This document shows positions 1-64,000 of a stretch of 64,000 nucleotides of DNA, one piece after another; positions within the stretch are counted from its first letter, which is position 1, and each line of letters starts with the position of its first letter. This DNA comes from Chiloscyllium plagiosum (Eukaryota): assembly GCF_004010195.1 (NCBI RefSeq), contig NC_057755.1, positions 1,167,306 through 1,231,305 of the forward strand, written 5' to 3'. The notes beneath the pieces were generated by a model, which saw only the letters and a program-made list of their open reading frames with translations, was not told the origin of the DNA and made no database searches. Both the position numbers and the translations under genes were made by a program.

Positions 1-610
1 TACCAGATATCTCAATGCAATCTAGTCCCACCTGCCAGCACCCGGCCCATATCGCTCCAAACCCTTCCTATTCATATACTCATCCAAATGCCCTTTATAT
101 GTTGCAATTGTACCATCCTCCACCACATCCTCTGGCAGGTCATTCCATACACGTACCACGCTCTGCTTGAAAAGGTTGCCCCTTAGGTCTCTTTTATATT
201 TTTCCCCTCTCACCCTAAACCTATGCCCCCTAGGTCTGGACTTACCGACCAAAGGGAAAAGACTTTGCCTATTTACCCTATGCATGCCTCTCATGATTTT
301 GTCAACTTCTATAAGGTCACTCCTCAGCCTCCGACGCTCCAGGGAAAACACCCCAGCCTGTTCACCCTCTCCCTGTAGCTCAGATCCTCCAACCCTGGCA
401 ACATCCTTATAAATATTTTCTGAAGCCTTTCAAGTTTCACAACATCTTTCCGATAGGAAGGAGACCAGAATTGCACGCAATATTCCAACAGTGGTCTAAC
501 CAATGTCCTGTACAGCCGCAACATGAGCTCCCAACTCCTGTACTCAATACTCTGACCAATAAAGGAAAGATTCCAAACACCTTCTTCGCTATCCTATCTA
601 TCTGCGACTC
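1..610 (-). mobile_element. CR1 LINE, 3' fragment (end of ORF2)
   Basis: ORF-track peptides LYRTLVRPLLEYCVQFWSP and FSLERRRLRSDLIEV...RGHRFRVRGEKYKRDLRGN match the CR1 ORF2 C-terminus, split across frames. Confidence 0.9.
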
Positions 611-809
611 CTCGATTACTGTTTTAAGAATACTATAAGAATACTTCATTAGATTAGATTGTAATGCCTCGCTACGATTCATAAATAAGACAGAACAGCA
701 GTCAATGAACCACAGAGTCATGGAGATGGAAACAGACCATTCGGTCTAACTCGTCCATGCAAAACTAGATTACATGAATTCTTCCAGGCGCATTTGCCAG
801 CATTTGAGA

Positions 810-3800
810 AAGAACAAAGAACAAAGAAAATTTACAGCCCAGAAACAGGCCCTTCGGCCCTCCAAGCTGAGCCGATACAAATGTACTGTCTAAACCTGTC
901 GATCAATTCCTAAGTATTTATATTCCTCTACTCCCCACCTACTCATGCATCTGTTCAGGCGCATCTTAAGTGCATCTACAGTGTCTGCCTCTACTACCGC
1001 GGCTGATAACGCGTTCCAAACACCCACCACCCTCTGTGTGAAGTACTTGCCACGTGTATCCCCCTTAAACTTTCCACCTCTCACTTTGAAAGCATGAACT
1101 CTCGTTATTGAATCCTGCACCCTGGGAAAAAGCTTGTCTCTATCCACCCTGCCTATACCTTCTTGATTTTGTAAACCTCAATCAGGTCCCCCCTCAATCT
1201 CCTTTTTTTTCTAGTGAAAATGCACCTAACCTACTCAATCTCTCTTCAGAGCTAGCACTTTCCATACCTGGCAACATCCTCGAAAGCCTTCTCTGTACCC
1301 TCTCCTAAGCATCCACATCCTTTTGGTAATGTGGCGACCAGAAGTGTACACAGTATTCTAAATGCGGCCGAACCAATGTCTTGTAAAATTTTAACATGAC
1401 TTGTCAGCTCTTATACTCAATACCCCGTCTAATGAAGGCAAGCATACTATATGCCTTCTTGATCACTCTATCCATCTATGCAGCAACATTCAGGGTAAAA
1501 TGCACTCGCACTCCCAGATCTCTCTGCCCATCAACTTATCCAAATGCTCTTCCATTCAATGTATAATTCGCTCTAGAATTAGACTTGCCTAAATGCATCA
1601 CCTCACATTTGTCTGGATTGAACTCCATCTGCCACTTTTCTGCCCAACTCTCCAGTCTATCTATATCCTCCTGTATTCTGTGACAGTCCCTTATGCTTTC
1701 TGCTACTCCACCAATCTTTGTGTCATATGCAAACTTGCTGATCATATCAAAAGTGCCCTCTTCTAGATCATTTATGTATATTACAAACAACGGTGGCCCC
1801 AATACTGACCCCTGTGGAACACCATTGGTCACCTTTCACCATTTCGAGAAACTCCCTTCAACTACTACTCTCTATCTCCTGTTGCTCAACCAGTTCTTTA
1901 TCCCCTAGCTAGATCACCCTGCACACCATGTGACTTCACTTTCTCCATTAGTCTACAATGGGGAACCTTATCAAACGCCTTACTAAATTCCATGAATCTG
2001 GCAGCAACAGCCCTTCCTTCATCTAACAACTTGGTCACTTCCTTTAAGAACTCTATCAAGTTTGTAAGGCACAATCTCCCCCGCAGAAAAACATGTTGCC
2101 CATCACCGGTAAGCTCATTCCTTTCTAAATATAAATGAGATCCTATCTCTCAGTACCGTCTCCAGCAACTTCCCCACCACTAACGTCAGGCTCACTGGTC
2201 TGTCGTTACCCTGAATATCTCTACTACCCTTCTTGTACAGGGGGACAACATGAGCAACCTTCCAATCCTCCAGCACCTCACCTGTATTTAAGGAGGTCAC
2301 AAAGATATATTTCAGGGCCCTAACTATTTCCTCTCTCGCCTCCCTCAGCAACCTGGGATAGATCCCATCCGGTCCAGGGGATTTGTCCACCTTAATAAGC
2401 TCTAGTATACCCAACACATCTTCCCTACTTATGCCAACGTGATCCAGACTAATCAAACTTCTATCTCCAATCTCAAGATTCATCATGTTCCTCTCCTCAG
2501 TGAACACCGATGCAAAGTAATCATTCAGAATCTCACCAATTCTCTCAGGTTCGGCATACAGTCTTCCTTCATTATCTTTTAGTGGCCCAATCCTTTCTTT
2601 AGGTACCCACTTGCTTTTTATATAGGAATAAAATGCTTTGGGATTTTCCTTAATTCTGCATGTTAAAATTATTTCATGACCCCTTTTAGCCCGCTTGATT
2701 CCTTGTTTAAGACTTCTCATACTCTTCCGATATTCCTCCAGGCCCGTTCTGTTCTTATCTGCCTTCACGTTATGTACACTTTCCTTTTCCTCTTTGCTAG
2801 ACGTACAATTTCTCCTATCATCCACCGCTCACGAATCTTGCCCTTCCTATCCTTTGCCTTCAACGGGACATGCCTATCCTGCACTGCCATTAACCTATCT
2901 TTGAAAGTCTCCCACATCTCAACTGTCGACTTCTCTTCAAATAGTTGTGTCCAATCCTCATTTCCCAGCTCCTGCCTGATTTTGAAATAATTGTCTTGGC
3001 CCAGTTTAGCATTCTTCCCTTCGGACCACTCTCTTCTTTATCTATGAGTATTGTAAAACTTACAGAATTGTGGTCACTGTTCCCAAAGAAATCCCTAACG
3101 CAACTTCTACCACCTATCCTGGCTCGTTCCCCAGTACCAGGTCCAATATGGCCCCTTCCCTTGTTGGACTATTGACAAACTGCTCCAGAAAACTCTCCTG
3201 GACGCTTCGTACAAATTCTACTCCATCCAGACTTCTGACGCTAAGTCTAAACCAGTCAATGTTGGGAAAATTAAAATCTCCCATCACCACTACCCTATTG
3301 ACTCTACATCTATTCATAATCTGTTTACCTATTTGTTCTTCAACCTCACACGCACTGTTGAGAGGTCTGCAATACAGCCCCAACAATGAAACTGCACCCT
3401 TCTTATTTCTCAGATCCACCCATAATGCCTCACTACCCAAGACCGTCCTGCTTTAGCACAGCCGTGATATTGTTTCTGACCAGCAATGCAACGCCCACCC
3501 CCCCCCCCCCCCCCCCCTTTTTACTTCTCTCCCTATCCTGTCTGAAGCGTCTATATCCTGGAACATTTAGTTGCCAATCATCATATGCTTCCTTCAACTA
3601 AGTCTCTGTGTTGGCAAGAATGGCATACTCCCAGGCACAAATCCAAGCCCTAAGTTCATCTGCCTTAAACAGTATTCTCGTTGCATTAAAGTAGACGCAT
3701 TTCAAGCCACCAGTTCCTTTGCGCTCACCTGCTCTCTGCTTATTCTTCCCTTTATTAATGCTACTTTCATAATTATTACATTCTCCAGTCTCCACCACGC

Positions 3801-5130
3801 TGTCGACTTGTTTTCTCTTCTGGTTCCCAGTCCCCTGCCACATTAGTTTAAAACCTCCCCAACAGCAGTAGCATAAACTCCCACAAGGACGTTGGTTCCG
3901 GTCTGGTTCAGGTGTAGACCACCCCTTTTTAAATAGTCCCACCTTCCCCAAAACCAGTCCCAATGTCGAACAAGCGTGAACCCCTCCCTCCCACACCATC
4001 GCTCAAGCCACGTGTCCATCCTGCCTATTTTTTCATTTCTGCACTGGCTAGCTTGTGGCACTGGTAATAATCCCCAGTAACCTTTGAGGTAATCCCCTTT
4101 AATTTCTCTCCTAGCTCCCTGAATTCTTCTTTCAGGACTTCATCTCGATTTCTGCTTATATAGTTGGTGCTTATATGCACCAAGACAACTGGCTGTTCAC
4201 CTTCCCCTTTTAGAATGCTCTGTAGCCGATCAGTGACATAGAACATAGAACACATACCTGACCCGAGCACCTAGGAGGCAACAAACCATCCGGGAGTCCT
4301 GTTTTCGGCCACAGAACCGCCTATCTACTCCCCTCACAATAGAATCCCCTATGACAATGGATCTAAGAGACTTTTTCCCTCCCCTCTGAACAGTAGTGCC
4401 ATGATCTTGACAAGTGCTGACCTCGTCTAGTGAGCCATCTCCCCCAACAGTATCCAAAACTGGATACCTGTTTTGGAGGAAGGTGATCGCAGGGGACACC
4501 TGCACTATCTTACTAATCATTTTCTGTCTTTTGGTCACCCATTCACTGTCTCCCTCATCAATCCTAACCTGTGGTGTGACAAATTCACAACACGTTCTAT
4601 CCACGACCTCCTCAGCATCGCAGATGCTCCACAATAATTCCATCCGCAGCTTCAGAGCCGTCATGCGATCAAACAGCAGCTGCAGCTGGACACACTTCTT
4701 GCAAGCGTAAGAGTCAGGAAAGTCAGACATGTTCCTGAGCTCCCACATCAAGCAAGAGTCAGATGCCACGGGTCTGAGGTCTCTGCCATTGTAGGCTTAG
4801 CTTTATATGAACTAACTGAAACCAAACAATGCACTTAAATAGATGAAAAAGAAGGATAAGAAATAAAAGCCTTACCTTACGGGGTCTTTTTTCTTCCGGT
4901 TAGAGGAGGGGAGCGGGAGGGAGATAGTACACGCGTAGTATCTCGGGTATAGCCACTGCCCAAATATACATTATGCCCTTATCTTCCCGGCATCCCTCGC
5001 TTCACTCCTCCTCTCCTCGTCGCTCTGTCAAAATGTAGGCCTGACTCTCGAGGTAAGTCCCTTTTTATGCGGGAAAACTTACCCTTCCCGGCAGCCCGCG
5101 CATCACTCCTCCTTCTGTCTTCGCCACTCT
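810..5130 (-). mobile_element. Near full-length, degraded CR1 LINE (5'UTR, ORF1 zinc finger + SGNH/esterase, ORF2 APE endonuclease + RT)
   Basis: ORF1 has CLMWE..YACKKC and IVIGDSIVRG (4230-4769) and GLHLN (3843-4061). The endonuclease has CVYFNA and VVVMGDFNFPNIDW..ILDLVL. The RT has KSPGPDGIYPRLL, GVPQGSVLGP and KFAYDTKIG. The 3' tail is a (TTCTTTG)n-like repeat near 810-830. Multiple stops, frameshifts and deletions. Confidence 0.92.
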
Positions 5131-5819
5131 GGTAAAATTTGGCCCATATCCTTCTAAACCCTTCTGTGCATGTGCCCATCCAGATGTAATGGTACTAACC
5201 TCATTTCCTCCGGCAGCTCATTCTATACACATCACCCTCTATGTGAAAAAGTAACCCTTTTAGGCACTTTTAAATATTTCCACTCTCACCTTAAACCAAT
5301 GCCCCAGTCATGAAATGCCTCAATTAGAAGAGATGATTGAAACCGAAAAATGTTTTGTTTTGAGAACTATGACTAGCTTATCAGACTGCAATTCAATTGA
5401 GTATATGAATTTGACATTTATATAAGTTATAACAAAAGTAAGTGTAGAAAAGACAAGAGATAAGTAATACATTTCAGATTAGCATGATTAATCGTCTGGG
5501 AACAAAATAAGGATAGTAAGTGATAGCAACAAGTTGGGTACAATTTAAGGAAACGAAAACAATATGATCATTTAAGTTCTTTTAATTTAATAGCAAAAAC
5601 ATTTATCTTTAAATGCCAGCAATTAAGAATTACCAATAATTTATTTGAGATTGAAGTAATCTGGAGGTAGCAATAACATCAGAAAGACAGACAATGACCA
5701 ATAGAACTATAGGTGTGTCGATGAGGAGAAGTAACAGCTTGAAAACAAATGAAAATGCTGTATACAGGTTATTACATACCGTGTGGTCCCACACTCAAGA
5801 CAACAACAGACAATAGGTG

Positions 5820-6375
5820 TGCAACCAAAAGAGAAAATGCTGGAAAATCTCAGCAGGTCTGGCCGTATCTATTAGGAGAGAAAAGAGATGACGTTTCGAG
5901 TCTAACTGACCCTTTGTCAAAGATAAGAAAAGGAGAGAAATAGGGTGGTATTTATACTAATGCTGAGAGAAGGCGAGTCGTGGCTCCAGAAGCAAAGGTA
6001 GCAATAAAGAGGTGGTAATGACAGTCCATGGAGAGATTATAGGGAGATTAGGAGCTATGAATGACCAAGGCTGAAGCCAGTGCTATGTGACAAAATATGT
6101 TGGCGGGGGGGATGGGTGAAGCAGAGGCAAAGTGGGAAACAGGGGAGAAGGGTAACAAAGGGGGAAGAGGAGAGGAAAAAGTGATGAGAGAGTGGGAGCG
6201 AGAGAAAGAGAGGCAATCAAGAAATAAGAGTTACAAAACAGTGAAAAACATATTAAAAAATACATAAAATAAAGGAAATAAAATTACAGGGAAGAATGAA
6301 AACAGAGGGGTCGAGATGGGATACTCATCTGAAGTTGTTGAATTTAATGTTGAGACCAGCAAGCTGTAACGTGTA
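5820..6375 (-). mobile_element. Penelope-like (Neptune-type) element, 3' end fragment
   Basis: Minus strand near 6330-6365 reads LAGLNIKFNNFR*, resembling the PLE GIY-YIG ORF C-terminus. It is followed by a pyrimidine-rich UTR and a degenerate CGAAACGTC motif near 5890. Confidence 0.55.
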
Positions 6376-6534
6376 ATGGGACAAAGTTACAGAATAAGGA
6401 ATACTTCTGTTCCTATTCTTATGGAATTTCTACGTTTCTGGAATCAAACAAAAGTTTCATTGCCCCCTCTACTTGCAGATCTTAGCAATAGCAATGTGAA
6501 TCAATTGAATATTAAAGAGGCTAAAGCCATACAG

Positions 6535-6660
6535 ATCAGATTAGATTACATTCCATACCGTGTGGAACCAGGACATTTTGGCCCAACAAGGCCAGACTGA
6601 CCCTCCAAAGAGTAACCAACCCAAACAATTTTCCTCTGACTAATGTACCTAACACTATGC
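6535..6660 (-). mobile_element. HE1 (V-SINE) 3' half, interrupted by a Penelope element
   Basis: Matches the 3' part of the intact HE1 copies at 34900-35210 and 47963-48270. It continues at 10560. Confidence 0.75.
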
Positions 6661-7936
6661 GTTTTGAGAAGATATCTAGCTCAGGTTGAGGTTGTGGATG
6701 TAAGTTTGTTCTCTGAGTGGAAGGATCGTTTTCAGACATTTTATCACCATACGAGGTAACAACATCAGTGAACCTCCAGATGAAGCACCGATGGTATGGC
6801 CTAGTTTCGATTTGTGTGTTTGGTTTTCCTTGAGTTGGTGACGTCATTTCCTGTGGAGATGTAATTTCCTGGTTTTTTTTTACTCAGGGGCTGGTAAATG
6901 GGATCCAATTCAATGTGTTTGTTGATAGTGTTCCAGTTGGAATGCCATGCTTCCAGGAATTCTCGTGTGTGTCTCAGTTTGACTTGACAGTCATTTTAAA
7001 TCAAAGAGACTACATTGAGAAAGCAAACACACTACTTTCAGATACCAACCCTTACTAGCAAGACCCGACCCTACAACTAGGGAACCTAATCACAGTCCTA
7101 CTCAAAAAACATCAGAAATCTGGAGAAATAAATAAGACTGAATTCCAAAAAGTGAAACTAGATAGATCCAACAGACCACATTTCTCCGGATCACCCAAAC
7201 TTCACTAACCACGATCCCACCTCAGACCCATAGTCTCGCTACCTGGAACACCAACTTACACATTGGCCAAGGAGTTACACCAAAGAGTAAAACTCTTAAT
7301 AGAAGACTGATGCCACTCCAACTAAGATTTCCTGAAGACCATCAAAGGCACCAGAATAGAAGCAGATGAAGTAATTTTCTCCATAGACGTAACAGTCCTG
7401 TTCAGATCCATCAACATCAACCTGGCCAAGGAAACACTGACACAAAAACCAAAGACACATACACTAAACACCACCAACTTCATCAGCAAAGACAGTATCA
7501 TCAAACTAGTGGACCTCTGCCTTACCAATCACTTCACCATCAAAAACAAAAGCTACAGATAAACCAACGGAATACCCATGGGATTTCCAATATTAGGGTT
7601 CTTAGCAGAGGCAGTAAGGCAGAGACTCAAACAGTGAGCTCTACCAACAATCCAACCCAAACTTTGTGTCTGCTACATGGATGACACCTTTGTTATCACT
7701 AAGCGAAACAAATTAGAGGAAATATTCAAGACCATCATACTCTTACTGGCATAAAATGTACTAAAGAGAAGGAAACCAAGAACAAATTGCGATTCCTAGA
7801 TGTTGCAGCAGAGCGAACAGCAAATGGGGAACTTCAAACCAGCATCTACAGGAAAACAACATATACGGAATTACAACATATACCAAATACTGAACTACAG
7901 ATGTTGTGGTTCTGATCGCCGAGCTGGGAATTTGTG

Positions 7937-7980
7937 TTGCAGACGTTTCATCCCCTGTCTAGGTGGCATCCTCAGTGCTT
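7937..7980 (-). ncRNA. Second copy of the Penelope B hammerhead motif (inverted arm)
   Basis: Reverse complement reads gcaCTGAGGAtgccacctagacaggggatGAAACGTCtgca. Confidence 0.7.
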
Positions 7981-9564
7981 GGGAGCCTCCTGTGAAGCGC
8001 TTCTGTGATCTTTCCTCCAGCATTTGCAGTGGTTTGAATCTGCCGCTTCCGGTTGTCAGTTCCAGCTGTCCATTGCAGTGGTCGGTATATTGGATCCAGA
8101 AAGATGTGCTTATTGATTTAATCTGTGGATGAATGCCATGCCTCTAGGAATTCCCTGGCTGTTCTCTGTTTGGCTTGTCCTACAATAGTAGTGTTGTCCC
8201 AGTCGAATTCATTTTGCTTGTCATCTGCGTGTGTGGCTACTAAGTATAGCTGGTCGTGTCGTTTCGTGGCTAATTGGTGTTCATGGATATGGATCGTTAG
8301 CTGTCTTCCTGTTTGTCCTATGTAGTGTTTTGTGCAGTCCTTGCATGGGATTTTGCACACTACATTGGTTTTGCTAATGCTGGGTATTGGGTCCTAGATT
8401 CTGGTGAGTTGTTGTCTGAGAGTGGCTGTTGGTTTGTGTGCTGTTATGAGTCCTAGTGGTCGTAGTAGTCTGGCTGTCAGGTCGGAAATGTTCTTGATGT
8501 ATGGAAGTGTGGCTAGTCTTGGGTTGTGGCATGTCCTCGTTCCGTTGTCTTTCCCTTAGGCATCTGTTGATGAAATTGCGGGGGTATCCGTTTTTGGTGA
8601 ATACATTGTATAGGTGTTCTTCTTCCTCTTTTTGAAGTTCTGGTGTACTGCAGTGTGTTGTGGCTCTTTTAAATAGTGTCTTGATGCAACTTCTTTTGTG
8701 TATGTTGGGGTGGTTGCTTTCGTAGTTTAGGACTTGGTCTCTGTGTGTGGCTTTCCTGTATACCTTTGTGGTGCATTCTCCATTCGGTGTTCTCTGTACC
8801 ATCACGTCGAGGAATGGGAGTTGGTTGTCCTTTTCTTCCTCTCTAGTGAATCGGATTCCTGTGAGTGTGGCGTTGATGATCCGGTGTGTGTTCTCTATTT
8901 CTGTGTTTTTAATGATTACAAAGGATGACACCTTTGATGTATTCGCCAAAAACGGATACCCCCGCAATTTCATCAACAGATGCCTCAGGGAAAGACAACG
9001 GAACGAGGACATGCCACAACCCAAAGGACTAGCCACACTACCATACATCAAGAGCATTTCCGAACTGGCAGCCAGACTACTGCGACCACTAGGACTCATA
9101 ACAGCACACAAACCAACAGCCACTCTCAGACAACAACTCACCAGAACAAAGGACCCGATACCCAGCATGAGCAAAACCAATGTAATGAACAAACTCCCAT
9201 GAAAGGACTGTACAAAACACTACATAGGACAAACAGGAAGACAGCTAACGATCCGCATCCATGAACACCAACTAGCCACTAAACGACACAACCAGCTATA
9301 CTTAGTAGCCACATGCGCAGATGACAAGCAAAATGAATTCGACTGGGACAATACTACAATTATAGGACAAGCCTAACAGAGAACAGTCAGGGAATTCCTT
9401 GAGGCATGGCATTCATCCACAGATTCAATCAAAAAGCACATCGATCTGGACCCAATATACCGACCACTGCAATGGACAGCTGGAACTGACAACCGGAAGC
9501 GGCAGATTCAAACTACTACAAATGCCGGAGGAAAGATCACAGAAGCGCTTCACAGGAGGCTCCC

Positions 9565-9608
9565 AAGCACTGAGGATGTCACCTAGACAGGGGACGAAAC
9601 GTCTGCAA
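9565..9608 (+). ncRNA. Minimal type I hammerhead ribozyme motif in the Penelope B terminal repeat
   Basis: gca-CTGAGGA (9570-9576), stem II gtc(a)cct/agg(g)gac, then GAAAC-GTC-tgc. Has the CUGANGA/GAAA core, a palindromic ACGT in place of stem III, and a GUC cleavage triplet. Confidence 0.75.
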
Positions 9609-10477
9609 CACAATCCCCAGCTCTGCGAACAGAACCACAACAACGAGCACCCGAGCTACAAATCTTCTCATAAACTTTGAACTCAACTACAGAAGCAATC
9701 ATCCCAACACCCACAAACGAATCTGTATTAGAACATTATTTCAATGAGCAACCACACACTGCAGCACAGAGGAACTACGAAGAGCAGAGGAAAATCACCT
9801 ACACAATGTATTCAAAAAGAACTGTTACCCAATGAACAGTCAGCCGATTTCTCAGCAAGAAATCCAAACAAGTAGACAAAACACGTCCAGAAAACATAGT
9901 CACCCTCCCCTACATTAAATACAACTCGGAAAAATACACGGTAGACTATGCAGACCTCTTGGAATCATGGTCGCCCACAAACTCGCCAACACACTAAAAC
10001 AGCAGCTAATGAACTCAAAAGACCCTATACAGACAACAATCAAAACTAATGTCATTTACAATATACCTTGCAAGAACTGTAACAAACATTGCCCATTGGA
10101 CAAACATGCAGAAAACTAGCCAATTGATACATGAACATCAACTAGCCACAAAATATCATGACTAGCCACAAAATATCATGACTCACTCTCACTAGTATCC
10201 TTATGTACAGATGAGGAAGGACATCACTTCGACTGGGACAACACATCCATCCTAGGACAAGCCAAACAGAAACACGCCCGAGAATTCCTAGAAACATGGC
10301 ATTCCAACTGGAACTCTATTAGCAAACACACTGACCTGGATCCTATTTACCACTCTTGAGATAAGAAAAGAAATGACATCACCACAGGTAATGTCACCAC
10401 AGGAAATGGCGTCACCAAGCCAAGGAAATCTAAACACAAATAGAAAGCAGGCCATATCACCAGTGCTTCATCCGGAG

Positions 10478-10520
10478 GCTCACTGATGATGTTACCTAAC
10501 ATGGTGATGAAACGTCTGGA
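10478..10520 (+). ncRNA. Minimal hammerhead ribozyme motif in the Penelope A terminal repeat
   Basis: CTGATGA (10483-10489), stem II gttacc/ggtgat, then GAAAC-GTC. Degenerate or related inverted copies at ~6730-6772 and ~62236-62275. Confidence 0.65.
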
Positions 10521-10559
10521 AATAAATCTTCCAGCTCAGCGAGTAAACCTACATCCAGA

Positions 10560-10755
10560 ACTATGGGTAATTTAGCATGACCAATTCACCTGACCTGCAC
10601 ATCTTTAGATTGTGGGAGGAACCAGAGCACCCCCACGCAGACACTGGGAGAATGTGCAAGCTCCACACAGACAGTCACCCGAGGTTGGAATCGAACCCAG
10701 GTCCCTGGCTCTGTGAGGCAAAGGCGCCAACCACTGAACCACCGTGCCACCCATA
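10560..10755 (-). mobile_element. HE1 (V-SINE) 5' half
   Basis: tRNA-like head GGCACGGTGGTTCAGTGGTTGGCGC..GGGTTCGATTCC followed by the V-domain TGTGTGGAGCTTGCACATTCTCCC. Confidence 0.85.
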
Positions 10756-11489
10756 AAGAAGAAGACAAGGCAGAGATTGACAGATCTGTTGTCATGTGTC
10801 TTAAAACATAACTTAGGGCAACACTCACAGAGCAAACTGATCAACCCCAGATGGGTTAGTGACACCAAGGTGATGTGATTGCCGGGGATGCTGTCGCAAG
10901 AAGCAACAAACAAGGATCTCTAAGGCAAACATTACACAATTTGTGAGGGAAGTGACTGCATAGATTCAGACAAAAGGTTCAGGATCAGCCAGTATAAAAA
11001 AATGAATCAGGTAGGACATCCAGAATGCCTCCACTGTGAGAGACAATTTGTCTTTATGCCAAACCATCACTGCTGATGTGCATTCAGTGATAGCAAATCA
11101 TGTGACCTGCAGCAATTGCAAGACTGACCTTACATTTTGATTCTGTACTCAGGTATATATGCATCTCTTTAATAATAGAAATGACAAATTTGTGAAATCA
11201 GTTAAGTGCCTCTTTAAGAGGGTTATTGACCTTGCCACTGGGTTCAAACAGGACCTCCTGTCAGCAAGGCCACCTCCAGTAATATCTACTTCGAAAGTGA
11301 AAGCATTGGGCTTTCCGCTCAACCACGTTTACAGCCATGTTTGCTGACACAGTTTGGACTCATGTCTCAGGCTGGACAAGATTTTATCCACTTTTTGCTT
11401 TGAACTGTCTGTATTTTGCTATTTTTTTCTTGCTTTTTGCTCACATTCAACATTGCTTTGGCATTACTCTCCACACTCACTGCTGAAGT

Positions 11490-11840
11490 ACATCTTTTCT
11501 TCAATCATTTGCTCATTGGACAGGGTATTGCTAGCTGACAGCCCAGCATTTATTGCCTGCCCTCGGTTACCCTTGAGAAAGGGGTGGGGAGTTGCCTTAT
11601 TGAACTGAAGCTGTAATCCGTATGCTGGAGATTGACCCACAATGCTTGAGGGACAGAATTCTAGCATTCTAACCCAGCTACAGTAAAGGAATGGCAATAA
11701 GATGGTGAATGGCTCGGAGGGGAATTCGTATGTGTGCTGTTCATGTGTTTCTGTTACCCTTGTCCTTCCAGATGGAAATGGTTGAGGATTATGAAGATGC
11801 TGCCTCAGGACCTATAGTGAATTTCAGCAGTGGCGATGTT
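11490..11840 (-). mobile_element. Old CR1/L2-group LINE 3' end
   Basis: Tail GGGCAGGCAATAAATGCTGGGCTGTCAGC is shared with the copy ending at ~40990. Confidence 0.55.
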
Positions 11841-12914
11841 GATTATAATTCAGTCGAAACATAGAGAGAAAATTGCATTAATACAGATTGAATTTTCATC
11901 AGAAGGCTTAAAATCTGGAGCTTTTTATAAAAGCACCATCTTTTAATGTTTCTATATTTTTGATGGTGGACTGAAAAGGAGAAGGACGATGTAAACACCA
12001 AATATTATGGAAGGGATTGCAGCACTAAACAGCAAGTTTTCAATATTCATTGTAGGTGGCATTTACACTGCTGCTTTGCACAGTGAGGACGATTGGCTGC
12101 AGACAGGATGGCCCTACAGGGTGTGTACAAATTAGATTTGGCTGGCAATAAGTAGCTGATTGGTTTGTGGAGTTGTGACCAGCTGTGAATAACACCTATC
12201 TGACCACAAATGTATGATGGACCCCTAGGGAGCTTAACAGCTTGTGGGTGTTAACGACATTGCCAGAAGTCTTTGGATTTCTTGAAGGGGAAGTGGTGTG
12301 TCTTTCTGCAGCAGAAAATACTTGAAGCTTGAGAAAGCCAGTTTATTTTCCACCACATTTGTTTTAAAGTGTTGCTTTTAATCAATAAGTCAGAGAGAGA
12401 CTTGATACTTTGTGAATCAGTTACTCGGTGCATTCTGCAAGGAAGTGAACCTAGAGAAGTGAACCTAGAGAAAAGAGATTGAAGAACAGCATGTCCTGGC
12501 AAATAAAACAAAATCTCGGTGAGCTCAATGGAGAGGGGTGGCCCTATTTTATTCTCGGTTTTTCCCCACTCTATCTGTAACACTTTTTAAAAATTCTGTC
12601 TGTGCCTGTTTGTATAAGGTAGGTGGGGGGTGGGGGTGGTGTGGCTTTATAACAGTGTGGGAATTTCATTGAGTAAATTTTTGCATCAACTGTTTATAAC
12701 TTTATTTTGGGCAAGAATTCTTCAAACTAAACTCATACACCACATAAAATAATTTTGTTGCTGCAGCTTCAACTGCAGTGCACCAGCAAAACTTGCCCCA
12801 AGTGATTTATCTCTAGTCATCTGCTTGCACATATTAAGTTTTTTTTAAATTTAACACTAGAGGGCGTTTGAGAGCCAGTTACAAATTAAACTTCACACAC
12901 TTAAGATTTTGGTC

Positions 12915-13480
12915 ATGATTCGGAGATGCCGGTGTTGGACTGGGGTGTACAAAGTTAAAAATCACACAACACCAGGTTATAGTCCAACAGGTTTAATTGG
13001 AAGCACACTAGTTTTCGGAGCGACGCTCCTTCATCAGGTGATTGTGGAGGGCTCGATCGTAACACAGAATTTAGAGCAAAAATTTGCAGTGTGATGTAAC
13101 TGAAATTGTACATTGAAGAATTGATTGTCTGTTAAGCCTTTCATCTGTTAGAATACAGTGATAGTTTCACTTCTTTCATGTGTAAATCACAAAACCTTAT
13201 TTTAAAAAATTGCATTCTCGGGTTAGCTGTTAACAATGGTTAACAACTAGCTTTCAGAGTGCTGTTCCTGCATCAGGTAGCTTTGGAACGATAACATATG
13301 ACACAGAGTTTGTAGACTTTTGCTATAAATTCTATGTCTTCTGATTCTGATCCACAGCTACCTGATGGAGCATCACTTTGAAAATTAGTGCTTCCTAACA
13401 AATCTGTTGGACTGCAACCTCATGTTGTGTGGTTTTTGACTTTGTCCACCCCGGTCCAATACTGGCTCTCCCACCTCATA
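12915..13480. mobile_element. Composite palindromic element derived from PLE-type terminal repeats, carrying hammerhead motifs
   Basis: The ends are inverted (ggagatgccggtgttggactggggtgtacaaag / ctttgtccaccccggtccaatactggctctcc). The minus strand at 13008-13038 reads CTGATGA-aggagc-gtc-gctcc-GAAA. Absent from the paralogous intron at ~54.4 kb. Confidence 0.6.
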
Positions 13481-14124
13481 CTTATAAAAGGGACGTAAAA
13501 GAGAAATTATACTAAAATGCTTTCACTACAGACTGAAGAATACGGTAAAAATAATTCAAATCTCCTTCTGTTCACATCAGTACAATTGGTCAATAATCAG
13601 ATTTAATCTCCAGAAGCTTAGTGACTGGCCATGCCAGGTTTTAGCAAATTTCTCTCATTTTTGATGTTGCTAATTTATGAGAATGGCACAATTTTACATG
13701 AATTAAATTAGAAAGTGGCAATTCCCCGTACTTTATAAAAGCATATAATTTAAATCATTATACTACTTTGGGGAGATTAGTATCATGAAACCACACTAAC
13801 TGCTGCTATGAGACCCATTCCACTGAATATTATGCAAGGAATGTTATTTTCTGTCATTAAAATAGTGGAAATATTGTTGTTCTCTTGGTTTGTAGGGAGG
13901 GAGTTTCCCACTTCACTTCCCATTCAACAGGCTACATATTTTCTGCAGGTGTGGCTATTGTTATGCTGTATTTCATGGGAATTTCTTGAGTCCCCAAATT
14001 CTGGCAGATGCTCTCGTACGGGAATAGAATGTTAGAAAATCCTGTTGTTTAGCATTGCGAATTTTATCAGAGACTATCCTCTACTTGCAAGATCCTATCA
14101 ATGTGCTGGACAATTCTCCATACA

Positions 14125-14460
14125 TACAAGATAATCATAGGGTTAGATAGGGTGGACAGGGAGAGCCTTTTTCCAAGTATGGGGACGGCAAACACGAGGG
14201 GACACAACTTTAACGTGAGGGGAGATAGGTATAAGACAGATGTTAGAGGTAGTTTCTTTACTCAGAGAGTAGTAAGGGTATGGAATGCTTTGCCTGCATC
14301 GGTAGTAGATTCACTAAGTTTAAGTGCATTTAAGTCGTCATTGGACAGGCAACTGGACGTACATGGAATAGCGCAGATGGAATAGGCTTCAGATTAGTAT
14401 GAGAGGGTGGCGCAACATCGACGGCTGAATGGCCTGTACTGAACTGTAATGTTCTATGTT
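14125..14460 (+). mobile_element. CR1 LINE, 5'-truncated 3' end
   Basis: YKIIIGLDRVD..TRGHNFNVRG..FFTQRVVRVWNALP with a GTTCTATGTT tail. Absent from the paralogous intron at ~55.0 kb. Confidence 0.88.
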
Positions 14461-14856
14461 AATTCATGACTTGAGGTCGTCAAAATTGCAGAATTCGTCT
14501 TTCACTGAACTGTGATTCATCTAAATAATTAGATTTGAAAAAGTCACCTTATGTAATTATATCAATTGAAAACCCTTCCCACTCCTTGTAAGGAACCAGT
14601 GTATTATTTCTGATGATACTTCAGTTGCCTTGCCTTGCACCTTAAAACTGATGTTCTGAATGATTAATATTGCTTTTCAAATTTATTTTTCCCAACATTG
14701 GTGTTTAAAATGCTTAGAATATCTATACATATTCCACGTTTTCCTCTTCATAACTACTAGAGATTATACTTCAAAAATATTTATCTGGAAGCATTAAGCC
14801 TATGACTTAAGGAGTCCTGTTCATACTTTATTTATTATATTAACATAAATACTCAC

Positions 14857-15015
14857 TTTAGCGTCTTGCAGGTCTCTTCTGAGGCAGAAGGGAAAGGGGG
14901 CGGATCGGTCTGTGAAGGATTTTGATGTCAGATCAAACGTGTCAACGACTAGTTTGTACTGAGAGTAGAGGCCAGCTCCTCGAAACTCAAACCTGTGAGA
15001 CAATTACTTTGCAGT
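14857..15015 (-). pseudogene. Disabled LRR exon (ribonuclease-inhibitor-like) of an NLR gene
   Basis: Acceptor ccccag| and donor |gtgagt. Reads LQSNCLTGLSFEELASTLSTN*SLTRL, then a frameshift, then DLTSKSFTDRS. Confidence 0.75.
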
Positions 15016-15659
15016 CTGGGGATCAGTGAGAGTAAAATGAGAATTGTGGTGAAATCCAATGTTCTCGGTGACAATAATAATGTACAGTGTGAAGTCCTCA
15101 AGATTTGCTTTCGAAGAAAAGTTGTATTGTTCCTGTAAAATTGATGTCTGACTTCATCAGAACCAGAAAAAGCAATGAATGAAAGAATATAGTGACAAAG
15201 GAAGAGATGGGGAACTGGAGGCAATGGAAGAACAAAATGGAACTGCGAGAGTGATTAAATGACAAAAGGGTAAGGATGCAAAACACAATCTCTGTATCCT
15301 CATGTACTTGCCCTAGGTTACTAGGAAGATAATGGGGTAAGTCAGTGGAGCAAGAATGGAGTAAGTGCTGGTGTTGAAGGGCCATGATTGTACTAGAAGC
15401 TATGAAATTCTGATATTAGGGATGGAATCAGGACGTGTGGCTATGTGGGCAGTGTAGGGAAAGTCATAAATGCAATAATGCCAGAGCCAGACAATTAGCT
15501 GCTGATGGGCAGGTGATAGTCGTCCATTCAGTGTGGGCAGAGGACATCCTGGTTCAGGCAATATTGGGACCAGTTTAAAGGCAGTCAGCAGCACTTTAAA
15601 ACAGCAGCTCTGGAGGGAGCAGCCTGGGATAATCAGCTACTAACAAAGAGCTGAAATAG

Positions 15660-15860
15660 CAGCAGTTCGATTCAGGTTGCTCCCTGATTCATTGACGCTC
15701 CTCCAGATTGCTTGGGAACAGAAACAATCCCTGTTCCAACAAGACTCGGAGGATACGATCAACAAGGCAATGCAGGCAAATTCCAAAAGACAAGGCATGG
15801 GGCACTTGACAAAACAGGATCAATGAGTTGATGTTTTCTTGAAAAGTCAGAAGGTTAAAC
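15660..15860 (+). mobile_element. Possible Harbinger-type Myb/SANT gene remnant
   Basis: Frame-broken peptide AP*FIDA..LLQIAWEQKQSLFQQD..NRINEL resembles the Myb/SANT-like domain. Very degraded. Confidence 0.35.
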
Positions 15861-18800
15861 TGAAGGCCTTGTATGTGATCAAAGATGAAAGTGGAATTAG
15901 TAGAAAAAGACATCCTCACCCAGCCATTGGCAAAGCCTCAGCAGCAGCATTTCACCTCAATAACCATGCACTCCTCTGTGTGAGTATGGATTGTCCAGTG
16001 TGCACTGACAAGAACACAGTAGCAGCTTCCTGCAGCATCTGGGTGGGGTCTCACAGGTGTTCCTAGTGAGCCAACATGTCCACATCTCCTCTGAATATAA
16101 CTCCAGCATCCATGTAGAAGGCTCTCAGGTTGTCAGAAACCCCCAGGCTTTAGGCAACTCGAGGAGAATTAGAGTTACCAACATCCTTGAAGGAAAGAGA
16201 TCAGCACCACTTCAGCTGACAACTCAGAGGCACAACATCGGAACAAGCAGTTGTTTAAAAACTTTCCCATGAAGTTTTGAGATTTCACATGAGTATAGTT
16301 TACAATTAGATGTCAGCTTGCTGTGTTAGGGTTTTCATTAATTCGGAGGGTACATGAGAAAAGGACAACCTTCAATTTTGCACCCTGCTGGGTCTTGAAG
16401 AGCTCACTGTGTCTTGAAAACAGTAAAATGAGAATAAAGGTGCTGAATGATATCAAAAAATTCTGCTTACTATGTTTCATTAGTGATGGCTCCAAGAGAT
16501 AGTAAAGACATTCAAAGAACAACACCAGGGCACCAGGTGGGAAATATATTGAATGGATGTGAGAGTCTTCCTGAGTTGAAATGTGCCTGTATTACTGAAG
16601 CTCAAGCCTCCCTCACAGACATCTGGCATTGCATTTTCTGTGGTCCCTGGGACTCTTTAATATGTAGTCTCTGGTTAATATTGACTCAAGCTCTTGATTG
16701 TTCAGTAAAGGATGGAACTCAGTTTTACTCACTGTTCCAAACCTTCTCTCAATATCGCTTCAGATTACAAAGAATACAGCACACCACCAGGACACAGGAC
16801 TTTTGTGTCCCTCCTCCACATGACTTCCACACAGATGCACATTGACCCATGCCCCCTTCAGTCATTACAGCTTGTTTACAGTTATTCTTTGATGCATCTA
16901 TGGCGTTTATTGCACATTCTAATTGTCCTTGTGTACATACTCCTGAGCTTGGCTGGATGCTGTCCATCTGGCGTAAGCACATTTGTAGACAGCTCGGTGC
17001 TGGGGAAAAAAATAAGCACTACCGCAGTTAGGCGGTAGCGTGGGGGTTAATAAAAAATGAACATTTTGTTAAAAAAAACCAGGACATGCAGTGGAGATCC
17101 CCAGTGGAGGGTTCTCTACGTGGGAGTCCTCCCCCTTTCTCTCGGGGATCTGGGGTAGAGGGTGCTGCACGCAGCAGCCCCCTGCAACCACAGATAGTGG
17201 TGGTTCATGGACTCCCAGCCTAACTGCTTGTTTTGTGGTGCTATGGAGTCTGTGGACCATATATATTGGGTATGGGCGTTTGCACTCCGTTTTTGATTTT
17301 CTCAAAAACCTCTCCCTCTGCTTTTAATTGCACATCAGTCCCACGCTCCTGAGCTTTGGGCACCTGGTGCGGAGGAGGGGTTCGGAAGACCTCCCCGTGG
17401 GTCTGCTCCTGGGCCTGGTCAAACTGGCTATAAACAGGTCCAGGCAGCGGGCCGTGGAGGGGGTCGTTGGGGCCGATTGCCTGCCCCTCTTCCACTGTTA
17501 ATTTAGAGCCCGGGTGTCTCTGGAGAAGGAGCACACGATGTCCATTAACACGCTGGAGTTGTTCAGGGAGAGGTGGGCGCCACAGGGAGTGGAGTGCATT
17601 ATTTCCCCGTCCAACTCTATTTTGATTTAATCCCTTCCCTACCCTTCACTGTTTGATCACACAACATTGCTCTTTGATGTGAAGGGCACTGCTTGTCACT
17701 GGCCACTCGAGTGTTTCCTTTTTGTCCTGGTGGTGGAAACTGAACAAAGATTCGTGCACTTTGTGTCTTTCACTGTGTCTCACACTTGCACACAGACAAC
17801 ATGGGTGCTGGGGAAAAAATAAGCACTATCGCAGTTAGGTGGAAGTGTGAGAGTTTTTAAAAAAAACGGCAAATAAAAACAAAAAAAATACAGCAAGTGC
17901 AGTGGAGATCCCCAGTGGAGGGCTGTCTATGCGGGGGTCCTCCCCCTTTCTCTCGGGGATCTGGGGTAGAGGATGCTGCACGCAGCGGTCCCCTGCAACT
18001 GCTTGTTCTGTGGTGCTGTGGAGTCCGTGGACCATGTATATATTGGGTGTGAGCCTTTGCACTTCATTTTTGATTTTATCAAAAACCTCCTCCTCTACTA
18101 TTGGTTGCACTTTAGTCCCACGCTCCTGATCTTCAGGCATCCAGTACGGAGAAGGGAGGGTAGGTCTGAAGACCTCCTAGTGGGTCTGCTCCTGGGCCTG
18201 GCCAAACTGCCATAAACAGGTCCAGACAGCGGGCCATGGAGGGGGTCATTAGGGCCGACTGTTTGCCCCTTTTCCGCGGTTATGTTAGAGCCTGGGTGTC
18301 TCTGGAAAATGAGCATGCAGTATCCACCGACACCCTGGAGTTGTTCAGAGAGACGTGGACGCCACAAGGAATGGAGTGTATTATTTCCCCCTCCAAATCT
18401 ATTTTGATTTAATCCCTGCCCTCCCCTTCACTGTCTGCTCATACAGCATTGCCCTTTGATGTGAAGGGCAATGCTTGTCACTGGCAACTCGAGTGTTTCT
18501 TTTCTTCCTGGTGGTGGAGATTTGAATAAAGATTCGTGCACCTTGTGTCTTTCACTGTGTCTCACACCTGCACACACACAATATGGGTGCTGGGGAAAAA
18601 ATAAGCACTACCACAGTTAGGCGCCAGTGTGGGGGTTAAGGAAAAAAATAAACAAGAGTGTTAGAAAACAAATAACCAGGAAATGCAGTGGAGATCCACA
18701 GTGGAGGGCTCTCTACGCGGGAGTCCTCCCCCTTTCTCTCAGGGATCTGGAGTGGAGGGTGCTGTTTGTTCTGTGGTGCTGTAGAGTCTGTGGACCATGT

Positions 18801-21744
18801 ATTTATTAGGTGTGGGCGTTTGCACTCCCTTTTTGATTTTCTCAAAAACCTCCTCCTTTGCTTTAGGTTGCACTTCAGTCCCACGCTCCTAATATTCGGG
18901 TACCCGGTACAGAGAAGGGAGGGCGGGTCTGAAGACCCCCTCGTGGGTCTGCTCCTGGGTTTGGCCATAAACAGGTTAAGGCAGCGGGCCGTGGAAGGGG
19001 TCATTAGGTCCCACTGCCTGCCCTCTTCCATGGTTACGTTAGAGCCTGGGTTTCTCTGGAAAAGGATCACACAGTGTCCACCAACACCCTGGAGTTATTC
19101 AGGGAGAGGTGGGCGCCGCAGGGAGTGGAGTGCATTACTTCCCCCTCCAAATCTATTTTAATTTAGTCCCTGCCCTCCACTTCACTGTTTGATCACACAG
19201 CATTGCCCTTTGATGTGAAGGGCATTGCTTGCCACTGGCCACTCAGGTGTTTCCTTTCTTCCTGGTGGTGGAAATTTGAAGAAAGATTCGTGTGCCTTGT
19301 GTCTTTCACTGTGCCTCACACCCACACTCATACAGCATGGGTGCTGGGGAAAAAGTAAGCACTACCGCAGGTAGGTGGTAGTGTGGGGGTGGGAAAACAA
19401 AGAGGAGAAAAGTGTCAGACACCTTGAAAAAAATAATAAACAGGAGGGTCAGGGGTTCTGCTCACTCTGAGAGCTGGCTCTGAGGGAGCTGGATACTAAA
19501 AAAAAGAAAATAACCAGGAACTGCAGTGGAGATCCCCAATGGAGTGCACTCTACCCAGGAGTCCTCCCCCTTTTGCTTGGGGATCTGGGTTGAAGGGTGC
19601 AGCACACAGCGTTTCCCTGAAATCGCAGATTGCAGTGGTTCATGGACTCCCAGACCAACTGCATGTTCTGTGGTGCTGTGGATTCCGTGAACCATGTATA
19701 TATTGGGTGTGAGCGCTTGCACTCCCTTTTTGATTTCCTTAAAAACCTGCTCCTCTGTCTTTGGTTGCACTTCCGTCCCATGCTCCTGATCTTTGGGCAA
19801 CTGCTGGGGAGGGAGGTCAGATGACCTCCTCGTGAGTCTGCTCCTGTGCCTGGCCAAACACTTGTCTGTGCTGTGGACCGTGGAAGGGGTCATTATGGCC
19901 GACTACCTGCCCCACTTCCATGGTTACGTTCAAGCCTGGGTATCTCTAGAAAAGGAGCATGCAATGTCCACCAACACCCTTGAGCTGTTCAGGGAGAGGT
20001 GGGAAACACAGGGAGTGGAGTGTATCATTTCCTCATCCTACTCTATTTCAATTTAATCTCTGTCCTCCCCTTCACTGTCTGATCACGCAGCATTGTCCTT
20101 TGATGTGAAGAGTACTGCTTGTCACTGGCCACTTGGGTGTTTCTTTTCTTCCTGATGGTGGAAATTGAATAAAGATTTGTACACCTTGTGATTTTCACTG
20201 TGTCTCACACCTGCACACACAAAATGAATGCTGGGGAAAAATAGATTACCTGAGGTTCTGTTCACTCTGACAGCTGGCTCTGAAAAAAGAAATAAACCGA
20301 TGTGTCAGAGACTCCAAATAAAACAGGAGGGGCAGAAAAAAAACAGGAAATGCAATGGAGAGCCGTCTAAGTGGGAGTACTCCCCCTTTCTCTCGGGGAT
20401 TTGGGGTAGAGGGTGCTGCATGCAGCAGTCCCCTGCAACTGCAGATTGTGGTGGTTCACTGACAACCAGCTCAACTGCTTGTTCTGTGGTGCTGTGGATT
20501 CGTGGACCATGCATATATTGGGTGTGAGCACTGACAGTCCGTTTTTGATTTCCTTAAAAACCTGTTGCGCTATCTTTGGTTGCACTTCAGTCCCACGCAC
20601 CTGATCTTTGGGCTCCCGATGGGGAGAGGGGTGGGTAGATCAGAGAACCTCCTCGTGGACTTGCTCTAGGGCCTGGCCATAAACAGGTCCAGGCAGTGGA
20701 TCATTAGAGCCGAATGCCTGCCCCTCTTCTGCAGGTATGTCATAGCCCAGGTGTCCCTGGAGAAGGAGCACGCGGTGTCCACCAACACGCTCGGGATTTT
20801 AAGGGGAAGGTGGGCACCGCAGGGTGTGGAGTGCATTGTTTCTCCCTCCAACGCTATTTTGATTTGATCATTGCCTTCCTCTTCACTGCTTGATCACAAC
20901 ACATGCCCTCTCAGAAGGGCACAGCTTGTCACTGGCACTCAGGTACTCCCTTTCTTCCTGGTGATGGAAACTGAATAAAGATTTGTACACCTGTTGTCTT
21001 TCACTGTGTCTCACACCTGCACATACACAACATGGGTGCGAGGAATGTTAAAAAAAAGAAAAACAAAAAATACAGAAAATGTAGTCGAGGGCTCTCTACA
21101 CAGGAGCTCCCCCACCTCCTTCTCTAGGGGATCTGGAGTGAAGCGGCGGTTTACAGACTGCCAGCCCAACTGCTTGTCCTGTGGTGCTGTGGAATCCATG
21201 GACTATGGATGTATTGGGTGTGGGCACTTGAACTCTGTTTTTGATTTTCTTAATGACCTTCTTCTCTGTTTTTGGTTACACTTCAGGCAACTGGTCATAA
21301 ACAGGATAGGGGTCATTAGAGCCGATTGTCTGCCCCTCTTCTGTAGGTATGTCAAAGCCCGGGTGTCCCTGGAGAAGGAGCACGCGGTGTCCACCAACAC
21401 CCTCACGATTTTCAGGGAAAGTTGGGCACTGCAGGGATTGGAGTGCATTATTTCCCCGTCCAACTCTACTTTGACTTGATCCCTGCCCTCCCCATCACTG
21501 TTCAATCACGCAGCATTGCCCTTTGATGAGAAGGACACTGTTTGTCACTGACCACTTGGGTGTTTCCTTTCTTCCTGATGGTGGAAATTGAATAAAGATT
21601 TTGTATCTCACTGTGTCTTACAACTGCACACAAACAACATGGATGCTGGGGAAAATATAAACACTACCGCAGTTGGGCGGTAGGTGGGGCATGAAAAATA
21701 CCAGGAAATGCAGTGGAGATCCCAAACGGAGGTCTCTCTACACA

Positions 21745-22382
21745 GTACAAGGTCAATTCTTTGAATGGCACGACTATCTTGTTTTGAAAGATTGGAGCGA
21801 CTGGGCTTGTATACCCTTGAGTTTAGAAGACGGTGAGGGGAGCTGATTGAGACGTATACAATCATTAAAGGATTGGACACTCTGGAGGCAGGAAACATGT
21901 TTCCGCTGATGGGTGAGTCCTGAACCAGAGGACACAGCTTGAAAATAAGGGGTGGTCCATTTACGACAGAGATGAGGAGAAACTTCTTCACCCTGAGAGT
22001 GGTGGGTGTGTGATGTTCAGATGTTCTGAAGATGTTCTGAAGAACAAAAAAAAGCAGATGTCCTCCCCCCCCCCAAAAAAAATGCAAATAACCAACAAAT
22101 GGAATGGAGATACCCAATGGAAGGCTCTCTACGAGGGGGTCCTCACCCTCTCTCTCAGCGGGTATGTGGAGTGCTCTGCTTCAGAAGGCAGTGGAGACCC
22201 AGTCTCTGGATTCATTTAAGAAACTGTTTGATAGAGCTCTCAAGGATAGTGGAATCAAGGGTTATGGAGATAAGGCAGGAACAGGATACTGATTGAGGAT
22301 GATCAGCCATGATCATAATGAATGGTGGTGCAGGCTCGAAGGGCAGAATGGCCTACTCCTGCACCTATTGTCTATTGTCTAT
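21745..22382 (+). mobile_element. CR1 3' end inserted into an array unit
   Basis: Encodes LERLGLYTLEFRR..TRGHSLKIRG..FFTLRVV and ends in a CTATTGT repeat tail. The array unit resumes with gtcctccc afterwards. Same family as 50388-50820. Confidence 0.85.
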
Positions 22383-25300
22383 AGTCCTCCCACTTTCGCT
22401 CAGGGATCTCGGGTGGTGGGTGCTGCGTGCAGCAGTCCCCTGCAATTTCCGAGGTGACCTTAAAATAAGAAAAAAAGAAAACAAAAGAAATAACCAGGAG
22501 CGTTGGCCTGGTCAAACTGGCCATAAACAGGTCCAGACAGCAAGCTATGGAGGGGGTCGTTCGTGCCGATTGCCTGCCCCTCTTCCATGGTTATGTTCGA
22601 GCCCGGGTGTCTCTGGAGAAAGCTTGCAGTGTCCTTCAACACCTTTGAGCTGGTCTCGGAGAGGTGGGCACCACACGGAGTAGAGTGTATTATTTCCCTC
22701 TCCAACTCTATTTTGATTTAATCACTGCCTCCACTTCACTGTTTGACCATGCAGCTTTGCCCTCTAAGAATGGCACTGCTTGTCACTGGCCCTTTGGGTG
22801 CTTCCTTTCTTCCTGGTACATCTCTATGACTCTATAAATTGAATAAAGATTTGTACACCATGTGTCTTTCACTGTATCTCACACCTGCACACTCACAACA
22901 TTGGTGCTGGGGAAAACATAAGCACTATTGCAGTTAGGTGGTAGTGTGGGGATAAGGAAAAAAATAAACTGGAGTGTCAGATGTTCTGAAGAACAAAAAA
23001 AAAGCAGATGTCCTCCCCCCCAAAAAAAATACAAATAACCAACAAATGGAATGGAGATACCCAATGGAAGGCTCTCTACGAGGGGATCCTCACCCTCTCT
23101 CTCAGCGATCTGTGGCGGAGGCTGCCTCCCACAGTGGTCCCCTGCAACTGCAAATTGTGGTGGTTCGTGGACCACTCCCAGCCCAACAGCTTGTTCTGTG
23201 TTGCTGTGGAATCTGTGGACCATCTATATATTGGGCACTTGCACCCACGTTTTGATTTTCTTAAAAAGCTTCTTCGCTGTTTTTGTTTGCACTTCTGTTT
23301 CACAGTCCTGATCTTTGGGCACCCAGAGCAAACGGGGGCAGGTCAGGTCAGGGGACCACCATGTGGGTCTTCTCCTGAGCTTGGCCAAACTGGTCATGAA
23401 CAGGTCCAGGCAGTGGACCATGGAAGGTGTCGTTAGGGCTGATTGCCTTCCCCTCTTCCAGGTTCGAGCCCTGGTATCTCCGGAGGAGCATGCAGTGTCC
23501 AGTAATGCCCTTGAACTGTTCAGGGAGAGGTTGGTACCACTCAGTGCATTATTTTCCCCCAACTCTATCTTGATTTAATCACTGCTATCCACTTCACTGT
23601 TTGATCATGCAGCATTGTCCTCTAAGAAGGGCACTGCTTGTCATTGGCCACTTGGGTGTTTCCTTTTTTCTGGAGATGAAAATTGAATAAAACATTTGTA
23701 GACCCTATGTCTTTCACTATCTCTCACATCTGAACACGCAGATCATGACTGCTGTGGAAAAAGGAAAAAAAAACCCAAGAGGGTTAGAGGTTGAGAAAAA
23801 AAAAAGAAAAAGAAAAAATAAAATAAACAGGAGGTGTCCTCCCCTTCACCATTGGATCATGCAGCATTGGCCTCTGAGAAGGAAACTGCTTGTCACCGGC
23901 CACTTGGGAGTTTCATTTCTTCCTGGAGGTGGAAATTGAATAAATATTTGTACACCTTGTGTCTTTCACTGTGTCTCACACCTGTACACACAGAACATGG
24001 TTACTGGGGAAAATATAAGCACTATCACAGTTAGGTGGTAGAGTGGGGATAAGGAAATAAATAAAGCTGGGGATCTTAAGAACATAAAAAAAAACAGGAG
24101 ATGCCCTCGCTCCCCCCCAAAAAAACAGGAAATGGAGTGGAGATCCCCAAAGGAGAGCTCTCTACATGGGTGGTGGTGTCCTTCTCCTTTCTCTCAGGGA
24201 TCTAGGGTGGAATGTGCTGCACGCAGCAGTCCCCTACAACCACAGATTGCGGTGGTTCACAGACTCCCAGACCAACTGCTTGTTCTGTCGTGATGCGGAG
24301 TCCATGGACCGTGTATATATTGGGTGCACTTGCACTCTCTTTTTGATTTTCTTAAATACCTTCTTCTCTGCTTTTGGTTGCACTTCAATCCCACACTCCT
24401 TATCTTCGGGCATCCGGTGCAAAGAAGGGGGGAGGGGCTGGTCAGAGGACCTCCTCATGGGTTGGCTCCTGGGCCTGGCCAAACTGGCCATAAGCAGGTT
24501 CACGCTGCAGTCCGTGGAGGAAGCCTTATGGCCAATTGCTTGCCTCTCTTCTGAGGTTATGTTCCAGCCGGGGTGTCTCTGGAGAAGGAACATATGGTGT
24601 TCACAAACACCCTCGTGATTTTCAGGGAAAGGTGGGCAGGTATTACAGTGCATTATTTCCCACTCCAACGCTGCTTTGACTTAATCCCTGCCCTTCTCTT
24701 CACTGTTCAATCACGCAGCATTGCCCTGTTTCACACCTGCACACACACACGGGTGCTGGGGAAAATATGAGCACTATCACAGTTAGGTGATGCTGTGAGG
24801 ATAAGGAAACAAATAAATAAACAGGAGTGTCAGGTTTTCTGAAGAACAGAAAAAGTAAACAGGAGATGATCTCCCACTCAAAAAAAGGAGAAAATAACCA
24901 GGAAATGGAGTGGAGATCCTCAATGGAGGCCTGTCCACATGGGGTGATCCCCCTTTTACTTGGGTACCTGGGGTGGAGGGTGCTTCCCACAGTGGTCCCT
25001 TGCAACCGCGGATTACAGTGGTTCATGGACTCCCAGACCAACTCCCTTTTTGATTTCCTCAAAAACCTTCTCCTCTCTTTTTGTTGCACTCCAGTCCCAT
25101 GCTTCTACTCTTTGGGCACCCAGTACAATGGAGGCAGGGTAGATCAGGGGACCGGGTATCTCCTTCTGGGTTTGGCCAACCTGGTCATAAACAGGTTCAG
25201 GCAGCGGGCCATGGAAGGTGTTGTTGTGGCTGACTGCCTGCCCTTATTCTGTGGTTACATGAGTGTCCCTGGAAGAGTAGCACACAGTGTCCACCAACAC

Positions 25301-26534
25301 CTTTGAGATTTTCAGGGAAAGGTGGGCACACAGGGAATGGAGTGCATTATTTCCCCTTTCAACTCTATTTTAATTTATTCACTGCCCTCCCCATCACTGT
25401 TTGAGCATGAAACACCCAAGTGACCAGTGGAGGGCACTCTACGTGGTGGTCCTCTCTCTTTCACTGGGGGAACTGGCATGAAATGTGCCACATGCAGTGA
25501 CCCCCTGCAACTGCAGATTGTGGTGGTTCACAGACTCCAAGCCCAACTGCTTGTTCTGGGGTGCAGTGGAGTCCGTGGACCATGTACATATTGGATGTGG
25601 GTGCTTGCAATCTCTTATTCATTTTCTTAAATATCTTCTTCTCCGTTTTTGGTTGCACTTCAGTCCCACACTCCTAATCTTTGGGCATGCAGTGCAAAGG
25701 AAGATCAGAGGACCTCCTCATGGGTCTGCTACTGGGCCTGGCCAAACTGGCCATAAACAGGTCCAGGCGGCAGGCCGTAGTTGGGGTTATTATGGTCAAT
25801 TGCCTGCCCCTCTTCTGCAGCTACATCCGTGCCCGGGTGTTTGTGGAGAAGGAGCACGCGGTGTCTAGCAATACCCCTGAGCTGCTCAGGGAGAAGTGGA
25901 CAATGCAGGGAGTAGACTGCATTATTGCCCCCTCCAACTCTATTTTGATTTAATCACTGCCATCCACTTCACTGTTTGATCATGCAGCATTGCCCTCTAA
26001 GAAAGGCACTGCTTGTCACTAGCCACTTGGTTGCTTCTGTTCTTCCTGGTGGTGGAAATTGAATAAAGATTTGTTCGCCTCATGATTTTCACTGGTGAAA
26101 ATATGAGCACTATCGCAATTAGGTTGTGCTGTGGGGATAAGGAAACAAATAAATAAACAGGAGTGTCAGGTGTTCTGAAGAACAGAAAAAAATGAACAGG
26201 AGATGCCCTCCCACTCAAAAATAAAGAAAATAACCAGGAAATGGAGTGGAGATCCCCAATGGAGGCCTGTCAACATGAGGGTGCTTCCCCTTTCAGGTAT
26301 CTGTGGTGGAGGGTGCTTCCCACAGTGGTCCCCTGCAACCATGGACTGTGGTGGGTCATGGACTCCCAGACCAACTCACGTTTTGATTTTCTTATAAACC
26401 TTCTTCTCCGATTTTGTTTGCACTTCAGTCCCAAGCTCCTGATCTTTGGGCACGCGGTGTGAAAGTGGGGAGGGCAGGTCAGAAGACTTCCTCGTGGGCC
26501 TGACCAAACTAGCCTTAAATAGGTCCAGGCAGCT

Positions 26535-26965
26535 AGGCAAAAGTGAGGACTGCAGATGCTGGAAACCAAAGTTTAGATCAGAGTGGTGCTGGGAAAGCAC
26601 AGCAGGTCAGGCAGCATCCGAGGAGCAAGAAAATCGATGTTTTGGGCAAAAGCCCTTCATTAGGAATAGAAGCAGGAAGCCTCGAGGGTGGAGAGATAAA
26701 GGGGGGTGGGTGACCTGTCCTACCTGGCAATCGCCCTTCCCACCTATCCGCTCCACCCCACACCCATTCACCTATTCTACTCCTTGTTACCTTCCCCCAC
26801 CCTCCTCCCTGACCTATCACCTCCATCCCCATTCACCTATTGTAGTCTTTGTGACCTTGCCCCACCCTCCTCTCTGACCTACCACCTCCATCCCCACCCC
26901 CATTCACCTATTGTAGTCTTTGCTACCTTCTCCCCAGACTCCACCTCCATTTGTCTCTACAACCA
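26535..26965. mobile_element. PLE-terminal-repeat-derived insertion in an array unit (copy 1)
   Basis: gtgaggactgcagatgctgga..gcagcatccgaggagca followed by a pyrimidine-rich tract. It interrupts the unit at aggtccaggcag, which is repeated on the far side. A related insertion sits at the same unit position at ~27998-28340. Confidence 0.65.
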
Positions 26966-27997
26966 AAGGTGCAGACAGTGGGCCATGGAGGAGGTCATTA
27001 TGGCTGATTGCCTGCCCCTCTTCCGACCTTACGTTCGAGCCTGGGTGTCTCTGGAGGTGGAGCACGCGGTGGCCACCAACATCCTTCAGCTGTTTAGGGA
27101 GAGGTGGACAACATAGGGAGTGGAGTGCATTATTTCCCCCTCCAACACTATTTTGATTTAATCACTGACATCTACTTCACTGTTTGACCATGTGGCATTA
27201 CCCTCTAAGAAGGGCTTGTCATTGGACACTTGGGTGTTTCCTTTCTTCCTGGAGGTGAAAATTGATTAAATGATTTGTAGACTTTGTGTCTTTCACTGTA
27301 TCTCACTCTTGCACACACACAACATAGGTGCTGGGGCAAAAGAAAAAAAGACGGTCAGAGGTTAGAAAAAAAAGGAAAAGTAGAAAAATTAACATAAACA
27401 GGAGATGCCCTCCCCTTCACAGTTTGATCAGAAAACATTGCCCTTGAAGAAGGGTGCTGCTTGTTATTGGCCACTCGGGCATTTCCTTTCTTCTTGGTGG
27501 TGGAAAATGAATACAAATTTCTACACCTTGTGTCTTTCACTGTGTTTAACACCTGCACACACACAATATTGATGTTGGGGAAAATATCAACACTGTTGCA
27601 AACAGGCAGCAGTGTCTGTGTTTAAAAAAATGAAAATGGAAAATAAACAGGTAATGCAGTGGAGTTCCCCAATGGAGGGCTCTCTACATGGGAGTCCTCC
27701 ACCTTTGTCTAGGGGATCTGGCATGGAATGTGCTGCATGCAGTGGTCCCTGCAACTGCAGATTGTAGTGGTTCACAGACTCCCAGCCAACTGCTTGCTCT
27801 GTGGTGCTGAGGAGTCCGTGGACCATGTATATATTGGGCGTGCGCTTGCAATCTCTTCTTGATTTTCTCAAAAACATTCTTCTGTTTTTGGTTGCACTTC
27901 AGTCCCACGCTCCTGATCTTTGAGGACACAGTTTGAAGGGGGAGGGCAGATCAGAGAACTTCTTCATGGGCCTGGCCAAAAACAGATCCAGGCAGCG

Positions 27998-28340
27998 AGG
28001 CAAGTGAGGACTGCAGATGCTGGAAACCAGAGTTTAGATCAGAGTGGTGCTGGAAAAGCACAGCAGGTCAGGCAGCACCTGAGGAGCAGGAAAATTGACA
28101 TTTCGGGGAAAAGCCCTTTATTAGGAATACAGGCAGGAAACCTCCAGGGTGGAGATATATGGGGGGATGGGATTACCTGTCCTACCTGCCAGTCTCCCTT
28201 CCCACCTATCTGCTCCACCCTCTCTTCTGACCTATCACCTCCATCCCCACACCCATTCACCTATTGTACTATTTGCTACCTTCTCCCCAGCTCCCCCCCA
28301 ACCCATGTTTCTCCCCTCCCCCATTTATCTCTCCACCCCA
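27998..28340. mobile_element. PLE-terminal-repeat-derived insertion in an array unit (copy 2)
   Basis: Same sequence layout and same insertion point as 26535-26965. Confidence 0.65.
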
Positions 28341-31300
28341 AGGTCCAGGCAGAGGGCCTTGGAGGAGGTCCTTATGGCCGATTGCTTGTCCCTCTTCCGA
28401 TGTTACGTTCGAGCCCGGGTGTGTCTGGAGATGGAGCACACGGTGGCCACCAACACCCTTCAGCTGTTCAGGGAGAAGTGGACAACGCAGGGAGTGGAGT
28501 GCATTATTTCCCCCATCCAACGTTATTTTGATTTAATCACTGCCATCCACTTCGCTGTTTGATCATGCAGCATTGCCATCTAAGAAGGGCACTGCTCGTC
28601 ACTGACTACTTGGGTATTTCCTTTCTTCCTGGAGCTGAAAATTGAATTAATGATTTGTAGCTTTTGTTCCCTTCACTGTGTCTCAGACCCACCCACACAC
28701 ATCATGGGTGCTGGGGACAGAGAAAAAAAAACCAAGAGGGTCAGAGATTACAAAAAAAAGAAAATAAACAAAAGATGCCTCCCTTTCATTGTTTGACCAT
28801 GTGGCATTGCCCTCTGGGAAGGGTACTGCTTGTCATTGACCACTTGGATACTTCCTTTCTTCCTGCTGGTGGAAATTGAATAAAGATTTGTACACCTCAT
28901 GGCGTTCACTGTGTGTCACACCTGCATACACACACGGGTGCTCGGGAAAATATGAGCACTATCGCAGTTAGGTGGTGCTGTGGGGATAAGGAAACAAATA
29001 AACAAACAGGAGTGTCAGGTGTTCTGAAGAACAGAAAAAAATAAATGGGAGATGCCCTCCCACTCAAAAAAAAAACAAAATAACCAGTAAATGGTGTGGA
29101 GATCCCCAATAGAGGCTTTTCTACACAGGGTTGCTCCCCCTTTCACTCAGGTATCTGGGGTGGAGGGTGCTTCCTGCAGTGGTCTCCTGCAACCGCAGAT
29201 TGCAGTGGTTCATGGACTCCCAGATCAACTACCGTTTTGATTTTCTTAAAAACCTTCTTCTCTGTTTTTCGTTGTACTACAGTCCCACACTCCTGATCTT
29301 TAGGCACCCTGAGCAAAGGGTGCAGGGCCGGTCAGAGGACCTCCTCGTGGATCTGTTCCTGGGCTTAGCCAAATAGGACATAAGCAGGCCCAGGCAGTGG
29401 GCCGTGGAGGGGGTCATTAGGTTCAATTGCTTTCCCCTCTTCCTGGTTTGAACACCCTTGAGAGCTGTTCAGGGAGGGGTGGGCACTACAGGGAGTGGAG
29501 TGCATTACCCTCCCCCCCCCCAATTCTATTTCGATTTAATCACTGCCATCCATTTCACTGCTTGATCATGCAGCATTGCCCTCTAAGAAGGGCACCGCTT
29601 GTCATTGGCCACTTGGGTGTTTCCTTTCTTCCTGGAGGTGAAAATCGATTAAATGATTTGTAGACATTGTGTTTTTCACTGTTTCTCACACCTGCACACA
29701 CACATGAGTTCTGGGGAAAAAGAAAAAAAAAACAAAAGGGTCAGAGGTTAGAAAAAAAAGAAAAAGTTGATAAAAATGACATAAACAGGAGATGCCCTCT
29801 CTTTCACTGTTTGAACACAGAGCATTGCCCTCTGAGAAGGTCACTGCTTGTCACTGGCCACTTGGGTATTTCGTTTCTTCCTGGTGGTGGAAATTAAATA
29901 ATAATTTGTTCTCTTTATGTCTTTCACTGGGTCTCACACCTGCACACATACAACATGGGTGCTGGTGAAAATATAAGCACTATCGCAGTTCGGTGGTAGA
30001 GTGGGAATAAGGAAAAAAAATAAGTAAACAGCAGTGTCAGGTGTTCTGAAGAACAGTCAAAAAATAAACAGGGATGCCCTCCCCTCCCACCCTTACAAAA
30101 AAAGAAAATAATGATGAAGTGGAGATCACCAATGGAGGCCTCTCTATGCGGGGGTCCTCCTTCTTTCTCTTGGAGATCTGGGATGGAGGATGCTTTCCGC
30201 GGCAGTGTCCTGCAACCACAGATTGCTGTGGTTCCCGGACTCCCAGCCCAACTGCTTGTGCTGTGGTCCTGTGGAGTCTGCAGACCATGTATATATTGGG
30301 TGTGGGTGCTTGCACTCCCTTTTAGATTTTCTGAAAAACCTTCTTCTTTGTTTTTGGTTGCACGTCAGTCCCATGCTCCTGATCTTTGGGCACCTGGAGT
30401 GAAGTGGGAAGGGCAGGCCAGAGGATGTCCTTCTGGATGTGCTCCTGAGCTTTGCCAAAATAGACATAAACAGATCCAGGCCATGGAGGGGGTTGTTAGA
30501 ACTGATTGCCTTCCCCTCTTCCCGGTTCCAGTCCGTGTGTCTCTGGAGGAGCACGTGGTATCCACCAGCACCCTTGAGCTGTTCACAGAGAGGTGGGCAC
30601 CACAGGGTGTGGAGTGCATTATTTCCCCCTCCAAATCTATTTTGATTTAATCCCTGCCCACCTCTTCACTGTTTGATCACGAAGCATGCTGTCTGAGAAG
30701 GGCACTGCTTGTCACTGGCCACTTGGGTGTTTCCTTTCTTACTGGTGATGGAAATTGAATAAAGATTTGCACACCCTGTGTCTTTCACTGTCTCACACCT
30801 ACACACACACAACATAGGTGTGGGGAAAATATAAGCACTACCGCAGCAGGTAGTAGTGTAGGGGTATAAGAAAAAATATCAATACGAGTCTCAGTGGTTC
30901 TGTTCACTCTAAGAGCTGGCTCTGAGGGAGCTGGATCAGTATCAAGGACTTTCTAAGAGAACAAAAACAGGAAATGCAGTGGAGATCCCAGTGGAGGGTT
31001 CTCTACGCTGGAGTCCTCCACCCTTTCGCTCGGGGATCTGGTGTGGAATGTGCTGCACACAGCCGTCCCCTGCCACCGCAGATTCCGATGGTTCACGGAC
31101 TCACAGCCGAACTGCTTGTTCTGTGGCGCTGTGGAGTCTGTGTACCATGTATATATTGGATGTGGGCGTTTGCACTCCCTTTTTGATATTCTCAAAACCC
31201 TTCTCCTCTCTTTTTGTTGCACTTTAGTCCATGCTTCTACTCTTTGGGCACCCGGTACTATGGAGGGAGGGTAGATCAGAGGACCGGGTGTCTCCTCCTA

Positions 31301-32249
31301 GGTTTGGCCAAACTGGCCATAAACAGGTTCAGGCAGCGGGTCATGGAGGGTGTCGTTGTGGCTGACTGCCTGCCCCTATTTCACAGTTATATGAGAGCCT
31401 GGGTGTCCCTGCAGAATTAGCACGCAGTTTCCACCAACACCTTTGAGATTTTCAGGGAAAGTTGGGCACGCAGGGAATGGAGTGCATTATTTCCCCTTCC
31501 AACTCTACTTTCATTTAATCACTGCCCTCTCCTTCACTGTTTGAGCATGAAACATTGTCTTCTGAGAAGGGTACTGCTTGTCACTGGTCACTTGGGTGTT
31601 TCCTTTCTTCCTGGTGGTGGAAGTTGAATAAGGATTTTACAGCTTGTGTCTTTCACCGTGTCTCACACCTGCACGCACACATGGGTGCTGGGGAAAATAT
31701 AAGCACTATCGCAGTTAGGCGCAAGTGTGGGGTTAAAAAAAAAATATAACTTGGTGGTTTAGAGTCTCTGCAGTTCAGAATCTCTGCAGTTTAGAGCACT
31801 GACTGTGCTGGCTGGTGCTACAGTCCCACGTGCTCCTGCTGCCTCTGAGGAGCAAAAGAGGAGTTTCTTTGTCTCTTCCCCTTTTGTTTCGGGAAGATTT
31901 TTTTTTGTTTGGGTTTCCGAATTGTTTGCTTGTGTTTATTTTTTCCGTATTTGGAGCTACACAGGCAGCCACCACTGGCCCCATGGGTGTTCCCTTTCTT
32001 CCTGGTTGTGGAAATTGAATAAAGATTTGCACAACTTGTGTCTTTCACTGTCTCACACTGCACACACACATGGGTGCTGGGGAAACTATAAGCACTACCG
32101 CAGTTAGACCATATTGTGGGGGTAAAGAAAACGGCGACAAAAAAAAAAACAGGTGAAAAACAGAAAATGGCCTGGGGTGTTTTATTTCTCCTGTTGATTC
32201 TAAGTTTGATTTAATCCCTGCCCTCTCCTTCACCTTTTTGATCTCTCAG

Positions 32250-32788
32250 TGTGGGATATAAATGAATTAATGTTATTTCTGCAAGTATTAATTCTGATAC
32301 AGAATGGGAATGAGAAAATACATATTCAGCAAAAAGAAAGCATGAGACGTGAATACAGAACAATGGTGGATATATGGGCAAACAGGAAAGCATCTGTTTC
32401 CCCCTTACACGGGGACACAGGAACAAACCCTAATCAAAGAGGTCAAAGTGGCCTCTGGATGGAAATAGATGCTGATAGAAGAAAAGATATGCCTAATCAA
32501 TAATCTATAATAGACTGACGTCAAACACCCTTATGGGAGTCAGAGATAAGAGTTTGTCACGGACAAAACAGGATAAACAGAAGTTGTGGGATAAGTCTTA
32601 AGGAAATGAGTAACGTAAGCGAAGCAGGGAACAAACAATGGAATAAGGAAAAATATGGGGATTCAAACTGTATAAATTTCGAGAGTTTGTTGGATTTGGT
32701 GTGCATTTTGTCATTACCTTACCTGGTAATGAGACAGGGCACCCACCTATAGGTGTATAAATAAAAAAGAAGCTGTTATTCAGATATT
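32250..32788 (+). mobile_element. LTR (5' portion, runs into an N-gap) inserted in an array unit
   Basis: Begins TGTGGGA directly after CTCAG (32245-32249). Has a TATAAATAAA motif near 32755. 32607-32788 recurs at 38101-38278. Confidence 0.65.
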
Positions 32789-32877
32789 NNNNNNNNNNNN
32801 NNNNNNNNNNNNNNNNNNNNNNNNNNNNNNNNNNNNNNNNNNNNNNNNNNNNNNNNNNNNNNNNNNNNNNNNNNNNN
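32789..32877. other. Assembly gap (N-run); other gaps at 37404-37423 and 48772-48819
   Basis: Runs of n in the sequence. Confidence 1.
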
Positions 32878-33295
32878 GATGCCTTTTAAATGTTGTAATT
32901 GTACCAGCCTCCACCACTTCTTCTGGCAGCTCATTCCACACACACACACACACACACCATCCTCTGCATAAAAAAGTTGCCCCTTAGGTCCCTTTTAAAT
33001 CTTTCCCCCTCACCCAAAACCTAAGCCATCTACTTCTGGACTCCCGCAGCCCAGGGAAAAGACCTTGTCTATTTATCCTATCCATTCCCCTCATGATTTT
33101 GTAAACATCTATAAAGTCACCCCTCAGCCTCCAATGCCCCGAGAGAAAAATAGCCCCAATCAATTCAGCCTCTCCCTGTAGCTCAATCCCTCCAACCTTG
33201 GCAGCGTCTTGTAAATCTTTTCTGAACCCTTTCAAGTTTCACAACATCCGTCCTATAGCAGAAAGCCCAGAATTGCATACAGTTTTCCAACAGTG
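32878..33295 (-). mobile_element. CR1 3' fragment
   Basis: RLRGDFIDVYKIMRGMDRINRQGLFP. Confidence 0.85.
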
Positions 33296-33371
33296 ATGTC
33301 ACTTATGTCCTCTCGGAAGAGAATTTTTAAAATATATTCACAACCATCATATTACTACAAGGAAATCAAGT

Positions 33372-33578
33372 TCGAGAGTGTAGTGCTGGAAAAGCGCAGC
33401 CGGTCAGGCAGCATCCGAGGACCAGGAGAATCGACGTTTCGGGCATAAGGATTCCTGATCAAGGGCTTCTGCCCGAAACGTTGATTCTCCTGCTCCTCAG
33501 ATGCTGCCTGACCTGCTGCGCTTTTCCAGCACTACACTCTCGACTCTGATCTCCAGCATCTGCAGTCCTCACTTTCTC
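33372..33578. mobile_element. ~200-bp palindromic element with a hammerhead-like core and a 15-bp TSD
   Basis: 33372-33543 is a near-perfect inverted repeat. Core CTGATCA-agggc-ttct-gccc-GAAAC at 33455-33479. Flanks are caaggaaatcaagtt (33358-33372) and caaggaagccaagtt (33579-33593). Confidence 0.75.
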
Positions 33579-34899
33579 CAAGGAAGCCAAGTTAGTTTGG
33601 CATGACTTTCCCATCGCAATTTGTTTTGGCTGTCCTTTATCAATCTATGCTTTTTCTGTTTTAAAAAGAAGTTTGTGGGATGTGATTGTTGCTAGCACGT
33701 TTGCTTACCATCCCTCATGGCCTTTGGACCAAGTAACTGACTACAGGCTGGAAGGCAGTTGAGAGTCAACCACATTGTAGTAGGTCTGGAGTCATATGGT
33801 GTGTACACACATGCGTGCAGGGTTAATATCCCTCCCTAAATAGGACAGTTTCACAAAGTCAGTAATGGTTGGAGAAACACAACAGTTCTGGCAGCATCTA
33901 TGAAGAGACGACAGTGTTAATGTTTTTGAGTCCAGTGGCCCTTCAAAACTTGGCTGGATTCAAAACATTAACTGTTTTCTCTCCACAGATGCTGCAATGT
34001 TGCCTTTCGTTTCTGATCTCCAACATCTCCCAATCATTGTTTTAGTCAATAATGGTTTCCTGGTTGCCAGGACTGAGGCAAACTTTTACTTCCAGATCTT
34101 TTTATTCGTTGAACATAAATTCTACTCGCTGCCATGATGGGATTTGAATGTTTGTCCTCAGAAAACCGAGATCTCTGGGTTACTCAACCAGTATCACTAG
34201 GCCACAGTCTTCCCTTCGGTGACAATTTTCTCCTGAATATTTCCCTCTATTCATTCGTGGGATGTGGCACCTTGTCTCCCAGAAAAACCAAGTGCCATTT
34301 CAGAGGGCAGTTAAGAGTCAACCACATTACTGTGGATCATTACTGTGGATTACTGAGGGACACATTCACCAAACCGGGGAAGGACTAAAGATTCCCTTCC
34401 TTAAAAAAGTTATTAGTGAACAAGATAGGTACCTATGACAATTGATAAGATCACCAAAGCAGCGATAAGCTTTATATTCTAGATATATTAATTGATTTCA
34501 AATTACATTGGGGCCAAAGCAGCAACAATTTGAAACTCCAGATGTTAAATCTAGTAACAATGCTAAAATGCCACCAACTCCCTACAATCTCTAAGTATCC
34601 CAACACTGACTGGCCTGAAGTTGCCAGTTGTATCCCTTTTCCATTTATTATTTACTATTTAATTCAGCCCATTGAGTCGACTCTGCCATTTATTCAGATC
34701 ACAATTGTTCTGGTAAACATCAACTCCATTTTCCTTACGTTTCCCCCTAATCCTCAATTCCCTTTCTGATTAAAAAAAATCTATCTTAGCTTTGAATGCA
34801 CTTAACAACCCAAGCTCAACAGCCCTCTGCAGTAACAAGTTCCACAGATTTACTGGCCTCAGGGGAAGTTCCTATCTATCCTAAACAATCCCTTATTTG

Positions 34900-35210
34900 G
34901 AGATTAGATTCGATTCCCTACTGTATGAAAACAGGCCCTTCGGCCCAACAAATTCACACTGACCCTCCGAAGAGTAACCCACCCAGATCCATTCCCCTAC
35001 AAAACACTATGGGTAATTTAGCATGGCCAATTCACCTGACCTGCACATCTTTGGACTGTGGGAGGAAACCGGAGCACCCGGAGGAAACCCACGCAGACAC
35101 CGGGGAGAATGTGCAAACTCCACACAGGCAGTCACCCGAGGTGGGAATCGAACCCAGCTCCCTGGCACAATGAAGCAGCGATGCTAACCACTGAGCCACC
35201 ATGCTGCCCT
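34900..35210 (-). mobile_element. HE1 (V-SINE), full length
   Basis: tRNA head with A/B boxes, V-domain, and a CR1-like tail ending in AATCT repeats. Confidence 0.9.
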
Positions 35211-35489
35211 CTGGTTATTCCCTCTGGTCCTAGACTCACCCACAGAGGTAAACTTTTCCACATTTAGCCAGTCAAGTCTCCTCAGAATCTTGTATGTGAC
35301 AATAAAGGTTACCTCTGGTTCTTCTAACTTCCACTAAGACAGGCCCAACCTATCCACTTTTCCTCCTAAGACATTCTTTCCATATCTGATATCATCCTGG
35401 TCAATCTTCTCTGGACTGCCTCCAATGCCAGTATATCTTTCCTTCAGTAAAGGGCCAAACTGGTGCCTTACATAGGTTCACTGCTTCTT

Positions 35490-36420
35490 TTTTTATATTA
35501 ATTTTTCTCCAAAAGTGACAGCAAAACAAGATGCAATCACAAGCAATAAACAAAATCTCAACCACCCTCCCTACGGCACAAACATCCCCCAAAAATATAA
35601 AGAAAAAACGACAAGCAACCATAATAAATATATCCACATACAAAGCACACAACATAATAATTTAAATCCGTAGTAAGATAACTGTATTAATAATACAAAA
35701 AGAAAACAAAACAAGAAAAAAAATCCCCACCACAGAAGACACATCAGTCTGGAACTGTTAAAAAGACAATACCATCAGCATATGAAATAAAAGGGTTCCA
35801 AATTTTCGTAAATTTGTTAGAGGAGCCAGATAAGGATAGTCTAATCTTTTCTAATTTAAGAAAGTATAAAACATCTCCAACCCAGTGTATATATGTAGGC
35901 GGAATTAGGGATTTCCATTATAACAAAATCTTCCGGCCAATAGATTAGTGAATGCTTTCATGTTTTTATTTTAAGAGGAAGGAAGATTTAAAGAGGGTGA
36001 CACCCCAAAAGAGCAGTATTAGCATTAGCAGTAAGATTTTTGCCAGATACCTTATATAAGGTGTCAAAGATATTAGTCCAATATCTACTTAAAGAAGGGC
36101 AAAGACAGAAGATGTGCATACAATTTGCTGGGGTCTGTTGAAAATGATCACAGTATGGAGAGACTTTGAGCTTTGGTGTACTGGGCGTGGTGTAGAATCT
36201 TGCATTGAATAAAACAATGTTTTGCACAGATAGCAATTCTGTGCATCCTTTGTAAAACCTCATCCCACACATCCAGAATTACCTCTTCAAGATCTGCCTC
36301 CCAGATAGCTTTAATAGAATCAAGAGAATCTGAGCATACTTTATGGATGTTTGAATAAATAGCCCCCTTTAATGAAGAAAGCAGTTCCAGAAAGATGTCA
36401 AAACCAGATCCATTAGGAAG
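35490..36420 (-). mobile_element. L1-clade LINE, ORF2 C-terminal fragment and 3'UTR
   Basis: IKAIWEADL..WDEVLQR..IQCKILH..CDHF..HIFCLCPSLSRYW, the L1 cysteine-rich C-terminus, followed by a T-rich UTR and an A-rich end. Confidence 0.75.
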
Positions 36421-36639
36421 CGCAGGGAAACCCTGACATAAACTGATGGACAAAACTGTGAACTTGGTGGTATCTAAAGAATGGATCTGGGATAAGGTGG
36501 GGGGGGAGGGGAAATGAGGAAACTGGTGAAAAGATTCTGGGTAATCCAAGATGGAGGACAGGAAACTGAGCAGTTTTAAAAGGGAGAAGAGCAGACAAAG
36601 GAAGCACATGGTGAGGTCAGTGCAGGAGAGAGAGAGAAC

Positions 36640-36726
36640 CTGAGGAAGGGCTGATGCCCGAAACGTCGATTCTCCTGCTGCTTGGATGCTGCCTGACCTG
36701 CTGCGCTTTTCCAGCAACACACTTTC
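36640..36726 (+). mobile_element. ~85-bp hammerhead-containing insertion with a 14-bp TSD
   Basis: CTGAGGA-agggc-tgat-gccc-GAAAC-GTC at 36640-36667. Direct repeat agagagagaacctg at 36629-36642 and 36727-36740. Confidence 0.7.
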
Positions 36727-36729
36727 AGA

Positions 36730-37750
36730 GAGAGAACCTGCACAGTTACTGCCTTTGCTGTTTTGAATTCATATATCGCTGGACATCGGAGTGTGCCTGG
36801 GAAAATTAACAAACAGTGGAATTCAAAACTAATCTTGGAGGAACTGGTTTGGGTGACGTTCACAGCACAGAATCAGATAAATTAATCGTTGTTTTAAGTG
36901 TGTCCAACAGAAAGGCTGCAGTAGTGAGTAGAGTGGGTTCTTTCTTGATTATATGTTTTTGGAGATATGTCTCTTGATTAAACTTAAAATATAAGCCATA
37001 ACTATTAATTTAATCTGGGGCAGTGTTTTGTAGGGGAATAAGACGGTGTTGTTTTCTGGGTCTGTAGATTGTGAAGGAGCAAAAAATGGCCTTTAGTACA
37101 GTGATATGTACTTCTTGTCAGATGTGGGAGTTTAAAGAGAGTTTAAGGGTTACTGTGGATTATATCTGCCATAAATGCTGTTGGATGAGAATCTTATCAG
37201 ATCAAATGGATTGGCTGGAGAGACAGATAGCAGCGATGAGGAATTTGCAACAGCAACAGTATGTGATGGATGGCAGTTATGGGAGGGGGGCAAGTCTCAG
37301 ATACAGTCACATAGATGGGTTAACTCCAGAAAGGGTAAGAGAGGTAGGCACCAAGGGCAGGAGTCTTTTGTGGATATACCCATTTCAAACAGGTATGCTG
37401 TTTNNNNNNNNNNNNNNNNNNNNCCACATTGGAACCAACGATATAGGAAGGGAAAAGGTTGAGATACTGAAGGGAGATTACAGGGACCTCGGCAGAAATT
37501 TAAAAAGGAGGTCCTCGAGATTAATATCTGGATTACTCCCTGTGCTATGAGCTAGTGAGGGCAAGAATAGGAGGATAGAGCAGATGAATGCATGGCTGAG
37601 GAGCTGGTGTATGGGAGAAGGATTCACATTTTTGGATAATTGGAAGCTGTTTTGAGGTAGTAATGACCTGTACAAGAAGGACAGATTGCACCTAAATTGG
37701 AAGGGGACTAATATACCGGCAGGGAAATTTGCTCGAGCTGCTTGGGAAAT
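36730..37750 (+). mobile_element. CR1 5'UTR + ORF1 fragment
   Basis: VICTSCQMWE..YICHKC, HIGTNDIG, ISGLLPV and LHLNW. Confidence 0.85.
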
Positions 37751-37859
37751 GCGCAAAAGTGAGGACAGCAGATTCTGGAGATCAGAGCCTAGATTAGAGT
37801 AGTGCTGGAAAAGCACAGCAGGTCAGGCAGCATCTGAGAAGCAGGAAAATTGACATTTC

Positions 37860-38090
37860 GTGCTCAGTGGTTAGCACAGCTGCGTCACGGTGCCAGGGAC
37901 CCGGGTTCAATTCCCGCCTCGGGCAACTCTCTGTGTGGAGTTTGCACATTCTCCCGTGTCTGCGTGGGTTTCCTCCGGGTGCTCCGGTTTCCTCCCACAG
38001 TCCAAAGATGTGCAGGGTCAGGTGAATTGGCCGTGCTAAATTGCCCATAGTGTTAGGTGCATTAGTCAGGGGTTAATATAGGGGGGTGGC
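37860..38090 (+). mobile_element. HE1 (V-SINE), truncated
   Basis: GCTCAGTGGTTAGCAC..GGGTTCAATTCC followed by the V-domain. Confidence 0.88.
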
Positions 38091-38100
38091 TTTCTCTTTG

Positions 38101-38323
38101 TGAGTGACGTAAGCGAAGCAGGGAACAGACAATGGAATAAGGAAAAATATGGGGATTCAAACTGTATAAATTTCGAGAGTTTGTTGGATTTGGTGTGCAT
38201 TTTGTCATTACCTTACCTGGTAATGAGACAGGGCACCCACCTATAGGTGTATAAATAAATGGCGGATTCAGATATTTGTCTCGGACTGAAATTATTAAAG
38301 TGAGTGAGCTTTTGTTTCTCACA
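38101..38323 (+). mobile_element. LTR 3' portion (same LTR as 32250)
   Basis: Ends TCTCACA, followed by CTCAG (38324-38328), a 5-bp TSD matching 32245-32249. Confidence 0.7.
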
Positions 38324-38825
38324 CTCAGCAATTGTCCTTTGTTGAGCAGGGCATTGCTTGCCACTGACCACTCAGGTGTTTCCTTTCTTCCTGGTTGTGG
38401 AATATAAATAAATATCTACGTATTTGTTTTTTTCGGAGTGTCAGGGGCTCTGCTTGCTCTGAGAGCTGGCTCTGAGGGAGCTGAATCGTTGTCAAGGACT
38501 CTCCACTGGTAAATAAAAGGTGCCTTGGTGACAGGGAAAATAAAACAGGAAACGGCATGGAGTGTTTTATTTCCCCCTCTGATTCTAATTTAGATTTAAT
38601 CCCTACTCTCTCCAATCATGTAAGCATTGCACTTTGTCGAGAAGGGCTCTGCATGTCACTGGCCACTTGGGTGTTTCCTTTCCTTCTGGTGATGGAACAT
38701 GAATAAAGATTTCTGCACTCGTCATTTCTTCACTGTGTTCTACACATGCACAAACGCACACGACATGGGTGCTTGGGTGAAATAAACACTACCGCTATTT
38801 GGTAGTTGCGTAGGGTTTTTTATGA
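38324..38825 (+). repeat. Continuation of the Tx1-like array (two short units and an LTR-like spacer at 38437-38540)
   Basis: The 3'UTR resumes at the point interrupted at 32249. The last unit ends cactaccgctatttggtagttg. Confidence 0.75.
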
Positions 38826-39149
38826 AAAGTAATCTGGAAATGGCGAGTTGCCTTTGAGTGGCCGGAAGCTGGGAGGGGCAGGTCATTTCCTGGTTTACCA
38901 GGGGTGTCTGAGTAATAAGCACTGTTTTACAAAAACAATCCCATCAACTAAAGAGTGTGCATTTAGGTTTCTTTTTTCCTCTTCGGTAAATTACAATAGG
39001 ATTTGGGGTTCGTCTGCATTTCCCTTTGAATTGGTTGTACACTGGGGTTTTGGGATTTGGCTTTGCTACCCCTTTCCCCTGTAAATTGTGGGTTATTGTA
39101 AACTGCTGCTTATTATTCATTGTTGACTGTTTCTACTTTTGTACAATAT

Positions 39150-39261
39150 AATTAAAAACATAACCAGGAGATGAGAATCTCAGTTCAGGAGACTGATTCC
39201 AATCTGGCTGGCACAAGTAAATAAAGGGTGATGGGATACTGGCCTCTACACAGTTATTTCA
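39150..39261 (+). mobile_element. Putative 3' end of the LTR-like host or target of the array
   Basis: aaacataaccaggag..gtaaataaaagggtgatgggatactggcctct..ttatttCA shares the ATAACCAGG linker and the gtaaataaaagg motif with 38437-38540. Confidence 0.45.
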
Positions 39262-39779
39262 GATTCCTTGGTTCCCCCAGGGTGCAAAGGGTTTTCTAGA
39301 TATCAATGTCCCAAGTGGAGGAAGTGTTCAGGAGTTGCAGCCGTGCATCTTCTACACTGTTCACACAGCTACCACAGCATCTTGCTGATGGACTGAGTGA
39401 ATCTCTTGGTACCCAGGATGATGTTGAGCTGCAACTGTTGTCAGAACTGCACAGATCCAGACAAGTGAGCAGCACTCCATTGTCCTCCTGTCTTGAGGAT
39501 CTTATCAATGATGGGCATGCCGTTATTTATTGGTTCAGTGACATTTCTATTAAACTGTTATCTCCTGTCATTCAGTACCAAGCCTTGATGGCGAAGAGAG
39601 AGCCTGAAAAAGTCATGCACCTAGGATTGCCACAACATGTCGGTACATGGGACCTTGCACAGTCACGAAGGATTTGTTTGTGGTAGTCACAGGGCAGTTA
39701 TAGTTTTAAGTGAAAGTCCTTCCTGCTGACAAAGGCTGCTGTATGCTCTGTGGAGGCTTCGTTGAATGGATATATACAT

Positions 39780-41000
39780 GCAGTCAATGGCACATAGCAA
39801 AGGCCATGGGCCCTGACAACATGCTGACAATTATACTGAAGACTTGTGCTCCAGAAATTGCAACATCCCTCACCAAGCTGTTCCAGTGCAGCAACAACAT
39901 TGGCATCCACCCCACCATATGGCAGGTATGTCCTGGATGTAAAAGGCAGGACAATTCCAATCCAGTGAATGATCACCCCATCAGTCTACTCTTGATCATC
40001 AGTAAAGTGATGGAAGGTGTCACCAATAATGATAGCACTATTTGTGGCTTCACTAGTAAGAGCACCTGCTCAGTGACGCCCAGTTTGGGTTCCGCCAGGG
40101 CCACTCAACTCCTGACCTCATTATAGCCCTAGCTCAAACATTCCAAAGTGAGGCGAGAGTCACAATCCTCAACAGCAAGGCCACATTTGACCAGAGTGTG
40201 GTATCATTGAGCCCTGAACAAAACTGGAATCAATTCATATTCACACCAGACAAATGCCAGACAATGTCCATCCCAAATAAAATATTACATTACCGCTGCC
40301 TCTTGACATTCAGTGCTGTCACCATCTATCAGCACTCTGGGTGTGTCATTGACCAGAAATTAAACAGAGTTCCTTATGTAAATACAGTGGCTAGAACAGC
40401 ATCACACAGGCTAGGAATACTACTGCAAACAAGTTACCTCTTGACTACCCAAAGCCTGTCCCACCATCTACAAGACACAAGGCAACAGTGTGATGGAATA
40501 CTCCCCATTTGCTTGGATGAGTACAGTTCCAACAACACAAGAAACTCAACACCATCCAGGTCAAAGCAATCCGCTTGAATGGCACAATATCTACAAACAA
40601 GCACTCCCTCCACCAGCAACACTTCACAGCAACAGTATGTACTATTTACAAGGTAGACTGCAGGGAATATGTCAAAGATACTAAAGACAACACCTTCCAA
40701 ATCCATGATCACTTCCATCTAAAAGGACATGGGCAGCAGATACTTGGAAATGCCACCACCTACATGTTCTCGTCCGAGCCACTCCCCATCCTGACTTGGA
40801 AATATATCACCATTATTGGAGTCTCACTGGGTCAGAATCCTGAAATTCCCTCCCTAAGGGCATTGTGGGTCTACCTACAGCAAATGTAGTTCAAGGCAGC
40901 AGCTCACCACCATCCTATCAAGGGCAACTAGGGACAGGCAATAAATACTGGTCCAACCACCAACAGTGACACCCCACAAGTGAATAAAAAGAAAAAAAAA
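39780..41000 (+). mobile_element. Old CR1/L2-group LINE, RT-to-3'-end fragment with deletions
   Basis: KAMGPDN..LKTCAPE..LTKLFQ..PISLL..SKVME and MEYSPFAWMS, with a tail ending gtgaataaaaagaaaa. Confidence 0.75.
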
Positions 41001-41479
41001 ACACTCTGCACCTGTGATAATCTAATGAAGGACTGCAGCCTAACTGATTGAATTGGTGCCAAAGAACGTGTTGGTGTCCAAGATAGTACTGATGTTTGGA
41101 AGATCCACAGACTGGGAGTTACTACAGTCATCTTCAGAAGATTCTTCTAATTAAGGTGAGGTGCAGAAATTCACAGTCACTTATAATGCCAATCAGCATT
41201 AGTATTCGCCACTTCCCAGAGAATTCAAGTTATAAGCCATCATAACTCACTGTTCAATAATGGCCCTCCTGGAGAGGCAGTGTCTGCAGCAACACATCTA
41301 CTCTGATATGGACAGGAAGTCTCTGATGGTAAAACCTTGTTTAGTAGGTACCATAGTCTGTGCACCAAAGTGTTGTTGTGTGCCTCAGTGCCCCCTTTTC
41401 TGTGCTGCTTCCCCATCTAAAGGACTTGCAGCTAGTTCAGGGTTAACTTTTCAATCACATGGGAATCACAGAAGTGGTC

Positions 41480-42030
41480 AATGTTCTGTGAGGCCTCTCT
41501 GTGGATCTTGATGACCAGGGGTTCACTCCACAATGCCAAACCAGGTCAGTAAGGACCTTCAGGGTGAGACCCATGCTTTCATAGGCTTCTGTCAAGGTAC
41601 TGACAATGGCCTCGAGTATATTCTTTGAGACTGCACATCCACAAGCATCATCCAGCTCGATGACACTGGTTCGGAGGGACTTTGGCTTTGGCTCGAGGAC
41701 AGCAGAGGCTGAATGATTTCCCGCAGGCTCTGTAGTTTAGCTCCACTTCAGCGGGCAGCCTCTCTGCGATGAGGTGAACCAGGTAGATGGAGAGCAGTGT
41801 TGGGGCATTGACACAGCCCTGCCTGACCCCGGTCTGAACAAGGAATGGGTCTGGGATACAGCTTTTGTCATTACCATGACTTCCATGTCGTCATAGAGCA
41901 GGTGGAGGATGGTGCTAAACTCCATGGGTGCAACCAAAGTGGAGAAGGACACTCCACAATGCTTCCCGATTGATGATGTCAAATGCCATTCTAAGGTCAA
42001 AGAAAGCCAAGTACATGGCTAGGTTCTTCT
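41480..42030 (-). mobile_element. RTE-clade LINE RT fragment
   Basis: Frame-broken MYLAFFDLRMAFDIINREALWSVLLHFGC..ILHLLYDDM..PFLVQTGVRQGCVNAPTL. Confidence 0.75.
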
Positions 42031-42734
42031 GTGTGCTTTTCTCTTTATGTCACAGGTTTGATGTTGGACCTCAGCCTGTACGCCTGTCTTTTCTCTTCTG
42101 GTCATTGCATGGTATTTGTGTGGCGCAAATGGTATTTGCATAAAATCTGTTACATATCAAACTTTTACCAGTTCTGAGTACAAGTTCTAGAGCAGAACCT
42201 TATAGGTCCCTAAACAATGTGGACCGTAGCAAGAAACCTGGGAGAGTCACATGACAGATGTCTAGCAAGGTCTACCTTGACATCTGACAGGTTGGATTTT
42301 CCAGGTTCTCACTGGGGAGGGATACAACGCCTATTAAGGGAGATCATCCCTTGTTGTCAGCCTAATTAACTGCATCCATCTGCTTGTGCCTGCATCTCAG
42401 GCCTTAACAGAGATTATCATTATAATGCTGCTGCAAAGACACTTTGTGCTCAGTGACAGGCACCAAGCTGATGGATCGGACCAGACGACCTCTGACGCTC
42501 AAAGTGACCTTGTGCTATCCAGATACTCACAACATCACTGCTTTGTGGTACCCTTTTGCATTTTATTCCTTTAGCCAAAGATACCAGATTTACAGTACTG
42601 CTTATTGCCCTGTCACTTAGAGCAGAAGGAAAACAAGGAAATTTGGGTCAACAGTAAGCAAAGGGGAATCAAGGGCAGCTTCCAATACCACTCCAGGAGC
42701 TTGGATACAGTCAGTCAGTCAGCCACTTGGAGTG

Positions 42735-42830
42735 GTCAGAGTCAGGATCCTCTCCACATAAGGGGCGAGGAGCTGAATATTGGGCAGACCACCACCTTTT
42801 CCTGCCTCATTGTGCAACATTTTCTCCTGA
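42735..42830 (-). mobile_element. Harbinger-type Myb/SANT gene remnant (downstream exon)
   Basis: After a cag acceptor it reads EKMLHNEAGKGGGLPNIQLLAPYVERIL, similar to the TGGG..L(T/S)P.EE motif that follows Myb/SANT-like domains. Confidence 0.45.
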
Positions 42831-43084
42831 GTTTGGAAAAAAAAGAAAGGATTAAGGGAAATGAAAGAGGTTGGCACAGTTGTTACAGTTAACGATGGTG
42901 GGAAATGTGTGGTGAGGTCTTCTGAGGAGGCAGCACAGAGGCCATTGCAGGGTCAATGACATGGGGGGAGTTGGGGTGAATAAGACCAAGTGAGGGGAGA
43001 TGGTTCATGCAATAATGGGTTCTAGAACGGGTGAGAGGTGCATGCAGGAGGAGAGACAGAGTGAGTATGAGAGAGCAGGGAGTT

Positions 43085-44155
43085 TATTGAGATATGTCTC
43101 TTGATTAAACTTAAATATAAGCCATTAGTATTAAGTTAGCCTGGAGCAGTGTTTTGTGGAGGAATAATATGGTGCTATTTTCTGGGGCTATAAATTGGAA
43201 GATGCGAACTTAGCCCTTCGTAGAGTGATATGCTCTTCTTGTCAAACGTGGGAGTTTAGGGAGCATTTACGTCTTACTGAGGATTATATCTGCAATAAAT
43301 GCCGTTGGTTGCAAATCCTATCAGATCAAATGGATTGAATGGAAAGACAGTCAGAGGCAAAGAGGAATTTACAAGAGCCAGGGGGCATGATGGATGGCAA
43401 TTATAGGAATGGGGAGAAGTCTCAGATTCAGTCACATAGATGGGCTAACTCCAGGAAAGTAGGAGCGGTAGGCTAGCGGTGCAGGAGTCTCCAATGGCTA
43501 TTCCCATTTCAAACATATATGCCGGTTTGGAAAATGTAGAGGGTGATGGATTCTCAGGGGAATGTAGCATGAACAGCCAAGTCTCTAGTATCGAGACTGT
43601 CTCTAATGTAATGAGGGGTACATCAGGTTCCAACTAATCGATTGTGTTAGGTGACTCTCCAGTCTGAGGTACAGCCAGGCGTTTCTGTGGCCAGCAGCGG
43701 AAAATCAGAATGGTGTGTTGCCTCCCTCGTGCCAGGATCAAGGATGTCTCAGAGAGGGTGCAGGATGTTCTCAAGGGGGAGAGGGCCCAGCAGGAAGTCA
43801 TCGTACACATTGGAACCAACAACATAGGAAGTGAAAAGGATGAGATTCTGATGGGAGAATATAGAGAGTTAGGCTGGAATTTAAAAGGGAGATCCTCGAA
43901 AGTAGTAATATCTGGATTACTCATGGTGCCGCGAGCTAGTGAGGGTAGGAATAGGAAGATAGAGCAGATGAATGCGTGGTTGAGGAGCTGGTGTATGGGA
44001 AAAGGATTCACATTTTTGGTTCATTGGAATCTCTTCTGGGGTAGATGTGACCTGTACAAGAAGGATGGATTGCACCTGAATTGGAAGGGGGCTAATATGC
44101 TGGCAGGGAGATTTGCTAGAGCTGCTTGGGAGGAATTAAACTAGCTAAGGTGGGG
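43085..44155 (+). mobile_element. CR1 5'UTR + ORF1 fragment (same family as 36960-37750)
   Basis: VCCLPRARIKDV..HIGTNNIG..DGLHLNWKG. Shares gagatatgtctcttgattaaactta with 36961. Confidence 0.88.
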
Positions 44156-44179
44156 AGTGGATCCCGGGAGATAGTTATT

Positions 44180-47100
44180 TTTGCAGCAGAGATAGGCGGG
44201 AGCTGGACGGATGTGAGATCGGAGCACAGAGGCTGTTGGGAAAGTTAGTGAGTGGTATTTAAGTAGGTGTATTCTAGGCCTCAGGTCCTACACAGTAGGG
44301 CCTCACTCCCACCCTCCTTATCTAACCTAATTAAGAGTCCACAGACTCGCAGCAAAGAAAAGGGGGTCGAGGGAAGTGTCTGGTGAGAAAAGTGAGAGTC
44401 TTTGGCTCAAGAGTCTTCAGTGAAGAGGCTGAGTGGGGAGATTATGCCCACAGTTGAAGAGAGTGAAGACATGACTGCCAAGCTGTTTCAATATGCTGCG
44501 TGCATGATGTGGGAGGTAGGAACACTGATGGTGTCTCTGACTCCTATAGCTGTGGAAAGTGTGTAGATATTCAGCTTCTGAAGGAGCATGTTACAGCACT
44601 GAGAAAAGAACTAGATGACCTCAGGCTCATCAGAGAGAATGAGAATTTCCTGGACAGGACCTTCTGCGAGGTCATTACACCAAGCATATCGGAAGAGAGA
44701 AGAAGGGCGAGGACAATGATGAAGGAAGAGATGATTCAAGTACAAGAGACCCCGGGAGAGAAGTACTTCTCGTGAACAGGTTGAATCTCTTGGAAACTGT
44801 TGAGACATATGACACTGCCACTCCGAGAGGCGAAGGGTCTACCAATCGAAAATTGGTGTGGAGACAGTGCCGAGGAGTCAGACATCATGCAGAGCCATGG
44901 CAATAGGGGACTCCATAGTGAGAGGGACTGAAAGGGGTTTTCTGCGGCAACAGGTGGGATTTGAGGATGGTGTGTTGCCTTCCTGGTGCCAGGATCCAGA
45001 ACATCACCGACAGAGTGCAGGGAATCCTCAAGGGTCAAGGTGAAGAGCCAGAGGTGGTGGTGCATGTTGGTACAAATGATGTCGGGAAGAAAAGGAGGGA
45101 CATTCTACAGTGGGACTACGGAGAACTCGAAGAAGGCTGAAAAGCAGGACTTCCAGTGGGGTTATCTCTGGTTTGCTTCCAGTTCCTTGGCTGGAAAGGG
45201 CAGGAACAGGGAGATAATGGACTTGAATGTGTGGCTGAGGAACTGGTGCAGGAAGCAAGGATTTAAATTCTTGGATTACTAGGGTATGTTTTGTGGTAAT
45301 GATAAATTATACAAGAGGGACAGGTTGCACGTTAATAGGTGGGGGACCAACATTCTGGCAGGTAGGTTTGTCACTTCTTAAACTAAGAAGTGGGGGTGGC
45401 AAACTGGAAATCTAAGAAGGAAGTTAAAGGGAAAGTGAGAATAAGAGAAGTTAAGAAAGACAACAGAATCGACGGAGCAGAAAATTCAAGAAGGGATCAT
45501 ATAGTATGGTCAAGTGAAATAAGGATTGATAGGATGGGTGAGGGGAGTAACAAATTAAAAGTATTATATATGAATACACGAAGCATAAGAAATAAGGTGG
45601 ATGAGTTTCAGGCTCAGTTGGAAATTGGCAGGTACGATGTTATAGGGATAACCAAGACGTGGCTTCAAGTGGACAGGACCTGGGAAATGAATATTCAAGG
45701 CTATACATGCTATTGAAAGGACAGATTGACAGGCTGATGGGGTGGGGCGGCCCTGTTGGTGAGGAATGAAATTCAGTCCCTTGCGAGGGGAGACATAGAA
45801 ACAGGAGATGTAGAGTCAGTATGGATAGAGCTGAGAAATTCTAAGAGTAGAAAGACCCTAATGGGAGTTATCTACAGGCCCCCAAACAGTAGTCTGGATG
45901 TAGGGTGTAAGTTGAATAAGGAATTGAAATTGGTCAGTCGCAAAGATTGTTATGGGGGATTTAAACATGCAGATAGACTGGGAGAATTAGAGAAAGGGAG
46001 TTTGTAGAGCGCCTCCGAGATGGATTCTTAGAACAGCTTGTACTGGAGTCTACCAGGGAGAAGACAATTCTGGATCTGGTGTTGTGCAACGAACCAGATT
46101 TGATCCGGGACCTCGAAGTAAAGGAGCCATTAGGAGGTAGTGACCATAACATGAGAAATTTTAATCTGCAATTTGAGAGGGAGAAGGGAGAATCGGAAGT
46201 GTCAGTTTTGCAGGTGAACAAAGGGAACTATGGAGCTATGAGGGAGGAGCTGGCCAAAGTTCATTGGTTCAATACCTTAGCAGGGATGGCAGTGGAATAA
46301 CAATGGCAGGTATTTCTGGATATTATGCAGAAGGTGCAGGATCAGTTCATTCCAAAGAGGAAGAAAGATCCTAAGGAGAGGCAGGGGCAGCCGTGGCTCA
46401 CGAGGGAAGTTAAGGAATGTATGAAGATAAAAGAGAAGTATAACATAGCAAAGATGAGCGGGAAAACGGAGGATTGGGAAACATTTAAAGAGCAACAGAG
46501 GATAACTGAAAAGGCAATACGCGGAGAAAAAAAATGAGGTATGAAGACAAACTGGCCAAAAATATAAAGGAGGATAGTAAAAACTATTTTAGGTATGTGA
46601 AAAGAAAAAAATGGTTAAGACTAAAATTGGGTCCTTGAAGATTGAAACGAGTGAATTTATTATGGGGAACAAGGAAATGGCAGAAGATTTGAATACGTAC
46701 TTTGGATCTGTCTTCACTTAGGAAGACACAAGCAATCTCCCAGATGTAATAGTGGCTGAAGGACCTTGGGTAATGGATGAGCTGAAGGGAATTTATAGTA
46801 GGCAGGAAATGGTGTTGGATAGACTGTTAAGTCTGAAGGCTGGTAAGTCCTCGGGACCTGATGGTCTACATTCCAAGCTACTTAAGGAGGTGGCTCTAGA
46901 AATCATGGACGCATTGGTAATCATTTTCCAACTTTCAGTATATTCAGGATCAGTCCCTGCGGATTGGAGGGTGGCTAATGCTGTCCCACTTTTCAACAAG
47001 GAAGGGTGAGAGAAAACATAGAATTATAGACCTGTTAGCCTGACGTCAGTAGTGGGAAAGATGCTGGAATCAATTATAAAAGATGAAATTATGACTCATT

Positions 47101-47962
47101 TGGATAGCAGTAACAGGATAGGTCAGCATCAACATGGATTTACAAAGGGGAAATCGTGCTCGACTAATCATGTGGAATCTTTTGAGGATGTAATTGTGAA
47201 GATGTACAAGGGAGAGCCAGTGAATGTAGCGTACCTCAACTTTCAGAAAGCCTTTGATAAAGTCCCACATAGGAGGTTGATGAGCAAAATTAGAGCACAT
47301 GGTATTGGGGGCAAAATATTGACTTGGATTGAAAATTAGCTGGTTGACAGGAAGCAAAGAGTAGTGATAAACGGGACCCTTTCGGAATGGCAGGCAGTGA
47401 CCAGTGGTGTGCCACAGGGATTAGTGCTGGGACCGCAGCTGTTTACAATATACATTAATGATACAGATGAAGGTACTAAAAGTAATATTAGCAAATTTGC
47501 TGATGACACAAAGGTGCGTGGCAGGGTGAAATGTGAGAAGGATGTTATGAGAATACAGGGTGAATTGGACAGGCTAGTTGAGTGGACAGATGCATGGCAG
47601 ATACAATTTAATGTGGATAAATGTATGGATATCCATTTAGATGGCAAGGACAGGAAAGCAGATTACTATCTAAACGGAGTCAAGTTAGGTAAAGGGGAAG
47701 TACATCGAGATCTAGGTGTTCTTGTGCATCAGTCAATGAAAGCAAGCATGCAGGTACAGCAGGTAGTGAAGAAGGCCAATGGCATTCTGGCCTTCATAAC
47801 AAGAGGAATTGAGTATTGGAGCAGAGAGGTTCTTCTGCAGCTGTACAGGGCCTTGGTGAGACCGCACCTGGAGTATTATGTGCAGTTTTGGTCTCCAAAT
47901 TTGAGAAAGGACATTCTGGCTATTGAGGGAGCGCAGTGTAGGTTCACGAGGTCAATTCCTGG
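44180..47962 (+). mobile_element. Long degraded CR1 LINE (5'UTR, ORF1, EN, RT), 3' end missing
   Basis: YSCGKC, AIGDSIVRG, LYMNTRSIRNK, GVIYRPPN, QHGFTKGKSC, AFDKVPH, GVPQGLVLGP and KFADDTK, with many stops. Confidence 0.92.
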
Positions 47963-48270
47963 ATTAGATTACTTACAGTAGTGGAAACAGGCCTTTCGGC
48001 CCAACAAGTCCACACTGCCCCGGCGAAGCGCAACCCACCCATACCCCTACATCGACCCCTTACCTAACACTACGGGCAATTTAGCATGGCCAATTCACCT
48101 GACCTGCACACCTTTGGACTGTGGGAGGAAACCGCAGCACCCGGAGGAAACCCACGCAGACACGGGGAGAATGTGCAAACTCCACACAGTCAGTCGCCTG
48201 AGGCAGGAATTGAACACGGGTCTCTGGCACTGTGAGGCAGCAGTGCTAACCACTGTGCCACCGTGCCGCT
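47963..48270 (-). mobile_element. HE1 (V-SINE), full length
   Basis: GCGGCACGGTGGCACAGTGGTTAGCAC head, V-domain, AATCTAATC tail. Confidence 0.9.
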
Positions 48271-49002
48271 CGGAAAGTGAATATTTTACATGGACTATTC
48301 ACAACTCTGGGACCCCCTTTTCTCTTAACTACTTATTTCCCGACTCCAGCTCGATAGCAATATACTGTTTCTGGGTCTGCCATCCTCTCATACCACAGGA
48401 GCGTGTAAGCTCTCAGTTCAGAACAGAATTCACCCTCGCTTAAAGGTACAGTACACGCTTTCAACTTCATCACATTATGCCCTGGTGAATATCGATAAGT
48501 GGGACCGATCTGGATTTCTTTTGCTCTGTGGTTTGTCAATATTTCATTTGCTCCATCTGGTGTGTGCAGGATTTTTGTTGCTCCATTGACAGCATGTCAT
48601 TATTCGACTCTGTCTATAGGAATATATCAGTATTTCACTATCTCACACTCGTGTGTGTGGGGCAGGATTTCAGTTGTTTCATGGGGACTGTGACGCTATA
48701 ACAATCTCAGTGTTTGTAGATGGCACCGAACCTGGAAGAACTCTGCAGTCTATGGAGGACAGTGTGGAACTNNNNNNNNNNNNNNNNNNNNNNNNNNNNN
48801 NNNNNNNNNNNNNNNNNNNTATCTGAGCTGTTTACAGGGGGAGGTGTAGGAGGGAGCCTCCGTGCTCCCTTCCTGGGAGGTGGTGGTGACGATGTGTAGG
48901 TGGGGGACATGGTCATGGTGAGGTGTCTGGAGGGAGTCAGTCCACTTTGTTGTATCCATGCGGTGTTATTAATGTGGTGGTTCGGGGGGGGGGGGTAAAG
49001 TG

Positions 49003-49006
<4 letters not shown>

Positions 49007-49044
<38 letters not shown>

Positions 49045-49087
49045 CAGACAGAGACAGAGAGAGACAGAGACAGAGAGAGAGAGAGAA
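49007..49087 (+). repeat. (AG)n / (AGAC)n microsatellite
   Basis: Direct reading. Confidence 0.95.
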
Positions 49088-49199
49088 GGTGCTGCATGCG
49101 GCAGTGAGAGTGGTGGACCATGAGCCTTGTTCGGGGGTTAGTGCTGTAACAGATATACAGTGAGTGTGAGGGTGCAGAGACAATACGGTGACCTTTATC

Positions 49200-49430
49200 C
49201 TGACAGAGCGGGGAAGGTTATTGATACTTGTCCTGTATTGATGAACATTTCTTCAGACCACAGATGCACTGAGCTGGGTGGTGAGCTCAGACCATGCTCA
49301 GTGGGTCTGGTCGTGTGGCCCACTCTGGGAAGAGAATGGTCCCCCTCTGTACTAGCCCATTCACCAGGACCTCCGTGCTCCTGTCGACAAACCGTGGTGT
49401 AATTACCCCTTATCTACCATGCTCGGGGTA
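49200..49430 (-). mobile_element. Harbinger-type Myb/SANT domain remnant
   Basis: PRFVDRSTEVLVNGLVQRGTILFP, then a frameshift, then AWSELTTQLSASVV*RNVHQYRTSINNL. Confidence 0.6.
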
Positions 49431-50185
49431 AACTGTGCAGGGCAGCTCCTAACAGAGAAAGCTCAGCCGTGTGCTCAGTGACCTTTTAAAGATGGTGCCA
49501 GTGTCATGGATCATGGAATATCCAGGGACACCCGGGCGATGGTGAGTACCTCCAGCCACATTAGGTGGGAGAATCGGGCTGGTATTGAATGAGAGAGACA
49601 CCATGGGGTGGGTGGTTAATGAGGTGAGTTCGATAAGATAGCACCAAGAAACTAGTTCGGCCCAGTGTAGATGATCCCTCCGTCACAGTCAATGGAAATG
49701 GCACTGAGACAAATTATTGTTAGATTTAGCTCAATGAGCCAAAGACTCTGCTGACCCTACACCCAGATACAAAGCTGCAGAACAAATACTCATCTAAAAC
49801 TCTGCATCACCTGAACTCCCACCAATATCATGTTCAACTACAATTCCTGGAAACACGTATGTTACGGGATGCTGTTAATATGTTTTCATTTCTGCATTCT
49901 GAAACCTGGGAACACATCCTTCCATAACATTTTCTCTCAGTCTCCCCTCTCTGTCTATTTCGCATACCCCTCCCATTTGTTATTGTTTAAACTGATTCCC
50001 ACTCCATCTCTGTATTTCTGTGGCAGTGATGTTCACACCCACAGCATCCCCTTGTCAGGGCACAATGGAGAGATGGAGTTGTAAATGGATGGGAGCTGCA
50101 CATCCTGTCACTTCCAGCATGGGTTGCAAGATTCCCCACACTGGGCAGTGACCTAACACACTGTTACTGAGCAAAGCACGGGTGT

Positions 50186-50370
50186 GGTGTACACAGTCCT
50201 ACATGCTGGGAGGGTAACTGCTCCTGGTTTACAGATCAATGCCCTGGTTTGGTGTACACAGCTCTACATGCTGGAAGGGTAACTGCTCCTGGGTTACAGA
50301 TCAATGCCCTGGTTTGGTGTACACAGCCCGACATGCTGGGAGGGTAACTGCTCCTGGGTTACAGATGAAT
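50186..50370 (+). repeat. 65-bp minisatellite, ~3 copies
   Basis: ggtgtacacag..catgctgg(g/a)agggtaactgctcctgg starts at 50186, 50251 and 50316. Confidence 0.95.
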
Positions 50371-50387
50371 GGTGGGACTATCAAATG

Positions 50388-52278
50388 TTGAAAGATTGGA
50401 GTGACTGTGCTTGTACACATTTGAGTTTAGAAGGATAAGAGGTGATCTGACTGAGACGTATAAGATTATTAAAGGGTTGGACACTCTGGAGGCAGGATGT
50501 ATCAGTGGATGGGTGAGTCCAGAACCAGAGGACACAGTTTAAAAATAAGGGGTAGGCCATTTAGAACAGAGTTGAGGAGAAACGTCTTCACCCAGAGAGT
50601 GGTGGATATATAGAATGCTCTGCCCCAGAAGGCAGTGAAGGCCAAGTCTCTGGGTCCTTTCAAGAAAGATATGGATAGAGCTCTTAAAGATAGTGGAATC
50701 AAGGGTTATGGGAATACGGCAGGAACAGGATATCGATTGTGGATGATCAGCCATATTCATAATGAATGGTGGTGCAGGCTCGAAGGGCCGAATAGCCTAC
50801 TCCTGCACCTATTGTCTATTGAAAGAGATCAATCTAAGCCTGGTACAGTTGAGAAAAGAAGTGAGCCAAACAGTCAGGGCAGGCAGGGACAAAGCAGAGA
50901 ACAAGGTAGGACTGATAAATTAAATTGCATTTATTTCAATGCAAAAACCCCAACAGGGAAGGCAGATGAATTCAGGACATAGTTAGGAACATGGGACTGG
51001 GACATCATAGCAATTACAGAAACGTGGCTCAGGGATGGACAGGACTGGCAGCTTAATGTTCCAGGATACAAATGCTACAAGAAGGACAGAAAGGGAGGCA
51101 AGAAATAAGGGGAAGTGGCGTTTTTTGATTAGGGATAGCATTACAGCTGTACTGAGGGAGGATATTCGTGGAAATATATCCAGGGACGTTATTTGGGTGG
51201 AACTGAGAAAGAAGAAAGGGATGATCATCTTTTTGGGATTGTATTATACACCCTCTAATAGTCAGCAGGAAATTGAGAAACAAATTTGTAAGCAGATCCC
51301 AGTTATAATAATAGGGTGTAAAAATAATAGGGTGAATATAGTCAGGGATTTTAACTTTCCAAACATAGACTGGGATGGCCATAGTGCTAAGGATTTAGAT
51401 GGAGAGGAATTCCTTAAGTGTGTTACCTCAGATTACAATAGGATCGTGATCAGATGGGCCAATGGGCTGAGGACTGGTAGATGGAGTTTAATTTAGATAA
51501 ATACGAGGTGCTGCATTTTGGGAAGCAAATCTTAGCAAGACTTATACACTTAATAGTAAGGTCCTAGGGAGTGTTACTGAACAAATAGATCTTGGAGTGC
51601 AGGTTCATAGCTCTTTGAAAATAGAGTCACAGATAGAGAGGATAGTGAAGGCAGCATTTGGTATGCTTTCCTTCATTGGTCAGAATATTGAGTACAGGAG
51701 TTGGGAGGTCATGTTGCAGCTGTACAGGACACTGGTTAGGCCACTTTTGGAATATTGTGTGCAATTCTGGTTCCCTTCCTATCAGAAAGATGTTGTGTAA
51801 TTTGAAATGGTTGAGGAAAGATTTACAAGGATGTTGCTAGGATTGGAGGATTTGAGCTTTAGGAAGAGGTTGAATAGGATGGGGCTGTTTTTTCCTGGAG
51901 GGTCGGAGGCTGAGAGGTGACCTCAGAGTTTTATAAAGTCATGAGGAGCATGGAATGGAGAAATAGACAAAGTCTTTTCCCTGGGGTGGGGGAGTCCAGA
52001 ATTAGAGGGCATAGGTTTAGGGTGAGAGGAGAAAGATATAAAAGAGACCTATGAGGTAACTTTTTCACACAGAGAAATGAGCTGGCAGAGGAAGTGGTGG
52101 AAGCTGGTATAACTGCCACATTTAAAAGGCATCTGGATGGGTATATGAATAGGAAGGGTTTGGAGGGACATGAGCCGGATGCTGGCAAATGGGACTAGAT
52201 TGGGTTTGGATATCTGGTCAGCATGGACAGTTGGACTGAAAGGTCTGTTTTCATGCTGTACATCTCTATGACTCTATT
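50388..52278 (+). mobile_element. Cluster of CR1 fragments (3' end 50388-50820, endonuclease 50820-51425, RT 3' end 51430-52278)
   Basis: CTATTGT and CTATGACT tails, plus peptides CIYFNAK, DFNFPNIDW and LYRTLVRPLLEYCVQFW. Confidence 0.88.
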
Positions 52279-53150
52279 TGCCATGTTGGATCAGAGAAAG
52301 TCACTGTCCTTCCTTCCAAATGTGGGGCATTCCTCCAGACGGATGAAACCAGACTGATTCAGCTGGCACCTTCAGACAAGGCTGTAGGGTCTGGTCAGTT
52401 CTGGTGGAAGAGAAGGGCCCTCTTCTCTACAACCCCATTCAGCAGGACATTCAGTTGCCTATCTGCAAAGCAGGATTCCAAATTCCTCTTATCTGCGATG
52501 TCTGGGTCAAACGTCAGGATCCGTGAAGGGCAGTTCTGGACTGACAAGATTGCCTGTGTGCACAAAAACCTTTTAAACATAAATCAGGATGTCAGTCCAT
52601 TCGAGGATATGTGGGCAGTGGTGGGTGGTGAAAATCGGGCCAGCAACAGACGAGGTCAGGTTTGGGAGTTAAGGAGGCAAGATTGGGAGATAGCACAAGG
52701 AATTCACAAGGTCTCCAAGAAAGAAACCCTGTGCGAAACATGATCAAATTGACACTGATCCAAAAGAAAGCACGATTCAGCCAGTTAACTCTCTTCACAC
52801 TCTAACATTAATCAAAAATTAAAAAGTCAGCTCTTACACACAGAAAGGCTGTAAAATAATTCAATTCACCTCTCCCTTGTCTACAACCTGTGATTTGATG
52901 CAGATGCAATACTATATTATAGCGTTAGATCCCAATATCAGGTGTTCCTACAGCCACCAATTGATTGTCTTTTTTACATTACGCCCCGTGTCCACTTTCA
53001 CTATAACTGTTTGATATTAATACTATGACAGACACTCATAATATGTAACATTACCAATAACGCTATTCGTGGTGATGATGATGATAATGGTGATAATAAA
53101 CAATGTCAGGCATCCAGTTATTGTTAACAGACTCTCACTCTGAGACTTAC

Positions 53151-53237
53151 TTCAGTTTCTCTATTTTAGAGTCTGGATTTTTCAAAGCTGCACACAGTGA
53201 CCTCACTCCAGAATCAGTCAGATTATCATCCCTCAGT
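53151..53237 (-). pseudogene. 87-nt LRR exon of the NLR pseudogene
   Basis: Acceptor tttag| and donor |gtaagt. Open frame LRDDNLTDSGVRSLCAALKNPDSKIEKL, an RI-like LRR. Confidence 0.88.
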
Positions 53238-55481
53238 CTAAACAAAGAGAGAAAGTGAAAAAAAGCATCTATATGGACTGAATTTTCACCAGAAGGCTGA
53301 AAAACAGGAGCTAGTTTTGGTTTTGTGTTCATATAAAAGCATTATCTTTTGAGTTTTCTGCATTTTTGAGTGTGGACTAAAATAGAAAAAGGAAGGCGTT
53401 ACAACCAAGCATTTGGGGCAGAGATTGCTGCACTAAAAAAAAATCAAGTGACCAACACCCATTGTAAGTGGTATTTACACTGCTGCTTTGTTCAATCAGT
53501 GAGGCTCAGACAGGTTGGGCCCACGGGGTGTGTATGAAATTAAATTTGGCCTATTAAGTAGCTGATTGGTTTGTGGAGTTGTGATCAGGTGTGGATAACA
53601 ATCACCACCTGTCTGCCAACAAATGTGCTCCTGGGGAGCTGAACTGCTTGTGGATATGAATTGCCAGAAGTCTTCAGACCTCTTGAAGAGGAGATAGTGT
53701 GTCTCTCTGCAGGAAAAAACTCTTGAAGCTTGAGGAAAGTCAGTTTATTTTTCATCACCACTTGCTGTAAGGTGTTGCTTTTAATCAATAAGTCAGAGAT
53801 TTTACAACCTGTAAATCAGTTACTCAGTGCGTTCGACAAGTATGTGAACCTAAAGAGAGATTGAAAAACAGCAAGTCTTGGCCATTAAAAACATCATTTC
53901 AGTGAACTCAATGAAATGGGGCTATTGTATTATCTAACTTTTTTTTCCAATCCACTCATAACAGCATTTTTTAAAAAATCTGTGTGCTTGTCTGTATGTT
54001 TGTGTGTAAAGGAAGAGTTTTATCCCAGTGTTAGATCTTTATTTACTAAGCTTATACATCAACTGTTAATAGCTTCTCAAGTTTTATTTCTGGCGAGAAT
54101 CTTGCAAAGTAAACTCATATCGAATTATTGGACACAAAAACACATTAATTAATGCCAATATCTTATCATTTAAGATATTTCATATTTTTAAACATTCTTT
54201 CCAATTTTTCACTTCCTGCTTCCTCATGTCTGTATACAAGTAAATTTGTGTTTGCATATGCATTTGTTGTGATCTAACCCTAGTCATCTTTTTGTATAAA
54301 TTAAGCTTTTCGTTTTATTCCTCAAGAGTTTGAGAGTCATTTAAAAGTCAAACTTCACGAACATAGATTTTGGGGGAGATAGCATGGCCCAATTCTAAAA
54401 GGAAAATAAATAAGAAAATAAACTAAAATCACCATTGTTACAGACAGAAAAGAACGGTAAAAAGAATTCAACTCCCTCTTTCCATTCACGGTTATATTAT
54501 TCCTCGGTAATCAGATTTAATGTCCAGAATCTCAGTGACTGGCCGTGCGAGTTTTGCAAAATTTCTCTCATTTTGGATGTTCATAATATGGGAATTAATG
54601 AGAATGGCACACTTTTTCATGAACTAAGTGAGAAAGCAGCATGTCCTTGTCCTTTTTAAACTGCACATCATTTTTAACCTCATACTGTATCGGGGTGAGT
54701 AATATCATGAAACCATATTAACTGCTGCTATAAAAATCCATTCCACTGAAATTTATGCAAAGAAGAAATTTATTTTGTTATTACATTATTGGAATATCGC
54801 TCTTCTCTTAATTTGTAGGGAAAGGGAGCTTCCCACTTCATTCACCATTCAAAAGGCTGCATATTTACTGCAGGTGCAGCTGTTGTTATACTTCAAGAGA
54901 ATTTATTGGGAGTTCCCAACTCCCCACAGATGCTCACTTTTGGAAGGGGACTTTGAGAAACCTATTGTTAACTTAGAAAATTTGATCCTACCAATGTGCT
55001 GGACAATTAATGATTTGAAATCTTTAAAAAAATCATCTTATGCAATTATCTCAACTTAAAATACTTCCCACTGTTTGTGGGGAATGAATATCTAATTTCT
55101 GATGACACTTTGGTCATCTTCCCACATGATCAGTGCACCTTTAAAACTGTTGTTCTAAATTATTAGTATTTTTTTTAAACTTAACTTTTAACAGCATTGC
55201 TGTTTAAAATCATTGCAATCTCGAGATTCTAGTCTTATAAATAAATACCAAATGTTTCCTTTTTGTTTCACTTCCATGGTCGAGTTCTGCAAGAATCCAT
55301 TAAGCTTACCAACAATTGGTCAGCAAAGGCAACATTCTTATTTTTCACCTCAACATGTCTGATATTCTAAAGTTTGTCTTACTTTACCTCAGTTGTTTGA
55401 ACTGATAAAGGTGATTTCCTTGTTTCTTTTGCAACACAATAAGTGATTTATCAATAATGAAAGTACTGAACAAGCAGTTAC

Positions 55482-57222
55482 TTCAAGACATGGCATTTGT
55501 GCAGAATGGATGCCAACCATTGGAGTCCATCACACCGTATATAGCATTTCCGTAGTGCCAGCTCTTTCATGGAATCACAGAACCCAATAACATGAGAGGG
55601 GACTGGACAGTCAAAAGGAGTCAGTTGCAATCCATCAAAGGCAAATGTTTCCACAAATCCCACTGTGACCTGAGCCAATGCTTCATTCTGAGATTCAAAT
55701 AGGTACTGCAGCATCACCAGGAGGTTTCTTTTTCCAGTGTGATCCATCATACTTCCAGCCACTGTGACAAGGACTTTCTTCACCCACTCAATCACTCCAC
55801 AGGTTGTTTGATGAAGAAATGGACCCAGAAACTTCTGCAGGGGGCATGCTGCCTGTGGGGAAGAAACACCAGCAATGAAATGAAGAAATATTTCAAATCT
55901 TCCATCATTCTTGGTGTGGGCTACATGGAGAAGCTTTAGGAGTTTTTCAGATGTGCAATCAGGAGTTGAGCGAGTGCAGTGATAAACTTTTAGATGATGA
56001 GATGTGGGAATGTGTAAACCCAACTGCAGACATAATCATCTCTCTCCAAAAGTTCCATCAGAAATCGAGACAGGAACTGGGAGGGTTGCAGATTGTGCTG
56101 GATCAAATCTCCTTCCTCAAACACAATCTTCTTCTCAGAGACTCCTGTGAAGGCCATCTCACCAAGCTTAAGTAACACACTGTGGGGGTCTCAATCTCTT
56201 GGCCATGGTTTTTCAGAATGTTGTAAATATAATAGGAATATGGTTGGGTGATGGTTTTAGGAACTTGCTGCTGTTTCCTGTCTCTTTGTGTGAAGAAGGG
56301 ACCCCCAGTGACAGACTGAGGATCCAACAGTGCGAAAGGCTATAGCACACGGTGAACAGGATCTCGTCTGCCTCCACGTGTTTGAAAATAGCTTCGGTCA
56401 CCGTCTGATCCTAAAAAAACCTGTTGAAATATTTCTTCCGCTCATTATCAACAAATCCCAGGATTTCAGCCGAGACACTGATCTCAGCCTTTTCCAATAA
56501 AAGCAATGCAGTGGGACAGCTGGTCACTAGCACTGAACATCCAGGGAGAAGCATGTGCTGGATTAAACTGGATTAAATTACACTATGTCAAATAATTCAC
56601 AACAGCATTCAGGATCAGTGCACATGAACTGAGGTTCTGCATTTCTCCGATTGTCGGAAAAATCAATATGGTCCTTGAATTTATCCAAACTATAAATATG
56701 AACACCAAACTCTCTGGTTCTTCCACAGCTCTCCCAGAACATTCCCAAAGTATGGATACTGATCCAGTATCATATTCCTCAGGTTTATCCTACAGTTAAT
56801 AGTATTTAAATCCGGAATTTAAAACTGAATATAAATTGAAATTCTGGGTATATTTTCTCAGTGGGCCAAGCATAAACAATCTTTTGCACCATTACTGTTT
56901 TACCAATCCCTGGGATTCCACTCACTGCTGCTGAACTCCTAGAGTTGGACTTTCTGTGAGAAAAACTGCTGTAGGATAATTGATCAGTTCGGATTTTTTC
57001 TAGTTTGTGACGGAGATGTTTCTCTCTCCACTTTTCATGGTCTCAGCCTCTTGACAGCAGCTCATGTTCTACAAGTATCCAATCTTAAATAATAAAAATA
57101 AGCGTTAGCTCAGGGTATCAATCAATCAGCTGGAAAACCTTCACCTTCTCCTTTATTCGGAGTGTTCACTCTCAGTGTTTCAGATTTGACCTGGAGCATC
57201 TCCTTATGTTTCTGCTGAACAC
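55482..57222 (-). pseudogene. NACHT exon of an NLRC3/NLRP-like gene, disabled
   Basis: Walker A GIPGIGKT at 56896-56919, a degenerate Walker B near 56680-56710, and SVLVTS, EILGF, KLGEMAFTGV, YTFPHL and DGRFEIFLHFIAG, followed by the first LRR. Multiple frameshifts and stops. Acceptor aag| at 57223 and donor |gtaact at 55481. Confidence 0.92.
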
Positions 57223-57964
57223 CTTTGATTTAAACAGACAGAAAATGTTTCTCAAATGTTAGTTATATTAACAATAAAAAAAATCTTTTCACTAGACTGT
57301 GAAATGTTGCATTTAGTGCATAGATTCAATATAGGTATGTGAAGAAATTAAACCTCAGTTCATGAAAACATCACTTGAAAGTGAAGGACAGTTGAGAAAA
57401 AAAAATCAAATTCTTTTAGTTTTGGTAATTATTGAACCTTGAAATCTCTTCAAAAGGTGATAATTTGCTTCTATTGATTAACATATTATGTGATTTAAAA
57501 AGAATTATATTGCATTACAGTAATGTTCTAGTTTCCACGTAATAAACATGAAAGTGATATGGTTCAAAAAATTCTAACAGAAGTGGAAGATTACCTTTAT
57601 CCAGGAAGACTGAACAGGCAAGGACTCTTATCACTCCAGGACAGATAAAGATGATGTTCATGTAATAAAGGTATTTCATATCATGAATATGATTGATGGA
57701 CAGAGTAGGAGAGTGGAGCTAATTGGAGATATTAATTTGGAAATGAAGGTGGTCACTAATCAAGGAGGTAATACAGGTGAAATATCATTACCCCATAGAG
57801 ATTTAGAATGTGGACCTGACTTTAAAAGGAATCGGTCAGATGAATACATGGATGAAAGCTGGCTAAACAAACAGTAGAGTTATGGGAATAGAGGTGAGAG
57901 AGGGTATGCGAAGAACAATTGAGCTGAATGGCCAGCTTCCATGGTACAGATCTAATGTCAGTTT

Positions 57965-58315
57965 GGGGAGGCAATGAACTAGTGATATGATTGCTAGACT
58001 ATTAATCAAGAAACTCAGCTAATGTTCTGGGGACTTAGGTTCAAGTCCCGCCATGACAGATGGTGGAATTTGAATTCAATGAAGAACATGGAATTAAGGA
58101 GACTAATGACCACCATGAATCAATTGTCACTGGTTGAAAGAAAACTCATCTGGCTCACTAATGTCATTTAGGGAAGGAAACTGCCGTTCTTACCCAGTCT
58201 GGTCTGTATATGACTGCTGAATTACACCAATGTGGTTGATGCTTAACTACCCTTGAGATGGGCAATAATTGTTGGCCTAGCTAGAGATGCCCTCATGCCA
58301 TGAGTGAATAAAGAA
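57965..58315 (+). mobile_element. Old tRNA-derived SINE with a CR1/L2-type tail
   Basis: B-box-like GGTTCAAGTCCC near 58038 and tail gggcaataattgttggcctag..gtgaataaa. Related fragments at ~33660-33860, 34040-34560 and 63735-64000 (minus). Confidence 0.6.
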
Positions 58316-58765
58316 GTACTTCAATTCACATATTTTCACATTTCTGCTTTTTATTAGAAGGGCATAACCAAATATATCTGACTCAAAGTGTTGTTATTTT
58401 CAAATGCCAGGTACATAGGAATCGGCTTTTAAGTGTATCAGGATCCTGTCAGGTGTGTATAGGGTTTCACATGATATCAGGATCCTCTGTCTAAATTTCA
58501 TACATAACAGTGACCAGCAGGTCACTTGATGAAATAATTCAACTCCCATACATTTACAGCATGCAGGACAAACTGTATGAATCCTAATTTGAATCTACAT
58601 AAAATAGTTGAGATATGACGATGATCCAGTAAATTAGAACTGTGTTTTCAAGCTTCTGAACTTTAGATTATTAAATTTTGAAACCCAAATAAATGGCTAA
58701 AATCAAACATTTTGATTTACGCAACTGAAATAAAACAGTTTTAAGATTCACATACTGTTAATTAC

Positions 58766-58831
58766 CTTTCAGGTGACTGGGTAAATCGGATAAACTTCAG
58801 ATGATATCCATATAATGAATTGGATCAGAAC
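58766..58831 (-). pseudogene. Short linker exon of the NLR pseudogene
   Basis: Acceptor cacag| and donor |gtaat. Reads GSDPIHYMDII*SLSDLPSHLK with an in-frame stop. Confidence 0.7.
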
Positions 58832-58934
58832 CTGTGCAGATTATTTAGGTTTCAGTAATTCAGATCTGTGTAACACTACAGCAAAATATGAAATGCTCCA
58901 ATCTGAAATTAAATAGTGTGAGACCTTACTGTAT

Positions 58935-59105
58935 CATGTTTCCATATTTCTTTCAGTATTTTATCCAACTTTGGTAACCCACGGCGCATTTTTACAAAGG
59001 ATTCCTACATCACACTTTGAGCCTGAGAATCTTTCACCATCACCAGATTCAGGAGAAGTTTGGAACAGTCGATCGGTTTCCCTTCTCCACAAGGTCAGTG
59101 ATTTC
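58935..59105 (-). pseudogene. N-terminal (death-fold/CARD-like) exon of the NLR pseudogene
   Basis: After the ttacag| acceptor: EITDLVEKGNR, then a frameshift, then DCSKLLLNLVMVKDSQAQSVM*ESFVKMRRGLPKLDKILKEI. The in-phase donor appears mutated. Confidence 0.75.
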
Positions 59106-60649
59106 CTGTAAAGAATAATCATTAATGGATTGAGTAGTGGAGTGAATGGGAAGGAAAATATCTCCTTCGAAATGGGATTCCGTTATTTTGAGCCTGGAAA
59201 GCAGTCACTGCACCATATCCTGATCTGTGGTGAATATGGGTGAGTACACTGTAAACATCTTCTCGAAAGACAGGATCCTAAATACGCCACTTTGCCCTTG
59301 AGCATGGTCTGTCAATCAGCTTTACCTCCCAGTTGTTTTCAGGACAGCAAGCAATTACTGGGACAGGTACTGATCCATTCTGATCAGGAGCAAAACAGTG
59401 AAGAACAGATGTGGTAGAATCAGCCCTTCCAGCCTAACTTGTTCATTCAAAATCATGGAACAGATCCACAAGATTTTTTTCTGAAACAGAATTTACTTGT
59501 TCACCTCATATCTTGTGTAAGGGCACACGTTGATTGTATAGGAGGACAGTTCAGCTCCATGACATCTGTGTAACAGTTTCTCAGTGTTATGTCCTGGGGC
59601 CAACTGTGTTCAACTAGGTGCAGCAAGCCCTTTGATGACAGCCTGGATTAGGTTGAAAAGTGGGAAGCAATGCTCATGGCACAGAATTTTTAACTGATCA
59701 CTCACTGCAATAACGGACAACGTTACCGTCTTCCTTTCTCATTCAAGGGCATAACCATCTCTGGTTCATTCACTATCACGCTGAGCCTGATTCAAACTCA
59801 GTCACCAATGATAAATTGAAGGTAGGCAGATATGAGTAAGTGCACAGACTCAGAGGAAACATAGATATCCAGCAATACATGATTTTAAAATTGCTAAGAA
59901 CGTGACTAACTGAATCTGTGTATGCTCGTGTTCTAGTTTGTAGAACTCAACATCACTTTTCCTGTGTTATCTGATGAGTGATGGAAGTTCAAGTTTGTGG
60001 CTGGTCTTATCTCTGCACGTGTACATCCTTGTGGGAAACAGAATGAATTTGATTGTTCAGTCAGTTCAGATGTACCAACTGCATTGCATCAACATCTTTA
60101 CTTTAAACTCTGAGCAATGAGGTTTTTTTAAAAAAAGTTATTTTTGCAAAAAAATAAGAGATAAGGTTAAGCCATGGAGCTCCCCTAAAGGAATTCTGGC
60201 TGAAATCCAACTTGAACTTCTCAAACCATTACTTTAAATACACTAGCATGCATCAGAAAAGCTAGGATAGAAATTTAAAAATTAAACAAAAAGGATCAGT
60301 TCAGGTAGAAGAATTAGATACCAACAATAAATATTGGAAGAGGTGTCCTGATTTCTGCTGCAAAATGTTGATGATTTTGTTCAAACTGTGAAAGCTAACT
60401 TTACTATATGACAAATATAACAGACAGAGGAGACACAAGTGACTTCTCATCTGTGGTTCTGAAAGCTCTAAACTACTGTGGTTTTTCCTCACTTCATGTC
60501 TGGTTTGTTGTAGATGAACTGATGATTGTGAGCCATTAATAGCTCCAATATTATTACAGTGTGAGACTGTCAGCATTTGCTTTACTATTATTCCGTAAAT
60601 GTTGTGATTTATACATATTTGGAACCCATTTTCTGTCCCTCTCACTTAC

Positions 60650-60816
60650 CATATGCTCTTTTCCACTGAAAATCCTCTTGTTTGTTAATAATGAGCCGAC
60701 TCCATCTATCCCTTCTTCAGTTGCCTGTTCAAGTCCGTCCTGGTAGAATTTCGTCAACCAGAATAAATGATAGCCCTTACACTCTGTCAAGAATTTGGTA
60801 ATTGTGGAGTCTGGAT
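60650..60816 (-). pseudogene. N-terminal exon of the NLR pseudogene
   Basis: DPDSTITKFLTECKGYHLFWLTKFYQDGLEQATEEGIDGVGSLLTNKRIFSGKEHM then |gtaagt, in phase with the 59105 exon. Confidence 0.72.
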
Positions 60817-60996
60817 CTCTGAACACAAATGTAAATAAAATCCATTACCATCTTTCTAATCAGTTGGCTATAATTCCTCTTAAACTGAATAACTAAATAT
60901 ATGTGTGAACCACATTTTCAAACACAGTCTTCAAACCTGTACAATCTGCCTGTCCCTATTCTTCAAAATTGACCATATCTGTCAAGCATGACTTAC

Positions 60997-61039
60997 CTTC
61001 ATCTTACGTGTTAGAACCTCCTCTGATCACGCTGGACAT
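60997..61039 (-). pseudogene. Putative first coding exon of the NLR pseudogene
   Basis: ATG TCC AGC..ACG TAA GAT GAA G|gtaagt. The phase fits the next exon and it contains a premature stop. Confidence 0.5.
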
Positions 61040-62189
61040 TGCTAAATTTCACTAATTAGACCTTGAAATATAAATTCTGGAGTTTCCTTACAAAGCATTC
61101 TCTTTGTCCAACTCAGTCATTCCTGGTCAGCCTCCAAACTTCATTAAGAAACGTATTGTCTCTTAGTATCTTGGAAAAATGCTTCTTTTTTCAAATATCT
61201 CCACCACAGATCACATGATTTACAACTTGGTCCTAAGTTCTAACTGCAGGTTGACATAACGAGACACTTCACCCTTCTGGAATTTCTCCCCATCATCGTG
61301 TGGAGACAGCGAAAGCATCGAACAAAGAAATGCAGATTTTCTGATGTCTGGCTCGCTAACAGGTCAGACATTAATAATACTGAGACACCAAGGAGGCCAC
61401 GCTGAGTGCAGCATCGGTGAGAGGCAAGTGGGACAAAGGAAGAGGAAAAAGGTAATAGTTAAAATTCTATAAATGAGGAGATCAGGAGAATTCTTAGAAA
61501 GACATGTGCTCTGACCAGGTCATGAAGGCTAAGTGTATTGTGTGTCTAGAGACGCTGAGAGCAACACTCCATCTATAAGCATATGGTCAATGGACTTGAG
61601 CAAGTGGGGAGGAAACTCCTTCATTAAACAGAATAGCTTGTCAATGAGCATCCTATACCCCACCATTTCCTTTAATGGCCAACATCAGGGAAATTTACCA
61701 TACCTTGCTCGAACTAAACCACTGTTTATGGAAGACAGTAATGTCCATCACACCCTCCCATTTTTTAACTGTATCCACATAGTTTGTGTTCAATTATAAG
61801 CTCTGGGAACCAACTCAACTCTTACTTAGCATTTATTAACAGTAAAATTCTGTCAACACTTTTCATTCTGCTGAAATAGCAATAATCAGCAACTGTTTGC
61901 ATGGAGATCTTATCACACCTGATACATCACACTATCCTGAAGACCAAATGTACAGGGGAATGTCATCGCCATCAGGCTCCACTCCAAGTCATACACCTTC
62001 CCACACATTTTCCTTCCTCATTGCTGGGTCAAAATCATGGAACTTCCAACCAAACAGTTTCATCCCCAATAGCTTTATGAACTGCCTGACGCATACTAAG
62101 ACCCGAGTACTTCAAAACTTCCAGTCACATCGGCTAACACTTTGACCAACAATGCAAAGTCATCATTGGTGGTGGACTGCTTTTGTTAA

Positions 62190-62880
62190 TGGGGTTCTGG
62201 ATGTCGGTTTGCTTACTGAGCTGGAAGGTTTGTTTTCAGACATTTCATCACCATACTAGGTAAGATCATCAGTGAGTCTCCGGATGAAGCATTGGTGATA
62301 TGGCCTACCTTTTATTTATGTGTTTAGGTTTCCTTGGGTTGGTGATGTCATTGCATGCAAGGACAGCATGGAGGCTCAGTGGTTAACACTGCTGCTTCAC
62401 ATTGCCAGGGACCCAGATTCAATTCTAGCCTTAGGCGACTGTCTGTGTGGAGTTTGCACATTCTCCCCATATCTGCGTGGGTTTCTTCTGGATGCTCCGG
62501 TTTCCTCCCACAGTTCAAAGATGGGCAGGTTTGGTGAATTGGCCATGCTAAATTGCTCATTGTGTTCAGGGATGTGGAGGTTAGCTGGACAGTCAGGGGT
62601 AAATGTAGGAGAATGGGTCTGGGTGGATTACTCTTCGGAGGGTCGGTGTGGATTTGTTGGGCTGAAGGACCTGTTTCCACATTGTAGGGATTTTAAATCT
62701 AATTCTAATTTCCTGTGGTGGTGTCAGCTCCTGTGGTGATCTAATTTCCTGTTCTTTTTCTTAGGGGGTGGTAAATAGGATCCAAGTCAATGTGTTTGTT
62801 GATAGAGTTCTGATTGGAATGCCATGCTTCTAGGAATTCTTGTGCATGTCTATTTGGCTTGTCCTAGGATGGATCTGTTG
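62190..62880 (-). mobile_element. Penelope A-family 3' end / terminal repeat fragment
   Basis: Similar to 6661-6990 and 10250-10560. Encodes EFLEAWHS and has a CTGATGA..GAAA motif at ~62236-62275. Interrupted by HE1. Confidence 0.8.
62360..62710 (+). mobile_element. HE1 (V-SINE)
   Basis: tRNA head, V-domain and tail. Confidence 0.88.
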
Positions 62881-62919
62881 TACGACATCAACTTCTCTCA
62901 TGCACACACTTGATCACAT

Positions 62920-63310
62920 TTTCCAAAAATTCTTAGAAATATGTTTGGCATGACCTCCCTCTGACAAATCTATGCTGATTATCCCAATATTAATCTTTGC
63001 CTTCCGAAAGTGGATTCTCTCCTTCAGAACATTTTCCAATAGTTTCCTACTACTGACACGAGACTCAACGGTCTGTAATTTTCAGGTTCGTCTCCACCAC
63101 CCTTCTTGAAAAATGGAACCACAATAGCTGTCCTCCAATCCTCTGGCACCTCCCTGTGGCCAAAGTGGAATTAAAAACATGTCAGAGCCCCTGCAGTTTC
63201 CTGCCTTGCTCCCGCAGGAGCCGGGGACACAATTCATCTAGGTCATGGGACTTGTCTGTTTTTAAGCCTGATGGAGCCTCCAATATCTCACCATTTCCTA
63301 TGTCAAACTA
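62920..63310 (-). mobile_element. CR1 RT fragment
   Basis: Degraded DKS..PDEL, EDWRTAIVVPFFKKG..NYRPLSLVSVVG. Confidence 0.7.
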
Positions 63311-64000
63311 TACAGACACTTTTCCTGAGGTCCATACCTATGCTCTCTTTTTCCAGAGTGAGATCAAACATGGTTTCTCACTTCTCCCTTTCTACACCGT
63401 CCATCTTGTTCCCTCTTCCTGTTCTGAGCTGCATGCTCTTCCACAGGTTTAGAGGCTCATTTCAGGACAAAAATGTTATGTTACACCAGGTGGTGAACCT
63501 ACCTGTGTTCATTGTAACACTTTGTGAGTTGTGGGATTTTCTTCTTTGTTTACTCTTTCTGCAATCCTGGTGACAGGTGTTCCCAGATTCTGGAATAAAT
63601 ATGTATCAATAGCAGGGGTTGACAGAGAATATTGCAGTGAGGAAAACATTGCCTAGTTAAACAGGATAGCATTCCCTTCTTTCCTCTATCAGTAAACCAT
63701 TCAAACTTATGATGAACTCTCCAGATCAGAGTTTTATTTTTATATTCATCACAGTATGTGGGCATCATCGGTGAGGCCAACATTTATTACCCAGACAGCA
63801 ATTAAGAGTCAACCATATTGCTGTGGGACTGTAGTTACATATAGACCAAACCAGCTAAGTATGACAGTTCCCTTCTCTAAAGGATATCAGTGAAGCAAAT
63901 GGGTCTTTCTGACAAACAATGATGTTTCATGGTCTCCATTACGACTCCTAATTTCAGGTGTTTTTTTATTGAATTCAAATACCACAAACTGCCATTGCAG

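Follow-up and report, generated by a model that had tools for sequence, protein, structure and literature searches.

A stack of Tx1-type LINE 3′ ends at one motif of an LTR-like repeat in a cartilaginous fish, plausibly seeded by aimed insertion and multiplied by early local copying

We report that a 64,000-nt stretch of Chiloscyllium plagiosum DNA (the window) carries a stack of Tx1-type LINE 3′ pieces, joined by linkers at one short motif that is native to an LTR-like repeat. The stack is old and dead, and its units are mosaic and were copied early. We lean, with a little better than even confidence, toward a composite origin in which insertion aimed at the motif was combined with serial transduction and with early local duplication by unequal exchange: a few aimed insertions would have seeded the stack, and local copying would have multiplied its units.

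All units lie on the + strand, as judged across the 64-kb window both by a search with a real unit, which returned 38 pieces between 16987 and 38820, all +, and by mapping with a profile of 781 columns built from 11 long units. After later insertions are discounted, the array is one structure (Table 1). The motif AAATAA(A/C)CAGG (at most one mismatch) occurs 25 times on the + strand, every time within 17073-39158 and nowhere else on that strand, and twice on the − strand of the window; in 300 block shuffles of the array it averaged 0.73 occurrences and never exceeded 3. The first-pass annotation, made from the letters of the window, had described about 20 same-orientation Tx1-like 3′ ends stacked at one motif, with the motif ahead of nearly every unit, and on both points it is borne out. 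In a hand census of the 26 piece starts inside the array, an A-tract and a recognisable or decayed motif precede every start except 25423. Fifteen of these starts fall at one point of ORF2 and one more at a degenerate form of it, four at profile column 569, two at column 517 and one at column 346, the rest being one start without the motif and two foreign pieces. The related terminus that had been placed at about 39150-39261 was likewise found, with motif, AATAAA and TTTCA end all present. No LTR 5′ half (CCAAT plus motif site) survives in the window, and Tandem Repeats Finder did not detect the array.

Table 1. Features of the stack, in window coordinates
Feature	Position	Strand	Basis or remarks
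Whole stack: Tx1-type 3′ pieces, linkers, right-hand LTR-like half, later insertions inside	16987..39261	+	Unit query and profile
62-nt 3′-end remnant	16987..17048	+	Array's left boundary lost, with any 5′ half of an LTR
Six long units	17074..21690	+	Starts 17074, 17885, 18671, 19509, 20338, ~21061; C-terminal ~185 codons of ORF2 and ~220-nt 3′ UTR; common 5′ break, degenerate in the last
LTR-like spacer, 51 nt past the motif, then own A-tract and motif	19444..19496	+	High-copy in relatives
Two broken long-unit starts (21696, 22087), then unit 22489	21696..22951	+	Profile; the two starts are interrupted by pieces of another LINE (21762-22005, 22160-22377); unit 22489 has a different 5′ break (profile column 346)
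Higher-order block region, order repeated ~4 times	22960..30060	+	Order: 15-nt LTR stub, 15-nt UTR stub, long unit to ~column 750, 14-nt LTR stub, short UTR-only unit; long units 23034, 24120, 24893, 25423, 26229, 27642, 29079; short units 23822, 27393, 28763, 29780
Foreign repeat piece within unit 26229	26537..26966	.	~12-nt duplicated site; presumably Penelope-like
Second copy of this insertion, at the corresponding site of unit 27642	28000..28340	.	300/334 aligned bases identical
Two long units (30098, 30962) around a ~68-nt LTR-like spacer	30098..31735	+	Spacer at 30886-30953; its end is A-rich
Decayed motif, 240 nt of no match, last 150 nt of Tx1 3′ UTR	31740..32121	+	31740-31972: no match at a useful E-value among fetched proteins
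Short unit, third 5′ break (column 517)	32155..38417	+	Split at column ~593 by a 6-kb insertion
Later insertion, TG...CA ends, 5-bp duplication CTCAG	32250..38323	.	Nested repeats and two N gaps inside; the divided unit resumes at the next profile column
Longest LTR-like spacer, then A-tract and motif	38434..38536	+	
Short unit, column-517 break	38540..38815	+	Most diverged unit, 79.6% to array majority
Decayed motif, then unrelated T-rich piece with A-tract end	38826..39157	+	Probably a further LINE's 3′ end that entered at this same site; unmatched in the window, and without a match at a useful E-value among fetched proteins
LTR-like 3′ half, from a distinct though related subfamily, with motif, AATAAA and TTTCA end	39158..39261	+	Likely the host of the stack

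Judged by the likeness of its ORF2 C-terminus, the element is a Tx1-type LINE. The units hold the end of a LINE ORF2, interrupted by stops and frameshifts, followed by the 3′ UTR, and the array pieces carry neither endonuclease (EN) nor reverse transcriptase (RT). Pfam gave a weak zf-RVT match that does not reach the curated cut-off (E 7e-4). Built from 13 in-frame pieces of the window, a profile matched 283 proteins and aligned to the C-termini of full-length EN+RT proteins, those named YTX2 or 'transposon TX1 149 kDa' among them (P0169, P0170, P0200 and the P0056 cluster), which upholds the Tx1-like identity proposed at first reading; an earlier homologue search for longer proteins had given one match. 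The best full-length match among the fetched proteins was a sea-turtle Tx1-type ORF2 (P0199, CAM4605007.1, 1306 aa, E 5e-33) of an unnamed family, with EN and RT domains of its own; it is a distant relative of the array element and not its source. Close partial matches came from gene models of whale shark, horn shark and sawfish, in keeping with a likely cartilaginous-fish host. A pattern search of metagenome contigs for the Tx1 ORF2 piece gave 611 matches, none of them confirmed, and one for the spacer gave none, as did a search of viral contigs with the 3′ UTR pattern.

The units are 5′-truncated copies with poly(A) ends, seen in the window as A-tracts. We also compared four of 24 listed public runs, from three related organisms, with 17700-20400 at 80% likeness, taking the top 24 of ~5976 loose ends and the top 15 of 1795 joints. 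Behind the 3′ end, 564 reads of run X21 (relative A) and 64 contigs of run X1 continue into A-rich sequence. All four folded copies have a terminal hairpin (z −2.1, −3.2, −3.0 and −1.2). The element's internal AATAAA lies ~105 nt ahead of its end, and the end signal therefore looks weak.

The units were read at first as ~20 separate insertions, and this does not hold. The 15 starts at one 5′ break inside ORF2 also share non-element letters at the junction, a coincidence to which a uniform model gives a chance of ~1e-24. Reads of relative A (469, X21) run upstream into ORF2 past the break (at 17902, agreement 0.9), so dispersed copies extend beyond it and the break is local, not the end of a family. 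A SINE-like family with a fixed 5′ end was rejected on these same reads; the depth beside the start at 19526 (19, on one strand) also counts against dispersed fixed-start copies. Further sharing appears within the array: units 24893, 26229 and 29079 have a 63-nt deletion in common, 26229 and 27642 carry one foreign insertion at one site, ~1-kb blocks recur, and units 23034, 26229, 27642 and 29079 agree in UTR alleles, in a short 3′ end and in the linker behind it. Descent of the copies from one local insertion, the outcome that the first-pass annotation had named as fatal to its own account, is with 15 of 26 starts at one break largely what the array displays.

The time of the copying can be read from the same units. 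In the tree of the 15 long units, which is largely a star, 3 of 12 inner branches have support; identity shows no trend with distance along the array (rho 0.10, p 0.82), and at 36 of 37 mapped sites, with one further site left unmapped, the array majority and the family share their allele. Copying must therefore have been early. Identity of the units to the array majority is 79.6-91.5%. Block identities of 85-86% (aligned columns) are inflated by cheap gaps, an unrelated pair scoring the same. In relative A a 253-nt contig is identical to one unit, and in a contig of relative B 13 of 191 bases differ. Non-CpG derived alleles are shared 1.8-2.6 times as often as under a null that ignores site-rate variation, in five of five regions, the ratio falling somewhat from 2.6 at the 5′ end to 1.8 in the UTR. 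Unit 24893 is a mosaic: it has the deletion of 26229 and 29079 but shares 20 derived alleles with 30962.

These patterns bear on a different route to the same stack, in which the target is the same and the units are multiplied via RNA rather than by DNA exchange. Here a motif-primed cDNA would be completed by pairing with the next unit downstream or with the motif of a read-through RNA, so that each insertion would inherit its neighbour's 5′ break and whole blocks would be copied. The star-like tree and the agreement between array majority and family allele would fit such copying, as would mosaic units like 24893, the many different linkers and 3′ ends behind the same 5′ start, the 15-nt UTR stubs, implying source RNAs that ran on from a stacked unit into its neighbour, and the somewhat higher allele sharing at the 5′ end. 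That gradient from 5′ to 3′ is weak, however, given what its null ignores, and the ~1-kb blocks with identical linkers, together with the foreign insertion, are simply explained by unequal exchange. We regard growth by RNA-templated self-copying, in which each insertion would rebuild the target and create a poly(A) signal (A-tail plus TAAA), as possible, if rather unlikely, and we are equally tentative about its joint form, in which read-through RNAs tailed ~20 nt into the neighbour would re-enter the same motif with the neighbour's 5′ end. If true, a family feeding itself in this way would carry LTR promoter pieces between LTR subfamilies.

The motif itself is native to the LTR-like repeat, where it stands at a TATA-like position. 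In the reads of the relatives, the 51-nt spacer forms the central part of a high-copy repeat whose rightward continuation is found in 1126 raw reads (X21) and hundreds of contigs. Leftward of the spacer, at 19436, 174, 164 and 184 contigs (X1, X5 and X6) carry non-Tx1 sequence with no Tx1 tail and with a CCAAT word shortly ahead of the motif, and a second leftward variant is found in 116 and 95 contigs. Because the spacer runs leftward without Tx1 in relatives, empty sites exist and the motif belongs to the repeat. The search for empty sites that had been suggested at first reading thus found empty LTR copies with the motif in three relatives (164-184 contigs each). The repeat, present in the window as fragments, shows LTR hallmarks, namely CCAAT upstream in these empty sites and, at 39158-39261, the motif, AATAAA and TTTCA end. 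That the spacer might be part of the element's own 3′ end, a possibility also raised at first reading, was rejected: element reads end in poly(A), and the spacer occurs without Tx1 in the empty sites.

It is plausible that the motif also served as the insertion target. The first-pass annotation's placing of the motif in an LTR-like repeat has stood up, and several distinct 5′ junctions start directly after the motif. Four or five such junctions can be told apart; two of them could be deletions, and the left flank of the array is lost. Junctions between the element and the repeat are multi-copy in relatives: in relative B, Tx1 UTR, A-tail, motif and LTR are joined at a depth of 189, where single-copy-like records have ~7-25, and in relative C the Tx1 UTR meets an LTR piece at a depth of 448. 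Alternatively, the element may have no target preference, and one chance insertion at an A-rich LTR site may have been followed by satellite-like expansion, the other starts and the spacers being deletion products. The identity of 15 of the 26 starts would follow naturally, short matching words at the other starts would permit deletion, and among the top rows dispersed 3′ flanks have no LTR signature in raw reads, the 564 X21 loose ends behind the 3′ end showing the A-rich cell only (agreement 0.67). We nevertheless judge this account improbable: the motif is the starting point for pieces of two or more LTR-like variants and also for an unrelated element with a tail, units with the column-517 break form a more diverged variant, and the multi-copy Tx1-LTR junctions of relatives B and C speak against it as well.

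Short matching words are found at the starts in columns 517 and 569, either of which could have arisen from the long unit by deletion. None of the top 15 of 1795 joints is a Tx1-to-LTR joint supported by raw reads; tails of varying length and short overhangs could mask joints of this type there. A rough depth estimate that assumes a 3-5 Gb genome suggests ~10,000-16,000 3′ ends and 3,000-5,000 LTR pieces, and this roughly threefold excess of 3′ ends counts against family-wide targeting.

The spacers are probably 3′ transductions and not target duplications. Their positions had been annotated correctly at 19441, 22970, 24825, 26160, 29010, 30030, 30885 and 38437, and the piece annotated at 18655 (7 nt, at 18658) is too short to align. 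When compared with the longest spacer (38436-38536), 46 of 51 positions match at 19444, 82% match over ~68 nt at 30886, and 14-15 of 17 nt match at 22972, 24825, 26161, 29010 and 30033. An A-tract and another motif stand behind every spacer, the right-end LTR half (39158-39261) and the spacers belong to different subfamilies, and the order of the pieces cannot be nested, which together argue that the spacers are not the variable-length target duplications they were first taken for. Twenty-two of 24 spacers are short and end 12-28 nt past an AATAAA-like word made by the A-tail and the motif, in a loose test that also counts plain A-runs; 11 of the 24 have a strict AATAAA or ATTAAA at this distance. 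In the longest spacer the end comes 19 nt past its own AATAAA (38512), and two spacers (56 and 77 nt) fall outside the range. Many spacers are copies of each other, leaving ~11 independent types, eight of which fit (p ~0.01 under a crude uniform model), the 51-nt and 68-nt spacers not among them. Template jumping was rejected as the main source: the motif sits between the pieces. The true target duplication is likely the 11-14-nt motif, a length that fits the 10-20 bp usual for target duplications of APE LINEs in the available text of PMC6895275.

The full model of the first-pass annotation, with ~20 independent insertions in one LTR and spacers that are target duplications of 7-100 nt, is therefore largely refuted, and we consider it very improbable. 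It drew on the presence of the motif at nearly every junction and on spacers that always start at the same LTR position; a short spacer plus the motif amounts to 18-30 nt, near known duplication sizes, and the star-like tree is also in its favor. Independent 5′ truncations would not coincide as they do here, and since the spacers precede an A-tract and motif with no element 5′ end, the model would need insertions made of poly(A) only. The right-hand LTR half is of another subfamily, and the order of LTR stub, UTR stub, long unit, LTR stub and short unit cannot nest as duplications of the right neighbour.

In the composite origin that we favor, the element's endonuclease would nick at the TATA-like motif, and target-primed reverse transcription would leave the order motif, element, poly(A), motif, with the target rebuilt each time. 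Such insertions would be the source of at least four or five 5′ junctions, those at profile columns 1, 346, 517 and 569 and that of the foreign piece at 38826. Source copies in LTRs or in stacks would then be read through their weak end, giving 3′ transductions: the RNA would be cut and tailed 12-28 nt past the AATAAA of A-tail and motif, or after the LTR's own AATAAA, and the transduced products would land at the same target. Soon after, local copying of units and ~1-kb blocks, for which unequal exchange and conversion are the likeliest means, would have left 15 units with one 5′ break, and neutral decay would have brought them to 10-20% from the array majority. The second step resembles 3′ transduction by L1, for which the available text of PMC8232201 describes how transcription that runs over a weak end as far as the following poly(A) signal takes flanking sequence into the new copy. 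Unlike in L1, the signal here likely arises from the A-tail and the target, and the products would return serially to the same type of site.

A preference for LTRs is known from the same clade: the available text of Kojima 2015 (PMC4494074) describes the crocodilian families Tx1-8_Crp and Tx1-4_AMi as LTR-preferring and takes one repeat type in >20% of flanks as the criterion of target specificity. An LTR-targeting Tx1 family is not known to have been described in sharks, and none appeared among the titles and abstracts listed in searches of the open-access literature; the novelty suggested at first reading is overstated, given the crocodilian families. As far as that description allows the comparison, a preference for LTRs would be common to both; the host here is a cartilaginous fish and the site a TATA-like motif. 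The array is likely a further case, from a cartilaginous fish, of the targeting that has been described for crocodilian families. Other Tx1 families have other targets: in the available text of PMC4494074 and PMC1919474, Tx1L of Xenopus laevis inserts in the piggyBac-type Tx1D, Tx1-Mar in Mariner-N4_AMi, Keno in U2 and Kibi/Koshi in microsatellites. The element here belongs to their clade by ORF2 likeness and its array consists of dead 3′ pieces; a target inside another repeat would be common to this array and to the Tx1 families listed in those sources.

To the Tx1 LINEs that aim at mobile elements, the locus adds a candidate short site at the TATA-like motif of an LTR, and an element with this habit, if the reading is true, would either disable the LTR promoter or put it to its own use. 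The A-tailed spacers in series are a record of probable read-through RNAs. The locus also warns that stacked units should not be counted as independent insertions.

The first reading had overlooked the common 5′ ends and the A-tract behind every spacer. It had likewise passed over the nature of the gap at 32250-38323, which is a later insertion that divides one unit.

Each long unit of the array carries, inside ORF2 and near column 360 of the long-unit profile (for example at 17430-17440), a sequence nearly identical to the target motif, ATAAACAGG, and this near-motif directly adjoins the foreign insertion common to units 26229 and 27642. The units also share a predicted terminal stem-loop, a candidate signal by which the element's own reverse transcriptase (RT) would recognize its RNA. 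At one joint, 240 nt could represent either a further LTR piece or an internally deleted 5′ end of the element itself. Just outside the left edge of the array, the frame MHLWRLLHILIVLVYILLSLAGCCPS may be a first exon, judging from its sequence features, or may have arisen by chance.

Features within and around the array (window positions)
Feature	Position	Strand	Remarks
Short frame MHLWRLLHILIVLVYILLSLAGCCPS	16892-16975	+	Signal-peptide-like; followed by GTAAG donor-like word just 5′ of array
Terminal stem-loop	17017-17043 and equivalents in other units		Immediately 5′ of A-tail; by folding
240-nt sequence	31740-31972		Preceded by decayed motif; joined to Tx1 3′ UTR
Later inserted element	32250-38323		TG...CA ends; 5-bp duplication (CTCAG)
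Open frame	55481-56035	-	NLRC4_HD2 match, E 1e-6, below curated cut-off

The fetched proteins matched by the profile of the array's ORF2 end include the gene models P0044 (zinc finger protein, horn shark), P0050 (dynein heavy chain, sawfish), and P0054 (NHRF3, bowfin). The Tx1-type ORF2 pieces within these three are likely annotation run-ins.

The later element that splits one array unit is likely an LTR-type insertion from another family. Comparison within the window revealed 98.7% identity over 159 nt between 32607-32765 and 38101-38259, with an adjoining N gap, and this pair may reflect a recent duplication or an assembly artifact. The same insertion harbors, at 35480-36450 (-), a LINE 3′ end that reads as L1/Tx1-like and differs from that of the array; it had no useful match among the fetched proteins.

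Elsewhere in the window, the open frame matching NLRC4_HD2 likely represents an NLR immune-gene exon. A 707-nt inverted duplication (93%) lies at 7902-9642 inside RT sequence that we take to be Penelope-like, where a Pfam search of the 8377-9219 frame gave no match. Finally, within-window comparison identified an old segmental duplication (11841-14711 versus 53221-55210; three pieces, 70-74% identity), with one copy on each side of the array region.
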